Assembly: GCA_963846575.1 (NCBI GenBank) | Contig: CAWJWJ010000002.1 | Location: 544,001-608,000, forward strand | Direction: 5' to 3' | DNA from: an uncultured Nitrospiraceae bacterium | GTDB taxonomy: Bacteria; Nitrospirota; Nitrospiria; Nitrospirales; Nitrospiraceae | Length of the DNA: 64,000 nucleotides | In this document: positions 1 to 64,000 of the stretch, in pieces | Layout of the letters: every line of letters starts with the position of its first letter | How positions within the stretch are numbered: position 1 is the first letter of the stretch | Position numbers and translations under genes: made by a program | The notes under the pieces: generated by a model | The model's database searches: none | Told to the model about the DNA's origin: nothing | The model's input: the letters and a program-made list of their open reading frames with translations, nothing else

Positions 1-1463
1 ATGGCTTGCATAGGCTGGAGGTGGCCGCGAATCCATCCATCGCGTGCACGCTCTCGAATGAACCGCATGAGTTTTCGCCTACTGGTCTGGCGGACAGCCC
101 ACAACTCCTGATCAGGCAGATCAGTGACCCGCTGCCAGATCGTTGGGTCATCGATCCGCTCAGCCCATTCGGCACTGAGGTATTTGGCATAGAGAGAATT
201 GGCTTCCGGCGAAATCCAAGTCGGCGCGTGGATGCCGTTCGTCAGGTGTCGGATGGGGATGAGGTCCTCCGCCAAGCCCGGCCACAAATGTTGCCACATA
301 TGACGAGATACCCGGCCATGCTCGCGACTTACGCCATTGACATGAGCGGAGAGTCGCATGGCGAGGGCCGTCATGTTGAAACCGTGGCCTGTGCTTTCCG
401 GGGTCTCGCCGAGACGGAGAAACTCCTCTCTGGACAAGCCAAGTTGTCCCCAGTAGTTCGAGAAGTAGCGGTCCATGAGATGGAAGGGGAAGATATCGTG
501 CCCGGCTGGGACCGGAGTGTGTGTGGTGAAAACCGTGCTTTGTCTTACCAGGTCACTGGCCTCGGCATGGCTGTGGCCAGCAGCGACGAATTCACGGATA
601 CGTTCCAAGGTCAGAAATGCCGAATGGCCTTCGTTACAATGCCAGACAGCGGGAGTGATGCCGAGGGCGCGTAACATTCGCACGCCCCCGATCCCTAATA
701 GGAATTCCTGACAGAGCCTCGTCTCTTGATCCCCGCCATACAAACGTGCGGAGAGGGCGCGATCCTCCGGTGTATTTTCGGGCACATCGGTATCGATCAA
801 GAACAGCGACATCCGGCCGGCCCGAACCTGCCAGACAAGGACGTTGACATGGCGGTGGCCGATCTCCACCGTTATGGAGCAGGGGGTGCCAGCCGGGGTC
901 AAGGCCTGGTGGATAGGTGAGTCGTGTCGATTGAATGGTGCATAGGTGGCTTCCTGCCAGCCCTCGGGATTGATGCGCTGTTTGAAATAGCCTTGTGGGT
1001 ACATGAAGCCGATACCGACGAGGGGAATTCCCAGATCGCTGGCCTCTTTGCAGTGGTCACCCGCCAGAATACCCAGTCCTCCACTGTAAATCGGAATTGA
1101 TATGTGGAGACCGAATTCTGCCGAGAAGTAGGCGATTGGAGAATTCTGAAGCGCCGGGAACTCCGTAGCCGCCCAGGTTTTTTTGTCGCTCATGTAGTCG
1201 TCGAATGCGCGCAGGACGGCAGAATATTGCCGTACGAAATTCGGATCGCTTGCTAAAGTCGTGAGCCGCTCAGGTTTCACACTGGAAAGAAGCTGGACGG
1301 GATTGTGATGGGTCAGAAACCAGAGCGTCGGGTCGATAGATTCAAATAGTTGCCTCGCCGTGGGAGTCCAACTCCACCATAAGTTGCGGGCCAGCTCACC
1401 CAAGCGATGGAGATTGTTCGGAACCGTCTCATGAGGGAATTGTCCTTGATCGGGTGCTTGCAC
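1..1463 (-). CDS. glgP: Alpha-glucan (glycogen/starch) phosphorylase, 5' part; runs off the window start
   Basis: Not in ORF track. Manual reverse-strand translation from GTG (1463-1461, preceded by GGAGG) gives MQAPDQ...LGELARNLWWSW...AYFSAEFGLHISIPIYSGGLGILAGDHCKEASDLGIPLVGIG, the typical glucan phosphorylase N-terminal signature. Confidence 0.93.
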   Translation of the reverse strand, partial: MQAPDQGQFPHETVPNNLHRLGELARNLWWSWTPTARQLFESIDPTLWFLTHHNPVQLLSSVKPERLTTLASDPNFVRQYSAVLRAFDDYMSDKKTWAATEFPALQNSPIAYFSAEFGLHISIPIYSGGLGILAGDHCKEASDLGIPLVGIGFMYPQGYFKQRINPEGWQEATYAPFNRHDSPIHQALTPAGTPCSITVEIGHRHVNVLVWQVRAGRMSLFLIDTDVPENTPEDRALSARLYGGDQETRLCQEFLLGIGGVRMLRALGITPAVWHCNEGHSAFLTLERIREFVAAGHSHAEASDLVRQSTVFTTHTPVPAGHDIFPFHLMDRYFSNYWGQLGLSREEFLRLGETPESTGHGFNMTALAMRLSAHVNGVSREHGRVSRHMWQHLWPGLAEDLIPIRHLTNGIHAPTWISPEANSLYAKYLSAEWAERIDDPTIWQRVTDLPDQELWAVRQTSRRKLMRFIRERARDGWIRGHLQPMQA

Positions 1464-1532
1464 GACGCCTCCGTGGAATTATGAATGATGGCTGAGGAAG
1501 AAGACCGCGAGGTCACGCTTCCGGAATGTGCG

Positions 1533-2369
1533 TCAGGCGTGTCCGGCTTTATGCCAGGATGCCCACTGGTCAGAAAAGGCGACGGCGGCGTATCGTTCCC
1601 CGAGGATTTTGGCGACACGATTCATGGTCGCCGTGAGTTGTTTCGTCTCCTCTTGCGTTAAATCTTGACGAAAGCGTGGATGTAACCCCCATCGGGTTTC
1701 GACCTCTTCGCCTTTGATGCTCGACATCACACTGACCAGTTTGATGTCGGTGCCCGTAGTTCCCCGAGGTGCTGCGGTTGCTGCGGCCATTCCGTCATTC
1801 GCAGGGGCCTCGGCGGCGGCGGGCGGAGTCTGCCCTTCAAATATGCCGATGAGCGCGGGAATGACCGCGCTGATACAGAGCGTGGCGGCCGCGGTCACTC
1901 GCGGATTTCCAGGAGCCGCAACCAGGCGGGCGATGCGATCGCTGAAGTCGCGGTACATGTCGTTCTTGGCTGCGCTGTCCTCGGTCACCAGGAAACGATA
2001 ACGCTCGTAGGTCTGACGGCTTTCTGCCACAGCTGTTCCGATGGTCAAGACAATTTCCGTCTGGTCGCTCCCGGCCCCGAAGGCCGGCTCCAGCGCTTTT
2101 TTGAGTTGATCGATCACCATGTCTGTCAACTCATCCATGAATTGAGGCTGTTCCTTGAGTGGAATGTGCAGCATCGATACACGATCAGCCAGATTGAACA
2201 TGACGCGCAGGAACTCGAGATAGATGGTCCACTCGTCTTGACGTTTGAGTTTCAATGCCTGTTCCGGCACGGCCTTTTTTATCACCGAGACGGATTCACC
2301 CGCGACCGCAAGCATCAGCTCCGCCACGATCTGCATTTGTTGAGCGAACGGCATTTGTCTGGTTGGCAT
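1533..2369 (-). CDS. Hypothetical protein, probably mostly alpha-helical
   Basis: Long ORF 1533..2447. Likely start is ATG at 2369 (MPTRQMPF), preceded by AGGGGA. No recognisable motif. Confidence 0.7.
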   Translation of the reverse strand: MPTRQMPFAQQMQIVAELMLAVAGESVSVIKKAVPEQALKLKRQDEWTIYLEFLRVMFNLADRVSMLHIPLKEQPQFMDELTDMVIDQLKKALEPAFGAGSDQTEIVLTIGTAVAESRQTYERYRFLVTEDSAAKNDMYRDFSDRIARLVAAPGNPRVTAAATLCISAVIPALIGIFEGQTPPAAAEAPANDGMAAATAAPRGTTGTDIKLVSVMSSIKGEEVETRWGLHPRFRQDLTQEETKQLTATMNRVAKILGERYAAVAFSDQWASWHKAGHA

Positions 2370-2546
2370 ACAAGTCCCCTGTCTGCTCGGCATTATATAC
2401 AACTCGATTTGAAGGTCCAAGTGCTCATCTCGTTCTGTAGGGAGCACGGCTCGGCAGGGGCGGCGCTATCGTTGCAAGGTATCAAGTGGTATGTTATACA
2501 GCGCGACCGCTTTTGCATGTCTCTCACTGCCAATTCGGATGTCGTC

Positions 2547-4574
2547 ATGGATCGAGACATAAAACCTTACATTCTGAAACGGACCGCGGATCAGGACATC
2601 GTCCCGAAGCTCTCGCTGGACTATGCACGGGCTCTCAATCCGCAGCAGTATGCAGCCGTGACGGCAGGCGAGGGTCCTGCCCTGGTCATTGCCGGCGCCG
2701 GAAGCGGCAAGACGCGCACCCTCGTCCATCGTGTCGCTTACTTGATCGATTCGGGAGTGGACCCGTCCCACATTCTGCTTCTGACCTTTACGCGCAAGTC
2801 TTCGGAGGAGATGCTGGAGCGGGTTGGGATTTTGATCGGGTCGCGCTGTCAGAGAGTCTGCGGAGGCACCTTTCACTCGGTGGCGAACATGTTGCTTCGA
2901 CGCCATGGGCGGGTCCTGGGCATCGAGCCGGGATTCACGATTATGGATCGGGGCGATGCCGAAGATCTGATCGCGCTATTGCGCGCCCAGATGGGTCTCC
3001 ATGAGAAAAATAAGCGATTCCCTCGCAAGGGTACGATCGCGGAGATTTACAGTAAGTGCGAAAACACACTGCGAGGTCTGGAAGAGATCGTCCTCGACGA
3101 ATTTTCGCACTTCGCGGACCATCTTGATGATCTTGGGACGTTGCAGCGAGCCTATCGCTCGGCCAAACGCCAGCGACAATTACTCGATTACGATGACTTG
3201 CTCGTATTGCTGCTCGATCTCTTGACTCAACATAAGGACACCCAGGGAGCCATTGCGCGCCAATTTCGCTATATCCTCGTTGATGAATATCAGGATACCA
3301 ATCGGTTGCAGGCCGAACTAATTCGCAAGTTGGCGGCCACGCACGACAACGTCATGGTTGTCGGGGACGATTCGCAATCCATTTATGGCTTCCGTGGCGC
3401 GACGTTCCGCAACATCATGGAATTCCCTTCGTGGTTCCCTGGCGCCACCATCTACAAGTTGGAGGAGAACTATCGCAGTACTCAGCCCATCCTCAGTGTG
3501 GCCAATGAAATAATTCAAGAAGCGCCAGAAAAATATACGAAGCATCTGTTCACACGCAAACTGGATGGGCCGTTGCCCGCCCTGGTTGAAGCGGCCGGCG
3601 AGAACGCGCAGTCTCGATTTGTGGCGCAAAAAATCCTGGAACTGCGCGAAGAAGGCGTGCCGCTGAGTGAAATCGCCGTACTCTTTCGTTCTAGTTTTCA
3701 CTCCTTCGATCTGGAAATCGAGCTGTCCCGTTGTGGATTGCCGTTTGTGAAGCGAGGCGGAATCAAATTCATCGAAGCAGCGCATGTGAAGGATCTTCTG
3801 GCGCATCTGCGCGTGGTCATCAATCCGCAGGATGCGGTCAGTTGGCATCGCGTGCTCATGCTGATCGAGGGAGTGGGCCCCAAGAAAGCCCACGATCTGG
3901 TTGCGTCGATGCTGCATAGTACTGATCCCTATCAGCGACTGCGAGACAGCAGCGGTCGTTCAGGTAAGGGGTTACGAGAACTGGCAGTCATGCTCGAGAA
4001 TCTCTCGCAGAGTGACGACCTGAGTCCGACCGAACAGGTCAACCGGGTGTATGAGTACTATGTGCCGATTCTCAAAGATCTTCATGACGACTATCCGAAA
4101 AGGATCCGGGATTTAGACCATCTCCATACCATTGCAGAGAGCTATCCTGGTCTAACCGAGTTTCTGGCTGATCTGGCGCTGGCGCCGCCGGATGGCAGTG
4201 CGGTGGGGGTGGAGCCATCAGGGCAGGATGACGAGCAAGTCGTGCTCTCCACAATTCACTCGGCCAAGGGTCTCGAATGGCAGTGCGTCTTTCTTCTGTG
4301 GGTGGTGGATGGCAAGTTTCCCTCGGTCTTCTCATTCAATACGGATGAGGAACTAGAGGAGGAGCGCCGGTTGCTGTATGTCGCAGTCACCCGGGCGAAG
4401 CGATACCTGTTTTTAATCTATCCGATCAATGTGTATGATAGAAGTTCAGGCATGCTGCTGTCGAAGCCGTCCCGGTTTCTCGACCACGTCTCCCCGCGAT
4501 TATTTGAGACGCTGGCCCTCGTCGAAGAAGGGGGCGCGTATGAATGGGGTCACGACCGTGACCGCTTTGTGTAG
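2547..4574 (+). CDS. ATP-dependent DNA helicase, UvrD/PcrA/Rep (SF1A) family
   Basis: LNPQQ Q-motif, Walker A AGAGSGKT, LVDEYQD, VGDDSQSIYGFRGA, LEENYRS, STIHSAKGLE, EERRLLYVAVTRA. Start trimmed to MDRDIK (2547), with 2517 also possible. The upstream ORF extension overlaps the opposite-strand gene. Confidence 0.93.
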   Translation: MDRDIKPYILKRTADQDIVPKLSLDYARALNPQQYAAVTAGEGPALVIAGAGSGKTRTLVHRVAYLIDSGVDPSHILLLTFTRKSSEEMLERVGILIGSRCQRVCGGTFHSVANMLLRRHGRVLGIEPGFTIMDRGDAEDLIALLRAQMGLHEKNKRFPRKGTIAEIYSKCENTLRGLEEIVLDEFSHFADHLDDLGTLQRAYRSAKRQRQLLDYDDLLVLLLDLLTQHKDTQGAIARQFRYILVDEYQDTNRLQAELIRKLAATHDNVMVVGDDSQSIYGFRGATFRNIMEFPSWFPGATIYKLEENYRSTQPILSVANEIIQEAPEKYTKHLFTRKLDGPLPALVEAAGENAQSRFVAQKILELREEGVPLSEIAVLFRSSFHSFDLEIELSRCGLPFVKRGGIKFIEAAHVKDLLAHLRVVINPQDAVSWHRVLMLIEGVGPKKAHDLVASMLHSTDPYQRLRDSSGRSGKGLRELAVMLENLSQSDDLSPTEQVNRVYEYYVPILKDLHDDYPKRIRDLDHLHTIAESYPGLTEFLADLALAPPDGSAVGVEPSGQDDEQVVLSTIHSAKGLEWQCVFLLWVVDGKFPSVFSFNTDEELEEERRLLYVAVTRAKRYLFLIYPINVYDRSSGMLLSKPSRFLDHVSPRLFETLALVEEGGAYEWGHDRDRFV

Positions 4575-4639
4575 GACAAGCCCTCCCGCTGCCTAATGTC
4601 CGGCTGCCTCTCGCGATCCAGGCCACTTCGGTACAACCC

Positions 4640-5575
4640 ATGCGTATCCTCTGTTCATATGTCCGCCGTCTGGGTAACCTGGTTGCCTTGACCCTTGCCG
4701 GAATATTGCTGGGATTTCCGATATCCCAACACGTAGAGGCGGAAATCGCGACGGCGCCCAAGCAAGAGGGGAGGCTTTGGCAGGCTCTGGTGTCAGAGGC
4801 GAAATCGCTCACCCTCCCCACCCGATTTCTGGAACAAATCCCTCCAGAGTTTGTAACCTTCGAGTTTGAGGATTTGCGCGCATTTGCCGCGGAGTACCAT
4901 CCGAAGGATCACCGCATGGTGTTGGACCGGTCGCTCTCCCTGAACGCGGCAGGCGGAACATTACGGCCATTGGGACGGCTGACGCATAAGGAGTTGGAGA
5001 CCCTGTATCACGAGCTGTTCCATGCCTATATGGATTACTTGGAACAGGGGAATGGGAACAGTGTGGGGGATACCCCATTGATGGCGTTCGCTCGCGAGCA
5101 GCAACAGTGCCGGTATCAGCATGTCTTTATTACACCGGTGCTCCAAAAAAAGGACTTGAAAGAAGAACGATATCTGAGTGAGACCGAATCTTGGGAGGCT
5201 TTGAATGAGACATGGGCAGTATTCATCGGATGGGCCGTGTGGACTCAGCTTGAGGTAGGTAGTAAGCAAGGGGATGCCCTCCGGCGGTCCAGCAGCCCTC
5301 CTAATTTCGCCGGCTGGCTGAAGCGGCTGAAGCGGGCCGATCAGGATGCGGCACTGAAGGGCTATTACGAGCCCGAAGACCCGAGTGAAAAGCTCATGGC
5401 CCGTAAGCGATATTTAGCGCCTGAATTCAGGCTGTCCGTACCTGAGTTGACTGTTCTGATGCGCGAAGTCCTGGGAAGCCAGCCGGAGTCAATCCTGGAG
5501 GCTCGCCGGGTGATTAATCCCACTAGTCCGGTATCCGGCAGTCCAAAGACCTGCGGTGCCCCGCTTTCCCATTAA
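4640..5575 (+). CDS. Exported hypothetical protein with HEXXH motif (possible zinc metallopeptidase)
   Basis: N-terminal hydrophobic signal-like segment, YHELFHAY and downstream EALNETWA. Confidence 0.65.
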   Translation: MRILCSYVRRLGNLVALTLAGILLGFPISQHVEAEIATAPKQEGRLWQALVSEAKSLTLPTRFLEQIPPEFVTFEFEDLRAFAAEYHPKDHRMVLDRSLSLNAAGGTLRPLGRLTHKELETLYHELFHAYMDYLEQGNGNSVGDTPLMAFAREQQQCRYQHVFITPVLQKKDLKEERYLSETESWEALNETWAVFIGWAVWTQLEVGSKQGDALRRSSSPPNFAGWLKRLKRADQDAALKGYYEPEDPSEKLMARKRYLAPEFRLSVPELTVLMREVLGSQPESILEARRVINPTSPVSGSPKTCGAPLSH

Positions 5576-5602
5576 AATCATTCCTGCACAGAACATACCC
5601 CC

Positions 5603-5631
5603 TTGACAATGGAGCGTGTCGCAAATAAAAT
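5603..5631 (+). promoter_or_regulatory. Sigma70-type promoter for the tRNA-tuf cluster
   Basis: TTGACA (5603-5608), 17 bp spacer, TAAAAT (5626-5631). Confidence 0.75.
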
Positions 5632-5810
5632 CGGCTGCTTTCAAAGCCAGGTCAATCCTCATTTCATCAGTACCCCAGCCCTGTCGTTTTGCTGGGAAGC
5701 TGTGCGTGGTGGGGCTTACTTTCATTCTCCGACTCCAAAGGAATGAAATCGCTTCGGTTAGAGACTTGCCTGGGAAGAGGTCTTTGTTTGGTGTGACTAT
5801 TGTGAGAAAC

Positions 5811-5896
5811 GGGCAGGTACCCAAGTGGACAAAGGGGGCAGACTGTAAATCTGCTGCCTGATGGCTTCCAAGGTTCGAATCCTTGCCTGCCCACCA
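5811..5896 (+). tRNA. tRNA-Tyr (GTA)
   Basis: Acceptor GGGCAGG/CCTGCCC, anticodon arm GCAGA-CT-GTA-AA-TCTGC, long variable arm, GGTTCGAATCC, encoded CCA. Confidence 0.97.
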
Positions 5897-6016
5897 ATAC
5901 TTGAATTAATTCTGCCTGTGCGGAGTGTGGTTCGTGAGTGTCTGGCGAAGCGAAACGTGGACTTGTTCTCGGCGAGACCGCGGGCAAGCCGTGGATAATT
6001 GGCAGGTTCACCGTGG

Positions 6017-6091
6017 GCGGGCGTAGCTCAGTGGTAGAGTTCCAGCCTTCCAAGCTGGCTGTCGTGGGTTCAAATCCCATCGCCCGCTCCA
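6017..6091 (+). tRNA. tRNA-Gly (TCC)
   Basis: Acceptor GCGGGCG/CGCCCGC, anticodon arm CCAGC-CT-TCC-AA-GCTGG, GGTTCAAATCC, CCA end. Confidence 0.97.
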
Positions 6092-6156
6092 AAATGAGCG
6101 CACTCGGTCAGGGGTGTTCCGGGGGCGTGCGACTGGAAACAAATTGTGAGTTGATG

Positions 6157-6232
6157 GCCCACGTAGCTCAGTTGGCAGAGCACGTCCTTGGTAAGGACGA
6201 GGTCACGCGTTCGATTCGCGTCGTGGGCTCCA
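6157..6232 (+). tRNA. tRNA-Thr (GGT)
   Basis: Acceptor GCCCACG/CGTGGGC, anticodon arm CGTCC-TT-GGT-AA-GGACG, TTCGATT loop, CCA end. Confidence 0.97.
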
Positions 6233-6330
6233 TACTCTAGGTTGGCGCGGCCGGGCTCTTCTGCCGGATGGCTATCCAGCATCCAGGGCAATGTTTCGAG
6301 AAAACAGTGTTTCGACAAAAGGAGTGAATC

Positions 6331-7536
6331 ATGGCGAAGGCGAAATTTGAGCGACGAAAGCCCCACGTGAACATCGGGACGATCGGGCACGTGGACCATG
6401 GAAAGACGACGCTGACGAGTGCCCTGACCAAGATCTGCTCGGAGCGGGGCATGGCGAAGTTCATCAGCTACGACGAAGTGGCGAAGGCGAGCGAGAGTCA
6501 GGGGCGGCGGGATGCCAGCAAGATCATGACCATCGCGATCAGCCATGTGGAATATGAGACCGACAACCGGCACTACGCGCACGTCGATTGCCCGGGCCAC
6601 GCCGACTATGTGAAGAACATGATCACGGGCGCCGCGCAGATGGACGGAGCGATTTTGGTGGTGAGTGCGGCGGATGGGCCGATGCCGCAAACGCGAGAGC
6701 ACATTTTGTTGGCGCGCCAAGTCGGCGTCCCCTACATTGTCGTGTTTCTCAACAAGGCGGACAAGGTCGACGACAAGGAATTGCTGGAGTTGGTCGAGTT
6801 GGAAGTGCGGGAGCTGCTGACCAAGTATGAATTTCCGGGCGACAAGATTCCCATCATTCAGGGCTCGGCCTTGAAGGCGATCGAGGGGGATCAGGGGCCG
6901 TTGGGTGTGCCGTCCATTCTGAAGTTGTTGGAGGCGGTGGACACCTATATTCCGACCCCGACGCGGGCGATTGACAAGCCGTTCTTGATGCCGATTGAAG
7001 ATGTGTTCACGATCAGCGGGCGCGGGACGGTGGTGACGGGGCGCTGTGAGAAGGGCATCGTGAAGGTGGGCGACGAGATCGAGATCGTGGGGTTGAAGCC
7101 GACGCAGACGACCATCGTGACCGGGGTGGAAATGTTCCGCAAGGTGCTCGATGAGGGGCAGGCGGGGGATAACATCGGGGTGTTGCTGCGCGGGACGAAG
7201 AAGGAAGATGTGGAGCGCGGGATGGTGTTGGCGAAGCCCAAGAGCATTACGCCGCACACGAAGTTCAAGGCGGAGATTTATGTGTTGACGAAGGAAGAGG
7301 GCGGGCGGCATACGCCGTTTTTTAACGGGTACCGGCCGCAGTTCTACTTCCGGACGACGGACGTGACGGGCATCGTGACGCTGACGCCGGGGGTGGAGAT
7401 GGTGATGCCCGGAGACAATGTGACGGTGACGGGCGAGTTGATCAGCCCCATCGCCATGGATCAGGGGCTCCGGTTTGCGGTGCGCGAGGGTGGTAAAACC
7501 GTCGGCTCGGGCGTCGTCACTGAAATTCTAGCGTAG
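6331..7536 (+). CDS. tuf: Elongation factor Tu (copy 1)
   Basis: [35 protein letters not shown]; follows tRNA-Thr; SD AAAGGAG. Confidence 0.99.
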
Positions 7537-7547
7537 GAGAGGGGAGG

Positions 7548-7616
7548 CGTGAAGCGTCGGGCGTCCTAGGTGCGTGAGATCCCTGATCTCGTGCCCTGTG
7601 CGTTGCACGCTTCGCG
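7548..7616 (+). promoter_or_regulatory. Long imperfect hairpin between a strong SD (GGGGAGG, 7541-7547) and the rpmG start
   Basis: CGTGAAGCGT (7548-7557) pairs with ACGCTTCGCG (7607-7616). Apical GAGATC-CCT-GATCTC. Confidence 0.55.
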
Positions 7617-7625
7617 GGATGCGAC

Positions 7626-7775
7626 ATGCGAGACATTATCGATTTGGCCTGTACGGTCTGCAAGCAGCGGAACTATACGACCCGCAAGAACAAGAAGAAT
7701 GATCCAGACCGGCTGGAGCGGAACAAGTTCTGTAAATTCTGCAGGAAGCACATAGCCCATAAAGAAGTGAAGTAG
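7626..7775 (+). CDS. rpmG: 50S ribosomal protein L33 (Zn-ribbon type)
   Basis: Not in ORF track (<60 aa). Translates [49 protein letters not shown]. Confidence 0.97.
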
Positions 7776-7834
7776 TTCTTTCGTGCTGGGTGAGGGCATT
7801 GACCTCCGCTCGGCAGCGCTCATGTTCCGCATGG

Positions 7835-7909
7835 AGGGGCATGGTGTCAACGGCAGCACATCGGTCTCCAAAACCGAGAGTCTAGGTTCAAATCCTAGTG
7901 CCCCTGCCA
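7835..7909 (+). tRNA. tRNA-Trp (CCA)
   Basis: Acceptor AGGGGCA/TGCCCCT, anticodon arm TCGGT-CT-CCA-AA-ACCGA, GGTTCAAATCC, CCA end. Canonical position before secE. Confidence 0.96.
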
Positions 7910-8073
7910 AGCCGGCCGCCCATGATCGGCACAGGGATGGTCGTGGTTGCTAAAGTTGCTGATTTAGAGGTGGGGCCCTGTCCCTGGCGGATTGTCTTGG
8001 TTGCTGGCGCGGCGCAAAGCGATGGGTCGTGGCGGATGACGCGTCTGGATAGTTCCACGAGAGGATTGTAATC

Positions 8074-8268
8074 GTGTTTCAGCGAATGACCGCATCTGTT
8101 CGAGAGTTCATCGAGGGCGTCCACGGAGAATTGAAGAAAGTATCATTTCCGACGAAAGCGGAAACGATCGGCGCCACCACGGTTGTGATTGTATTTTGCA
8201 TCCTTATGTCCTTGTATCTGTCGATGATGGATTCCGTGCTCGGCTGGCTGATGCGCAAGGTCATTTAG
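8074..8268 (+). CDS. secE: Preprotein translocase subunit SecE
   Basis: ELKKVSFPT motif plus one TM helix; lies between tRNA-Trp and nusG. Confidence 0.93.
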   Translation: MFQRMTASVREFIEGVHGELKKVSFPTKAETIGATTVVIVFCILMSLYLSMMDSVLGWLMRKVI

Positions 8269-8338
8269 TTGCGTCGTGCGGCTGGACAGGTCCGGCATTG
8301 CCCGGACGATATGATGCTGGATGTTCAGCTGAGAGGAG

Positions 8339-8881
8339 ATGATGAACAATAAGAACTGGTACGTCATCCACACCTATGCGGGCTTTGAGGGCCGCGTAAA
8401 GACCAGTCTCCTTGAGCGCGCAAATCAAATGGGGCTCACTGAGCGGCTGGGGCAGGTCTTGGTGCCGACGGAGGATGTGATTGAAATCAAGGATGGCAAG
8501 CGACGGACTTCTCGACGGAAGTTCTTCCCCGGTTATGTTTTGATCGAATTAGAGTCGCCGCTGGCAGACGAAACACTGCAGATGATCAAGGAGACCCCGA
8601 AGGTGACGGGGTTTGTCGGCGGCGGTGCCCAGCCAACGCCTCTTTCGTCTGAAGAAGTCGATTCTTTGCTGAAGCAGGTGGATGCCGGTGCGGCCGGTCC
8701 GCGCGAGCAGGTTCGCTTCATCAAGGGTGACAATGTCCGAATTGTGGACGGTCCGTTTCTGGGTTTCAATGGCGCCGTGGATGAGGTGGATGCGGATCAT
8801 AGCCGCGTCAAGGTCTTTGTGAGTATCTTCGGCCGGTCCACGCCGGTCGAGCTTGGGTTCTTGCAGGTTGAGCGTATTTGA
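8339..8881 (+). CDS. nusG: Transcription termination/antitermination factor NusG
   Basis: WYVIHTYAGFE, FFPGYVLI, TPKVTGFVG, KOW VRIVDGPF, IFGRSTPVEL. Confidence 0.98.
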   Translation: MMNNKNWYVIHTYAGFEGRVKTSLLERANQMGLTERLGQVLVPTEDVIEIKDGKRRTSRRKFFPGYVLIELESPLADETLQMIKETPKVTGFVGGGAQPTPLSSEEVDSLLKQVDAGAAGPREQVRFIKGDNVRIVDGPFLGFNGAVDEVDADHSRVKVFVSIFGRSTPVELGFLQVERI

Positions 8882-8955
8882 GGTCATTGGATTGGCGGAG
8901 TTGGATGAGAATCGCTCTCAGCCTGCCCTAGTCCGCAGTTCTCAGGGAGTAACTC

Positions 8956-9378
8956 ATGGCTAAGGAAGTTTCGGCACAGATAAAATTGCAGATCCCCGCT
9001 GGCAAGGCCAATCCTGCGCCCCCTGTCGGCCCGTCGCTGGGACAGCACGGCGTAAATATCATGGAATTCTGCAAGCAGTTCAATGCGAAAACGCAGAAGG
9101 ACGGGGACAGCATCATCCCGGTGATTATCACGGTCTATAAAGACCGCAGCTTTACCTTCATCATGAAGACGCCCCCGGCTTCTGATTTGCTCAAGAAGGC
9201 TGCCGGCATCATAAAGGGCTCTGGGGTGCCGCATAAGGACAAGGTGGGGAAGGTCAGCCAGGACCAAGTTCGTGAGATTGCGCAAAAGAAATTGTCCGAT
9301 CTGAACGCGGCGGACCTGGAGGGTGCCATCAAGATTATCCAAGGCACTGCGCGCAGTATGGGCATTGCCATCCAGTAA
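8956..9378 (+). CDS. rplK: 50S ribosomal protein L11
   Basis: [28 protein letters not shown]. Confidence 0.99.
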
Positions 9379-9422
9379 GTCTGTGCAGAGTGAACCTCCG
9401 GCGGATGTGAAGGAGTAGTAGT

Positions 9423-10115
9423 ATGGGAAAGAAGATGGCCGCGGCTCAGGAAAAGCTCGAGCCCAGGTTTTATGGATTGAAAGAGGCGGTTGAGGCCGTC
9501 AAGCAGGCGGCGTTCGCCAAGTACGATGAATCAGTTGACCTGGCGATCCGCCTAGGGGTCGATCCGAAGCGCTCGGACCAGATGGTCCGTGGAACCACTG
9601 CCTTGCCGCACGGAACCGGAAAGAAGCTCCGCGTCCTGGTGTTCGCTAAGGGCGAGAAGGAGCAGGAGGCTCGACAGGCAGGTGCTGATTTCGTGGGGTC
9701 TGATGACTTGATGGAGAAGATCAAGGGCGGATGGATGGAATTCGATTGCGCTATTTCGACGCCTGACCTCATGGCGTCCGTCGGCAAGCTCGGAAAGGTG
9801 CTGGGGCCTCGCGGCCTGATGCCGAATCCGAAAACCGGTACCGTGACATTCGAGGTGGGCAAGGCCGTGAGCGAGATCCGCAAGGGACGTGTGGAGTTTA
9901 AGGTCGAAAAGGCGGGGATTGTGCAGGTGCCGGTGGGAAAGGTGTCGTTTGATGCCCAAAAGCTGTACGACAACGCTCATGCGGTGCTGGAGTCTGTTGT
10001 GAAGGCAAAGCCCTCCTCCTGTAAGGGGCGCTATCTCAAGAGTGTGACGATGTCGAGCACCATGGGGCCGGGGGTAAAGCTGGATCCTGTGGCCTTGTCG
10101 AAGTTGTGGAGTTGA
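9423..10115 (+). CDS. rplA: 50S ribosomal protein L1
   Basis: [37 protein letters not shown]. Confidence 0.99.
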
Positions 10116-10146
10116 GAACAGTCAGGTTCTCAGTAAGGGGAAAGGC

Positions 10147-11082
10147 ATGAAGAAAGAAGAGAAGGCAACAGCGATCGGTGAATTGACGGAAAAATTCGGT
10201 CGCGCCCGCTTGGCTATTCTGACGGAATGCGCCGGAATGCCCGTCAATCAGATGACCGAGTTGCGCAGGCAGTTGCGCGGAGCCAAGGCAGAATACTGCG
10301 TGATCAAGAATACCCTGGCCGTGCGCGCGTCGGCCGGTACGATCCTCGCGGATGCCAAGCCCCATTTCAAGGGACCGACGGGCCTGGTGATCGGGTATGA
10401 CGATCCGGTGCTTCCGGCGAAAATTTTGCGGGACTTTATTCTGGCCGAGAAGCGAAGCGAGAAGATCAAAATCACCGTCGGAGTGCTTGAAGGTAAGCTT
10501 GTGCAGCCAGCGGAACTCGCGGCGATTGCGCAGTTGCCCAAGAGGGAAGTGCTGATTGCCATGCTGCTATCGGCCATGCAGGGTCCGATTCGCGGCGTGG
10601 TGTACGCGTTAAGCGGAGTGTTGAGCAAGTTCGTACGAGTCATTGCAGCCATTCAGGATAAAAAGAAAGGGGAGGGCGACATGTCAGCAGCAGCAGGAAC
10701 GAAATTGTCACAAGATGAAATGATCAAGGCAATTGAGGGTATGAGCGTGTTGGAATTGGCCGACCTGGTCAAGGGATTGGAGACACGTTTTGGGGTGACG
10801 GCAGCGGCCCCGATGGCCATGGCAGCACCGGCCGGCGGTGGAGCGGCGGCAGCTCCCGCAGAGGAAAAGACGTCCTTTGACGTGATTTTGGTCAGTGCTC
10901 CGGCGGACAAGAAGATTCAAGTCATCAAGGTCGTGCGCGAGCTCACCAGTCTCGGTCTCAAGGAAGCGAAGGACTTGGTCGAAGGTGCGCCGAAGCCCGT
11001 CAAGGCCGGTGTTACAAAGGAAGAGTCAGACGCCATGAAGAAGAAGCTCGAAGAAAGCGGTGCCAAGGTCGAAATCAAGTAA
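10147..11082 (+). CDS. rplJ: 50S ribosomal protein L10 fused in frame to L7/L12 (311 aa)
   Basis: Residues 1-178 are L10 ([24 protein letters not shown]). There is no stop codon and the frame continues into full L7/L12. Confidence 0.92.
10681..11082 (+). CDS. rplL: 50S ribosomal protein L7/L12 from an internal in-frame start
   Basis: SD AAAGGGGAGG then ATG at 10681. Motifs [11 protein letters not shown], Ala-rich hinge, [34 protein letters not shown]. Confidence 0.85.
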
Positions 11083-11166
11083 TTCTGCGCTGATCTGCGG
11101 TGTGCGGGGTTGTCCGGTGGGATGGCGCGATGCCGTCATCTCCTTATGAGCTTGGAGGGCTAACGA

Positions 11167-14100
11167 ATGTCGGAATCGACTCTTTCGGAGTTTGTCGAAC
11201 GCAAAGATTTTTCTCGGATTCGTACGAGCATCGACATTCCCGATCTCATTGAGATCCAGAAGCGGTCCTACGAGGAATTCCTCCAGATGGAGGTCGAACC
11301 GGATCGTCGCAAGGATCAAGGGTTGCAAGCCGCGTTGGCCAGCGTCTTTCCCATTACGGATTACAACAACACCGCGGCGCTCGAGTTCTCCAATTATTCT
11401 TTGGGGACCCCGAAATACGACGAGCGGGAATGTCTTGAGCAGGGGATGACCTATGCCGTTCCCTTGAAATTGCGGGTTCGGCTGATTGTGTTCGACAAGG
11501 AAGACAAGGGGCCGAAAAAGAAAGTCCTCGACGTCCGGGAGCAAGAGGTCTACGTCGGGGAGCTTCCCCTCATGACCGAGCGCGGCACGTTTCTGATTAA
11601 CGGCACCGAGCGAGTGGTGGTCAGTCAGTTGCACCGCTCGCCTGGCGCATCGTTTACCCATGATAAGGGGCGGACACACGCCAGCGGAAAGGTATTGTTC
11701 TCCGCACGGATCATTCCGTATCGTGGATCTTGGCTCGATTTCGAATTCGATGCTCGGGATATCCTATATGTTCGAATCGATCGACGCCGGAAGATGCCGG
11801 CCACCATCCTGCTGAAGGCTTTCGGCTATAGCACGGATGACTTGCTGCGCATGTATTATCCGGTGGAGGAGATACGTGTTTCCAAAGGGAAACTTTATCG
11901 AAAGCTCGATGCTGAAATCCATCATGGCTTGAAGTGTACGACGGAAGTGACGGAGAAAGGCGGGAAGGAACCTCTCGTCCGCGAAGGCGCCAAGCTGACG
12001 AAGGTTTTGATCGCCAAGCTCAAGGCGGCCGGAATCAAGGAGATTCCTGTGACCCCGGCCGAACTCGTCGGGCGTGCGGTCCTGACGGAGCTCGTAGATG
12101 CTGGCAAGAAGCAGTCGTTGGCCGAAAAGAATCAGCGTCTCACCGAAGAGATTCTGGAGAAGATACTGGACAGCGACATCGATGAATTCAAGGTCATTTA
12201 CCTGGATACGACGAATGCCACCCTCGTCATCCTCGACACCCTGGATATGGAGCATACCGTCTCGAAGGAAGAGGCGATGGTGGAGATTTATCGCCGTCTT
12301 CGGCCGGGCGAGACGCCCTCTGTGGAGACCGCGCGAGCTCTGTTCGACAATCTGTTTCTAAGTCCCAAGCGGTATGATTTGTCGCCGGTCGGTCGGTTGA
12401 AGCTTAATAAGAAGTTGGGCCTCGATTTTGCGCTCGAACAGCGAACCTTGACTGCTCAAGACATCGTGGAAGTCGTGCGCTATCTTGTGAATCTGAAAAT
12501 TGGTCGCGGTGAGATCGACGACATCGACCATTTGGGTAACCGCCGCGTACGGTCCGTCGGCGAATTGCTGGAGAATCAGTTCCGACTTGGTCTCGTTCGA
12601 ATGGAGCGGAGCATCAAGGAGCGTATGAATCTCCTGGACATGGAGACGGTGCTGCCCCATGACCTCATCAACGCTAAGCCGGTCGTGGCGGCGGTGAAGG
12701 AGTTTTTCAGCAGCAGTCAGCTGTCCCAGTTCATGGATCAAACCAATCCCCTGGCTGAAATCACGCACAAGAGGCGCCTCTCGGCCCTTGGGCCGGGTGG
12801 TTTAACGCGCGAGCGTGCCGGTTTCGAAGTGCGAGACGTGCATCCTTCCCATTACAGCCGTATCTGTCCGATCGAAACGCCGGAAGGCCCGAACATCGGC
12901 CTCATTACCTCACTGGCCACCTATGCGCGTATCAACGAATTCGGTTTCATCGAGGCGCCCTACCGGAAGGTGATCAAAGGCCGGGTCAGCGATGAGTTGG
13001 AATACCTCTCGGCGATCGAGGGTGACAAGTATGTGATTGCGCAAGCCAATTCAAAGGTCGATACGGCTGGACGACTCGTTTCCGAGACAGTATCGGCCCG
13101 ATCAGGAGGGGATTTCATTACGGCCACGCCGGATAAAGTGGAATACATGGATGTCTCCCCGAAGCAGGTCGTCAGCGTGGCCACGGCACTGGTACCGTTC
13201 CTTGAGCACGACGATGCCAACCGCGCCTTGATGGGTTCCAACATGCAGCGACAAGCGGTCCCTCTCCTCAAGGCGGAATCGCCGTTGGTGGGAACGGGTA
13301 TGGAAGCCGTCGTCGCGCGCGATTCTGGTTATGTTGTGCAGGCCAAGCGTGAAGGTGTAGTCGAAAGTGTCGATGCCACGAGAATCGTGGTGCGTGCGGA
13401 TTCCAAGGAAGGGCGCAAACGAAACGATGCCGGTCTCGATGTCTATGAGATGATCAAGTTCCAGCGGTCCAACCAGAATACTTGCATTACTCAAACCCCA
13501 GTAGTCCGGGTTGGAGAGCCTGTCAAGAAGGGGCAAGTACTCGCGGATGGCCCGGCCATTGATCACGGAGAACTCGCGCTCGGCAAGAACGTGCTTGTCG
13601 CGTTCATGCCCTGGGGCGGATATAACTTCGAAGACGCCATTCTTCTCAGCGAGAAGCTGGTGCGGGAAGACGCGTTCACCTCCATTCACATCGAAGAGTT
13701 CGAGGTGGAGGCGCGCGATACGAAGTTAGGGAAGGAAGATATCACGCGCGATATTCCTAATGTCGGCGAGGAAGCGCTTCGAGATCTGGACGAGAGCGGA
13801 ATTATCCGGATTGGTGCGGAAGTCAAGCCTGGCGACATCCTGGTTGGTAAGGTGACGCCGAAGGGCGAAACCCAACTGACGCCGGAAGAGAAATTGTTGC
13901 GCGCAATTTTTGGTGAAAAGGCCGGGGACGTCAAGGATACCTCTCTCACGGTTCCCCCTGGCGTGGAAGGCATTGTCGTCGACGTGAAGATCTTCTCTCG
14001 CAAAGGTTTGGACAAGGACGAACGGTCCAAGAGCATCGAGAGCGAAGATCACATGAAGCTGCAGCGCGACCATCAGGAAGAGCTGCGGATTATCGAAGAC

Positions 14101-15126
14101 GAGAAGACGAAAAAAGTCCGCAAGCTGTTACTCGGGAAAGTGGTCGGTCGGGATCTGATGGATCCTGAGACTGGCGACGTCATCCTGAAAAAGAAGGGCA
14201 AGTTAACTGCCGAAATACTCAAGCGCTTGCCGGACGACATGGTTCGACACATCATTCTCAGTGATCCTGATGAGCAGAAGGAGCTGGAAGATGTGGAGCG
14301 CCGGGCCAAGGAGCAGATCGAAATTCTTCAGACCTTGTACGATGAGAAGGTTGGTCGGCTGAGGAGAGGTGACGAACTTCCTCCCGGGGTAATCAAGCTC
14401 GTTAAGGTCTACATCGCGATGAAGCGGAAGATTCAGGTCGGCGATAAGATGGCCGGACGCCACGGGAACAAAGGCGTGGTGTCGCGAGTGCTGCCGGAAG
14501 AGGATATGCCGTACTTGCCGGACGGGACGCCGGTGGAAATCGTTTTGAATCCGTTGGGCGTGCCGTCTCGTATGAACGTGGGCCAGATTTTGGAGACTCA
14601 CTTGGGCTGGGCGGCGCGCGCATTGGGCATCAAGGTGGCAAGCCCTGTGTTCGACGGTGCGTCGGAGAAGGAAATCAAGGAACTGCTGAAAAAGGCAAAG
14701 ATTTCTCCTAGTGGGCAAACGATGTTGATGGATGGCCGCACAGGCGAATCGTTCAGCAGTCCCGTGACGGTTGGATATATGTATGTGCTGAAGTTGCATC
14801 ATTTGGTCGATGATAAGATTCACGCCCGGTCCATTGGTCCCTACTCCCTCGTGACCCAGCAGCCGCTGGGAGGGAAAGCGCAATTCGGCGGTCAGCGTTT
14901 GGGAGAGATGGAGGTCTGGGCACTGCAGGCGTATGGAGCCGCCTCTATCCTGCAGGAATTCCTGACCGTGAAATCCGACGACGTGCCGGGACGTTCGCGT
15001 ATGTATGAAGCGATTGTAAAGGGGGAGCCGTTCCTGGAACCTGGATTGCCGGAATCGTTCAACGTGTTAGTCAAAGAGCTGCAGAGTCTGGGGCTCGATG
15101 TCGAGCTGGTTAAATCGAAGGACTGA
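11167..15126 (+). CDS. rpoB: RNA polymerase beta subunit
   Basis: [51 protein letters not shown]. Confidence 0.99.
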
Positions 15127-15210
15127 TTCTAGTGCTGAGTGTCCATGCCCTATACGAATTACCTCACCACTTAGAACTGCGCTCAGGCGACCGTTAAGGA
15201 GGGATCAACC

Positions 15211-18200
15211 TTGGAAGGTGTATACACATTATTCGAAAAACCGCGGGACTCGGTGTCGTTCGACTCGATGCGAATTCGCATTGCGTCGCCCGAAAAAATC
15301 CGATCGTGGTCTTATGGCGAGGTCAAGAAGCCGGAAACGATCAATTATCGATCCTTCAAGCCTGAAAAGGACGGGTTGTTCTGCGCCAAGATCTTCGGCC
15401 CGATCAAGGACTGGGAATGCAATTGCGGTAAATATAAACGCATGAAGCATCGCGGTATCGTGTGCGACAAGTGCGGTGTGGAAGTCATTCAGTCCAAGGT
15501 GCGTCGCGAACGGATGGGGCACATCGAATTGGCTGCGCCGGTGGCGCATATCTGGTTCCTCAAAGGTGTCCCGAGTCGCATCGGAACCCTGTTGGACATG
15601 AGCCTCAAGCAGCTCGAGAAGATATTGTACTTTGAGAGCTACGTCATGGTCGATCCGGGCTCCACGAGCATGAGCGAGCAAGAGCTGGTGACGGAGGAAA
15701 AGCTCCGGGAGTTGCAGTCCGAGTATGGAAGCGGCGCTTTCAAGATCGGAATCGGGGCTGAGGCTATCCGTGAGCTGCTGCGCAAGGTGGACATCAATAC
15801 GCAATGGGATGAGTTGCATGTCAAGGCAAAAGCCTCGGCGTCTGCGGCATTGAAGAAAAAATATGCCAAGCGTTTGAAGGTGCTGGAAGCATTCCGCCGT
15901 TCGGGCAACAAGCCGGAATGGATGATCATGGACGTCATCCCGGTCTTGCCGCCGGAACTCCGTCCGCTTGTGCCCTTGGATGGGGGTCGGTTTGCGACCT
16001 CCGACCTCAACGATCTCTATCGTCGCGTGATCAATCGGAACAATCGTTTGAAGCGCTTGATCGAATTAAAAGCGCCCGGCGTCATCATTCGCAATGAAAT
16101 GCGCATGTTGCAGGAGGCGGTGGACGCCCTGTTCGACAACGGCCGCCGCGGCCGTGCGATTCGTGGGCCAAACAAGCGTCCGCTGAAGTCGCTGAGCGAT
16201 ATGTTGAAGGGTAAGCAGGGACGATTCCGTCAGAACCTTCTGGGTAAACGCGTCGACTACTCGGGCCGGACCGTCATCGTCGTCGGACCGGAGTTGCGAT
16301 TACACCAATGCGGCTTGCCCAAGAAAATGGCATTGGAATTGTTCAAGCCCTTCATTTTTCATAAGCTCGAAGAGCGGGGCGCAGCCACGACAATCAAGAG
16401 CGCGAAACGACTGGTCGAGAAAGAGCGGCCCGAGGTTTGGGATGTGCTGGACGAAGTTATTCGCGAACACCCCGTTTTGCTCAATCGTGCGCCGACACTG
16501 CACCGTTTGGGTATTCAAGCGTTCGATCCTGTGTTGGTCGAAGGTAAGGCAATCCGGCTTCATCCGCTCGTCTGCGCTGCGTTCAACGCCGACTTTGACG
16601 GTGACCAGATGGCCGTTCACGTGCCTTTGTCCGTGGAGGCCCAGGTCGAAGCACGCGTCTTAATGATGTCGATCAACAACATTCTTTCCCCTGCGAACGG
16701 CAAGCCGATTGCCGTACCATCCCAGGACATGGTCCTTGGCTGCTACTGGCTCACGAAGGAGCGAGTCGGCGCCAAAGGAGAAGGAAAGTTGTTCGGTTCC
16801 ACGGAGGAAGCAAGAATCGCCTATGATGCGGGTGCCCTGGATGAGCATGCACGGATCAAAGTCCGATGTAATGGCACGATGGTGCAAACGACCGCCGGCC
16901 GGGTCATCTTGTCTGAAATTCTCCCCACCATGATGCCCTTCGCCGATGCCAACAAGCTGATGACGAAGAAGGAAATGTCGAAACTCATCGACAACGTCTA
17001 TCGGCAGGCCGGGCATCGTGAGACGGTGACGTTTCTGGATAAAATCAAGGACCTTGGCTTCCACTATGCGACGAGGGCCGGAATGTCCATTTGCATCGAT
17101 AACATGCACATTCCGTCACGTAAGGAAGATCTCATCGGCAAGGCGCAGCATGAGGTTAACGAAATCGAGAAGCAGTACGCCGAAGGTCTGATCACCAACG
17201 GTGAGCGGTACAACAAAGTCATCGACATTTGGGCGCACGTCACCGAACAGGTGGCCAATGAGATGATGAAGGAACTGGGCGCCGGCGGAGATCCCGCCAA
17301 GGTCGAATCGTTCAATCCCATTTTCATGATGGCCGACTCGGGGGCGCGAGGAAGTTCACAGCAGATCCGTCAGCTTGGCGGTATGCGAGGACTGATGGCG
17401 AAACCGTCTGGCGAAATCATCGAGACTCCCATCACGGCCAATTTTCGTGAAGGGTTGACGGTGTTGCAGTATTTCATTTCGACGCACGGTGCTCGAAAGG
17501 GTTTGGCTGACACTGCATTGAAAACCGCCAATTCAGGCTACCTGACTCGTCGTTTGGTCGACATTGCGCAGGATGTCATCGTCACCGAGGAGGACTGCGG
17601 AACGACCGACGGGATCTTGGTCAGCGCTCTGCTTGAGGGCGGGGAAATCATCCAACCGTTGGAGGAGCGTCTTTTGGGGCGTCTCGCCGGCGAGGATATT
17701 CGAGATCCGGTGACCGGGGAAATTATCGTCTCCTTCAATGAAGAAATCGATGAAGAGCAGGCCAAAGCCGTGGTGGAGGCCGGTGTCGACCGCGTCAAGA
17801 TCCGTTCCGTGCTGACCTGTCAGTCTCCTCGCGGGGTCTGCCGACTGTGCTACGGTCGCGATTTGTCCCGCGGTCGTCTTGTGGAAAAGGGAGAACCGGT
17901 CGGAGTTATTGCCGCGCAATCAATTGGCGAACCAGGCACACAGTTGACCATGCGCACCTTCCACATCGGAGGTACTGCCAGCAAAGTGGTGGAGCAAACC
18001 GTGTTGGAGGCCAAGCATGCCGGTAGTCTGAAGTTCATGAGTTTGGACGCAAAGAAGAACGCGGACGTGCACAACGGCGGTATTGCGGTGAGGAATAAAG
18101 AGGGTGAGTGGGTCGTCATGAATCGCAACGCGAAAATTGCGATTGTCGACGACAGCGGTCGAGAGAGGGAAAAGTACCCGGTTGTCTACGGGGCGAAGAT

Positions 18201-19398
18201 CAAGGTTAAGGACGGGGACCGCATTGAGGTTGGCCAAAAGCTGGTCGAGTGGGACCCCTATTCCTTGACGATTCTCACGGAGACCGGCGGGAAGGTCGCC
18301 TACGGGGACATCCTCGAAGGCGTCACCATGAAGGAAGAGTTTGATGAAGTGACCGGCCTGTCACGGAAGGTCATCATCGAGCAGAGTGGTGCCACGCTGC
18401 GTCCGCGCGTGTCAATTAAGGATGACAGCGGCAAGACCGCCAAAGTCTCTGGATCGGGAGCGCCGGTGGCGCGCTATCTGTTGCCCGTGGGTGCGCATAT
18501 CTTTGTGGAAAAAGGCGCTATGGTCCACCCGGGCGATGTGTTGGCCAAAATCCCTCGTGAAACCACTAAGACGAAGGACATCACGGGTGGTCTTCCGCGT
18601 GTGGCAGAGTTGTTCGAGGCTCGCAAGCCGAAGGAGCAGGCGGTCATCAGCGAAATTGACGGAGAAGTGTCCTACGGCGGTTTCGTCAAGGGGATGCGAA
18701 AAGTTCTGGTCGATAACAAAATGGGGGATGTAAAAGAGTACTTTATCCCCAAGGGCAAGCACGTCAACGTGCATGAGGGTGACTGGGTGCGTGCCGGTGA
18801 GCCGCTGATGGATGGTTCCGCCAATCCTCACGACATTCTGGATGTGCTTGGTCCTAAAGAACTGCAGAAGTATCTTGTCGATGAAGTGCAGGACGTCTAC
18901 CGATTGCAAGGTGTGTCCATCAACGACAAGCATATTGAGATCATTGTGCGACAAATGCTACGGAAGGTTCGGATCGAAGATCCGGGCGATACGTCGTTCC
19001 TGCCTGGCAGCCAGGTCAGTAAGGGGCTGTTCGACGTCGAAAATCAGCGAGTGCTGGACAAGGACGGAAAGCCCGCGCTTGGAAAGCCAGTCCTGCTTGG
19101 TATCACCAAAGCTGCCTTGACCACGGATAGCTTTATTTCTGCGGCATCGTTCCAGGAGACCACTCGTGTATTGACCGAGGCCGCCATCAACGGACGAGAG
19201 GACAATCTTCTCGGATTGAAGGAAAATGTGATCGTTGGTCGCCTCATCCCAGCAGGAAGCGGATTCGAGGAGTACAGAGAGACCTTCGTCGCCAGTGCCA
19301 AACCTGCCGCTGAGCTTCAGGGAGGTCAAGTGCAACCCGTGGCAGTGGGGCAAGCACCGGCAGCTTCTACGGGAGCTGCAGGCGAAAATAATGAGTGA
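15211..19398 (+). CDS. rpoC: RNA polymerase beta' subunit (TTG start)
   Basis: Zn finger CNCGKYK...CDKC, catalytic [32 protein letters not shown] upstream. Confidence 0.99.
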
Positions 19399-19413
19399 AT
19401 TAACAGAAGCTTC

Positions 19414-19442
19414 TTGACATAAGTAGTGATGGTCTCTATAAT
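19414..19442 (+). promoter_or_regulatory. Perfect-consensus sigma70 promoter of the str (rpsL) operon
   Basis: TTGACA (19414-19419), 17 bp spacer, TATAAT (19437-19442). Confidence 0.9.
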
Positions 19443-19505
19443 CCGACGGCTTCGCTCATGAACATATTCAGCAACCGATTGTTTTATCGAGAAAGAGTAT
19501 AGTGC

Positions 19506-19877
19506 ATGCCAACGATTAATCAGCTTGTGCGAAAGGGTCGGACGCTCGTCAAGTCGAAAACCAAGAGCCCGGCGCTTAAGCGCTGCCCGCAAAAGCGCGG
19601 AGTCTGTCTTCGCGTATACACTACGACTCCGAAAAAGCCGAACTCGGCTCTCCGGAAGGTGGCTCGCGTGCGGCTGACGAACGGCATGGAAGTGACCACT
19701 TACATACCTGGCGTTGGCCACAACCTGCAGGAGCATTCGATTGTTCTGGTTCGCGGCGGTCGAGTCAAGGACTTGCCTGGTGTGAGGTATCACATTGTGC
19801 GTGGTTCTCTCGACGCTGTGGGCGTTGCCGATCGGAAACAGGCGCGTTCTAAGTACGGAGCCAAGCGGCCCAAATAG
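19506..19877 (+). CDS. rpsL: 30S ribosomal protein S12
   Basis: [34 protein letters not shown]. Confidence 0.99.
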
Positions 19878-19936
19878 CATGATTGTGTCATTGCGCCTGT
19901 GCGCAGTGGAAACTGAATTCACTTTATAGGATAACG

Positions 19937-20410
19937 ATGCCACGCGGACAATTTTTCGGCCATCGAGAAGCGCAGCCAGATTCGAAGTATCGTGACAAGC
20001 TCGTAGGAAAATTCCTGAACGTTCTTATGGGCGGAGGGAAGAAGAGTACCGCGGAGCGTATCTGTTACGGTGCATTTGACTTGATTCAGGAGAAGACCAG
20101 CGGTGGTGACCCGATGAAGATCTTCAAGTCGGCAATCGACAATGTGAAGCCGGTTGTGGAGGTCAAGTCGCGTCGGGTTGGTGGTGCTTCGTACCAGGTT
20201 CCTGTCGAGATCCGTCCGTCACGCAGGGTCTCATTGGCTCTGAGGTGGATCACTGAATATTCGCGTTCCCGGGGAGGGAAGAGTATGCAGGATCGTCTCG
20301 CGGCTGAACTGCTTGATGCTTCGAACAATACTGGTGCCTCGGTAAAGAAGCGTGAGGACGTGCATCGGATGGCCGAGGCTAACAAGGCTTTCGCTCATTA
20401 TCGTTGGTAG
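19937..20410 (+). CDS. rpsG: 30S ribosomal protein S7
   Basis: [30 protein letters not shown]. Start trimmed to MPRG at 19937. Confidence 0.98.
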
Positions 20411-20531
20411 GTAGTTGATATCGTGTCGTGCTGCTGTTGAGCCGGGCTGCGACGGTGCTGTGTAGGCACCCATATCGCGGCGGAAGGTTTGCGGCTCGGA
20501 TGGCGGCACGTTCGTTTTTTCTGGGGGAGTT

Positions 20532-22613
20532 GTGGCTAGGCAAACACCGTTAGAGCGTACTCGGAACATCGGCATCATGGCTCACATCGATGCCGGAAAA
20601 ACTACGACCACGGAGCGAATTCTCTATTACACGGGAATGACGCACAAGATGGGCGAGGTCCACGAGGGTGCGGCGACGATGGATTGGATGGAGCAGGAGC
20701 GGGAGCGTGGTATTACCATCACGGCGGCCGCTACTACGTGTTTCTGGCGAGATCACCGTATCAACATCATTGATACGCCTGGTCACGTGGATTTTACCAT
20801 TGAAGTCGAGCGGTCCCTTCGTGTCCTGGACGGTGCGGTTGCGGCGTTTGACTCCGTGCAGGGTGTTGAGCCTCAGTCGGAGACTGTTTGGCGTCAGGCG
20901 GATAAGTATGAAGTGCCTCGAATCGCGTTTATGAATAAGATGGATCGGGTGGGGGCTGACTTTTACGCCAGTGTTCAATCGATTATCGATCGCCTGGGCG
21001 CGAATCCTGTGCCGATCCAGATTCCTATCGGGCGGGAAAGTGAGTTTCGAGGGTCTGTCGATTTGATCACGATGAAGGGCTTCTTTTACGACGACGAGAC
21101 GCTTGGCGCAAAATACAAGATCGGTGATATTCCTGAAAATATGTTGGAGCAGGCAAGGGAATATCGCGAGAAAATGCTCGATGCTGTGGCTGAGTTCGAC
21201 GATCAGGTTATGGAGAAGTACGTCAATGGTCAGCCTTTGACGGAGGATGAGGTGCGCCGTGTTGTGCGGGCCGGCACAATTGCCATGAAAGTCGTTCCGG
21301 TGTTGTGCGGATCTGCCTTTAAAAACAAGGGCGTGCAGCAACTTCTGGACGGCGTTGTTGATTTTCTTCCTTCTCCTATTGATATCCCCCCGGTTATGGG
21401 TGTTGATCCCAATACCGGAAAGGAGTCGCAGCGTAGCCCGTCAGACTCCGACCCATTTTCGGCTCTGGCATTTAAGATCATGACCGACCCATTTGCCGGG
21501 CAGTTGACGTTTTTTAGGGTCTACTCCGGAACGTTGAAGACCGGAACGCCAGTTCTCAATGTAACGAAGGGTACCAAGGATCGAGTCGGGCGACTCTTGA
21601 AGATGCACGCAAACAAGCGTGAGGAGATCGACATTGTCTATGCGGGAGATATTGCTGCGGCCGTAGGCCTCAAGGGCGCGACCACCGGCGACACATTGGC
21701 CGACGAGAAGCAGCCGGTTCTGCTGGAGATTATGAAGTTCCCCGAGCCTGTTATTGCGATGGCGATTGAGCCGAAAACGAAGCCTGACCAGGAAAAGATG
21801 GGATTTGCGCTGCAAAAGTTGGCTCAGGAAGATCCTTCGTTCCGAGTTCGGACGGATGAGGAAACGGCTCAGACTATTATTGCCGGTATGGGCGAGCTGC
21901 ACCTGGAAATTATTGTGGACCGTCTGCTGCGGGAATTTAAAGTCGAGGCCAATGTCGGTAAGCCTGAAGTCGCGTTTCGCGAGACCATTCGCCGTAAGGC
22001 GGAGGCTGAGTCGAAATATATCAAGCAGACTGGCGGCCGTGGGCAGTATGGGCATGTCGTGATGACGGTAGAGCCGTCAGAGTCTGGCAAGGGGCTGGAG
22101 TTTATAAACAAAACGGTCGGTGGCTCCATTCCGAAGGAATATATCCCTGCGATTGAAAAGGGTGTGAAGGAGCGAATGGAGACCGGAGTGGTGGCTGGAT
22201 TTCCGTTGCGCGATGTCAAGGTGACGGTGATTGACGGTTCCTATCATGACGTCGACTCCAACGAAATGGCCTTTAAGATCGCCGCCTCCATGGGATTTGC
22301 CGACGCATGCAAAAAGGCTGATCCGGTACTGCTTGAGCCCATCATGAAAGTTGAGGTCCTGGTGCCGCAGGAATTCATGGGGGATGTCATTGGTAATTTG
22401 AATGGTCGTCGCGGAAAAGTGCAGGGGATGAAGGTGCGCGCTGGGGCCCAAGCAATTGAGGCAACTGTCCCGCTTATGGAAATGTTCGGCTACGCCACGG
22501 ATTTGCGATCGCGAACCCAGGGGCGTGCTACCTATAGTATGGAGTTCGATCGTTACGATCAGGTGCCTAGGCAAATCGCCGAGGCCATTACTGCCAAGCA
22601 TCGTGGCGAGTAG
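20532..22613 (+). CDS. fusA: Elongation factor G
   Basis: [33 protein letters not shown]. Confidence 0.99.
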
Positions 22614-22647
22614 ATTTTTCGGTTCAGTGAACTAGGGAGGATTGGGG

Positions 22648-23853
22648 ATGGCGAAGGCGAAATTTGAGCGACGAAAGCCCCACGTGAACATCGGGACGAT
22701 CGGGCACGTGGACCATGGAAAGACGACGCTGACGAGTGCCCTGACCAAGATCTGCTCGGAGCGGGGCATGGCGAAGTTCATCAGCTACGACGAAGTGGCG
22801 AAGGCGAGCGAGAGTCAGGGGCGGCGGGATGCCAGCAAGATCATGACCATCGCGATCAGCCATGTGGAATATGAGACCGACAACCGGCACTACGCGCACG
22901 TCGATTGCCCGGGCCACGCCGACTATGTGAAGAACATGATCACGGGCGCCGCGCAGATGGACGGAGCGATTTTGGTGGTGAGTGCGGCGGATGGGCCGAT
23001 GCCGCAAACGCGAGAGCACATTTTGTTGGCGCGCCAAGTCGGCGTCCCCTACATTGTCGTGTTTCTCAACAAGGCGGACAAGGTCGACGACAAGGAATTG
23101 CTGGAGTTGGTCGAGTTGGAAGTGCGGGAGCTGCTGACCAAGTATGAATTTCCGGGCGACAAGATTCCCATCATTCAGGGCTCGGCCTTGAAGGCGATCG
23201 AGGGGGATCAGGGGCCGTTGGGTGTGCCGTCCATTCTGAAGTTGTTGGAGGCGGTGGACACCTATATTCCGACCCCGACGCGGGCGATTGACAAGCCGTT
23301 CTTGATGCCGATTGAAGATGTGTTCACGATCAGCGGGCGCGGGACGGTGGTGACGGGGCGCTGTGAGAAGGGCATCGTGAAGGTGGGCGACGAGATCGAG
23401 ATCGTGGGGTTGAAGCCGACGCAGACGACCATCGTGACCGGGGTGGAAATGTTCCGCAAGGTGCTCGATGAGGGGCAGGCGGGGGATAACATCGGGGTGT
23501 TGCTGCGCGGGACGAAGAAGGAAGATGTGGAGCGCGGGATGGTGTTGGCGAAGCCCAAGAGCATTACGCCGCACACGAAGTTCAAGGCGGAGATTTATGT
23601 GTTGACGAAGGAAGAGGGCGGGCGGCATACGCCGTTTTTTAACGGGTACCGGCCGCAGTTCTACTTCCGGACGACGGACGTGACGGGCATCGTGACGCTG
23701 ACGCCGGGGGTGGAGATGGTGATGCCCGGAGACAATGTGACGGTGACGGGCGAGTTGATCAGCCCCATCGCCATGGATCAGGGGCTCCGGTTTGCGGTGC
23801 GCGAGGGTGGTAAAACCGTCGGCTCGGGCGTCGTCACTGAAATTCTAGCGTAG
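22648..23853 (+). CDS. tuf: Elongation factor Tu (copy 2)
   Basis: Same protein as 6331..7536; follows fusA; ATG at 22648. Confidence 0.99.
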
Positions 23854-23893
23854 CGATGTCGCGGTCAATAGACCGGTATGTGAGGAGTTGAGC

Positions 23894-24205
23894 GTGAAAG
23901 TCGATCAAAGAATTCGTATCAGGTTGCGCGGGTTTGATTATCGCGTGCTTGATCAATCGGTGGTGGAAATTGTTGAGACTGTGCGGCGCAGTGGGGCGCG
24001 AGTTGTGGGCCCGATTCCATTGCCGACAAGAATCGAGAAGTTTACGGTGCAACGGTCGACTCATGTAGACAAGAAGTCGCGCGAGCAATTTGAGATCCGC
24101 ACGCACAAACGGTTGCTCGATATCATGGAGCCGACTCCAGAAACGATGGATTCATTGATGAAGTTGAATCTGGCTGCCGGTGTAGATGTGGAGATCAAGC
24201 TCTGA
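23894..24205 (+). CDS. rpsJ: 30S ribosomal protein S10
   Basis: [34 protein letters not shown]. Start is GTG 23894 or TTG 23888. Confidence 0.98.
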
Positions 24206-24247
24206 CGGTTGGCTTGGCCAACCGTATCCTGAGCTGACAGGAAGACG

Positions 24248-24868
24248 ATGACAAACGGATTGTTGGGAAAAAAATTGGGAATGACCCAGATGTACGACGA
24301 GAGCGTCCTGGAGCCGGTCACGGTGATTGAGGCTGGTCCCTGTCGGGTCGTTGCCATTAAGACGAAAGAGCGGGATGGATATGAAGCGGTTCAGCTGTCC
24401 TTTGGTGAAGTTAAGGATCGTAAGCTTTCCCGCGGTGAGCTTGGCCACCTGAAGAAGCAGCAGTCTCCAGCCAGTCGATGGCTCAGGGAATTCCCGAAAG
24501 TCGGGGATGGCGCTATTGGAGAAACGATCAAGGTCGATATCTTCAAAAAGGGCGACTGGGTTGACGTGGTTGGGGTGTCCAAGGGTAAGGGCTTCCAGGG
24601 CGTCATGAAGCGTCATAACTACTCTGGCGGACCGGAGTCCCACGGCTCCATGTTCCATCGGGCGCCTGGCTCCATCGGCGCCAGTTCGTATCCTTCGCGG
24701 GTGTGGAAGAATAAGGCCTTGCCTGGTCACATGGGGGACGAGCGGGTGACCGTGCAGCGTTTGAAAGTCATCGATGCTCGTCCTGAGGAAAACCTGTTGT
24801 TTGTCCGCGGAGCAGTGCCTGGTGGTCAGAATGGCCTGCTAATCGTGCGGAAGTCGAAGAAGAGCTGA
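24248..24868 (+). CDS. rplC: 50S ribosomal protein L3
   Basis: GLLGKKLGMTQ, SKGKGFQGVMKRH. Confidence 0.98.
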   Translation: MTNGLLGKKLGMTQMYDESVLEPVTVIEAGPCRVVAIKTKERDGYEAVQLSFGEVKDRKLSRGELGHLKKQQSPASRWLREFPKVGDGAIGETIKVDIFKKGDWVDVVGVSKGKGFQGVMKRHNYSGGPESHGSMFHRAPGSIGASSYPSRVWKNKALPGHMGDERVTVQRLKVIDARPEENLLFVRGAVPGGQNGLLIVRKSKKS

Positions 24869-24870
24869 TT

Positions 24871-25494
24871 ATGCCGACAGTTGACGTGATTGATTCCAAA
24901 AAGAAGAAAATCGGTACGGTCGATTTGCCTAATGACGTATTCGGCTGTGAGCCTCACGAGAGCCTCGTCCATGAGGTGGTCGTAATGCAGCGTGCCTGTG
25001 ACCGTCAGGGTACCGCGTCGACCTTGCGTCGAGGTGAAGTGAGTGGATCCGGGAAAAAACCCTGGAAGCAAAAGCATACGGGTCGGGCGCGTTCTGGCTC
25101 TATCCGCTCGCCTGTATGGCGGCATGGAGGGACCGTGTTCGGTCCTAAGCCCAGGAGTTACGCATTCGGAATGCCGAGGAAGAAGTATCGGGCGGCACTC
25201 CAGAGCGCCCTCTCCGCAAAGGTGCTTGAGGGGAATGTCCTGGTGGTATCAGATTTGGCAATCGAGCAGGCGAAGACTAAATTGCTGGCGAAGGCTTTGA
25301 CGCAACTGGGAATCTCAGGGAGTGCGATTCTCGTGATTGGCGATGAAAGTTCTAATGTTGCTCAAGCGGCAAAGAATCTTTCGGAAGTTATGGTATTGCG
25401 GCCGGAAGAGTTGAACGTATACGACATTGTCCGTTGCCAATCTATCATTATCCCTCAGCGTGAGCTGGACCGTGTCCGGGAGGTGTGGTCATGA
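24871..25494 (+). CDS. rplD: 50S ribosomal protein L4
   Basis: RGEVSGSGKKPWKQKHTGRAR, GGTVFGPKPR. Confidence 0.98.
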   Translation: MPTVDVIDSKKKKIGTVDLPNDVFGCEPHESLVHEVVVMQRACDRQGTASTLRRGEVSGSGKKPWKQKHTGRARSGSIRSPVWRHGGTVFGPKPRSYAFGMPRKKYRAALQSALSAKVLEGNVLVVSDLAIEQAKTKLLAKALTQLGISGSAILVIGDESSNVAQAAKNLSEVMVLRPEELNVYDIVRCQSIIIPQRELDRVREVWS

Positions 25495-25784
25495 AGGGCG
25501 ACCTCCATCAGGTCCTCATCCAGCCGTTATTGACTGAAAAGCTTACGGCGCTGCGTGAGCAGACCAACACTGTCGGCTTCCTTGTTCATCCGGATGCCAA
25601 CAAGATCCAGATCAAGCAGGCGGTAGAGACCCTTCTGAAAGTAAAGGTTTCGCGCGTCAATGTCGTGAATATCCGTGGAAAGATGAAGCGGTTGGGGCGA
25701 TTTGTCGGTAAGCGTTCAGATTGGAAGAAGGCGTTCGTCACCCTGAAAGAAGGCGAGAAGCTGGAGCTGTACGAAGGCGTGTAG
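25491..25784 (+). CDS. rplW: 50S ribosomal protein L23
   Basis: PLLTEK, ANKIQIKQAVE, WKKAFVTL. Confidence 0.97.
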   Translation: MKGDLHQVLIQPLLTEKLTALREQTNTVGFLVHPDANKIQIKQAVETLLKVKVSRVNVVNIRGKMKRLGRFVGKRSDWKKAFVTLKEGEKLELYEGV

Positions 25785-25817
25785 CGTGCGGTCATCTCGA
25801 TAGAGTGAGAATCTCCT

Positions 25818-26645
25818 ATGGCACTAAAGGTATATAAGCCGACCTCTCCAGGGCGGCGTGGCATGACTGCGATACAGGGCGAGTTGCTCACCAAGAAGAA
25901 GCCTGAAAAGGCGTTGACGGGGTTTCATCTCCGTACGGGCGGCCGAAACAATGATGGTCGTCAAACGATACGTTTTCGCGGGGGTGGCCATAAGCGTCTG
26001 TATCGACAGATTGATTTCCGTCGAGACAAAGTCGATGTGCCAGCTAAAGTTGCGGCGATAGAATATGATCCTAATCGTTCATCGCGAATCGCCTTGCTGC
26101 ACTATAAGGATGGGGAGAAGCGTTATATCCTGGCTCCAGTTGGCCTTTCTATCGGCGATGAGATTCAGGCTGGCGCTGGTGCTGAGGTTCGGCCGGGCAA
26201 TGCGCTTCCATTGCTTAACATTCCTCTCGGAACCACTATCCACAATATTGAATTGAAGCCCGGCAAGGGCGGTCAGCTCATTCGCAGTGCAGGTGGGTCT
26301 GCCCAGGTCATGGGCCGCGACGGGGCATATGTCCAGATTCGTCTCAAGTCTGGTGAAATGCGGAAAGTGTTGTCGACCTGCATGGCCACCGTGGGGCAGG
26401 TTGGTAACGTCGACCATGAGAATGTTGTTGTGGGGAAGGCCGGGCGCACGCGATGGAAGGGCAAGCGTCCTCATGTTCGTGGTGTGGTTATGAATCCGGT
26501 CGATCACCCGCACGGTGGCGGTGAAGGTAAGTCCGGGCAGGGTAACCCGCATCCAGTTTCTCCTTGGGGTACTCCGGCTAAGGGATATAAAACCCGCAAG
26601 AACAAAGCGACCGACAAGTTCATCATCGCGCGCAGAAAGAAGTAG
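25818..26645 (+). CDS. rplB: 50S ribosomal protein L2
   Basis: [29 protein letters not shown]. Confidence 0.99.
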
Positions 26646-26655
26646 GAGAGGACCT

Positions 26656-26943
26656 ATGCCTCGTTCAGTTACGAAGGGCCCGTTTGTCGACGATCATCTG
26701 ATGAAAAAAGTAGAGCAGATGAATCAGACGAAAGACCGGAAACTTATTAAGACCTGGTCGAGGCGATCGACTGTGGTTCCGGATATGATCGGGCATACCT
26801 TTGCGGTGCACAATGGGAAAAAATTCATTCCCGTGTTTGTCACGGAAAATATGGTCGGCCATAAGCTTGGAGAATTTGCTCCAACGCGCTTCTTCAAGGG
26901 GCATGGGCAGGCAAAGACTGAAAAGGCAGTGGCGCTAAAGTAA
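26656..26943 (+). CDS. rpsS: 30S ribosomal protein S19
   Basis: [28 protein letters not shown]. Confidence 0.98.
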
Positions 26944-26986
26944 TCGCTGGCTTGTTGAGGGCCGGCAGGTTTGGGTGGGGTCAGCT

Positions 26987-27328
26987 ATGGCAGAAGCAAA
27001 AGCAAAGTTACGGTTTGTACGTGTGACGCCTCGAAAGGCTCGCGTCGTAATTGACATGATTCGCGGTCAGCAGGTTCCGAAGGCACTTGCGATGCTTAGG
27101 CATACTCCGAAGCATGCCGCTCGGGTGATCGAAAAACTTCTGAGATCCGCAGTGGCGAATGCGGAGCAAAAGGAGTTGGGCGATACCGATGAAATGTGGG
27201 TCTCCGAAGCGGTTGTGAATTGTGGGCCAATCTATAAGCGGTTTCGCGCAAGATCAATGGGTCGGGCGAACTCAATTCAGAAACGCACGAGTCATATTAC
27301 GATTGCGGTTGCCGCTCCTGGGGCGTGA
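26987..27328 (+). CDS. rplV: 50S ribosomal protein L22
   Basis: VRVTPRKARVVID, SAVANAE, KRTSHIT. Confidence 0.97.
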   Translation: MAEAKAKLRFVRVTPRKARVVIDMIRGQQVPKALAMLRHTPKHAARVIEKLLRSAVANAEQKELGDTDEMWVSEAVVNCGPIYKRFRARSMGRANSIQKRTSHITIAVAAPGA

Positions 27329-27372
27329 CCGGATAGTTAGCGGTATTACACTTAGACTGAGGTTGATTTTCA

Positions 27373-28041
27373 ATGGGTCAGAAGACACATCCAATTGGTT
27401 ACCGCATCGGCTATAACTACACTTGGAGCTCCCGGTGGTACGCAGATAAGGACTATGCCAGGCTGCTCCATCAGGACATCAAAATTCGCAAGATGGTCAA
27501 GGCCAAGCTATATCATGCTGGAGTGGCCAAGGTGGAGATCGAGCGATCCGGCGATCAAACAAGAGTCATTATTCACACCGCTCGACCTGGTATCATCATC
27601 GGTCGTAAGGGTGCCGAAGTCGACAAGCTCAAGGCTGCGCTAGAGAAGGAATATTCCGGGCAGGCTTATATCACTGTGAAGGAAATAAAGAAGCCTGAAT
27701 TGGATGCGCAGTTGGTCAGTGAAAATGTTGCGACTCAGTTGGAGAAGCGGGTGGCTTTTCGCCGCGCGATGAAACGCAGCGTGCAGTCGGCGCTCCGTTT
27801 GGGCGCGCAAGGGATCAAGATCATGGTTGCTGGACGTTTGGGTGGCGCGGAAATCGCCAGGACCGAATGGTATCGCGAGGGACGAGTGCCGCTTCACACG
27901 CTCCGAGCCGAGGTGGATTACGGTTTTGCTGAGGCGCACACCACAATGGGCCAAATTGGAGTGAAGACGTGGATCTATAAGGGTGAGCTGCTGCCTGCCC
28001 TCCAGTTAAAACCTGACTCGGCGTTGGGCCGACTTGGATAG
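27373..28041 (+). CDS. rpsC: 30S ribosomal protein S3
   Basis: [31 protein letters not shown]. Confidence 0.99.
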
Positions 28042-28069
28042 AGAACCTCGATAAGGAAAAGGTGGGTTT

Positions 28070-28492
28070 GTGTTAGCGCCAAAGAAAGTTAAGTTCAGAA
28101 AAATGCAGAAGGGTCGGATGCGTGGGAAGGCCTACCGTGGCGGCGCAATTACGCTCGGAGAGTTCGGCCTGAAGGCACTTGAGCCTGGCTGGGTCACCAG
28201 CCGTCAAATTGAGGCTGCCCGTATCGCTATCACGCGTTTCGTCAAGCGCGGTGGGCAAGTGTGGACGAGAATATTTCCTGATAAACCCATCACTAAGAAG
28301 CCTGCTGAGACACGCATGGGTAAAGGTAAGGGGAACCCGGAGTATTGGGTGGCCGTCGTTAAGCCTGGGCGAATCATGTATGAAATGGGTGGAGTGGCTC
28401 CAGATGTAGCGAAACAAGCCTTGAAACTGGCTGCCTACAAGCTCCCCATTGCGACAAAGTTTGTGGTGCGTGGCGAATTCAGTAACCTGTAG
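28070..28492 (+). CDS. rplP: 50S ribosomal protein L16
   Basis: [22 protein letters not shown]. Confidence 0.98.
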
Positions 28493-28513
28493 CACGTGTT
28501 GAGTGGTGATGTG

Positions 28514-28735
28514 ATGGATGTGAAAGACCTGAGTGGGCTTACGATCATCGAATTGTCCGACAAGGAAAAGCAATTGCGGCAGGAGCTGTTCAATTTTCGT
28601 TTTCAGCTTGGTACCGGGCGACTGGAGAATCCCATGCAAGTTCGCGGCACCAAGCGCGACATCGCTCGGGTCAAGACTGTGAGGCGTCAATTGGAATTGT
28701 TGCAGACACAACCCGCCAACACCGGTGGGAAGTAA
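28514..28735 (+). CDS. rpmC: 50S ribosomal protein L29
   Basis: ELFNFRFQ...LENP...KRDIARVKT; expected position. Confidence 0.95.
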
Positions 28736-28749
28736 GAGAGAAGAGGCGT

Positions 28750-29019
28750 ATGAAGGAAGGTCAACAGCACCGGCGCGAGTGGTACGGTAACGTCGTCAGC
28801 AACAAGATGAATAAGACGGTGGTTGTCGCTGTCGAACGATCGGTCATTCACCCGGTCTACAAAAAAGTTCTCCGGCGAGTGACGACACTTAAGGCCCACG
28901 ACGAGGGGAACGTGTGTAAGGTGGGAGACCGGGTTCAGTTGACTGAAACCCGTCCTATCAGTAAAGACAAGCATTGGCGCGTGGTGCGCGTCATGGTCAA
29001 GGGGCAGCCTGAAAAGTAA
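28750..29019 (+). CDS. rpsQ: 30S ribosomal protein S17
   Basis: [21 protein letters not shown]. Confidence 0.97.
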
Positions 29020-29083
29020 CTCCGGATTACACTTGAAAAGCCAAGGGACTCTTCCTGTTTGGCATGGTGAGTAGGGCAGGGGC

Positions 29084-29452
29084 ATGATTCAGAATTACAC
29101 ATACATGGATGTAGCCGATAATTCCGGCGCGAAGCAGGTCATGTGTTTCCATGTGCTTGGTGGAACACGGCGACGATATGGATCTCTTGGCGACATCGTC
29201 GTTGTCGCAGTGAAGGAAGCCATTCCTCAGGCTGGTGTGAAGAAGGGCGACGTGAGCCGCGCGGTGATTGTGCGTACGACGAAGGAAGTCCGGAGAGATG
29301 ACGGCTCCTACATCAAGTTTGATCGTAACGCCTGTGTGTTGATCAATGCTCAGGGCGAGCCAGTCGGCACTCGTATTTTTGGACCCGTCGCACGCGAGCT
29401 GCGTTGGAAAAAGTTCATGAAGATCATCTCGCTTGCGCCGGAAGTCTTGTAG
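29084..29452 (+). CDS. rplN: 50S ribosomal protein L14
   Basis: [28 protein letters not shown]. Confidence 0.99.
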
Positions 29453-29478
29453 GTGGAGAAAGAAAGGCTCTAGTAGGG

Positions 29479-29805
29479 ATGGCACGAATAAAAACGAAAA
29501 TTCGCAAGGGCGATACCGTTGTAGTGGTCACCGGTCGGGAGCGTGGCAAGTCCGGTAAGGTCTTGTCGGTTGACACAGTGAACGCCAAGATCGTCGTGGA
29601 AAAGCTCAATATGCTCAAACGCCATACGAAACCGAATCAAAAGCTTCGGCAGGGCGGCATTCTTGAGCGAGAGGCACCGCTGGCCATCTCAAATGTCATG
29701 TTTTTATGTCCAGTAACAAAGAAGCCTACTCGGTTGGGTATCAGACGCAAAGACGATGGCGGACGCGCCAGACTGAGTAAGAAGTCAAAAGAAATCGTTG
29801 AATAG
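29479..29805 (+). CDS. rplX: 50S ribosomal protein L24
   Basis: [22 protein letters not shown]. Confidence 0.97.
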
Positions 29806-29825
29806 TCGGAACAGGAAACACGTTC

Positions 29826-30479
29826 ATGGCAAAAGTAGAGAAGGGTAAGGGCGGCAAAGGGGCTAGTCCTCGGTCGTCAGCAAAAAAAGAAGCCGCCGCG
29901 CCTGAGGTGTCCCAGGATTCCGGGACTGAGCATCAGTTCGCACCGCGACTTCGGGAAACGTATCGCGATCAAGTTGTGCCGGCTCTCATGAAAGAGTTCG
30001 GATACGGCAACCTGATGCAGGTGCCGAGGTTGGAGCGCATCGTCCTTAATGTGGGCATGGGCGAGGCCATTCAGAATGTCAAATTGCTGGAGAGTGCCTC
30101 TACGGAATTAGGCATTATCACCGGACAAAAGCCGATTACCACCAGGGCCAAGAAAGCGATCGCAGGTTTCAAGTTACGCCAAGGTATGCCGATTGGGGCG
30201 AAGGTGACCTTGCGGAGTCGACGGATGTGGGAGTTTCTCGATCGTCTGATCTCGCTCGCGCTTCCCCGGATTCGTGATTTTCGTGGTGTGTCACCAAAAG
30301 CCTTCGATGGTCGCGGCAATTATACGCTGGGATTGAAAGAGCAATTGATCTTCCCTGAAATCGAATATGACACTGTGGCTTCCATTCACGGAATGGATAT
30401 CACTATCGTCACCACCGCCAGGACGAATGATGAAGGTAAGGCCCTTCTCAAACATTTGGGCATGCCTTTCCGGGCCTAA
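29826..30479 (+). CDS. rplE: 50S ribosomal protein L5 with N-terminal extension
   Basis: [32 protein letters not shown]. Confidence 0.98.
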
Positions 30480-30522
30480 TGAGAGCTCATAGTTTATGCC
30501 ATGATTTAGTGAGGGGGATTGC

Positions 30523-30708
30523 GTGTCAAGATTAGCGCTTAGAAACAAAGCTGCCGCCAAGCCCAAGTTTGCCACTCGCGAGTACCATCGCTGTGCACTG
30601 TGTGGTCGTGTTCGTGGTTTCTTGCGTCGCTTTCGAATGTGCCGAATCTGCTTCCGATTCCTCAGCCTAAAGGGTGAAATTCCAGGAGTCAGGAAGTCAA
30701 GTTGGTAA
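30523..30708 (+). CDS. rpsN: 30S ribosomal protein S14, type Z (Zn-binding)
   Basis: RCALCGR...MCRICFR...PGVRKSSW. Confidence 0.97.
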
Positions 30709-30754
30709 AGGTCGAGGTGGCAGGCTTGCCTGTGCAGGCACAGAAGAGGATTGC

Positions 30755-31150
30755 ATGATTACTGATCCAATTGCTGATTTGTTGGTGAGATTGGGGAACG
30801 CTGCCAGTCGCCGTCAGGATGTTGTAAAAGTGCCGGTGTCCAAGGTCAAACGCCAGATTCTTAACATTCTTGGAAAAGAAGGATTCATCCAGGGGTTTGG
30901 CGAGATGGAGGTGGACGGGCATCCTTTTTTCTCGGTCCAGCTTCGTTATGTTGAGGAATCCAGGCCGATGATCACGGGTATGCGCCGGATCAGCAAGCCT
31001 GGGCGCCGAGTGTACGTAGGCAGAGATGATGTGCCGAAGGTTCGAAACGGCATTGGTGTGGCCGTGATTTCCACCTCGAAAGGTCTCATGACCGACAGTG
31101 AATCCAGGCGCTCTGGTTTAGGTGGTGAGGTGCTTTGTTCCGTCTGGTAG
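30755..31150 (+). CDS. rpsH: 30S ribosomal protein S8
   Basis: TDPIADLL, RISKPGRRVY, STSKGLMT, GGEVLC. Confidence 0.98.
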   Translation: MITDPIADLLVRLGNAASRRQDVVKVPVSKVKRQILNILGKEGFIQGFGEMEVDGHPFFSVQLRYVEESRPMITGMRRISKPGRRVYVGRDDVPKVRNGIGVAVISTSKGLMTDSESRRSGLGGEVLCSVW

Positions 31151-31207
31151 GATCGTCGGCTAAAGACGCAGTACTAATTAGAATCGCAGCAACGTAACGG
31201 GGTTCGC

Positions 31208-31744
31208 ATGTCGCGGATAGGACGAAAACCAATTCCAGTTCCAACGGGAGTCGACATTAAAGTCGCCGGTCAGCTTGTATCGGTCAAGGGGCCAATGGGT
31301 AAGCTTGATTGGAAACTAACTGAGGGCGTAAGCGTGGGGATGGCTGATGGGCAGCTTGTGGTAACCCGAGCCGGCGATGCTCGGCAGCTCAGGGCCATGC
31401 ACGGGTTAGTGCGTGCTGAACTCAGCAATATGATTCAGGGTGTGACCAAGGGCTATGAGAAAGCTATGGAAATAACTGGGGTTGGTTATAAAGCCCAACT
31501 TCAGGGAAGAGAAATGAGCTTTAACGTCGGCTATATCAATCCTGTGAACTACACGGTTCCTCAGGGCATCGATGTGAAGGTCGACAAGCAGACGCTGATT
31601 TCAATCCGTGGTGTGGACAAACGACTCGTAGGTCAAGTTGCGGCGAACATTCGCTCGATCAAGCCCCCTGACGTCTATAAGCAAAAAGGAATTCGATACG
31701 CCGGTGAAGTCTTGCGGAAGAAGGCAGGCAAGACCGGGAAGTAG
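31208..31744 (+). CDS. rplF: 50S ribosomal protein L6
   Basis: MSRIGRKPI, GVGYKA, PDVYKQKGIRY. Confidence 0.98.
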   Translation: MSRIGRKPIPVPTGVDIKVAGQLVSVKGPMGKLDWKLTEGVSVGMADGQLVVTRAGDARQLRAMHGLVRAELSNMIQGVTKGYEKAMEITGVGYKAQLQGREMSFNVGYINPVNYTVPQGIDVKVDKQTLISIRGVDKRLVGQVAANIRSIKPPDVYKQKGIRYAGEVLRKKAGKTGK

Positions 31745-31753
31745 AGGCCTCTC

Positions 31754-32119
31754 ATGAATACTCAAGAAAAAAATCAGAAACTGGAACGTCGTAAACGACG
31801 CGTGCGTAAATCGGTGATCGGCACGGATGACCGACCAAGATTGAACGTGTTTCGCAGCCGGTCCCACATTTATGCGCAAATTATTGACGACCTTCGTGGG
31901 CATACCGTTGCCGCGGCGTCCACCCTGGATGAGGCCTTGCGGAAATCCGTCAAGTCTTCCGGCAGCATCGAGGGGGCTAAGGCGGTTGGGAAACTGATTG
32001 CCGAGCGGGCGAAGGCAGCCAATGTATCAATGGTGGTGTTTGATCGCGGGGGGAGACAATATCACGGACGGGTCAAGGCTCTGGCCGAGGCGTCACGTGA
32101 AGGGGGTCTCCAGTTTTAA
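31754..32119 (+). CDS. rplR: 50S ribosomal protein L18
   Basis: [24 protein letters not shown]. Confidence 0.98.
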
Positions 32120-32201
32120 GTCACGCCCGTTCCGCGCCCGCGTGTCTGTTGCCTGCAGTAGGCAATAGGCCTAACCAGACGACTTAGAGGAGAATGACGT
32201 T

Positions 32202-32705
32202 GTGCGAGTCAATCCCGAAGAATTGAGTCTTAAGGACAAGGTGGTGTTCATCAACCGCGTCGCTAAGGTCGTAAAGGGCGGCAAACGGTTTAACTTTTGC
32301 GCTTTGGTCGTTGTGGGCGATGGGCAAGGATATGTCGGAATCGGGAAGGGGAAGGCTGCCGAGGTTCCCGTCGCGATTTCCAAGGCGGTCGAACAGGCCA
32401 AAAAACATCTGGTCCGAGTTCCCATCAAGGGGGGAACAATACCACACGAAGTACACGGACTGTTCGGTGCGGAGCATGTCCTGCTGAAACCCGCCGCAGA
32501 CGGGACGGGAATTATTGCCGGTGGTGCGGTCCGTGCGGTGGTGGAATTGGCTGGCGCGCATAACATCATTGCCAAAACGTTGGGCCGCGGTAATCCATTC
32601 AATACTGTCAGAGCTACTCTTAACGGGCTCCAGCAGCTACGCGATCCGCAGGAAGTCATGCGGCTGCGCAGAAGTCCTGGAGTCGAAGCGCAGGTACAGA
32701 TCTAA
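32202..32705 (+). CDS. rpsE: 30S ribosomal protein S5
   Basis: [27 protein letters not shown]. Confidence 0.98.
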
Positions 32706-32914
32706 TGGCTACTGATAAAAAATCCAACGCTGGTGCATCGACTTTCAAGATTACGCTGAAGCGGAGTCCGATCGGGACTCCCTATAAACACAGATTGGTC
32801 CTCAGAGGATTAGGTCTTCGCAAAATGCATGCGACCGTGGTTCGGCCTGCGAGTGATCAAGTAAAAGGTATGATTGCCAAGGTTGGTTATTTACTGGAAG
32901 TGAGTCCGCAATGA
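32705..32914 (+). CDS. rpmD: 50S ribosomal protein L30
   Basis: [23 protein letters not shown]. Confidence 0.95.
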
Positions 32915-33360
32915 AGTTACATGATCTTGCTCCGTCTAAGGGAGCTAAACACAAGCGGAAACGAATCGGCCGTGGTCCTGGATCGGGTCACGGAAAAACT
33001 GCTACGAAGGGTCATAAAGGGCTTAAGGCCCGCTCTGGCGGTGGAAAGCGACCTGGCTTCGAGGGCGGTCAGATGCCCCTGGTTCGGAGAGTCCCGAAGT
33101 ATGGTTTCGTGAACCAGTTTCGTACCGAGTATACGATTGTGAATTTGAAGAGCCTGGTCGATCTGGAGACGACAGAAGCCATTACGCCCCAACTGTTGAT
33201 GAACGAAGGCCTTGTGCGACGAAAGGGACAGCTGATTAAGATCCTTGCCCAGGGAGAGGTCACGAGACCCCTAGTGGTCCAGGCTCACAAGTTCAGCAAG
33301 TCGGCTGAGGCGAAGATTCAGGCAGCTGGGGGGAGGGCTGAGGTTATTCGCAGTGTTTGA
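32911..33360 (+). CDS. rplO: 50S ribosomal protein L15
   Basis: [21 protein letters not shown]. Confidence 0.98.
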
Positions 33361-34666
33361 GCGTCTCCTCACGAGTTTTCAGAACATCTTCAAGATCCCG
33401 GAGTTGCGCACCCGTGTGTTGTTTACACTCGGGATGCTTGTCGTCTATCGCGTTGGCGCGCATATTCCAACTCCGGGGATCAACGGTGAAGCCCTATCTG
33501 AGTTCCTGCAAAAGCAGGGCGGGGCCCTGCTCGGATTTTTGGACATCTTTTCAGGGGGATCACTATCACGGCTGACGATTTTTGCGCTCGGCATTATGCC
33601 TTATATCAGCGCATCGATCATTCTCCAGCTGTTGACTGTGGTGATACCGCACCTGTCAAAGTTGGCCAAAGAGGGAGAACGTGGCAGAAAAAAGATTATT
33701 CAGTATACCCGTTTCGGGACAATTGTCATTGCCTTGATTCAAGGGTTCGGGATTGCCGTGGGACTCGAACAAATGAATCAGGGTGCTTTTGTGCTCAGTC
33801 CAGGCTGGAGTTTCCGGTTCATGACGGTCATTACCCTCTGTGCAGGAACCGGCTTCCTCATGTGGCTGGGTGAGCAGATCACCGAACGCGGCATCGGAAA
33901 TGGAATATCCCTGATCATATTCGCGGGCATTGTGGCGCGATTGCCGGCGGCTGTGGCCCAGACCTTTGATTTGTACAAAGTGGGTCAGCTGAGTTTCCCG
34001 CTCCTAGTAGTTCTGACTCTGGTGATGTTTGCTGTGGTGGCCGCAATCGTTTTTCTGGAAAGCGGAAGAAGAAAAGTCCCTGTCCAATATGCGAAGCGTG
34101 TCATTGGACGGCGGGTATACGGCGGTCAAAGCACCCATATTCCGCTTAAGATCAACACGGCGGGAGTCATTCCACCTATTTTCGCATCATCGATCATTGC
34201 ATTTCCGGCTACGATTGCGGGGTTCTTTGAAACCCCGTGGATCAAGGAATTTGGAACCCAACTAGCCCCGGGCTCGCTTCTGTATACATTGATGTATGTT
34301 GGTCTCATAGTCTTCTTCTGTTTCTTTTATACCGCTGTGGTTATGAATCCCGTGGATATGGCGGACAATCTGAAAAAATATGGTGGATTTGTACCAGGGA
34401 TTCGTCCCGGCCAGCGGACCTCCGATTATATTTACTCCGTGCTTACGAAAATCACGTTCGCCGGAGCAATTTACCTGGCCATAGTGTGCGTTATTCCTGA
34501 GTTTCTCATCTACAAGCTGAATATGCCATTTTACTTCGGTGGGACATCTCTCTTGATCGTCATTGGCGTGGGATTGGACACAGCCCAGCAAATTGAGTCG
34601 CATCTCCTGAACCGCAATTATGACGGCTTCCTACAAAAGGGAAAACTTCGTGGCAGAACCACGTAA
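33353..34666 (+). CDS. secY: Preprotein translocase subunit SecY
   Basis: [47 protein letters not shown]. Confidence 0.99.
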
Positions 34667-34675
34667 GGCATTGTG

Positions 34676-35332
34676 ATGCGACTTGTTTTTTTGGGAGCCC
34701 CAGGGGTCGGGAAGGGAACTCAAGCAGATCGGGTAACCGATCAGTTTGGTTGGCCGAAGGTTTCTACAGGGGATCTCCTGCGGGAGGCAGTCAGGAGTCA
34801 AACCACCTTGGGGATCGAAGCGAAAAAATTTATGGACGTCGGTAAGCTTGTACCTGACACCGTGGTCATAAATATGGTGCGCGAGAAGTTAGGGGATCCT
34901 CTGTGCAAGAATGGCTTTATTTTAGACGGTTTTCCCAGAACCGTAGCGCAAGCTGAAGAGTTGAATGGCATGCTTGGCACGAGCAATCGATCGCTTGATC
35001 GCGTCATTAATTTTACCGTGTCGCGTCAGGATATCGTCGCGCGGTTGAGTGGCCGACGCAGTTGTCCAAAGTGCCAAAGTATCTTCCACACAAGCTTCGC
35101 GCCTCCCAAAATAGCGGATCGGTGTGATCGATGCGGTGATGGATTGGTCCAGCGAAACGACGATAAGCCAGAAACGATCGAGGCCCGGTTGAAAGTGTAT
35201 GAGGAGCAGACGGCTCCCCTCATTGCGTATTACCAAGGGAAACAGATCCTGAGCCATTTAGATGGCTCAGGTGATATGGGGCATGTTTACGATAGGTTAG
35301 TGACCGTCCTCCGCGGGCTCGGGGCCGCATGA
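34676..35332 (+). CDS. adk: Adenylate kinase (Zn-binding lid)
   Basis: GAPGVGKGTQ, STGDLLR, LDGFPRT, CPKC...CDRC lid. Confidence 0.98.
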   Translation: MRLVFLGAPGVGKGTQADRVTDQFGWPKVSTGDLLREAVRSQTTLGIEAKKFMDVGKLVPDTVVINMVREKLGDPLCKNGFILDGFPRTVAQAEELNGMLGTSNRSLDRVINFTVSRQDIVARLSGRRSCPKCQSIFHTSFAPPKIADRCDRCGDGLVQRNDDKPETIEARLKVYEEQTAPLIAYYQGKQILSHLDGSGDMGHVYDRLVTVLRGLGAA

Positions 35333-36084
35333 TCGTGTTCAAAACGCCTGACGAAGTTGCGTTAATGGCGCAGGCATCTCGGGTGGTCGCCGAAGTGTTG
35401 GAATTATTGAAAACGAAGGTGGCACCTGGTATTACCACCGACGATCTTGATCGCATGGCGGAAGAGGCCATTCGTGAGCGAGGCGCGATCCCTGCGTTCA
35501 AGGGTTATAGAAACTATCCCAAGACACTTTGTGCATCAGTGAACGAACAGGTTGTCCATGGCATCCCGTCCAAGCGCCGCCTGAAAGACGGGGATATTAT
35601 CGGTTTAGATCTTGGCGCAATTGTCTCCGGCTTCTACGGCGATTCGGCAGTAACTGTTCCGGTCGGAGCTGTAAGTAACGACGCCAGACGTCTCATTCAG
35701 GTGACTGAGGACTCTCTGTACCAAGGTATCGCTCAGGCCGTGGTTGGGAATAGATTGTCGGATGTTTCCCATGCGGTTCAACGTCATGTGGAAGCAGCTG
35801 GTTTTACCGTCGTCACCGAATTCGTAGGCCATGGTATCGGGAGGCAGCTCCACGAGGAACCTCAAGTGCCGAACTATGGGCGGCCTGGTCAAGGCCCGCG
35901 GTTACAGGTTGGGATGGTATTGGCCATTGAGCCAATGGTGAACATGGGTGGTAGCGCAATCAGGATTCTTGAGGATCGCTGGACGGCTGTGACCCAGGAT
36001 GGCTGCTGGTCGGCTCACTTCGAGCATACCATCGCCATTCAGCCGAGTGGGCCGGCTAGGATTCTCTCGCAGTTATCACATTAA
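35329..36084 (+). CDS. map: Methionine aminopeptidase type I
   Basis: SVNEQVVHGIP, GHGIG, HEEPQV, AIEPMVN, SAHFEHT. Confidence 0.98.
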   Translation: MIVFKTPDEVALMAQASRVVAEVLELLKTKVAPGITTDDLDRMAEEAIRERGAIPAFKGYRNYPKTLCASVNEQVVHGIPSKRRLKDGDIIGLDLGAIVSGFYGDSAVTVPVGAVSNDARRLIQVTEDSLYQGIAQAVVGNRLSDVSHAVQRHVEAAGFTVVTEFVGHGIGRQLHEEPQVPNYGRPGQGPRLQVGMVLAIEPMVNMGGSAIRILEDRWTAVTQDGCWSAHFEHTIAIQPSGPARILSQLSH

Positions 36085-36105
36085 GAGGGGGAGGCGTACC
36101 GATAC

Positions 36106-36324
36106 GTGCCAAAAGAAGACGTTATAGAAGTGACCGGCACGGTGGCTGAAACACTCCCGAACGCGATGTTTCGCGTTGAATTAGACCATGGGCACAGGAT
36201 TTTAGCGCACATCTCTGGGAAAATGCGGATGCATTTCATTCGGATTCTACCCGGCGATAAGGTGACAGTCCAATTGTCTCCCTATGATCTGACAAGAGGC
36301 CGTATCACCTATCGATTCAAGTAG
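36106..36324 (+). CDS. infA: Translation initiation factor IF-1
   Basis: [25 protein letters not shown]. Confidence 0.99.
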
Positions 36325-36342
36325 TGGAGAAATGGAACTGCT

Positions 36343-36456
36343 ATGAAGGTCAAGTCGTCAGTAAAGCCGATTTGTGCAAAATGTAAAGTCGTCCGCAGGC
36401 GAGGGGTCGTGCGGGTGTTGTGTGCAAATCCCCGTCACAAGCAGCGGCAAGGTTAA
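36343..36456 (+). CDS. rpmJ: 50S ribosomal protein L36
   Basis: Not in ORF track. Translates [37 protein letters not shown]. Confidence 0.97.
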
Positions 36457-36547
36457 CTGATCGGTGGCCCGCTGATATCGGACCACTGTCGCAGAGGCCC
36501 TTCATGACGGCCCCCAATGGGATGAAGGGACAGAATTAGAGGGAATT

Positions 36548-36937
36548 ATGGCACGTATCGCAGGTGTGGATTTGCCAAAAGACAAACGGATTGATATCGG
36601 CCTGACCTATGTATTTGGGATTGGTCGTGCGGCTGCTCAAGCCATTCTGAAGAAAGCAGGGGTCGATGGCTCAATCCGTGTCAAGGACGTCAGCGAAGAC
36701 AAGATCGTCAAAATGCGCGAAGTTATCGAGCGTGACTATCGAGTCGAGGGCGATCTGCGAAAAGAAGTATCGATGAACATCAAGCGACTTGTAGATACCG
36801 GAACATTTCGTGGTCTCCGGCATCGAAAGGGTTTGCCCGTTCGCGGACAGCGGACCAAAACAAACGCGCGAACTCGCAAAGGGAGACGCTCGGGTGTGGG
36901 TAGCAAACCGCAGAAGCCCGCTGGTGCAAGAGGATAA
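36548..36937 (+). CDS. rpsM: 30S ribosomal protein S13
   Basis: [35 protein letters not shown]. Confidence 0.99.
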
Positions 36938-36978
36938 GAGGCCAGACCGAGCAGGCGCGATGCGCTGAGGGAGATTCT

Positions 36979-37362
36979 ATGAGTGTGAAGAAGGGCAAGA
37001 AGAAGGAACGTAAGATCGTCCAGAGTGGCGTGGCTCACGTACAGGCATCGTTTAACAACACGATCGTGACCATCACCGATATGAGCGGCAATACCGTGGT
37101 TTGGGCCAGCTCTGGCAATCAAGGCTTTAAGGGGTCACGCAAGAGCACTCCATTCGCGGCCCAGCGGGCCGGCGAGGCCGCCGCAAGGAAGGCAATGGAG
37201 AACGGTATGCGGCAGGTGGATGTGTATGTCAATGGGCCTGGAGCTGGGCGAGAATCCGCCATTCGTTCCCTACAAAGTGCTGGATTACGAATCAATCTGA
37301 TTCGAGACGTGACGCCCATACCACATAACGGGTGTCGCCCGCCAAAACGACGACGTGTGTAA
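36979..37362 (+). CDS. rpsK: 30S ribosomal protein S11
   Basis: [30 protein letters not shown]. Confidence 0.99.
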
Positions 37363-37430
37363 CGTCGTTCGGACATTGTTGCAACTGGTAATCGCTGATT
37401 GAGTCGTTGAGGTAGAGGAGGGGTAGGAGC

Positions 37431-38057
37431 GTGGCAAAATATAGTGGACCTGTCTGCCGGTTGTGTCGGAGAGAGGGCGAGAAGCTCTTCTTGAAAGGGT
37501 CTCGTTGCATGACCGAGAAGTGCGCTATCGAGCGCCGGAGTTATCCCCCGGGGCAGCACGGTCAGGCTCGTCAGCGAACCTCGGATTACAGCTTGCAGTT
37601 ACGCGAGAAGCAAAAGCTGAAGAGAATCTATGGCTTACAAGAGTGTCAGTTCCGGGGCATTTTTGAGCGGGCTGAGCGCCAAACTGGGGTGACAGGCGAT
37701 ACCCTGCTTCGACTGTTGGAATGCCGCTTAGACAATGTCGTCTACCGGCTCGGCTTCGGAGCCTCACGCAAGGAGGCCCGTCAGTTGATCAATCATGGTC
37801 ACATGATGATTAACGGCCGTAAGGTCAAGGCACCAGGGGCGCTGGTCAAGACAGGCGATTCGATCGAAGTACGGCAAAAGAGCCGGGAGATGCTTCCCAT
37901 TCAGGGGGCGCTCGCGGCGGTCGACGGGCGCGGTATTCCAGAATGGCTCGAATTGGATCGAGGGGCCTTCAAGGGCACGATCCGCTCACTGCCAACCAAG
38001 GATCATATTGTTCTGCCGGTGAATGAACAAATGGTCGTTGAATTATACTCGCGCTAA
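37431..38057 (+). CDS. rpsD: 30S ribosomal protein S4
   Basis: CRLCRREG, PGQHG, LREKQK, LECRLDNVVYR, VVELYSR. Confidence 0.99.
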   Translation: MAKYSGPVCRLCRREGEKLFLKGSRCMTEKCAIERRSYPPGQHGQARQRTSDYSLQLREKQKLKRIYGLQECQFRGIFERAERQTGVTGDTLLRLLECRLDNVVYRLGFGASRKEARQLINHGHMMINGRKVKAPGALVKTGDSIEVRQKSREMLPIQGALAAVDGRGIPEWLELDRGAFKGTIRSLPTKDHIVLPVNEQMVVELYSR

Positions 38058-38139
38058 GCGATCCTGGCTGAGCCCGGTAGTTGTGCTCTGCCAAGGCTGA
38101 ACGATAGATGGGCTCACACGAGTTAATGAAGGGGGAGTC

Positions 38140-39141
38140 ATGATTAAAGCGATGAAAGACTTTCAGATCCCCATGCGGGTGGAAGTCGACAAGGACACTC
38201 TTTCCCCGACATTCGGTAGATTTACGACTGAGGCATTCGAGCGAGGATTCGGCACCACGGTTGGGAACTCGCTGCGCCGTGTGTTGTTATCTTCCCTGAC
38301 AGGGGCTGCAGTGACGACCGTCAAGATCGAAGGAGTCCTGCACGAATTCTCCACGATTCCTGGCGTGACAGAAGATGTGACGTCGATCATATTGAATGTG
38401 AAGAGCCTTCGGTTGGCCTTGCAAGGCGACAAGCCAAAGACCATTCGCCTCAAGAAGAAAGGGCCAGGAGAGGCGAAGGGCTCGGATATAACTCATGACG
38501 GCGATGTGACCATTCTGACACCGGATTTGCATATCGCGACGCTTGACAAGGATGCCTCGCTGGATGTGGAAATGACCATCAAGCATGGTCGTGGATTTGT
38601 ACCCGCCGAACGAAACAAGGAAGAAGGTTTGCCCATCGGTGTAATTGCTGTGGACTCAATTTTCTCACCGATCAAACGAGTCAACTTTCATGTCGAAAAT
38701 GCCCGCGTGGGACGCATGACCGACTATGACAAGCTGACCCTTGAAATTTGGACCGACGGAACAATTTCTCCCCGCGATGCCTTGTCCAATGCCGCAGGCA
38801 TTCTCCGAGAGCATTTAGACATTTTCATCAATCCAGAAGAACGTTCGGATGCGAAGCCCGCCGTCGGCAGCGAAGATCTCTCCGATGAGGTCAACAAGAA
38901 TCTGTATCGTAGCGTGAACGAGTTGGAGCTATCGGTCCGTGCAGCCAACTGTCTTAAGAACGCCAATATCAAGACGATTGCGGACTTGGTGCAAAAAACA
39001 GAAGCCGAGATGTTGAAGACCAAGAATTTTGGAAAGAAATCCCTCAATGAAATCAAGGAAATCCTGACCGAAATGGGACTGAGCCTTGGAATGAAGGTCG
39101 ATGCCTTGCCGTCAGGCGACGCGGGCGTTCGGTCAGAATAA
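38140..39141 (+). CDS. rpoA: RNA polymerase alpha subunit
   Basis: [48 protein letters not shown]. Confidence 0.99.
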
Positions 39142-39156
39142 GAAAGGAACAGGACT

Positions 39157-39606
39157 GTGCGCCACAAAAAGAAGGGTCGACAGCTCGGACGTCAAACTAA
39201 ACATCGCTGGGCTCTGTTTCGGAGTCTCGTGACCTCTCTCCTGGAGCATGAGCGGATTGAAACGACCGAGGCGAAGGCGAAGGAAATTCGTGGCTTTACC
39301 GATCGCATGATTTCCTTGGGCAAAGATGGCAGTCTCCCGGCCCGCCGTCGTGCCCTGAGTTTCTTGCGCAGCAAGGCGGTGGTTTCCAAGCTGTTCAGTG
39401 ATGTTGCAGTTCGGTTTCGTGACCGGCCAGGTGGATACACGCGTATAATCCGCACCCGCCGTCGGGTGGGTGATGCGGCCGAAATGGTGGCAATGGAACT
39501 CGTTGCTCGACCAGCAGCCGCCGTGGCTTCGCCAGCATCCGGTGCAGCTGCCGCATCTCAACAGAAAGACACTTCTTCCCAGAGCTCTGCGCCTGCAGAG
39601 AGCTAG
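39157..39606 (+). CDS. rplQ: 50S ribosomal protein L17
   Basis: MRHKK, IETTEAKAKE, RPGGYTRI; Ala/Ser-rich C-terminal tail. Confidence 0.98.
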   Translation: MRHKKKGRQLGRQTKHRWALFRSLVTSLLEHERIETTEAKAKEIRGFTDRMISLGKDGSLPARRRALSFLRSKAVVSKLFSDVAVRFRDRPGGYTRIIRTRRRVGDAAEMVAMELVARPAAAVASPASGAAAASQQKDTSSQSSAPAES

Positions 39607-39612
39607 AGTTAT

Positions 39613-39649
39613 GACTGCCACGACGGCCTGTCTGGTCGTCGTGGCAGTC
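39613..39649 (+). terminator. Strong hairpin ending the alpha operon (terminator or 3' stabiliser)
   Basis: GACTGCCACGACGGCC-TGTCT-GGTCGTCGTGGCAGTC, a 16-bp stem with one G-U. No clear U-tract follows. Confidence 0.6.
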
Positions 39650-39807
39650 CCGCCATTGGTTGCTTCGCCCTCCCTCATAAATCCTCGCATCGTCAATATT
39701 TTCATTCGTCCAATGTGCACCGGCAGGTTTACTTGGCCCAGGTGGAATGCTACTATCATGCCACCGTCTTTTGGCTGGGAAGCTTTATAAACTTACAGGC
39801 TTTTTGC

Positions 39808-40380
39808 ATGTGGGAACGTTGGTTTAGGCGGAGTCTTCTCGCCCTAAGTGTGCTTCTGGCGGCCTTTCTGGGGTACCTGCTCGTCACCCGATCCAATCCA
39901 AATTCTTCATCTAGGTCCGTGACAACAGTGGGGGCCGACTCGGCTGACGCGCAGATTCAGGACTTCACATACACCCAGACCAAAGGGGACATCGTTCAAT
40001 GGAAGGTGCAGGCAGACCAGGCTCGCCTGTTTGAGAAGGACAGCCGAGCGATTCTAAATAATGTTCAAGTCACGCTCTACGGAAGTCAGGGGCGAGAACT
40101 GACGCTCTCTGGTGATGAGGGGACGCTTGATACGCAAACGAAGAACTTCCAGCTCTCCAACCGCACGGACCCGATCGTGGTGGAAACACAAAGTGGGTAT
40201 ACCATTCAAACCAATCACCTTCAGTGGACGGATGCACGACACGAAATCCAAACCTCAGACCATGTCACCATCAACGGGCATGGATTACAAGTCACGGGCA
40301 TGGGGCTGCTCGGCAAAATGGATATTGAGGAATTTCAGGTGCTGGACGATGTTCGCGTGGATGTGGTGCCTGCTTCTTAA
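39808..40380 (+). CDS. lptC: LPS export periplasmic protein LptC
   Basis: Single N-terminal TM then beta-rich domain (WKVQADQA, TNHLQW, VTGMGL). Upstream of lptA/lptB/rpoN. Confidence 0.8.
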   Translation: MWERWFRRSLLALSVLLAAFLGYLLVTRSNPNSSSRSVTTVGADSADAQIQDFTYTQTKGDIVQWKVQADQARLFEKDSRAILNNVQVTLYGSQGRELTLSGDEGTLDTQTKNFQLSNRTDPIVVETQSGYTIQTNHLQWTDARHEIQTSDHVTINGHGLQVTGMGLLGKMDIEEFQVLDDVRVDVVPAS

Positions 40381-40951
40381 TGTCCTCGTGTGGCTAGCCG
40401 GCCCCCTCGCACATGCTGCCGAACCACGGATGCCAGCGCCCAGTGCCGAGCAGGTATCAACAAGAATTACGTCCCGGACAATGACCGTTAACAATCAGGA
40501 GAATACGGCGATCTTCGACGGATCAGTGGTACTAACGCGAGGGCCGCTCGTGGTGTATTCTGACCATATGGTGGTGACATTTCACGGCAATGCCAACAGT
40601 CCTGAGGCTCACACATCCCCTCACGCAGCCAAACCAGAACAGAGTCTTGGAGGGAATGCACCAGCGTCACGAGGACGCGAGGCCACACCTACGGTTTCCG
40701 ATCGCACTATTCGCATGCTCGAGGCTACCGGCCGAGTCAAGATTGAGAAAGAAGATGGACGTGCCACCTGCCGCAGGGCCATATACTATGAAGCAGACAA
40801 AAAAATTATCCTGACGGGTGATCCTGTGGCGTGGCAAAAGGGGACTCGTGTCTCGGGAAAGCGGATCATCATGTTTCTAGACGAAGATCGAAGTGTGGTA
40901 GAGGGCGACTCGCAGGTCATTATCGAAGGTGAAGGCGGAGCCCAGCGGTGA
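40349..40951 (+). CDS. lptA: LPS transport periplasmic protein LptA (OstA-like)
   Basis: Signal peptide, [23 protein letters not shown]...IILTGDP, SGKRI. Start uncertain (40349 or 40361). Confidence 0.8.
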
Positions 40952-41736
40952 GTGTCACATCCTCCAGATTCCAGACTCGGATTGACCCCGGTTCGGTTTC
41001 ACCTGATGTGACAGCAGATCGTCTGGCGGCGACGGGCCTGGTCAAGAGCTTTCGGAGCCGGAAGGTTGTCAAAGGCGTGTCGCTCGACGTACGGGCCGGC
41101 GAGGTGGTCGGTTTACTTGGGCCCAACGGGGCAGGGAAAACTACCATTTTCGATATGATGGTGGGACTTTGCCAGCCTGACGAAGGAGAGATTACTTTAA
41201 GCGGCGAAGATATTACCCAACTGCCCATGTATAAACGGGCTCGTCGCGGCATTGGTTATTTGCCCCAGGAATCATCGGTCTTTCGTCGTTTGTCGGTGGA
41301 ACATAATATCCTTGCGATTCTGGAGATGCTGGGCTATTCGAGAAGTGAGCGAATGGAGCGTGTGGAAGCATTGCTGAAGGAACTGGATCTCGCGCATATT
41401 CGCACCAGCAAAGCCTACGCCTTGTCCGGCGGAGAGCGGCGGCGGCTGGAGATTACGAGGGCACTAGCAACCAGTCCATTGTTCATGTTGCTGGACGAGC
41501 CCTTCGCCGGAATTGATCCCATTGCAGTCGCCGATATTCAGCAAATCATCATACGGTTGAAGCAGCGGAACATTGGCGTGTTGATCACCGATCACAATGT
41601 CAGGGAGACGCTCTCGATTACCGATCGAGCCTATATCATCAACGAGGGATTAATTTTGGAATCTGGTGCGCCCGGCGTCATCGAAAAAAGTGAAATGGCT
41701 AGGGCCGTCTATCTTGGAGAAGGATTCCGCCTTTAG
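40948..41736 (+). CDS. lptB: LPS export ABC transporter ATP-binding protein LptB
   Basis: [53 protein letters not shown]. Confidence 0.96.
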
Positions 41737-41755
41737 CCGGTAGGAGCGAAGTGCC

Positions 41756-43273
41756 ATGAAGCTGCGACTGGACCTCAGACTCAGCCAGAAGCTCATTATG
41801 ACGCCGCAACTGCAGCAGGCGATCAAGTTGCTGCAGTTGTCTCGATTGGAGCTTCAGCAAAGTCTGCAGCAACACCTTCTGGAAAATCCATTACTGGATG
41901 AGTTGGTGACCGAGACTGAGGAGAACGAGGAAGCGGCCGCAGGCGATCGCGAGCAGTCAGAGACTCCGACCACCGCGACCAGTGAGACCAGCAGTGAAGG
42001 CGACGATAAGCCGACCGAAAGCGGGGAAAATGCCGAAGAGTTTTCGGCATCAAGCTGGGAAGACTATTTCGACACAGACATGCGTCGTGGTGAAACCGAA
42101 TACAGTTCCTCATCCAAGGAGGAATTTCCTTCCTATGAACAAACTGTCGCTAAGTTCACCTCGCTGGAGGACCACCTGGTCTGGCAGCTCTCTCTGTCCG
42201 GTCTGTCCGATCGAGAAAAGGCCGTCGGCCGTCTTATCATCGGTAATTTGGATGATGACGGGTATCTTCGGATGACTCTCGATGATCTGGTGTCGGGGAC
42301 GCCCTACTCCGTCGCGGAGGCGGAATCGGTACTGAAGGATGTCCAAGGGTTTGATCCTAACGGAGTAGGAGCAAGAGACCTGTCCGAATGCCTGCTCCTT
42401 CAACTGAAATTCTTAGGCCGGAGCCAGATCGGTTCCTTGGGATCGCGTCCCGGAGTGTTGAAAGGATCGGTGCTCGAAGCCATCGTGCTTCACCACTTGA
42501 AGGATCTCGAAAAGAAGCAGTACAGCCGAATAGCCAAGGCGCTGAATATTTCGATGGAAGACGTATTTCAGGCGACCCGGATCATCGAAGGCCTTGAGCC
42601 AAAACCAGGACGTCCCTTCTCGAATACGCAAAATTATGCCATTGTTCCGGATGTGTTCGTCGTCAAGAACGAAGGGGAGTGGGAGGTCTTGCTCAATGAC
42701 GACGGTCTTCCGCGCATGCGCATCAGCCCATACTACAAGCAGTTAATGTCTTCGGGTCAGTCGGGAGCAGCTGAAACCAAGGCGTATTTGGATGATAAGC
42801 TGCGTGCGGCTCAATGGGTGATCCGCAGCATTGAGCAACGGAATAAAACGATTGTGAAAGTGGTCTCAAGCATCGTGAAGTTTCAGGAAGGATTTTTCGA
42901 GCGCGGCATACAGTATTTGAAACCGTTGGTGCTCAAGCAAGTCGCTGAAGACATCGGTATGCATGAATCCACCATCAGTCGAGTGACCGCTAATAAGTAT
43001 ATGTATTGTCCGCAGGGGATGCTGGAGTTGAAATTTTTCTTCAACGCAGGGCTTCAGCGAGCTGATCAACCATTGGACATGTTGTCGTCCCTCACTGTCC
43101 GCGAAATGATTCGGAAGATGGTCGCAGCGGAAGACGCACGCAAGCCTCTGAAGGACGAGGAAATTGCCGCGAAGCTTCGCACGCAGCAGGTGTTGATTGC
43201 TCGGCGAACTGTCGCCAAATATCGCGCAGAGGACAATATTCCTTCAGCGACCCAACGAAAGCGCTTCTTTTAG
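41756..43273 (+). CDS. rpoN: RNA polymerase sigma-54 factor
   Basis: MTPQLQQAIKLLQL, HESTISR, RpoN box ARRTVAKYR. Confidence 0.98.
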   Translation: MKLRLDLRLSQKLIMTPQLQQAIKLLQLSRLELQQSLQQHLLENPLLDELVTETEENEEAAAGDREQSETPTTATSETSSEGDDKPTESGENAEEFSASSWEDYFDTDMRRGETEYSSSSKEEFPSYEQTVAKFTSLEDHLVWQLSLSGLSDREKAVGRLIIGNLDDDGYLRMTLDDLVSGTPYSVAEAESVLKDVQGFDPNGVGARDLSECLLLQLKFLGRSQIGSLGSRPGVLKGSVLEAIVLHHLKDLEKKQYSRIAKALNISMEDVFQATRIIEGLEPKPGRPFSNTQNYAIVPDVFVVKNEGEWEVLLNDDGLPRMRISPYYKQLMSSGQSGAAETKAYLDDKLRAAQWVIRSIEQRNKTIVKVVSSIVKFQEGFFERGIQYLKPLVLKQVAEDIGMHESTISRVTANKYMYCPQGMLELKFFFNAGLQRADQPLDMLSSLTVREMIRKMVAAEDARKPLKDEEIAAKLRTQQVLIARRTVAKYRAEDNIPSATQRKRFF

Positions 43274-43376
43274 TTAGGCATGTAACACACACGAATTAAT
43301 CTCGGCGTGGCAGCAACAATCGTCTCAACGAGCTCGAACGCCCGGAGGTGTTTGGAGCCCGAGAAATGAGGATGGC

Positions 43377-43928
43377 ATGCGATTGATGATCACGGGACGG
43401 CATGTAGCGGTTACTCCGGCGTTGCGGCAATATGTGGAAACCAGAATGGAGCGGCTCGATCGCTACGGCTTGAAACTGGGGACGCTGCAGATTCTGCTCA
43501 GCCTGGAAAAGTTTCATCATGTGGCCGAAGTCGTCGGGGTCGTCCAGGGGCGACGGCTTCAGGCAAAAACGTCCACCGAAGAAATGTATGCTTCGATTGA
43601 TGAGGTCGTGGATAAGCTTGGGGCGCAATTGCGAAAGGTGAAAGAACGGCGAGCGAATCACAAATTCGGCGATCAGTCGCGGGTGCGCGCTCTCGTGCAA
43701 CGGGTTCCACGTCAGGATCAGAGCGAAATTCAAGTCGTCCGTCCAACGCTTGAGACCATGAGTGTCGAGGATGCCGTAGCGGTCATTCAGGCCTCACAAC
43801 AAAGTGTGCTCATGTTCACCAACGCCCTGTCAGGCCATGTCCAAGTGATCCAGCGAATGCCTGATGGGAAAGTCTCTCTGATTGATCCGGCGCGCGGTCG
43901 TGCCCGCGCCTCCCATGGCCGCGCTTAA
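43377..43928 (+). CDS. hpf: Ribosome hibernation promoting factor, long form (HPF/RaiA)
   Basis: ITGRHVAVTPALRQY, MYASIDEVVDKL, C-terminal MSVEDAV domain; directly after rpoN. Confidence 0.9.
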   Translation: MRLMITGRHVAVTPALRQYVETRMERLDRYGLKLGTLQILLSLEKFHHVAEVVGVVQGRRLQAKTSTEEMYASIDEVVDKLGAQLRKVKERRANHKFGDQSRVRALVQRVPRQDQSEIQVVRPTLETMSVEDAVAVIQASQQSVLMFTNALSGHVQVIQRMPDGKVSLIDPARGRARASHGRA

Positions 43929-44781
43929 TCTCGTCGTCATCAGTGGCCTTTCCGGATCCGGAAAGAGTCATGCCTTAAAGGCCTTTGAGGACGCAGGGTA
44001 TTTCTGCGTTGACAATCTTCCGCCTGCTCTCCTTCCTACGTTTGTCGAATTGTGTCATCAGCAAGGCGGCGAGATTAAGAACGTCGCCCTCGGAATCGAT
44101 ATTCGTGAACGGGTGTTCTTTGGAGACCTCGCGAAAGTCCTGGGCGAGTTAAAAGCGCAAGGACATGCGTTGCAACTCGTGTTTCTAGAAGCGCGAGAAG
44201 AAGTACTGGTTCGTCGATTTTCGGAGAGCCGTCGCCCGCATCCCTTGTTGCCCGACATGCCGGTCGTGGAAGGCGTGCGATTCGAGCGTGAGCGACTGAG
44301 CGAACTCCGGAAACACGCCGATCGGGTCATCGATACCTCGAACATAACCGTGCATGAATTGCGTGATCTGCTGATTAGGCAATTTCGTCAGGACATTCCT
44401 TCCCGTCGCATGACCATCTCCTTGGTCACCTTCGGATATAAATTCGGAGTTCCCTATGACATCGACCTGCTCTTCGATGTACGATTTATCCGAAACCCGT
44501 TCTTCGTGCCGGAACTCAAGGCCCTCACCGGTGAGGATACTCGGGTTCAGCAGTATGTATTCGCAGATCCGACTGCAGGCCAGTTTCTTGAGCACCTGGA
44601 GGGCCTGCTTGCCTTTCTGATCCCTCTGTATGAACGCGAGCAACGGAGTTATCTCAGTATCGGGATCGGCTGCACCGGGGGCCGTCATCGGTCTGTGACC
44701 ATGGCGCTGCGCCTTCGTGAGCGCCTCGCCACCCTCGGCTACGATGTGTCCGTAACCCACCGAGACCTGCAGAAATCCTAG
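43915..44781 (+). CDS. rapZ: RNase adapter RapZ (YhbJ/YvcJ) P-loop protein
   Basis: SGLSGSGKS, CVDNLP, RRFSESRRPHPL, FDVRF, GCTGGRHRSV. Confidence 0.95.
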   Translation: MAALNLVVISGLSGSGKSHALKAFEDAGYFCVDNLPPALLPTFVELCHQQGGEIKNVALGIDIRERVFFGDLAKVLGELKAQGHALQLVFLEAREEVLVRRFSESRRPHPLLPDMPVVEGVRFERERLSELRKHADRVIDTSNITVHELRDLLIRQFRQDIPSRRMTISLVTFGYKFGVPYDIDLLFDVRFIRNPFFVPELKALTGEDTRVQQYVFADPTAGQFLEHLEGLLAFLIPLYEREQRSYLSIGIGCTGGRHRSVTMALRLRERLATLGYDVSVTHRDLQKS

Positions 44782-44836
44782 CATTTCAGCTCCCGTCAAC
44801 GGATCCGTGAACCCTCTCGCTTCGACGTCCGCTTTC

Positions 44837-44864
44837 TTGACAGGTGGACTATATCAACTATACT
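44837..44864 (+). promoter_or_regulatory. Sigma70-type promoter for the HTH-pilMNOPQ operon
   Basis: TTGACA (44837-44842), 16 bp spacer, TATACT (44859-44864), in an AT-rich intergenic patch. Confidence 0.65.
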
Positions 44865-44915
44865 TAATTTCGTAAGTTCAAATTGCACCGTCAATAGAGG
44901 CGTTTGAGGCAGTGC

Positions 44916-45128
44916 GTGAAGAAAGTCGCTGATGAGTCCAGAAACAAATTGTATAAGACCAATGAGGTCTGCGAGATGTTCGATATCTCGCGAGCTACGT
45001 TGTTTCGTTGGGAGAGAGAAGGGTTAATCTCCGGCCCACCTCGCGATTGGCGAAACTGGCGCCTGTACACAGCCGAAAATGTCGAGCAGATCAAACACGC
45101 GATGGCAAGTCGAAAAGAGGTAGCGTAG
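44916..45128 (+). CDS. Small MerR-type winged HTH DNA-binding protein
   Basis: LYKTNEVCEMFDISRATLFRWEREGLI...RNWRLYT; no effector domain. Confidence 0.8.
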   Translation: MKKVADESRNKLYKTNEVCEMFDISRATLFRWEREGLISGPPRDWRNWRLYTAENVEQIKHAMASRKEVA

Positions 45129-45143
45129 AGAGGGTATGGCACG

Positions 45144-46238
45144 ATGACTTCATTGAAAAGCCTGATGAGTCTTGATTTTCTCTCTATGTTTTCTCCGCAA
45201 CGTCAACTGTTGGGGCTCGATATCGGCTCAAGCAGTATCAAGGTGGTTCAGATCAAGGAACATCGAGGCCATTACACCCTACAGAAATTTGGCGTGAAGG
45301 AGTTGGAGCCGGAAGTGATCGTGGACGGTACTGTCATGGACGAGGGGCGTGTGGTCTCGGCAATTAAGGAGTTGTTGGACGAACACAAGGTCGACCTGAA
45401 GCAGGTGGCCATCTCGATTTCCGGTCATGCGGTCATCGTCAAGAAGATCAGCCTCCCGCCCATGCCAGACGAGGAACTCGATGGACAGGTAAAGCTCTCG
45501 GCGGAGCAGTACATCCCCTTCGACATTAACGAGGTCAATCTCGATTTTCACGTCCTGCCTTCTTCTGAAAATACAGCTGAGCAGGATGAGATGTCCATCG
45601 TGCTGGTCGCGGCCAAAAAGGACAAGGTCAACGAGTTAACCGAGTTGGTGAAGGCGGCTGGGTTGGTTCCTATCGTGATGGATGTCGATGCCTTTGCAAT
45701 TGAAAATATGTATGGCGTGACCTGCCCCGCATCGCAGGACGACACCACGACCTTGGTTAACATCGGCGCCAGCGTCATGAACGTGAATATCGTACGCGGC
45801 GGCGTCTCCCTGTTCACCCGAGATATTCCATTGGGAGGCAATCGATATTCCGAGGCGGTACAGCGCGAAATGGGTGTGTCATTCGAGGAAGCGGAGCAAC
45901 TTAAGAAGAGCGATCGTGATGACGACCCGACCCTGTCTGCCGTCATGGAAAGCGTCAATGCGGAGGTCGCATCCGAAATCGCGCGCACGATCGATTATTT
46001 CAGAACCACGTCATCAGAGAGCGAGATTGCCCGTGTGTTGCTGTGCGGTGGGGGAGCCAAGGTCAAAGGCCTTGCGCAACAGCTTAGCGATCGAATGCAA
46101 GTGGAGGTGGACATCGCGAATCCCTTCAGTGAGATCGACACCTCATTGTGTGATGTCGATCCCGGTGTTCTGGCAGAGATGGGGCCCCTCGCCGCTGTAG
46201 GGGTAGGCCTCGCACTTCGGACGGTGGGGGATCGATGA
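45144..46238 (+). CDS. pilM: Type IV pilus assembly protein PilM
   Basis: LGLDIGSSSIK, AEQYIPF, NIGASVMN, LCGGGA, AVGVGLALR. Confidence 0.95.
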   Translation: MTSLKSLMSLDFLSMFSPQRQLLGLDIGSSSIKVVQIKEHRGHYTLQKFGVKELEPEVIVDGTVMDEGRVVSAIKELLDEHKVDLKQVAISISGHAVIVKKISLPPMPDEELDGQVKLSAEQYIPFDINEVNLDFHVLPSSENTAEQDEMSIVLVAAKKDKVNELTELVKAAGLVPIVMDVDAFAIENMYGVTCPASQDDTTTLVNIGASVMNVNIVRGGVSLFTRDIPLGGNRYSEAVQREMGVSFEEAEQLKKSDRDDDPTLSAVMESVNAEVASEIARTIDYFRTTSSESEIARVLLCGGGAKVKGLAQQLSDRMQVEVDIANPFSEIDTSLCDVDPGVLAEMGPLAAVGVGLALRTVGDR

Positions 46239-46789
46239 TTAGAATCAACTTACTCGCAACCGGGCCCAAGACCAGAAAAGCCAAACCGCAATGGGATGTA
46301 CGCGCCGAGGCGTTGCTCGGCGTCGGCGTACTCTTGATCACGCTGACGGGGTGCTGGTTTTACGCATCCTCGCTCGAGGATGAGATCCAGGCAAAACAAA
46401 GTGAGAAACAAACCAAAGACACTCAGGTGGCTAAGCTCAAAGAGCAGGTGAAAGCGGTTCAAGATTTCGAGGATAAGAAGAAACAACTCGAGGCGAAGAA
46501 TCGCATCATCGATGAATTGGAAAAGAGTCGAACCGGCCCGGTGAAAGTCCTGGATCATGTCAGTCAAAGTCTCAACCCGCTCAAGGTCTGGCTCGTGCGG
46601 ATGTCTCTCAAGGGTAACAGTGTCGAATTGGAAGGACGAGCCCTGACGAACGATGACGTCGTGGAATTCGTCAACAATCTTCGGCGTACCGAACAGTTTG
46701 GCTCGATCAAACTGATGGAGAGCCGGGCAGGACTAGACAACAAGATGAATACCTATCAATTCAAACTCGACCTGTCCATGAAAGGCTAA
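46235..46789 (+). CDS. pilN: Type IV pilus assembly protein PilN
   Basis: MIRINLL motif, TM helix, coiled coil. Confidence 0.92.
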   Translation: MIRINLLATGPKTRKAKPQWDVRAEALLGVGVLLITLTGCWFYASSLEDEIQAKQSEKQTKDTQVAKLKEQVKAVQDFEDKKKQLEAKNRIIDELEKSRTGPVKVLDHVSQSLNPLKVWLVRMSLKGNSVELEGRALTNDDVVEFVNNLRRTEQFGSIKLMESRAGLDNKMNTYQFKLDLSMKG

Positions 46790-46790
46790 T

Positions 46791-47408
46791 ATGAGTCTGA
46801 ATGCGATCAGTCTGGACGGTCTTCGCAGTATTCCGATAGGTCAAAAAATCGCACTGCTCGGATTGCTCGTGGCGGCGATTCTGGTCGGATTTTATTTCTA
46901 TGTCGTCGAACCGAAGGGTACTGAATTAGTCGCGGTTCAGGGACAGGTGGCTCAGTTGGACACCGAGATTCAAAATCTCACACTGAAGATGAAGCATCTG
47001 GATGAACTCGTGGCAGCCAGTAAGCAACTGGAGATTGAGTTGGCAGCCAAAAAAGAACGCCTCCCGCCGGAAGAGGAAGCGGTTATGTTGCTCAAACAAG
47101 TGTCGGATCTTGGGCTTCGGTTGGGACTGGATTTTCGGCTCTGGAAGCCGGGTCCCCAGGCAGAGGATCCGTCAAAATTATTCATTCGAATGCCGATCAA
47201 CGTGGAGGTGGCCGGTGGATATCATACGGCTGCTATCTTCTTCGACCGGATCAGTAAACTGTCCCGTATTGTCACCGTTCAGGATGTGCGGATCGGAGCG
47301 CCCCGGGTTGATCAAGGACGAGTGGTGACGCAAACGGTATTCGATCTGGTGGCCTACGCCGCCCCACAGGAAAAGAGCGCTGCCGGACCGGTAGTGAAGC
47401 CGAAGTGA
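46791..47408 (+). CDS. pilO: Type IV pilus assembly protein PilO
   Basis: TM plus coiled coil, LP..EE, GGYH...FFDRISKLSRIV. Confidence 0.92.
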   Translation: MSLNAISLDGLRSIPIGQKIALLGLLVAAILVGFYFYVVEPKGTELVAVQGQVAQLDTEIQNLTLKMKHLDELVAASKQLEIELAAKKERLPPEEEAVMLLKQVSDLGLRLGLDFRLWKPGPQAEDPSKLFIRMPINVEVAGGYHTAAIFFDRISKLSRIVTVQDVRIGAPRVDQGRVVTQTVFDLVAYAAPQEKSAAGPVVKPK

Positions 47409-47448
47409 CGAATGGGCCCGACTCACGTCCAACGCAAGGGGAAGCATC

Positions 47449-48060
47449 GTGAAGATACGAGTATGGCGGAGTAAGTGGATTGCCCTGGCGAACATCGGGG
47501 CGATACTGGTGGTGGGCGGCATGGCCTTGCCCGGGGAATCCAAAAGCCTTCCCCACCTTCGTCAAGTCGCATCCATGCGTCCGGCTGACTCCTTGAAGGT
47601 CATGCCGCTCCCCGAGGCACAAAAGCCTGTGCCGAGTTTCGAATCGTCCGCTCAGCCCGTGAGTCCGTCGGTGTCGCAGCCGGGGGAATCGTTGCCCCTG
47701 ACATTCTCCGGACTCTCATACGATCCTTCCGGCCGTCGCGATCCCTTTCTGCCCATCTTGCAGTCAGGCGAACAGGATGCGCTGGATTCCAGTCTCCCTC
47801 CGCTGCAGCGGGTGGGCTTGACGGAGCTGAGTTTGATCGCTGTGCTCTGGGGAAATTACGGTTATACGGCCATGGTTCAAACACCCGACGGCAAAGGATA
47901 CAGTATTCGCCGCGGAACGAGGATCGGGCCCAATAACGGGGTGGTCAGTTCAATCACCGAACGAGGTATCATCGTTCAAGAGCGGTTCACGGACGTGTAC
48001 GGGAATAAGCAGGAGCGAGAATATGTGAAGCTTCTGCACCCGAAAGAGGGCACAGAATGA
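47449..48060 (+). CDS. pilP: Type IV pilus assembly protein PilP
   Basis: YDPSGRRDPF, AMVQTPDGKGY, IGPNNG; lies between pilO and pilQ. Confidence 0.88.
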   Translation: MKIRVWRSKWIALANIGAILVVGGMALPGESKSLPHLRQVASMRPADSLKVMPLPEAQKPVPSFESSAQPVSPSVSQPGESLPLTFSGLSYDPSGRRDPFLPILQSGEQDALDSSLPPLQRVGLTELSLIAVLWGNYGYTAMVQTPDGKGYSIRRGTRIGPNNGVVSSITERGIIVQERFTDVYGNKQEREYVKLLHPKEGTE

Positions 48061-50048
48061 AACAAGCACAGGTTGGTGTTCATCCGTTGCTGAGTGTCAC
48101 TGTCATTGCCGGGGTGTTGGGATTTGCCGCCTATGGGCAGGCCGTCATGCCCGGTGAGACAACCGGACTGCCTGGATTGACGCAGGTTGCCGGTCCCGAC
48201 GCCGAAGGGCTGTCGATGGGCAGCACACTCGACACCGCGCAGGACGCGACAGTTGGAGCTCCGGCAACTGTGTTAACCAAGGTCGAAGCCAAATCAGAAG
48301 GAAGCCGGGTCGCGGTGCTCCTGACCAGTGACGGTATATTGATTCCTACCGTGAAAATGATAGGGGAGCGCCGCATGGTCCTCGACATGCCGGGTATCCA
48401 ATCGGATGGACGTCAGTCACAAGTACTCGTTGGCCACCCTCTCTTGAAGCGGATTCGGTTTGGGTACCATCCGGAAAAGGTGCGCTTGGTGCTTGATTTG
48501 ACGCAGTCCGTCGACCACAGCATTCAGTCGACCGACGGTCGTCTAATCGTAACACTGGAGCCCAAGACGGCTGTGGCGACGAATGAGGCAGTTACGGCTG
48601 AGCCTGAGGCGCTGTCGTCGCAGGTCCTTGCACCGCACAGCCTGCCGACCTCCACATTCCAAGCCCCTGCCCATCTGATGCTCATTACTCATAAAGCACC
48701 CAAGGCCTTGTTGCATGCCCAGTCCATTCAGTTAAATGCCGAGTCATTTCAAAAGGACGATAAGAAGACGGACACCAGTGATGTTGTCCACGGGTCGTCA
48801 CGTTTTATCGGGCGCCGCATTTCCCTGGATTTTCAGCAGGCCGACATCAGCAATGTCCTGCGGTTGATTGCCGAAGTTAGCGGATTCAACATCGTGGTCG
48901 GCGAGGGCGTCAAAAATAAGGTCACGATGAAGCTGGCGAATGTTCCGTGGGATCAGGCACTCGAGATGCTTCTGAAGATGAATGCCTTAGGCATGATCCG
49001 CCAGGGCAATATCGTCTGGGTTGATACACTGCAGAATATCGCCAAGCAGCAGGACGAAGAGGCGCGTGCCAAAGATTCGAAGGCGAAGGCCGAGCCGATC
49101 GTCACACGCGTGTTCTACATCCGCAACCTCAACGCGCTGGAAGTCCAGACGTCGCTTCGGCAAAACCTGAGCCCGCGGGGCACCATGACGGTCAGCGCCG
49201 CGAGCAATGCTCTCATCATCAGCGATACCGAGTCCAAGTTGGACGTGCTGCGGCAACTGTTGGATGGAGTGGATCTTGAGGTGCCGCAAGTGCAGATCGA
49301 AGCGCGCATTGTTCAGGCGGATACTACCTATACACGGTCGCTGGGTGTCCAATGGGGAATTCAAAACGTCAACCAGTTGGGAGCGTCGAGTGGGACATCC
49401 GCGTTCAAGACAGGCACCACAGGGAGCTTCGGTGCTCAAGTGTCAGACTTCCTGATCAACTTGCCTGCCAACCCCGGGTTGCCGTCTGTGCCCGGTGCGG
49501 GATTCTCAATTGGAAAAACCGATGGAGCCATGTTGGATGTCCGGCTGTCAGCCGGCGAACTGCTGGGATTGACCAAGGTCATCGCGGCGCCGAAGATCAC
49601 TACGCTGGATAAGCGAGACGCCAAAATTGCACAGGGAGAGTCTATCCCTTTTCAAACTACTTCGTTACAGGGAACACAGACCACATTCGTGGATGCCAAC
49701 CTGGAGTTGAACGTGACTCCCCAGATCACTTCACGGGACCCAAAGGAGATCGGCAAACAGATTCTGATGAAAGTACGAGCGACCAGGAATGCCGTTGGTG
49801 CGCGAAGCAACCCTGCCGGTCCGAGCATTGATCGTCGCGAGGCTACGACCCAGGTTCTGGTACGTGACGGGGAGACGATGGTCATTGGCGGTGTTTTCGT
49901 CGACACCCAGTCGAACAATGTGGCGGGAATCCCCTATCTGTCACGAGTTCCGGTCCTGGGGTGGTTATTCAAGAATAAGACTGAGAATGTGTCCAAGCAG
50001 GAACTCTTGATCTTCCTGACCCCGACGATCGTTCGATCGACAACTTGA
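48057..50048 (+). CDS. pilQ: Type IV pilus secretin PilQ
   Basis: AMIN-like N-terminus, ISLDFQQADI, VPWDQAL, QVQIEARIV, GIPYLSRVPVLGWLFK, ELLIFLTP. Confidence 0.95.
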   Translation: MKQAQVGVHPLLSVTVIAGVLGFAAYGQAVMPGETTGLPGLTQVAGPDAEGLSMGSTLDTAQDATVGAPATVLTKVEAKSEGSRVAVLLTSDGILIPTVKMIGERRMVLDMPGIQSDGRQSQVLVGHPLLKRIRFGYHPEKVRLVLDLTQSVDHSIQSTDGRLIVTLEPKTAVATNEAVTAEPEALSSQVLAPHSLPTSTFQAPAHLMLITHKAPKALLHAQSIQLNAESFQKDDKKTDTSDVVHGSSRFIGRRISLDFQQADISNVLRLIAEVSGFNIVVGEGVKNKVTMKLANVPWDQALEMLLKMNALGMIRQGNIVWVDTLQNIAKQQDEEARAKDSKAKAEPIVTRVFYIRNLNALEVQTSLRQNLSPRGTMTVSAASNALIISDTESKLDVLRQLLDGVDLEVPQVQIEARIVQADTTYTRSLGVQWGIQNVNQLGASSGTSAFKTGTTGSFGAQVSDFLINLPANPGLPSVPGAGFSIGKTDGAMLDVRLSAGELLGLTKVIAAPKITTLDKRDAKIAQGESIPFQTTSLQGTQTTFVDANLELNVTPQITSRDPKEIGKQILMKVRATRNAVGARSNPAGPSIDRREATTQVLVRDGETMVIGGVFVDTQSNNVAGIPYLSRVPVLGWLFKNKTENVSKQELLIFLTPTIVRSTT

Positions 50049-50054
50049 CAGGTC

Positions 50055-50209
50055 CTGGGAAGACCAGTTAATAATCGCCTCCATTGATGACAGTATGCTG
50101 TCTCGATGGGGGCGAATCCCACGGAACGTGCTTCCTCGCCGGCTTACTAGGCGCTTCTTCCGGGCTTTCCCTCTCACACAGACAGATTCACCATCATAGG
50201 TCTTCCCAG
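50055..50209 (+). ncRNA. Candidate structured RNA in the pilQ-aroB intergenic region
   Basis: Perfect 11-bp inverted repeat CTGGGAAGACC (50055-50065) / GGTCTTCCCAG (50199-50209) encloses a long hairpin (50075-50115). Its G-U pairs favour the + strand. Confidence 0.3.
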
Positions 50210-50438
50210 CTGAAATTAGCGTCAGGGGGGATCTACGCCTGAGGGCCCACGGTGCCCGTTTCTCCCGCACTGTGTATTGGTACACTTGCTCTCTGCTGGC
50301 ACCCATAATATCTGATAACGAAGGATGTTCTCTGGGCTTGTCTCAAAATGTCAGGCCGGATCAGGTGGGTGCACTATGAACGTTCCCCACCCCTTCCATA
50401 ACTGAAAGGATCAGCGAAAGTCTTCTGTGTCCTCTCTT

Positions 50439-51596
50439 ATGACTCTTCCCGATACCGACAGCCTTCGCCAAACCATTCATGTCGAACTCGGAGCGCGCAG
50501 CTACGCCATCCACCTGCAACGTGATCTCTTGGGGTCGATTGGACAAGAATTGAAGCGGCTCGGGTGCTCAGGGAAAGTAGGAATCATCACCGACCGAAAT
50601 CTGGCCGGCCGCTATCTCAAGGGGGTGAGCCGGATTCTAAAAACCGCCGGATTTGCCGTCGTTCCCGTTGTGCTTGTTCCTGGAGAGCGGACGAAAACCC
50701 TGCGCTCTATTACGGCGATTATGGATGCTCTGGTAGAGGCCAAATTTGAGCGCACGTCAACGTTGCTGGCGCTGGGCGGTGGGGTGATCGGCGATCTCAC
50801 GGGATTCGCGGCAGCAATTTACCAGCGCGGTATTCCATTTGTGCAGGTGCCCACCAGCTTGGTGGCTCAGGTTGACTCCAGTGTCGGTGGGAAGACGGGT
50901 GTCGACCATCCCAAGGGAAAAAACCTGATCGGTGCCTTCAATCAGCCGCGTGCGGTATTGATCGATCCGGCGACGTTGTCGACTTTGCCGGCGCGTGAGT
51001 GGAGGGCAGGGCTGGGCGAAGTCATCAAGTATGGGGTGATTGCGGACGAGGCGTTCTTTGAGTATTTGGAACAGCATATAGAACCGATCTTGAGGTTGGA
51101 TGACGATGCTGTTGGACGAATCGTGAAACGGTCCTGCGAAATAAAAGCGCAGGTCGTATCCGAGGATGAACGTGAAACGGATCGGCGTCGCATTCTGAAT
51201 TTTGGTCACACCATCGGTCATGCCCTGGAATCCCTCTGCGGATACCGTGGATTGATTCATGGTGAAGCAGTGGCGGTCGGGATGGTATACGAGGCGGACC
51301 TGTCGAGGCATTTGGGTCTATGCGATGAAGCTCTGGTTACCCGTCTACGCGCCTTGATCCGGGCGGCCGGCCTGCCAACCTCTCTGCCCTCTGTCACGTT
51401 TAGCTCCCTCTGGCGCGCTATGCAGCAGGACAAGAAGGTATCGGCGGGAACGGTCTACTGCGTCCTGCCGGAACGAATCGGCTCCGTCCGCGTCGTTCCC
51501 CTGGAGAAAGGGAACGTCCGGGCATGGTTCGATGCCGTTCGTGCTAGTGAAGCGCCGGGTAGAAGAATCCGCCCAACCAAGCGACATTCCCGATAG
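50439..51596 (+). CDS. aroB: 3-dehydroquinate synthase
   Basis: ALGGGVIGDL, QVPTSLVAQVDSSVGGKTG, GKNLIGAF, LNFGHTIGHALE, HGEAV. Start is 50427 (GTG) or 50439 (ATG). Confidence 0.97.
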   Translation: MTLPDTDSLRQTIHVELGARSYAIHLQRDLLGSIGQELKRLGCSGKVGIITDRNLAGRYLKGVSRILKTAGFAVVPVVLVPGERTKTLRSITAIMDALVEAKFERTSTLLALGGGVIGDLTGFAAAIYQRGIPFVQVPTSLVAQVDSSVGGKTGVDHPKGKNLIGAFNQPRAVLIDPATLSTLPAREWRAGLGEVIKYGVIADEAFFEYLEQHIEPILRLDDDAVGRIVKRSCEIKAQVVSEDERETDRRRILNFGHTIGHALESLCGYRGLIHGEAVAVGMVYEADLSRHLGLCDEALVTRLRALIRAAGLPTSLPSVTFSSLWRAMQQDKKVSAGTVYCVLPERIGSVRVVPLEKGNVRAWFDAVRASEAPGRRIRPTKRHSR

Positions 51597-51602
51597 GAAC
51601 CT

Positions 51603-52856
51603 ATGGCGGCCAAGCGCACGGTCAATCAGCTGGAACAGGCGTTGCGAGAGAAAACCCGCGAGGTCGACGTTCTGCATCGCATTAGCGAGTCCATCAGCAA
51701 TACCCTCGATCTGGAGTCGGTCCTTCGGCATATCGTCGACATGGTCGTCGAGGTGACCAAAGCCGATGCCTGCCTGCTGTACTTGATCTCGGATGGGAGG
51801 GACGAACTCATCCTGAGGGCTTCGAAAAATCCCCATCCTAAATTAATCGGACGGATCACCATCGGGTTGGGCGAAGGGATCACCGGCTGGGTGGCCCGGG
51901 AGCGGACCCGTGTGGTGATTCCGAATAGCGCAAGCGATGATTCGCGATTTAAATTTTTCCATAACCTTCCAGAAGACCGCTATCAGGCGTTTGTCTCCGT
52001 GCCCATTACGACCAAGCAGGAAGTGGTCGGGGTCATCAACGTGCAGCATAAGCGGTCGCGCCGGTATCGTCCGGACGAACTGGCGTTGCTTTCGACGGTC
52101 GCCACACAGGTGGGTGGGGCTATTGAAAATGCACGTCTGTACGATCAAATGACGCGCAAGGCCCTGCAACTCGACACACTGTCGCAGGTGTCGGAAACTG
52201 TGTCCTCGAATCGATTGATCGAGGATGTGTTGCAGCTGATTGTGACGATGACGGCGCAAATGATGGGCTCAAAGATCTGTTCCATCATTTTGCTGGATCA
52301 GGCGAGCGGCGAACTTCGGATCGCCGCCACGCAAAGTTTGAGCGAGCAATACCGGCGCAAACCCAATGTGAGGATCGGTCAGAGCATCAGCGGGCGGGCG
52401 GTTCAGGATCGTCGACCGATCATCGTCCCGGATGTTACGAAAGACAGCAGCTATATGTATCCGGATATGGCAGGGAAAGAGGGACTCTGTTCGCTGCTGT
52501 GCGTGCCGATGCTGGTACGGGAGAAGGCTATCGGGGTCATTAACACCTATACGTCCAAACCACATACCTTCACGAGTGAGGACGTGAAACTCATGCAGGC
52601 CATCGCCAACCAGGCAGCCATTTCGATCGAGCATACGACTTTATTGGAGAAGTCGTTTGAGATGCAGGAGGCCTTGCAGGTCCGCAAGTTGCTCGACCGG
52701 GCTAAGGGATATTTAATGCGGGCGAAACGGTTATCCGAAGACGAGGCCTTCAAGCTGATTCAAAGGCAAAGCATGGACCTCCGAAAATCCATGCGGGAAA
52801 TCGCTGAAGCCATTCTGTTGGCGGGCGAAATCGAAGATCGCGCCGATAAAAAATAG
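51603..52856 (+). CDS. GAF-GAF-ANTAR RNA-binding antiterminator (one-component)
   Basis: Two tandem GAF domains (GEGITGWVA...VSVPI...VVGVINV; GQSISGRAV...LCVPML...IGVIN) and a C-terminal ANTAR (RKLLDRAKGYLM...SEDEAFKLIQRQSMDLRKSMREIAEAI). Confidence 0.9.
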   Translation: MAAKRTVNQLEQALREKTREVDVLHRISESISNTLDLESVLRHIVDMVVEVTKADACLLYLISDGRDELILRASKNPHPKLIGRITIGLGEGITGWVARERTRVVIPNSASDDSRFKFFHNLPEDRYQAFVSVPITTKQEVVGVINVQHKRSRRYRPDELALLSTVATQVGGAIENARLYDQMTRKALQLDTLSQVSETVSSNRLIEDVLQLIVTMTAQMMGSKICSIILLDQASGELRIAATQSLSEQYRRKPNVRIGQSISGRAVQDRRPIIVPDVTKDSSYMYPDMAGKEGLCSLLCVPMLVREKAIGVINTYTSKPHTFTSEDVKLMQAIANQAAISIEHTTLLEKSFEMQEALQVRKLLDRAKGYLMRAKRLSEDEAFKLIQRQSMDLRKSMREIAEAILLAGEIEDRADKK

Positions 52857-52863
52857 GGCTCTC

Positions 52864-53826
52864 CTAGGGTGTGCGTTCTTCAGGTGCGGTTGGACGCGGC
52901 ACGACGGAGGGCGAACTCCCCCGATTGAGCTGCTGAGTGTCCAATTGACGTTTGATATCCTGCAGTTCCCTGCGTAGTTCCTCGATCTCTGCATCCTTCC
53001 TTCTCAGATTGTCCTGAATGGCTCGAAGGTCTGTCTCGGGTTCCACTGCTTGCGTTGGCCGCTGGACGGAAGTCGGGCGGGGAGTTTCCCCAGCGAGTCC
53101 CGTCGGCGGCGCAGGGGCGGTCGGAGCGGGCAGTCGTGCCAGTGCATCATAATCAATAATCAGAATGTCCGCCAAGTCCTCGGCAAAGCGTGGTGTAAAA
53201 GACTGGGGGCGCAAGGCTTCCGCAGGAAGAAAGAGGAGATGGCGATTGAGGAGTTGATTGGGCTGGGGAACGCGGCGATTGGGCATGCTGATCGTGTCGG
53301 GGTCATTCGCTCTTCGGCGGTACTCATGCAGAGAAATGTAGAGCGAACGGCCGTATGCGAACACGTGGCCGCTCGTGGTTTCTTTGGCTGACAATTGAAC
53401 GGGTGGTTCGGATGACCCCACTGCAGCGCCAGCTCGTTCCCGATATCCGCCGGTGCCTTCCTGGATCAAGCGAAACCCCACCCGTTGATCTGCGGCAGCC
53501 TGCCTCAGTCCGTCCACGATTGCGGGGGCGAGAAAAGCGACTTCGGACCCTGAAAAGACCGGAACGTTTGGCTGTTCCCGTGAGGTGAGGGCTCTCAGCA
53601 GCCCGGTGTCTTCGTGGATTTTAATGCCCTGTAAGCTGCGCGCGATGAGGGCCTGGTCAAGCCGGATGGGATGGGCTGCCTGAAAGTGGCGGTCAGGAAT
53701 ACGGTCGAGATAGACGGTGCCTTGCTCGGATTGCCGCACAACAAAATCGACTTGTGACCCGGTTGTGCATCCTGTGGCCCAGAGCATCCAGACCAGGGTG
53801 AAGGTGAGAGAGGGAGAGTAGCGCAT
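52864..53826 (-). CDS. Hypothetical lipoprotein with C-terminal coiled coil
   Basis: Start trimmed to MRYSPSL (53826). Hydrophobic segment ending WATGC (lipobox-like), Pro-rich linker and coiled-coil tail. Confidence 0.7.
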   Translation of the reverse strand: MRYSPSLTFTLVWMLWATGCTTGSQVDFVVRQSEQGTVYLDRIPDRHFQAAHPIRLDQALIARSLQGIKIHEDTGLLRALTSREQPNVPVFSGSEVAFLAPAIVDGLRQAAADQRVGFRLIQEGTGGYRERAGAAVGSSEPPVQLSAKETTSGHVFAYGRSLYISLHEYRRRANDPDTISMPNRRVPQPNQLLNRHLLFLPAEALRPQSFTPRFAEDLADILIIDYDALARLPAPTAPAPPTGLAGETPRPTSVQRPTQAVEPETDLRAIQDNLRRKDAEIEELRRELQDIKRQLDTQQLNRGSSPSVVPRPTAPEERTP

Positions 53827-53918
53827 GAGAGTTGGCTCCGACTTTGCCGGCGTCCGAGACCGGCGTAGTGTAGCATAGAGACCCCGTTGGAGAGCGAAGA
53901 ACTGGCCAGTCTCCTCCC

Positions 53919-53948
53919 TTGACAGGAACGCCGTCAAAAGCGTATACA
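53919..53948 (+). promoter_or_regulatory. Candidate sigma70 promoter of the urea operon, overlapped by a TTGAC-N9-GTCAA palindrome
   Basis: TTGACA (53919-53924), 18 bp spacer, TATACA (53943-53948). It lies just upstream of the ANTAR hairpins. Confidence 0.5.
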
Positions 53949-53967
53949 CCCCACCAGTATGCGTTCC

Positions 53968-54033
53968 GGATCAGGACAACGCCGTTCTGATTCTGCGTAG
54001 ACATCGATCACGCAGGGGACAATGACGTCCTTT
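53968..54033 (+). promoter_or_regulatory. ANTAR-binding dual-hairpin RNA motif (P1 53968-53993, P2 54014-54033)
   Basis: P1 GGATCAGGAC-[AACGCC]-GTTCTGATTC and P2 AGGGGAC-[AATGAC]-GTCCTTT. Both have 6-nt loops with A at position 1, G at position 4 and a C-G closing pair. Confidence 0.85.
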
Positions 54034-54069
54034 TGGTCCAATGGTTGGACCGGAAGGGCGTTTTTTTTT
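54026..54069 (+). terminator. Intrinsic terminator (attenuator) in the urea operon leader
   Basis: CGTCCTTTTGGTCCA-ATGGT-TGGACCGGAAGGGCG (15-bp stem including G-U pairs) followed by T9 (54061-54069). Its left arm overlaps P2. Confidence 0.88.
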
Positions 54070-54121
54070 GGCCTCTAGCACCTCCGGTCTGGCAGTCAAA
54101 TCGTGTGTAACCAGGAGGGCT

Positions 54122-55495
54122 ATGAGGATGGGCGCACGAACGTCAGGAGGACTCATACTCGGCTCGGTCGTGCTTATGATCGTTGTCTCCGCAGTTCCGG
54201 TGAGCGCAGAAGACCAGAGTGCAGGAGAGTCGGCGGGAGCGGGCCGCCTGAGCCGTGAAGTGGAGACTCCCCCCGCGGTGATTTGCGGCGGCTGCGTCAC
54301 TCCCAGTTTCGCGGGCGAAGGCAAAGGAAGCATTGTTCCCTATGGTCGTATCGAGCTGGACGCGATATACAGCAACCGAAATACGAATCCACTCGACCCC
54401 GGGCAATTCAATGGCTATGCCACCGCCGCAGGCAAAAGCAGCAATGCGTCCTCCACGCTCAATCCTCGCTATAGCGTGTTCGGCCTGCGTGCCGACCGAA
54501 CGGACGGGAAACATACCTTGACTGGTGTCGTCGAAGCGGATTTCTACAGCCAAACCGACAATGCCGGCAATATCTCGCCTCGCCTGCGGTTGGCCAACGT
54601 CAAATATTCTCCCAACAATAGTCGGACGACCATCACGGCAGGCATGGACTGGACGCCGATCATGTCCTCTCATCCAAACCTGATCGATTTCTCCATCATG
54701 GGTTATAACGGGAACTTGTGGCAGCGACTCCCGCAGATTACCGTGAAGCATCAATTTACCGACAACGTGAATGGTCTGTTGACGGTCATGCGATTCGAAC
54801 GCGGATTATCGGCCATTCAGCCGCAGACGCAACGACGAACGTTTCAAGGGGCCGGCGCGGGGGCGGCGCCGGGTAGTTGCGGGACGAGCGGTTTCGGCTG
54901 TTCTGAAAACGCCTTCAACGATCCGGTACAGATGCCCTATGTGGGGACTCGATTTGCCTATACAGGCACGGGTGACCAGGCAGGCTTTATGGTCGCACTC
55001 AATGCCGCGTTTAGGCATTATCGATCGGCGCCGACGGCCGGGGGGATTCCCGCGGGCAACGATATCAATTCGTATCTCGTGGGGGCGGAACTCGCGGTGC
55101 CTTTGACCAACCGGTTGAGATTCACCGGTGAGATTGCCTACGGACAGGCGCTGGGAGTGGAGTTTTTCCGATACGGACAGGAGCGAAACCTGGGCACGGG
55201 CAAATCGATCCGGACCGTGGTCGGCTGGGGAGAGTTGGATTATGCCTTCGATCGGCAGCTCACGCTCATCGCCGGCTATGGGTTCGACAACCCGCTGAAC
55301 TCAGACCTGCGAGGCACCAGCGCCGGGCCTGACACCCAATATGTACTCAATCATCGGACCTACCTGACGGCCGTCCGGCATATTTGGGGCGATTTGTACA
55401 CGTCGTTCGAGTGGAATCACCTCATGACCGAATGGTCCACCGGGGAGCATTTTGCAGGAGACAATTTCATGCTCTCAACTTGGTACAACTTTTAG
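54122..55495 (+). CDS. Outer-membrane beta-barrel porin, putative urea/short-chain amide channel (DcaP/FmdC-like)
   Basis: SD AGGAGG then ATG 54122. Signal peptide, YGRIELD, VEADFY, PRLRLA, amphipathic beta strands and C-terminal WYNF. First gene of the urt/ure operon. Confidence 0.75.
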   Translation: MRMGARTSGGLILGSVVLMIVVSAVPVSAEDQSAGESAGAGRLSREVETPPAVICGGCVTPSFAGEGKGSIVPYGRIELDAIYSNRNTNPLDPGQFNGYATAAGKSSNASSTLNPRYSVFGLRADRTDGKHTLTGVVEADFYSQTDNAGNISPRLRLANVKYSPNNSRTTITAGMDWTPIMSSHPNLIDFSIMGYNGNLWQRLPQITVKHQFTDNVNGLLTVMRFERGLSAIQPQTQRRTFQGAGAGAAPGSCGTSGFGCSENAFNDPVQMPYVGTRFAYTGTGDQAGFMVALNAAFRHYRSAPTAGGIPAGNDINSYLVGAELAVPLTNRLRFTGEIAYGQALGVEFFRYGQERNLGTGKSIRTVVGWGELDYAFDRQLTLIAGYGFDNPLNSDLRGTSAGPDTQYVLNHRTYLTAVRHIWGDLYTSFEWNHLMTEWSTGEHFAGDNFMLSTWYNF

Positions 55496-55524
55496 CCTGG
55501 CATGACGGCGAAAGGAGTCTCACG

Positions 55525-56889
55525 ATGATCTCTCCGAAACCACAGAGTACAGACCAGGAGATTGCCACGAGCAAGGCCGAGGCCCTTCCGTCGCGCCGCG
55601 ATTTCCTCTGGCAGAGTTCACGAACCGCGGCCGGCATCGGGGTAGCGGCGTTGCTGGGAAACCTGGGGCATTGGGCATTGTCATATGGGGCCGATAAGGA
55701 ACCGATCAAGGTCGGGGTGTTGCACTCGCTCAGCGGTACCATGGCCATCAGTGAGGTGTCGCTGAAGGATGTCGTGTCGATGGCGGTGGAAGAGATCAAC
55801 GCGAAGGGCGGCCTGTTGGGACGACCCTTGAAGCTGGTCATCGTCGATCCGGCCTCTAATTGGGATCTCTTCGCCGAAAAAGCCAAACAATTGTTAGTGC
55901 AGGATAAGGTGGCGGTGGTGTTTGGTTGTTGGACATCGGTCAGCCGGAAGTCCGTATTGCCGGTGTTCGAGAAGAACAACGGGCTGCTCTTTTATCCGGT
56001 CCAGTATGAAGGGGAGGAATGCTCACGGAATGTGTTCTACACCGGCGCCGCGGTGAATCAGCAGGCCGTGCCTGCCGTGGAGTATCTGATGAGCAAGGAA
56101 GGGGGAGGGTTCAAAAAGTTCTATCTGCTCGGGACCGATTACGTCTATCCGCGCACGACGAACAAGATTCTCCGTGCCATGTTGCTCGCCAAGAAAGTCC
56201 CTGCGGCCAACATCATGGAAGAGTACACTCCGTTCCATCATCAGGATTACCAAACCATCGTCGGAAAGATTAAAAAGTTTGCGGCCGGCGGAGGCGGGTG
56301 TGTGATCAGCACGATCAATGGCGACAGCAATGTGCCGTTCTACAAAGAGTTTGCCAACCAAGGGTTGCGGGCGGAAGATGCGCCTATTATGGCCTTCAGC
56401 GTCGCGGAGGACGAGTTGCGTGGGATGGACAAGACGGCTCTGGTCGGGCATCTGGCGGCCTGGAATTACTACCAGAGCGTCGACACGCCGCAGAACAAAC
56501 AGTTCGTGGCCAATTTTAAGGCCTACTGCAAAAAGAACAATCTGCCGGAGGGTGACAAGCGCGTCACCGACGATCCGATCGAAGCCGCCTACTTTGGCGT
56601 ACATGTCTGGAAGCAAGCGGTTGAGAAGGCGGGCGGCACCGATGCAGATGCGGTACGAAAAGCCGTCTATGGCCAGAAGTTTCCGGCTCCCGGTGGGGAA
56701 ATCATGATGGACGAGGCTAACCATCATACCCACAAGCCGGTGTTGATCGGCGAGATTCTCAAGGACGGTCAATTTAAAGTCGTCTGGCGCTCGAAGGGGT
56801 TGGTCAAACCGGAACCCTGGAGCGAATACACGAATCCGGAAAAGGGGTGTGACTGGGTGAAACATCAAGGGACCTATAAGAGGGCCTGA
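55525..56889 (+). CDS. urtA: Urea ABC transporter substrate-binding protein (Tat signal)
   Basis: SRRDFL Tat motif, KVGVLHSLSGTMAISE, FGCWTSVSRKSVLPVFE, LLFYPVQYEG, GTDYVYPRTTN. Confidence 0.96.
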   Translation: MISPKPQSTDQEIATSKAEALPSRRDFLWQSSRTAAGIGVAALLGNLGHWALSYGADKEPIKVGVLHSLSGTMAISEVSLKDVVSMAVEEINAKGGLLGRPLKLVIVDPASNWDLFAEKAKQLLVQDKVAVVFGCWTSVSRKSVLPVFEKNNGLLFYPVQYEGEECSRNVFYTGAAVNQQAVPAVEYLMSKEGGGFKKFYLLGTDYVYPRTTNKILRAMLLAKKVPAANIMEEYTPFHHQDYQTIVGKIKKFAAGGGGCVISTINGDSNVPFYKEFANQGLRAEDAPIMAFSVAEDELRGMDKTALVGHLAAWNYYQSVDTPQNKQFVANFKAYCKKNNLPEGDKRVTDDPIEAAYFGVHVWKQAVEKAGGTDADAVRKAVYGQKFPAPGGEIMMDEANHHTHKPVLIGEILKDGQFKVVWRSKGLVKPEPWSEYTNPEKGCDWVKHQGTYKRA

Positions 56890-56938
56890 TGGGGAAGCGA
56901 GAATCAGCGCGCTGGATGCGGGGGAGGGTGCGCGGCGA

Positions 56939-58480
56939 ATGAGGCGCATCACCGGGATGGCAGTGCTCTGGTGCTGTGTGATCTGGGGTATGACCGACGC
57001 ATTGGCGGCGGAGGAGCTTGTCGGCGTCACGCCGTCAGCGGCGGTTGAGCAGGCGCTCAAGGATCTCTCGAGCGATGAGGAAACAACGCGCGAGCAGGCG
57101 ATTCATGTCCTGATCGAGCAGGGCGATGCGGCCGCTCTCCCGCGCTTGGACGCATTGCGAGAGAATGCGGATCGACGCCTACGCATGGCCATCAAGCCGG
57201 TGGCCGATGCCTGGCGTCACCGCGCAAACCTGTCCAGTCCGGATGCCGATGCCCGGCGTTCGGCGGCGATCGACCTGGGGACGAGCGGACGGGGTGTGGC
57301 CATTCCCTGGTTGGAATCTGCGGTCGACACCGAATCCCATCGGTGGGTTCGGTATGCGATGCAGGAGTCGATCCAACTCCTGAAACTCGCCTCGGATAAT
57401 CCTGTGATCAAGGCGCAGGCGGCGGCAAAGCTGGGCGAGCTGCGCAGCCAGAATGCCGTTCCGGCGCTGAAGGAATTGGTGCAGGTGGCCAAGGAATCGA
57501 CTAGCACCGAGGATCAGCATAACGTCGCGGGGGTGGCGGCTGTCGCCATCGATCGGATCGAATCCTGGAATGTCTGGTCCACGGCGATCGAAACGTTGTT
57601 CCGCGGCATCAGTCTGAGTTCGATTCTCCTCATCATGTCCGTCGGGCTCGCGATCGTCTTCGGATTGATGGGCGTCATCAACATGGCCCACGGCGAACTG
57701 ATGATGATCGGCGCCTATGCGACCTTTGTCATCCAGGAATGTTTTAAGCTGTATCTTCCTCCGGCCTGGTTCGATGCCTATTACCTGACTGCCCTTCCGG
57801 CCGCATTTCTGGCGGCGGCCTTGTTCGGATTGATCCTGGAAGCGACCGTCATCCGGTTTCTATATGGCCGCCCGCTCGAAACGATGCTAGCGACCTGGGG
57901 AGTCAGCCTCATTCTTATTCAGGCGGCGCGAATTTATTTCGGGGATCTGACGGCGGTGGCGGCTCCCGTTTGGCTTAACGGCGGCACGCAGGTCATGGTG
58001 GGAGTGTTTCTGCCCTTCAATCGCCTGTTCATCATCGGGCTTTCCATCCTCTGTGTCACCGGCATTTATTTGTTACTGTTCAGGTCACCTGTGGGACTCC
58101 GGGTGCGGGCCGTCACGCAGAATCGACACATGAGCGCCTGTCTGGGTATCCCCACCAGAAAAGTCGATGCCTACACCTTTGCCTTCGGATCCGGCCTGGC
58201 CGGCATCGCAGGCTGGGCCCTGACCCTGGTGGGGAACGTCGAGCCGGGACTCGGGCAGAACTACATCGTGGACTCCTTCATGGTAGTCGTGACCGGCGGT
58301 GTCGGTAAACTTGCGGGGACCATTATTGCCTCCCTGGGAATCGGGGGGTTGAATAAGCTCATGGAGCCGAGTCTGGGAGCCGTCTACGCAAAAGTCTTGA
58401 TCCTGGTGTTGGTGATTCTCTTCCTGCAGCGGCGGCCGTCGGGGCTGTTTGCGATTCAAGGGCGTCACGCCGAAGGATAG
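56939..58480 (+). CDS. urtB: Urea ABC transporter permease with N-terminal HEAT-like domain
   Basis: GLAIVFGLMGVINMAHGE, LYGRPLETMLATWG, RAVTQNR, YIVDSFMVVV. Confidence 0.95.
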   Translation: MRRITGMAVLWCCVIWGMTDALAAEELVGVTPSAAVEQALKDLSSDEETTREQAIHVLIEQGDAAALPRLDALRENADRRLRMAIKPVADAWRHRANLSSPDADARRSAAIDLGTSGRGVAIPWLESAVDTESHRWVRYAMQESIQLLKLASDNPVIKAQAAAKLGELRSQNAVPALKELVQVAKESTSTEDQHNVAGVAAVAIDRIESWNVWSTAIETLFRGISLSSILLIMSVGLAIVFGLMGVINMAHGELMMIGAYATFVIQECFKLYLPPAWFDAYYLTALPAAFLAAALFGLILEATVIRFLYGRPLETMLATWGVSLILIQAARIYFGDLTAVAAPVWLNGGTQVMVGVFLPFNRLFIIGLSILCVTGIYLLLFRSPVGLRVRAVTQNRHMSACLGIPTRKVDAYTFAFGSGLAGIAGWALTLVGNVEPGLGQNYIVDSFMVVVTGGVGKLAGTIIASLGIGGLNKLMEPSLGAVYAKVLILVLVILFLQRRPSGLFAIQGRHAEG

Positions 58481-58506
58481 TCTCGAGCAGGGAGAAGGGA
58501 GAACTG

Positions 58507-59643
58507 TTGGTACCAGAGTCGAATGTGGAGCGGCGCGAAGGCACGGTCTTTTGGTTGGTCGGGTTTGTGCTTCTCTTTGTCCTGCCGGTGCTCAACGTGT
58601 TGCCGGCGGAGGATTCCTGGCTGCGTGTCTCCGATTTCGCGCTGAATCGATTTGGAAAGTTCCTGGCCTTTGCCATTCTGGCGCTCGGGCTCGATTTGAT
58701 CTGGGGATACGCAGGCATCCTCAGCCTGGGGCAGGGCGTGTTCTTCGGCTTGGGCGCCTACTGCATGGGTATGCATCTGATGCTCGCGATCGGAAGTGAG
58801 AGCGTCTACGGCAGCACCTTGCCGGACTTCATGGTGTGGAATCAGGTTACGGAGCTACCTTTTTTCTGGACGCCCTTTTACAGCTTTCCCGCGGCCGTCC
58901 TTGCGGGCCTGCTGGTTCCTGCAGGCTTCGCGCTTCTATTCGGCTTCCTCGCGTTTCGCAGCCGTATTCGGGGTGTGTATTTTGCCATTATCACACAGGC
59001 GTTGGCTCTTATGGCCTGGCTGGTCTTCAACCGGAACGAAACAAACCTGGGGGGAACGAACGGTCTCACCGACTTCAAGACGATCGTGGGTTTTCGTCTG
59101 GCCGAGTCCGGCACCCAGCTGGCGCTCTATGTCATCACGGTGCTGTGTCTAGGCGGAGCTTATCTGCTCTGCCGCTGGATCATCGCCTCGCGCGCCGGCC
59201 GGGTCCTGATCGCCATTCGCGACAGCGAGCCGCGCGTTCTCTTCTCGGGCTACTCGCCGGCCAATTACAAACTATTCGTCTTCGTGGTCTCGGCGGCGCT
59301 GGCGGGGCTCGCGGGAATTCTCTACGTTCCGCAAGTCGGCATCATTACCCCGGCGCAGATGGGCGTGTTGCCCTCGCTTGAAATGGTGATCTGGGTCGCG
59401 GTGGGCGGTCGCGCGACCCTGGTCGGCGCCATTGTCGGAGCGGTCGGGGTGAACCTCGGACGCAGCATTCTCACCAATCACTTTCCGGAGTTCTGGCCAT
59501 TCTTTCTGGGCGGGCTCTTTGTCGTCGTGGTGCTGGTATTCCCTGACGGGGTTATGGGCGTCACCAGAAGAGTCAGTGAAAAAATGTCGGAATGGACCGT
59601 TCGTCAGCGAAAGGCTCAGGGCGTCGAGGAGGAACGGACATGA
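58507..59643 (+). CDS. urtC: Urea ABC transporter permease
   Basis: LDLIWGYAGILSLGQGVFFGLGAY, LPDFM, FRSRIRGVYFAIITQA, YVPQVGII. Confidence 0.95.
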   Translation: MVPESNVERREGTVFWLVGFVLLFVLPVLNVLPAEDSWLRVSDFALNRFGKFLAFAILALGLDLIWGYAGILSLGQGVFFGLGAYCMGMHLMLAIGSESVYGSTLPDFMVWNQVTELPFFWTPFYSFPAAVLAGLLVPAGFALLFGFLAFRSRIRGVYFAIITQALALMAWLVFNRNETNLGGTNGLTDFKTIVGFRLAESGTQLALYVITVLCLGGAYLLCRWIIASRAGRVLIAIRDSEPRVLFSGYSPANYKLFVFVVSAALAGLAGILYVPQVGIITPAQMGVLPSLEMVIWVAVGGRATLVGAIVGAVGVNLGRSILTNHFPEFWPFFLGGLFVVVVLVFPDGVMGVTRRVSEKMSEWTVRQRKAQGVEEERT

Positions 59644-60407
59644 CGGAGCATGGTTCGATCATCTATCTGGAAGGTGTGACTGTCGACTATGACGGGTTCA
59701 AAGCACTGAACAATCTCAACTTCATCGTCAATCACCGTGAGTTGCGGGTGGTCATCGGGCCGAACGGCGCCGGAAAGACCACTTTGCTGGACGTGATTAC
59801 CGGTAAGACGAAACCGGCGGCCGGCCGCGTGATCTTCGGCAAAGACACGGATCTCATCGGCATGCGCGAATACGAGATCACGCAATTGGGGATCGGGCGA
59901 AAATTCCAGGCCCCCTCAATCTACGGCAATCTCACGGTGTGGGAGAATCTCGACCTGTCGTTGAAGCGGCCTAGTAAGGGCGTCTTGTTTACGCTGAGGG
60001 GCCGGTCTACGGCGGCGGAACAGCAACAAATCGATGAAGCCTTGGAGACCATCGGATTGACGGCGCAAGCGCGCTTGCGCGCAGGGTCGCTCTCTCATGG
60101 CCAGAAGCAATGGCTTGAAATCGGCATGGTCATTTTGCAGGATCCGGCCTTGTTGCTGGTCGATGAGCCGGTAGCCGGCATGACGGACGAGGAGACCGCA
60201 CAAACGGGGCGGTTGCTCCAGTCGTTGGCGGAAAAACATGCCATTATCGTCATTGAGCACGACATGGAATTCGTGCGGCAGATCGCGCGAACCGTCACGG
60301 TGCTGCATGAGGGGACCGTCATTTGCGAGGGGCCGGTGGAGACGGTTCAAGCTGATCCCCGCGTCGTGGAAATTTATCTTGGCTGCCAGAAGGTGGCGCA
60401 TGCGTAA
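59640..60407 (+). CDS. urtD: Urea ABC transporter ATP-binding protein
   Basis: [42 protein letters not shown]. Confidence 0.95.
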   Translation: MTEHGSIIYLEGVTVDYDGFKALNNLNFIVNHRELRVVIGPNGAGKTTLLDVITGKTKPAAGRVIFGKDTDLIGMREYEITQLGIGRKFQAPSIYGNLTVWENLDLSLKRPSKGVLFTLRGRSTAAEQQQIDEALETIGLTAQARLRAGSLSHGQKQWLEIGMVILQDPALLLVDEPVAGMTDEETAQTGRLLQSLAEKHAIIVIEHDMEFVRQIARTVTVLHEGTVICEGPVETVQADPRVVEIYLGCQKVAHA

Positions 60408-60461
60408 GCGGCCCCGCCCGAACTCTGCGTGAATCTCCCGGGGAGTCACCGGAACAACACG

Positions 60462-61172
60462 ATGCTGCAGCTTGAGAAGGTCAACGTCTACTACGGTGAG
60501 AGCCATATATTGCGGAACGTCTCATTTTACATCGAGGCAGGCAAGGTGGCCTGCGTCATGGGCCGGAACGGTGTGGGCAAGTCGACGACGTTGAAGGCAA
60601 TTATGGGCCTGTTGCCGGTGCGCAGCGGACGTGTCCTCTTCGATGGCGTGGACATCACCAAGGCTTCGACCGACCGGCGGGCCAGGCGCGGCCTTGCGTA
60701 TGTGCCGCAAGGTCGGGAAATCATTCCGCATCTTACCGTGCGCGAAAATCTCCAGCTGGGCTATTGGGCGCGCGGGAGCGCCACGAACGGGGGCTCTGAA
60801 AAAGCTGCCTTCGATGAGGTCTTCACGTTATTCCCCAAGCTCACGCAAATTCTGGAACGGCCAGGCGGGGTCTTGAGTGGTGGCGAGCAGCAGCAATTGG
60901 CCATCGGGCGTGCGCTGCTGTCGGATCCCAAAGTCTTGCTGCTCGATGAACCGACCGAGGGCATTCAACCTTCCATCGTCGACCAGATCGAAGACGTGAT
61001 CGTCGGGTTTAAAACCGCGCGTCGATTTGCCATCGTCCTGGTGGAACAGGGCCTTCATTTCGCGGCACGGCTGGCGGACAGCTACGTCGTGATGGCCAAA
61101 GGAGCGGTGATGGCGGCGGGGAGGAAGGACGAGTTGAGTGCCGAGATGGTGAAGCAGCATTTGACGGTGTAA
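60462..61172 (+). CDS. urtE: Urea ABC transporter ATP-binding protein
   Basis: YYGESHIL, GRNGVGKST, YVPQGREI, LSGGEQQQLAIGRAL, DEPTEGIQPS. Start is 60429 (GTG) or 60462 (ATG). Confidence 0.95.
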   Translation: MLQLEKVNVYYGESHILRNVSFYIEAGKVACVMGRNGVGKSTTLKAIMGLLPVRSGRVLFDGVDITKASTDRRARRGLAYVPQGREIIPHLTVRENLQLGYWARGSATNGGSEKAAFDEVFTLFPKLTQILERPGGVLSGGEQQQLAIGRALLSDPKVLLLDEPTEGIQPSIVDQIEDVIVGFKTARRFAIVLVEQGLHFAARLADSYVVMAKGAVMAAGRKDELSAEMVKQHLTV

Positions 61173-61361
61173 CGCAAGCCGGGCAGGCGGAGCATGTCTG
61201 TCGAGCCATGGGGACATTCGTGAGCCGCCCTCGAATACGTGGCAGACATACGGCCCTCTGGCCGATTCATCTCGTTGCCGCAGATGAGACCCATTGAACT
61301 CATCTGCCCGCCTCGCTAGTATTCACGCCCTGGGTTGAGGCGTGGAGGGGAAGCAGACGAA

Positions 61362-61766
61362 GTGCGTGAATCTAGAAACAGTGTGAGCGCTCCCGGCCTT
61401 GCGGGGATTCTCATGGTGAGCGTCCTCTCCGCCTGCGCTACAGGTCAGTACACCCCGCTGGCGGGGGCCGAAAAGGACCAGGTCGATCAGCTGAAAGAAA
61501 ATGTCTACCGCGTCGAGTATCGTGTCAGTTCATTTACCTCGCAGGAGCAGTTGGATGCCTACCTGCGCCGGCGTTGTGCAGAATTGACGTTGCGGGAAGG
61601 GTACGATTTTTTTCATCTGGCGCAACGGGCGGATGTCCTGGCCCTCTCACGGCGGACGTCGATGACAGTGACGATGTATAAAGGACAGAAACCCCCCGGC
61701 GCGGTTGATCTCCATGATGCCAGGGAAGTTTTGGCCAAGTCGGCAATACTGCCACAGAATGAATGA
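61362..61766 (+). CDS. Small hypothetical lipoprotein (resembles the CC0125/CC1285-type family)
   Basis: Lipobox VLSAC and YRVEYRV..FTS...YLRRRCAELTLREGYDFF. Family assignment is from recollection only. Confidence 0.6.
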   Translation: MRESRNSVSAPGLAGILMVSVLSACATGQYTPLAGAEKDQVDQLKENVYRVEYRVSSFTSQEQLDAYLRRRCAELTLREGYDFFHLAQRADVLALSRRTSMTVTMYKGQKPPGAVDLHDAREVLAKSAILPQNE

Positions 61767-61792
61767 CGCATGACGTGTGACGAGGGCGGGAT

Positions 61793-62095
61793 ATGCATCT
61801 GACACCGCGTGAGCAGGAGAAACTGTTGATCTATGTAGCGGCAAATCTGGCCAAAGACCGCAAAGCGCGGGGGTTGAAGCTCAACCACCCGGAGGCGGTG
61901 GCATTGATCACCGCTGAGATTCTGGAGGGAATCCGCGACGGCAAGTCCGTGTCGGAGTTGATGAGTTACGGCGCCACGCTGCTCACTCGAAAGGATGTCA
62001 TGTCAGGTGTGCCGGAAATGATCCCGGAGCTTCAGGTCGAAGGCACATTTCCGGATGGCACGAAACTGGTGACCGTGCATGAGCCGATCCGATAG
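61793..62095 (+). CDS. ureA: Urease gamma subunit
   Basis: [41 protein letters not shown]. Confidence 0.99.
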
Positions 62096-62103
62096 GGAAT
62101 AAA

Positions 62104-62583
62104 ATGAAGCAGAAAGCGAAGACCGTAGCGAGGACATCTCGACCCAAGGCATCCTCCTCCGTCAATCGGCGCGATGGACTTCAGCCTGCGCCCATCATCC
62201 CCGGCGAGGTGATTCTCGGCGAAGGCGACATCATTGCGCTGCAGGGTCGGCAGACGGTTGAACTGACGGTATCGAATACCGGCGACAGGCCGATTCAGGT
62301 GGGGTCGCACTGCCACTTCTTCGAGGCCAATCGGGCGCTGACGTTCGACCGCAAGAAGGCCTATGGATTCCGGCTCCAGATACCGGCCGGGACGGCGGTG
62401 CGGTTTGAGCCTGGTGAGTCGAAGCGGGTGACGCTGGTCGCGCTTGGCGGCAATCGCGTGGTCTATGGCATCAATGGTTTGGTGAATGGCAAACTGGACG
62501 ATCCGAATGTGCGTGAGCAGGCACAGGCGGCGGCACGGGAACAGGGTTTCATGAGCACAGAGAAATGGCCCCCGCGGTCATAG
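62104..62583 (+). CDS. ureB: Urease beta subunit
   Basis: [36 protein letters not shown]. Confidence 0.98.
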
Positions 62584-62594
62584 GCGAAAGGAGC

Positions 62595-62720
62595 ACGGTT
62601 GCTCAAAACGGTCCCCCCACGAGGCCGCAGGCAAGGCCAGAGCCGGACGTATACCCTTGAGAGTAGGTTGAGGACTCTGGCGGGCCGGGCACGAGGTTGG
62701 GGGCGGTTCTCAGCAGCCGT
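62595..62720. repeat. About 126-bp imperfect palindromic (REP/MITE-like) element between ureB and ureC
   Basis: Terminal inverted repeats ACGGTTGCTCAAAAC / GTTCTCAGCAGCCGT, plus inner CCCCC/GGGGG and CCAGAG/CTCTGG pairings. Confidence 0.55.
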
Positions 62721-62725
62721 CTGAT

Positions 62726-64000
62726 ATGAAAATTCCGCGACGCCACTATAACGATCTCTACGGCCCGACTGCCGGCGATCGCATACGCCTGGCCGATACA
62801 GATCTGCTGGTTGAAATCACGCGCGATCTGACCGTGCCGGGTGAGGAGGCGAAGTTCGGCGGCGGCAAGGTCATTCGTGACGGCATGGGCCAATCGCCGG
62901 CTGCCACCCGGGCGAACGGCGCGCTCGATGTCGTGATCACCAATGCCATCATCATCGACTGGTGGGGCGTGGTGAAGGCCGACATCGGGATTCGCGATGG
63001 ACGAATCGCGGGAATCGGGAAGGCGGGAAACTCCGATCTGATGGACGGCGTGACACAGGGCATGGAAATCGGGCCCTGCACGGAGGTGTTGTCGGCGGAA
63101 GGGAAAATCATCACGGCCGGCGGGATCGATTCGCACATCCATTTCATCTGTCCGCAAATCATCACCGAGGCGCTGGCCAACGGACTGACGACGTTGATCG
63201 GTGGCGGGACCGGCCCGGCCACCGGCACCAAGGCGACGACCTGCACGCCCGGACCCTGGAACATACATCGCATGCTGGAGGCGGCGGACGGCTTCCCGAT
63301 CAATCTCGGTTTTCTGGGCAAAGGGAATTCGTCACTGCCCGAGGGGTTGAATGAACAGGTGGAGGCGGGCGTCATCGGGTTGAAGCTGCATGAAGACTGG
63401 GGGACGACGCCGGCCGCCATCGATACCTGCTTGAGCGTGGCGGAGCGGTATGACGTGCAGGTGGCGATCCACACCGATACGATCAACGAGGCCGGCTTTG
63501 TCGAGGACACGATCAGGGCGTTTAAGGGCCGGACGATTCACTCGTTCCATACTGAAGGCGCCGGCGGGGGACATGCTCCCGACATCATCAAAGTTTGCGG
63601 CGAGGCGAACGTGTTGCCTTCCTCGACCAATCCCACCATGCCCTTCACGGTCAATACGATGGATGAACATCTGGACATGTTGATGGTCTGTCACCATCTG
63701 AATCCGCGGGTGCCGGAAGACATCGCGTTTGCCGAGTCGCGTATCCGGCGGGAAACGATCGCAGCGGAGGATATTCTGCACGACATGGGGGCGATCAGCA
63801 TCATGTCGTCCGACTCTCAGGCGATGGGGCGGGTGGGCGAGGTCATCATCCGCACCTGGCAGACGGCGCATAAAATGAAAGTACAGCGGGGGCACCTGTC
63901 GGAGCGCGGCATCGACCGGCAGGATGGTCAGCATGACAACTGGCGCGCGCGGCGTTACGTGGCGAAATATACGATCAATCCCGCGATCGCCCACGGGGTG
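62726..64000 (+). CDS. ureC: Urease alpha (catalytic) subunit, runs off the window end
   Basis: Not in ORF track (no stop in window). [83 protein letters not shown]. Confidence 0.99.

Follow-up and report, generated by a model that had tools for sequence, protein, structure and literature searches.

How are the urea-uptake and urease genes of Nitrospira switched on and off? Nitrospira provide other nitrifiers with ammonia from urea and cyanate, and a literature search, for which most subscription papers were out of reach, found no named regulator of the Nitrospira nitrogen-assimilation cluster. In a 64,000-nt window (the whole stretch of DNA analysed) of an uncultured Nitrospiraceae genome, these genes are preceded by an ANTAR-type leader, a known kind of RNA that acts as a stop/go switch. 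Judging from its sequence and from analogy with characterized systems, the leader is very probably an attenuator of transcription that is off by default and is read by the GAF-GAF-ANTAR protein encoded nearby.

Anatomy of the leader and its operon

The features of the locus are as follows, with the evidence in parentheses.

51603..52856, + strand: GAF-GAF-ANTAR one-component regulator, 417 aa (Pfam, two GAF and one ANTAR)
52864..53826, − strand: divergent gene encoding a lipoprotein-like product of ~320 aa, of a Nitrospirota family (ORF; syntenic homologs in relatives)
53919..53948, + strand: candidate σ70 promoter TTGACA-N18-TATACA, with the −35 at 53919 and the −10 at 53943-53948 (hexamers kept in 23/24 leader loci)
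53957..54002, + strand: basal helix P0, 53957-53964 with 53995-54002, enclosing P1 (pairing and covariation)
53968..53993, + strand: hairpin P1, hexaloop AACGCC at 53978-53983 (sequence and folding)
54014..54033, + strand: hairpin P2, putative antiterminator, hexaloop AATGAC at 54021-54026 (pairing in 100% of cells, with almost no variation)
54024..54069, + strand: intrinsic terminator that overlaps P2 and carries a U9 tract (called in 24/24 leaders)
54122..55495, + strand: outer-membrane porin of the DcaP-like type, with its RBS at 54113 (no Pfam match; clusters of porin/DcaP matched at 0.98 in Atlas)
55528..61172, + strand: urtABCDE urea ABC transporter (TIGR03407-03411, all above cut-off)
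61335..61766, + strand: small lipoprotein-like ORF (no Pfam match)
61793..64000, + strand: ureA, ureB and the start of ureC (Urease_beta in Pfam; ureC match)

The initial annotation had proposed the regulator gene, the promoter, both hexaloops, a T9 terminator and the order porin-urtABCDE-ORF-ureABC, and each of these was recovered in place. The first urease gene is the one we take to be ureA, from its position and sequence; ureC, ureF, ureG and ureD extend past the window end (ureG, UreF and UreD matches). The opposite-strand gene found after the ANTAR gene and ahead of the leader was absent from that annotation. It has no Pfam match, and its Atlas matches are to Nitrospirota hypothetical or lipoprotein clusters (0.94-0.96, with a low recognition score).

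The terminator hairpin (54024-54062) has 18 pairs, including G-U, within which the 15 bp originally described are contained, and T9 lies at 54061-54069. Its left arm uses P2 loop bases together with the entire P2 right arm, and P2 and the terminator are therefore mutually exclusive, as had been claimed and as folding also indicates. The terminated form has a predicted energy of −51.9 kcal/mol versus −43.3 kcal/mol with P1 and P2 enforced, and in a nascent RNA ending just 3′ of P2 both hairpins are predicted to form unaided. P1 and P2 lie 43 nt apart from loop to loop, with ~20 nt between the extended stems and 29 nt between the 4-bp cores. In P0, 92.5% of cells are paired, and covariation is 0.272 against 0.172 when shuffled (0/500). 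Another hairpin (53991-54017), between P1 and P2, competes with P0 in the source genome; it was rejected as a target, its loop not being of the A1/G4 kind and its conservation not apparent.

The promoter was not called by a consensus scanner because its −10 hexamer lacks the final T, yet 23 of the 24 loci that have a leader keep both hexamers, the single exception being truncated by a contig end. Control could instead lie mainly at initiation, through an NtrC-like or other factor, with the attenuator a leaky or minor second layer. The genome has more than 20 σ54 activator-like genes, Geobacter stacks both layers (PMC2995071), and N. moscoviensis urea genes are moderately transcribed without urea (PMC6606698). 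However, the N. moscoviensis locus is without this leader, and a σ54-like motif upstream of the leader in the source genome recurs in none of the other leaders (1/24), so that it was rejected. Moreover, no match in the genome exceeded the NtrC cut-off, simple patterns gave no NtcA, GlnR/TnrA or NtrC box at the four leaders described below, and the strong terminator hardly varies. Predominant control at initiation is thus unlikely.

The ANTAR protein and known ANTAR-target RNAs

The ANTAR domain (PF03861) scores 68.9 bits against a cut-off of 27.3 and is the only one found in the source genome; a tblastn search against plasmids returned distant GAF proteins only. Aligned to 6wsh and 1s8n, it shares with EutV most of the RNA-contact residues (R142, K143, K149, E160, M172 and R175), while the position of Y164 is F, as in Rv1626, and three contacts are altered (R168Q, N173D and R177S). 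GAF1 matches PRK11061 residues 5-163 (E 5.5e-39), and is nearest to the EI-Ntr GAFs 3ci6 (E 1.7e-22) and 3trc, at ~30% identity, and to Geobacter 3e0y; structural comparison with the EI-Ntr GAFs gave TM values of 0.85-0.87 by target length. In EI-Ntr (PtsP), the GAF domain binds glutamine (PMC4848567), with phosphotransfer as output, whereas the predicted output of the Nitrospira protein is RNA binding. From this likeness in sequence and fold, there is about an even chance that the signal read by GAF1 is glutamine, or the glutamine/2-oxoglutarate balance, and that it turns the protein off at ample nitrogen; the top Foldseek ranks, which are cyclic-nucleotide tandem GAFs, count against glutamine.

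Two known systems bear on the predicted RNA function. In the eut leaders of Enterococcus faecalis, as in Nitrospira, two 6-nt loops with A1 and G4 occur and P2 overlaps an intrinsic terminator (PMC3369931, PMC8934654); both Nitrospira hairpins have stems of at least 3 bp, and P2 overlaps and excludes the terminator. EutV has a REC input domain in place of GAFs. In Geobacter sulfurreducens, the GnfK/GnfR system likewise joins an ANTAR protein to a nitrogen regulon whose sites overlap leader terminators. The conserved GnfR site, CAGGCAANGGCGCC, lies upstream of these terminators and overlaps them and forms nearly the same hairpin as Nitrospira P2. GnfR, however, is a phosphorylated response regulator in a σ54 cascade, in contrast to the one-component GAF-GAF protein and σ70-type promoter seen here (PMC2995071).

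The linkers also differ. Those of eut leaders are 5-12 nt and intolerant of extension: a 14-nt linker reduced induction, and antitermination was lost on extension by 20 nt (PMC3369931, PMC8934654). The spacing of the urt-ure leader, whether between stems or from loop to loop, falls outside this range, so that the leader was not classed with the EutV type, and the excess of its 43 nt over the EutV tolerance is a point against ANTAR-read attenuation. The 43-nt distance does fall inside the ~40-108 nt spanned by the matches examined in supplement 6 of Ramesh 2012 (PMC3369931), which lists long matches; the model of the ANTAR-target family has a variable linker.

The initial annotation had suspected that such control was new for urt/ure operons. 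In fact, the same supplement gives predicted ANTAR RNAs of Desulfotomaculum carboxydivorans that stand ahead of “Urea transporter genes; urease subunits”, and the main text also lists urea transporters among predicted targets. Its regulons, in D. carboxydivorans and others, resemble that of Nitrospira, with matches before glnA, amt/PII, nitrite reductase and NAD+ synthetase. No entries for Nitrospira, Thermodesulfovibrio or Leptospirillum were found in the supplement, and its authors state that no GAF-ANTAR protein had then been characterized. By its sequence, the urt-ure leader is a further case of the known dual-hexaloop antiterminator RNA, one whose association with urea genes was already predicted.

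A probable nitrogen regulon and its absence from likely clade A comammox

Four ANTAR-type sites occur in one nitrogen-assimilation cluster, before urt-ure, nadE, amt-glnK-glnD-glnA and FNT-cynS-nirA; the amt-unit site is without an overlapping terminator. The last three lie downstream, beyond the window, and were absent from the initial annotation, whose proposal to scan for more dual-hairpin leaders they bear out. Genome-wide, 280 such hairpins were counted, forming six pairs at 15-120 nt versus 0.99 expected, five of them in the nitrogen cluster, and four at 40-46 nt versus 0.065 expected. A strict scan gave three sites, including one likely chance match and missing the nadE site for its bulged terminator.

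With three further sites in the same cluster, the urt-ure leader probably belongs to a general nitrogen regulon. The initial annotation had instead proposed a urea switch. In a urea-specific switch the GAF ligand would be urea or an amide, and the main target would be the leader of urt-ure. In many genomes the ANTAR gene does keep synteny with the urt cluster. Yet genus members lacking a match to the porin query (which matched 25/39) still have the protein at 94-97% identity, the motif remains before nadE at two loci without urea genes (L074, L203), and in distant families it precedes glnA or nadE. A urea-specific switch is thus very unlikely; of the earlier proposal, the predicted ANTAR gating is well supported by conservation, the chance test and co-loss, and the restriction to urea is not.

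Within the genus, the promoter, the two hexaloop hairpins and the terminator are kept in 24/25 porin-urt loci, in agreement with the conservation that the proposal entailed. No hairpin pair was found from the ANTAR gene to urtA at two ANTAR-bearing urt loci (L180, L181), nor likewise at L099. Among 80 family loci, 56 unique, sequence-defined coding-strand sites with a T-run, related to each other and not independent, pair at P1 bp2-4 in 54, 53 and 52 and at P2 bp2-4 in 55, 55 and 56 cases. Loop spacing among relatives is mostly 38-53 nt. Covariation, which had also been put forward as a check, gave a divided answer: P0 and, across the related family sites, P1 bp3-8 (with G-C/A-U/C-G exchanges) exceeded column shuffles, but P1 and P2 within the genus did not (107 and 212 of 500). 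A covariance model, R1, settled on the terminator fold and was left out of the searches.

With a pattern derived from ANTAR-bearing genomes, the motif occurs in 25/25 ANTAR-bearing versus 1/15 ANTAR-lacking family genomes; the reversed pattern gave two matches over all 40. This stricter pattern replaced a loose one that matched 127/251 genomes, many by chance. All 15 ANTAR-lacking genomes look like clade A comammox (amoA present, no Amt), and the co-loss of protein and motif was probably one evolutionary event. At six of ten urt loci from these genomes, a similar promoter is kept with no terminator downstream. Loose single-loop matches in 7/15 of them were rejected: inspected by eye, no match makes a terminator, and several of them resemble one shared coding stretch.

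Co-presence and co-absence also bear on whether a real attenuator is read by another factor (an RNA-binding protein, a small-molecule riboswitch or the ribosome), with the ANTAR gene a mere neighbour. The long spacing, unlike that of eut leaders, and the additional conserved helix P0 would suit such a reader. Against it stand the A1/G4 hexaloops of both hairpins, the single ANTAR domain per genome and the shared distribution of motif and protein. Rfam covariance models gave no leader match at gathering score, four chance-level matches and no riboswitch family. A different reader is therefore highly improbable, the least likely of the alternatives.

Proposed mechanism

Leader anatomy, conservation, regulon and co-loss come directly from the computation; ANTAR binding and read-through would follow the example of EutV and GnfR. 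Transcription from the σ70 promoter would begin near 53955. When active ANTAR protein is lacking, the terminator would capture the P2 right arm and RNA polymerase would halt near 54065. Under nitrogen shortage, an ANTAR dimer would occupy the hexaloops, P1 as recruiting site and P2 as antiterminator, allowing read-through into porin-urtABCDE-ureABC-ureFGD. The same protein would also gate the remaining nitrogen-assimilation units of the cluster.

A broader and more tentative possibility, which we favor less than its negation, is that nitrogen control in Nitrospira and its relatives has as its master regulator a one-component GAF-GAF-ANTAR protein that senses glutamine and, working through antitermination, takes the place of an NtrC/NtcA-type factor. 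Such a protein might need only the terminator-overlapping hexaloop, with the distant first loop an optional recruiter. Apparently single-loop leaders occur in distant families, where matches to the single-loop pattern were not above the reversed control; the only such sites followed, three in one family (f15), form a terminator by eye. Long-spaced leaders, and the apparently single-loop ones, offer natural cases in which to ask whether the ANTAR dimer binds both loops simultaneously or successively (PMC8934654).

What the analysis offers is a candidate regulator with its targets and a candidate ligand, along with a lineage that is a natural knockout. If clade A comammox did lose the protein along with its RNA sites and Amt, this would explain loose urea-gene control there. 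The prediction is that ammonium controls urt-ure tightly in canonical Nitrospira and less tightly in clade A comammox. In N. inopinata, urt/ure transcription is reported to stay relatively high on ammonia (10.1101/2023.08.04.551995).

The urea leader and its neighborhood

Every element that the initial annotation had claimed for this locus, namely a promoter, two hexaloop hairpins, a terminator and a GAF-GAF-ANTAR gene, is present in the sequence. The features, in window coordinates, are as follows.

51603-52856: gene encoding two GAF domains and an ANTAR domain
52864-53826, opposite strand: gene between the ANTAR gene and the leader
53919, + strand: TTGACA, -35 hexamer of the candidate leader promoter
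53943, + strand: TATACA, -10 hexamer of the same candidate
53978, + strand: AACGCC, P1 hexaloop
54021, + strand: AATGAC, P2 hexaloop
54024-54062, + strand: terminator, then nine T

The loops of the two candidate hairpins, P1 and P2, carry A1 and G4 and lie 43 nt apart. The proposed overlap of P2 with the terminator holds, with the loop end and right arm of P2 being used by the terminator's left arm. By folding, the enforced P1+P2 structure is 8.6 kcal/mol less stable than the terminated fold, and in a nascent RNA stopping just past P2 both hairpins form unaided.

Because the opposite-strand gene, absent from the initial annotation, intervenes, the ANTAR gene and the leader are not one transcript. 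Two such opposite-strand ORFs (~320 aa, no Pfam match) flank the urea operon, this one and another at L056:4996-5946 of a fetched locus, each just upstream of an attenuated promoter. On its other side, the ANTAR gene is directly preceded by pilM-Q-like genes and aroB (45144-52856); the aroB-ANTAR synteny persists out to family f15, so the ANTAR gene may be co-transcribed constitutively.

Downstream of the leader lie a DcaP-like porin gene, urtABCDE and urease; none of the intergenic gaps exceeds 162 nt, and the + strand gave no call of a strong terminator. An Rfam 5_ureB_sRNA match (76.6 bits) lies antisense to ureC at 62875-63167 on the - strand; conservation of the urease coding sequence is the probable reason for it. 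The closest named records of the ANTAR protein (92-97% identity; N. defluvii 95%) are nearly all Nitrospira/Nitrospiraceae, and the source genome's gene content, with nirA and cynS present and amoA not found, fits a canonical nitrite oxidizer.

Conservation and the wider regulon

The porin was detected in 25 of 39 genus genomes, P2 and the terminator are kept in 24 of these 25 loci, and the promoter was seen in 23 of the 24. In the exception (L055, genome G014) the leader has collapsed, with a single hexaloop remaining and its terminator weakened, and the porin match there spans residues 1-158 only.

At genus level hardly any position of P1 or P2 varies, and no covariation signal emerges. Across the family, 80 loci yielded 137 matches located by loop sequence alone. 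Of these, 59 (56 unique) are coding-strand matches that also have a T-run, and they pair at stem positions that the pattern left free; the 56 include compensatory exchanges in P1, and the remaining 73 unique matches show far less stem pairing. Because the family sites are related, their shuffle values are not to be read as probabilities. Family spacing is mostly 38-53 nt. A basal helix around P1 in urt leaders, P0, also covaries (0/500 shuffles; higher than all slid controls), on the understanding that it was derived from the consensus of the same alignment. P0 would put the base of P1 within 12-14 nt of P2; in the source genome another hairpin competes with it.

The source genome holds 280 hairpins of this loop type, which form six pairs within 15-120 nt vs 0.99 expected, and five of the six fall in a single 24-kb cluster. 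Further dual-hairpin leaders, which the initial annotation had proposed looking for with amt, glnA and cynS as examples, were found (contig C2 of the source genome, G000):

612028-612115 (L056:6028-6115): leader of glutamine-dependent nadE; 43-nt spacing, terminator, own promoter
614060-614085 (L056:8060-8085): dual hexaloop before a DUF6733 gene-amt-glnK-glnD-glnA; 25-nt spacing
621073-621270 (L057:1073-1270): tandem attenuator before FNT-cynS-nirA; 43-nt pair with its terminator, followed 111 nt further on by a solitary third loop and a second terminator

The amt-unit site is kept in relatives but has no terminator overlapping it; it may act on translation, on RNA stability or on a terminator further downstream. 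The FNT-cynS-nirA layout is identical in four other loci (L197, L199, L201, L203). This urt-ure/nadE/amt/cynS cluster is the syntenic nitrogen cluster of PMC6311188 and PMC5767232, whose cluster descriptions do not name an ANTAR regulator.

Two other arrangements were seen. In L108:12300-17141, and also L102, L104, L132 and L134, genes for a dCache-PAS histidine kinase and a LuxR-type response regulator are inserted between the urea genes and the same promoter and dual hairpin, and the terminator is weaker; the gene order suggests an ANTAR-to-two-component cascade. In an N. moscoviensis record (L099:11248-11700), urtA lies directly 3' of the ANTAR gene with neither porin nor hairpin leader.

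Co-loss of protein and motif

Among 40 family genomes, 25 encode exactly one ANTAR domain and 15 none, the latter probably through one loss event rather than 15. The strict two-loop pattern occurs in 25/25 ANTAR-bearing and 1/15 ANTAR-lacking genomes, and that sole match has no P1 stem by eye. N. inopinata is a clade A comammox strain. The 15 ANTAR-lacking genomes look like clade A comammox by the criterion of PMC6311188, because all carry amoA and none has Amt above the cut-off; weak hits in the Amt search (14/15) are probably Rh-type. Three other genomes carry amoA together with Amt, and their AmoA is of a different type (from two sequences); these retain protein and motif, as expected for clade B.

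The urtA gene is still present in 12 of the 15, and none of ten such loci with upstream sequence (11 fetched) has a hairpin pair upstream of it. Six of the ten have a like promoter 430-490 nt 5' of urtA and no terminator by a test positive in 24/24 ANTAR-type leaders. In N. inopinata, urt/ure transcription is relatively high on ammonia and still urea-induced (10.1101/2023.08.04.551995, section 8).

Mechanism, precedent and distant relatives

Leader anatomy, regulon and co-loss are computational observations. By analogy with EutV and GnfR, characterized ANTAR antiterminators, an ANTAR dimer is predicted to bind the leader and permit read-through: the leader would terminate transcription by default, and nitrogen shortage would lead the dimer to relieve termination, a direction that, like the ligand, we infer from the genes targeted and the kinship of the GAF domains. 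The GnfR binding site (PMC2995071) is nearly identical to the Nitrospira site. Among the EutV RNA-contact residues (PMC8934654), aligned to 6wsh, R142, K143, K149, E160, M172 and R175 are identical, K147 is R and Y164 is F; the F164, Q168, D173 pattern is that of Rv1626. The main tension is spacing, since EutV fails with longer linkers (PMC3369931, PMC8934654) but the Nitrospira loops lie 43 nt apart; predicted ANTAR family hits span up to ~108 nt (PMC3369931, supplement 6).

The structure model (pLDDT 84, pTM 0.55) is confident locally. By sequence, GAF1 is nearest to Geobacter 3e0y and the EI-Ntr (PtsP) GAFs 3ci6 and 3trc, and the protein's second half resembles the NifA N-terminus. EI-Ntr GAFs bind glutamine (PMC4848567). 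It is about an even bet that the protein senses glutamine, because EI-Ntr kinship points that way but Foldseek on the whole chain ranks tandem cyclic-nucleotide GAFs first, with EI-Ntr GAFs close as single-domain fits.

Nitrogen genes are an established target of ANTAR antitermination, and the supposition that such control of urea genes was undescribed does not stand: a 2012 study (PMC3369931) predicted urea transporter/urease targets, in a target table (supplement 6) with no Nitrospira entry. Literature searches combining ANTAR or antitermination with Nitrospira brought up nothing on the subject, judged by title and abstract start. The Nitrospira leader is well supported as a genuine ANTAR attenuator of known type with lineage-specific traits, which merit testing.

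Beyond the family, the ortholog (E <=1e-60) occurs in 17/17 f2, 3/3 f5 and 23/28 f15 genomes; the search, over 251 genomes, detected it in none of the other families. Eight distant sites before glnA or nadE, picked by eye, all have P2 and the terminator; the first loop is a canonical P1 in one and a weak close candidate in two, and five have no A1/G4 hairpin from candidate promoter to P2. With sites chosen by eye, such single-loop leaders may be taken as a lead; leaders with this arrangement are listed below.

L234, L235, L236, L195: before glnA, single hexaloop overlapping the terminator, no first loop
L189: before nadE, same arrangement
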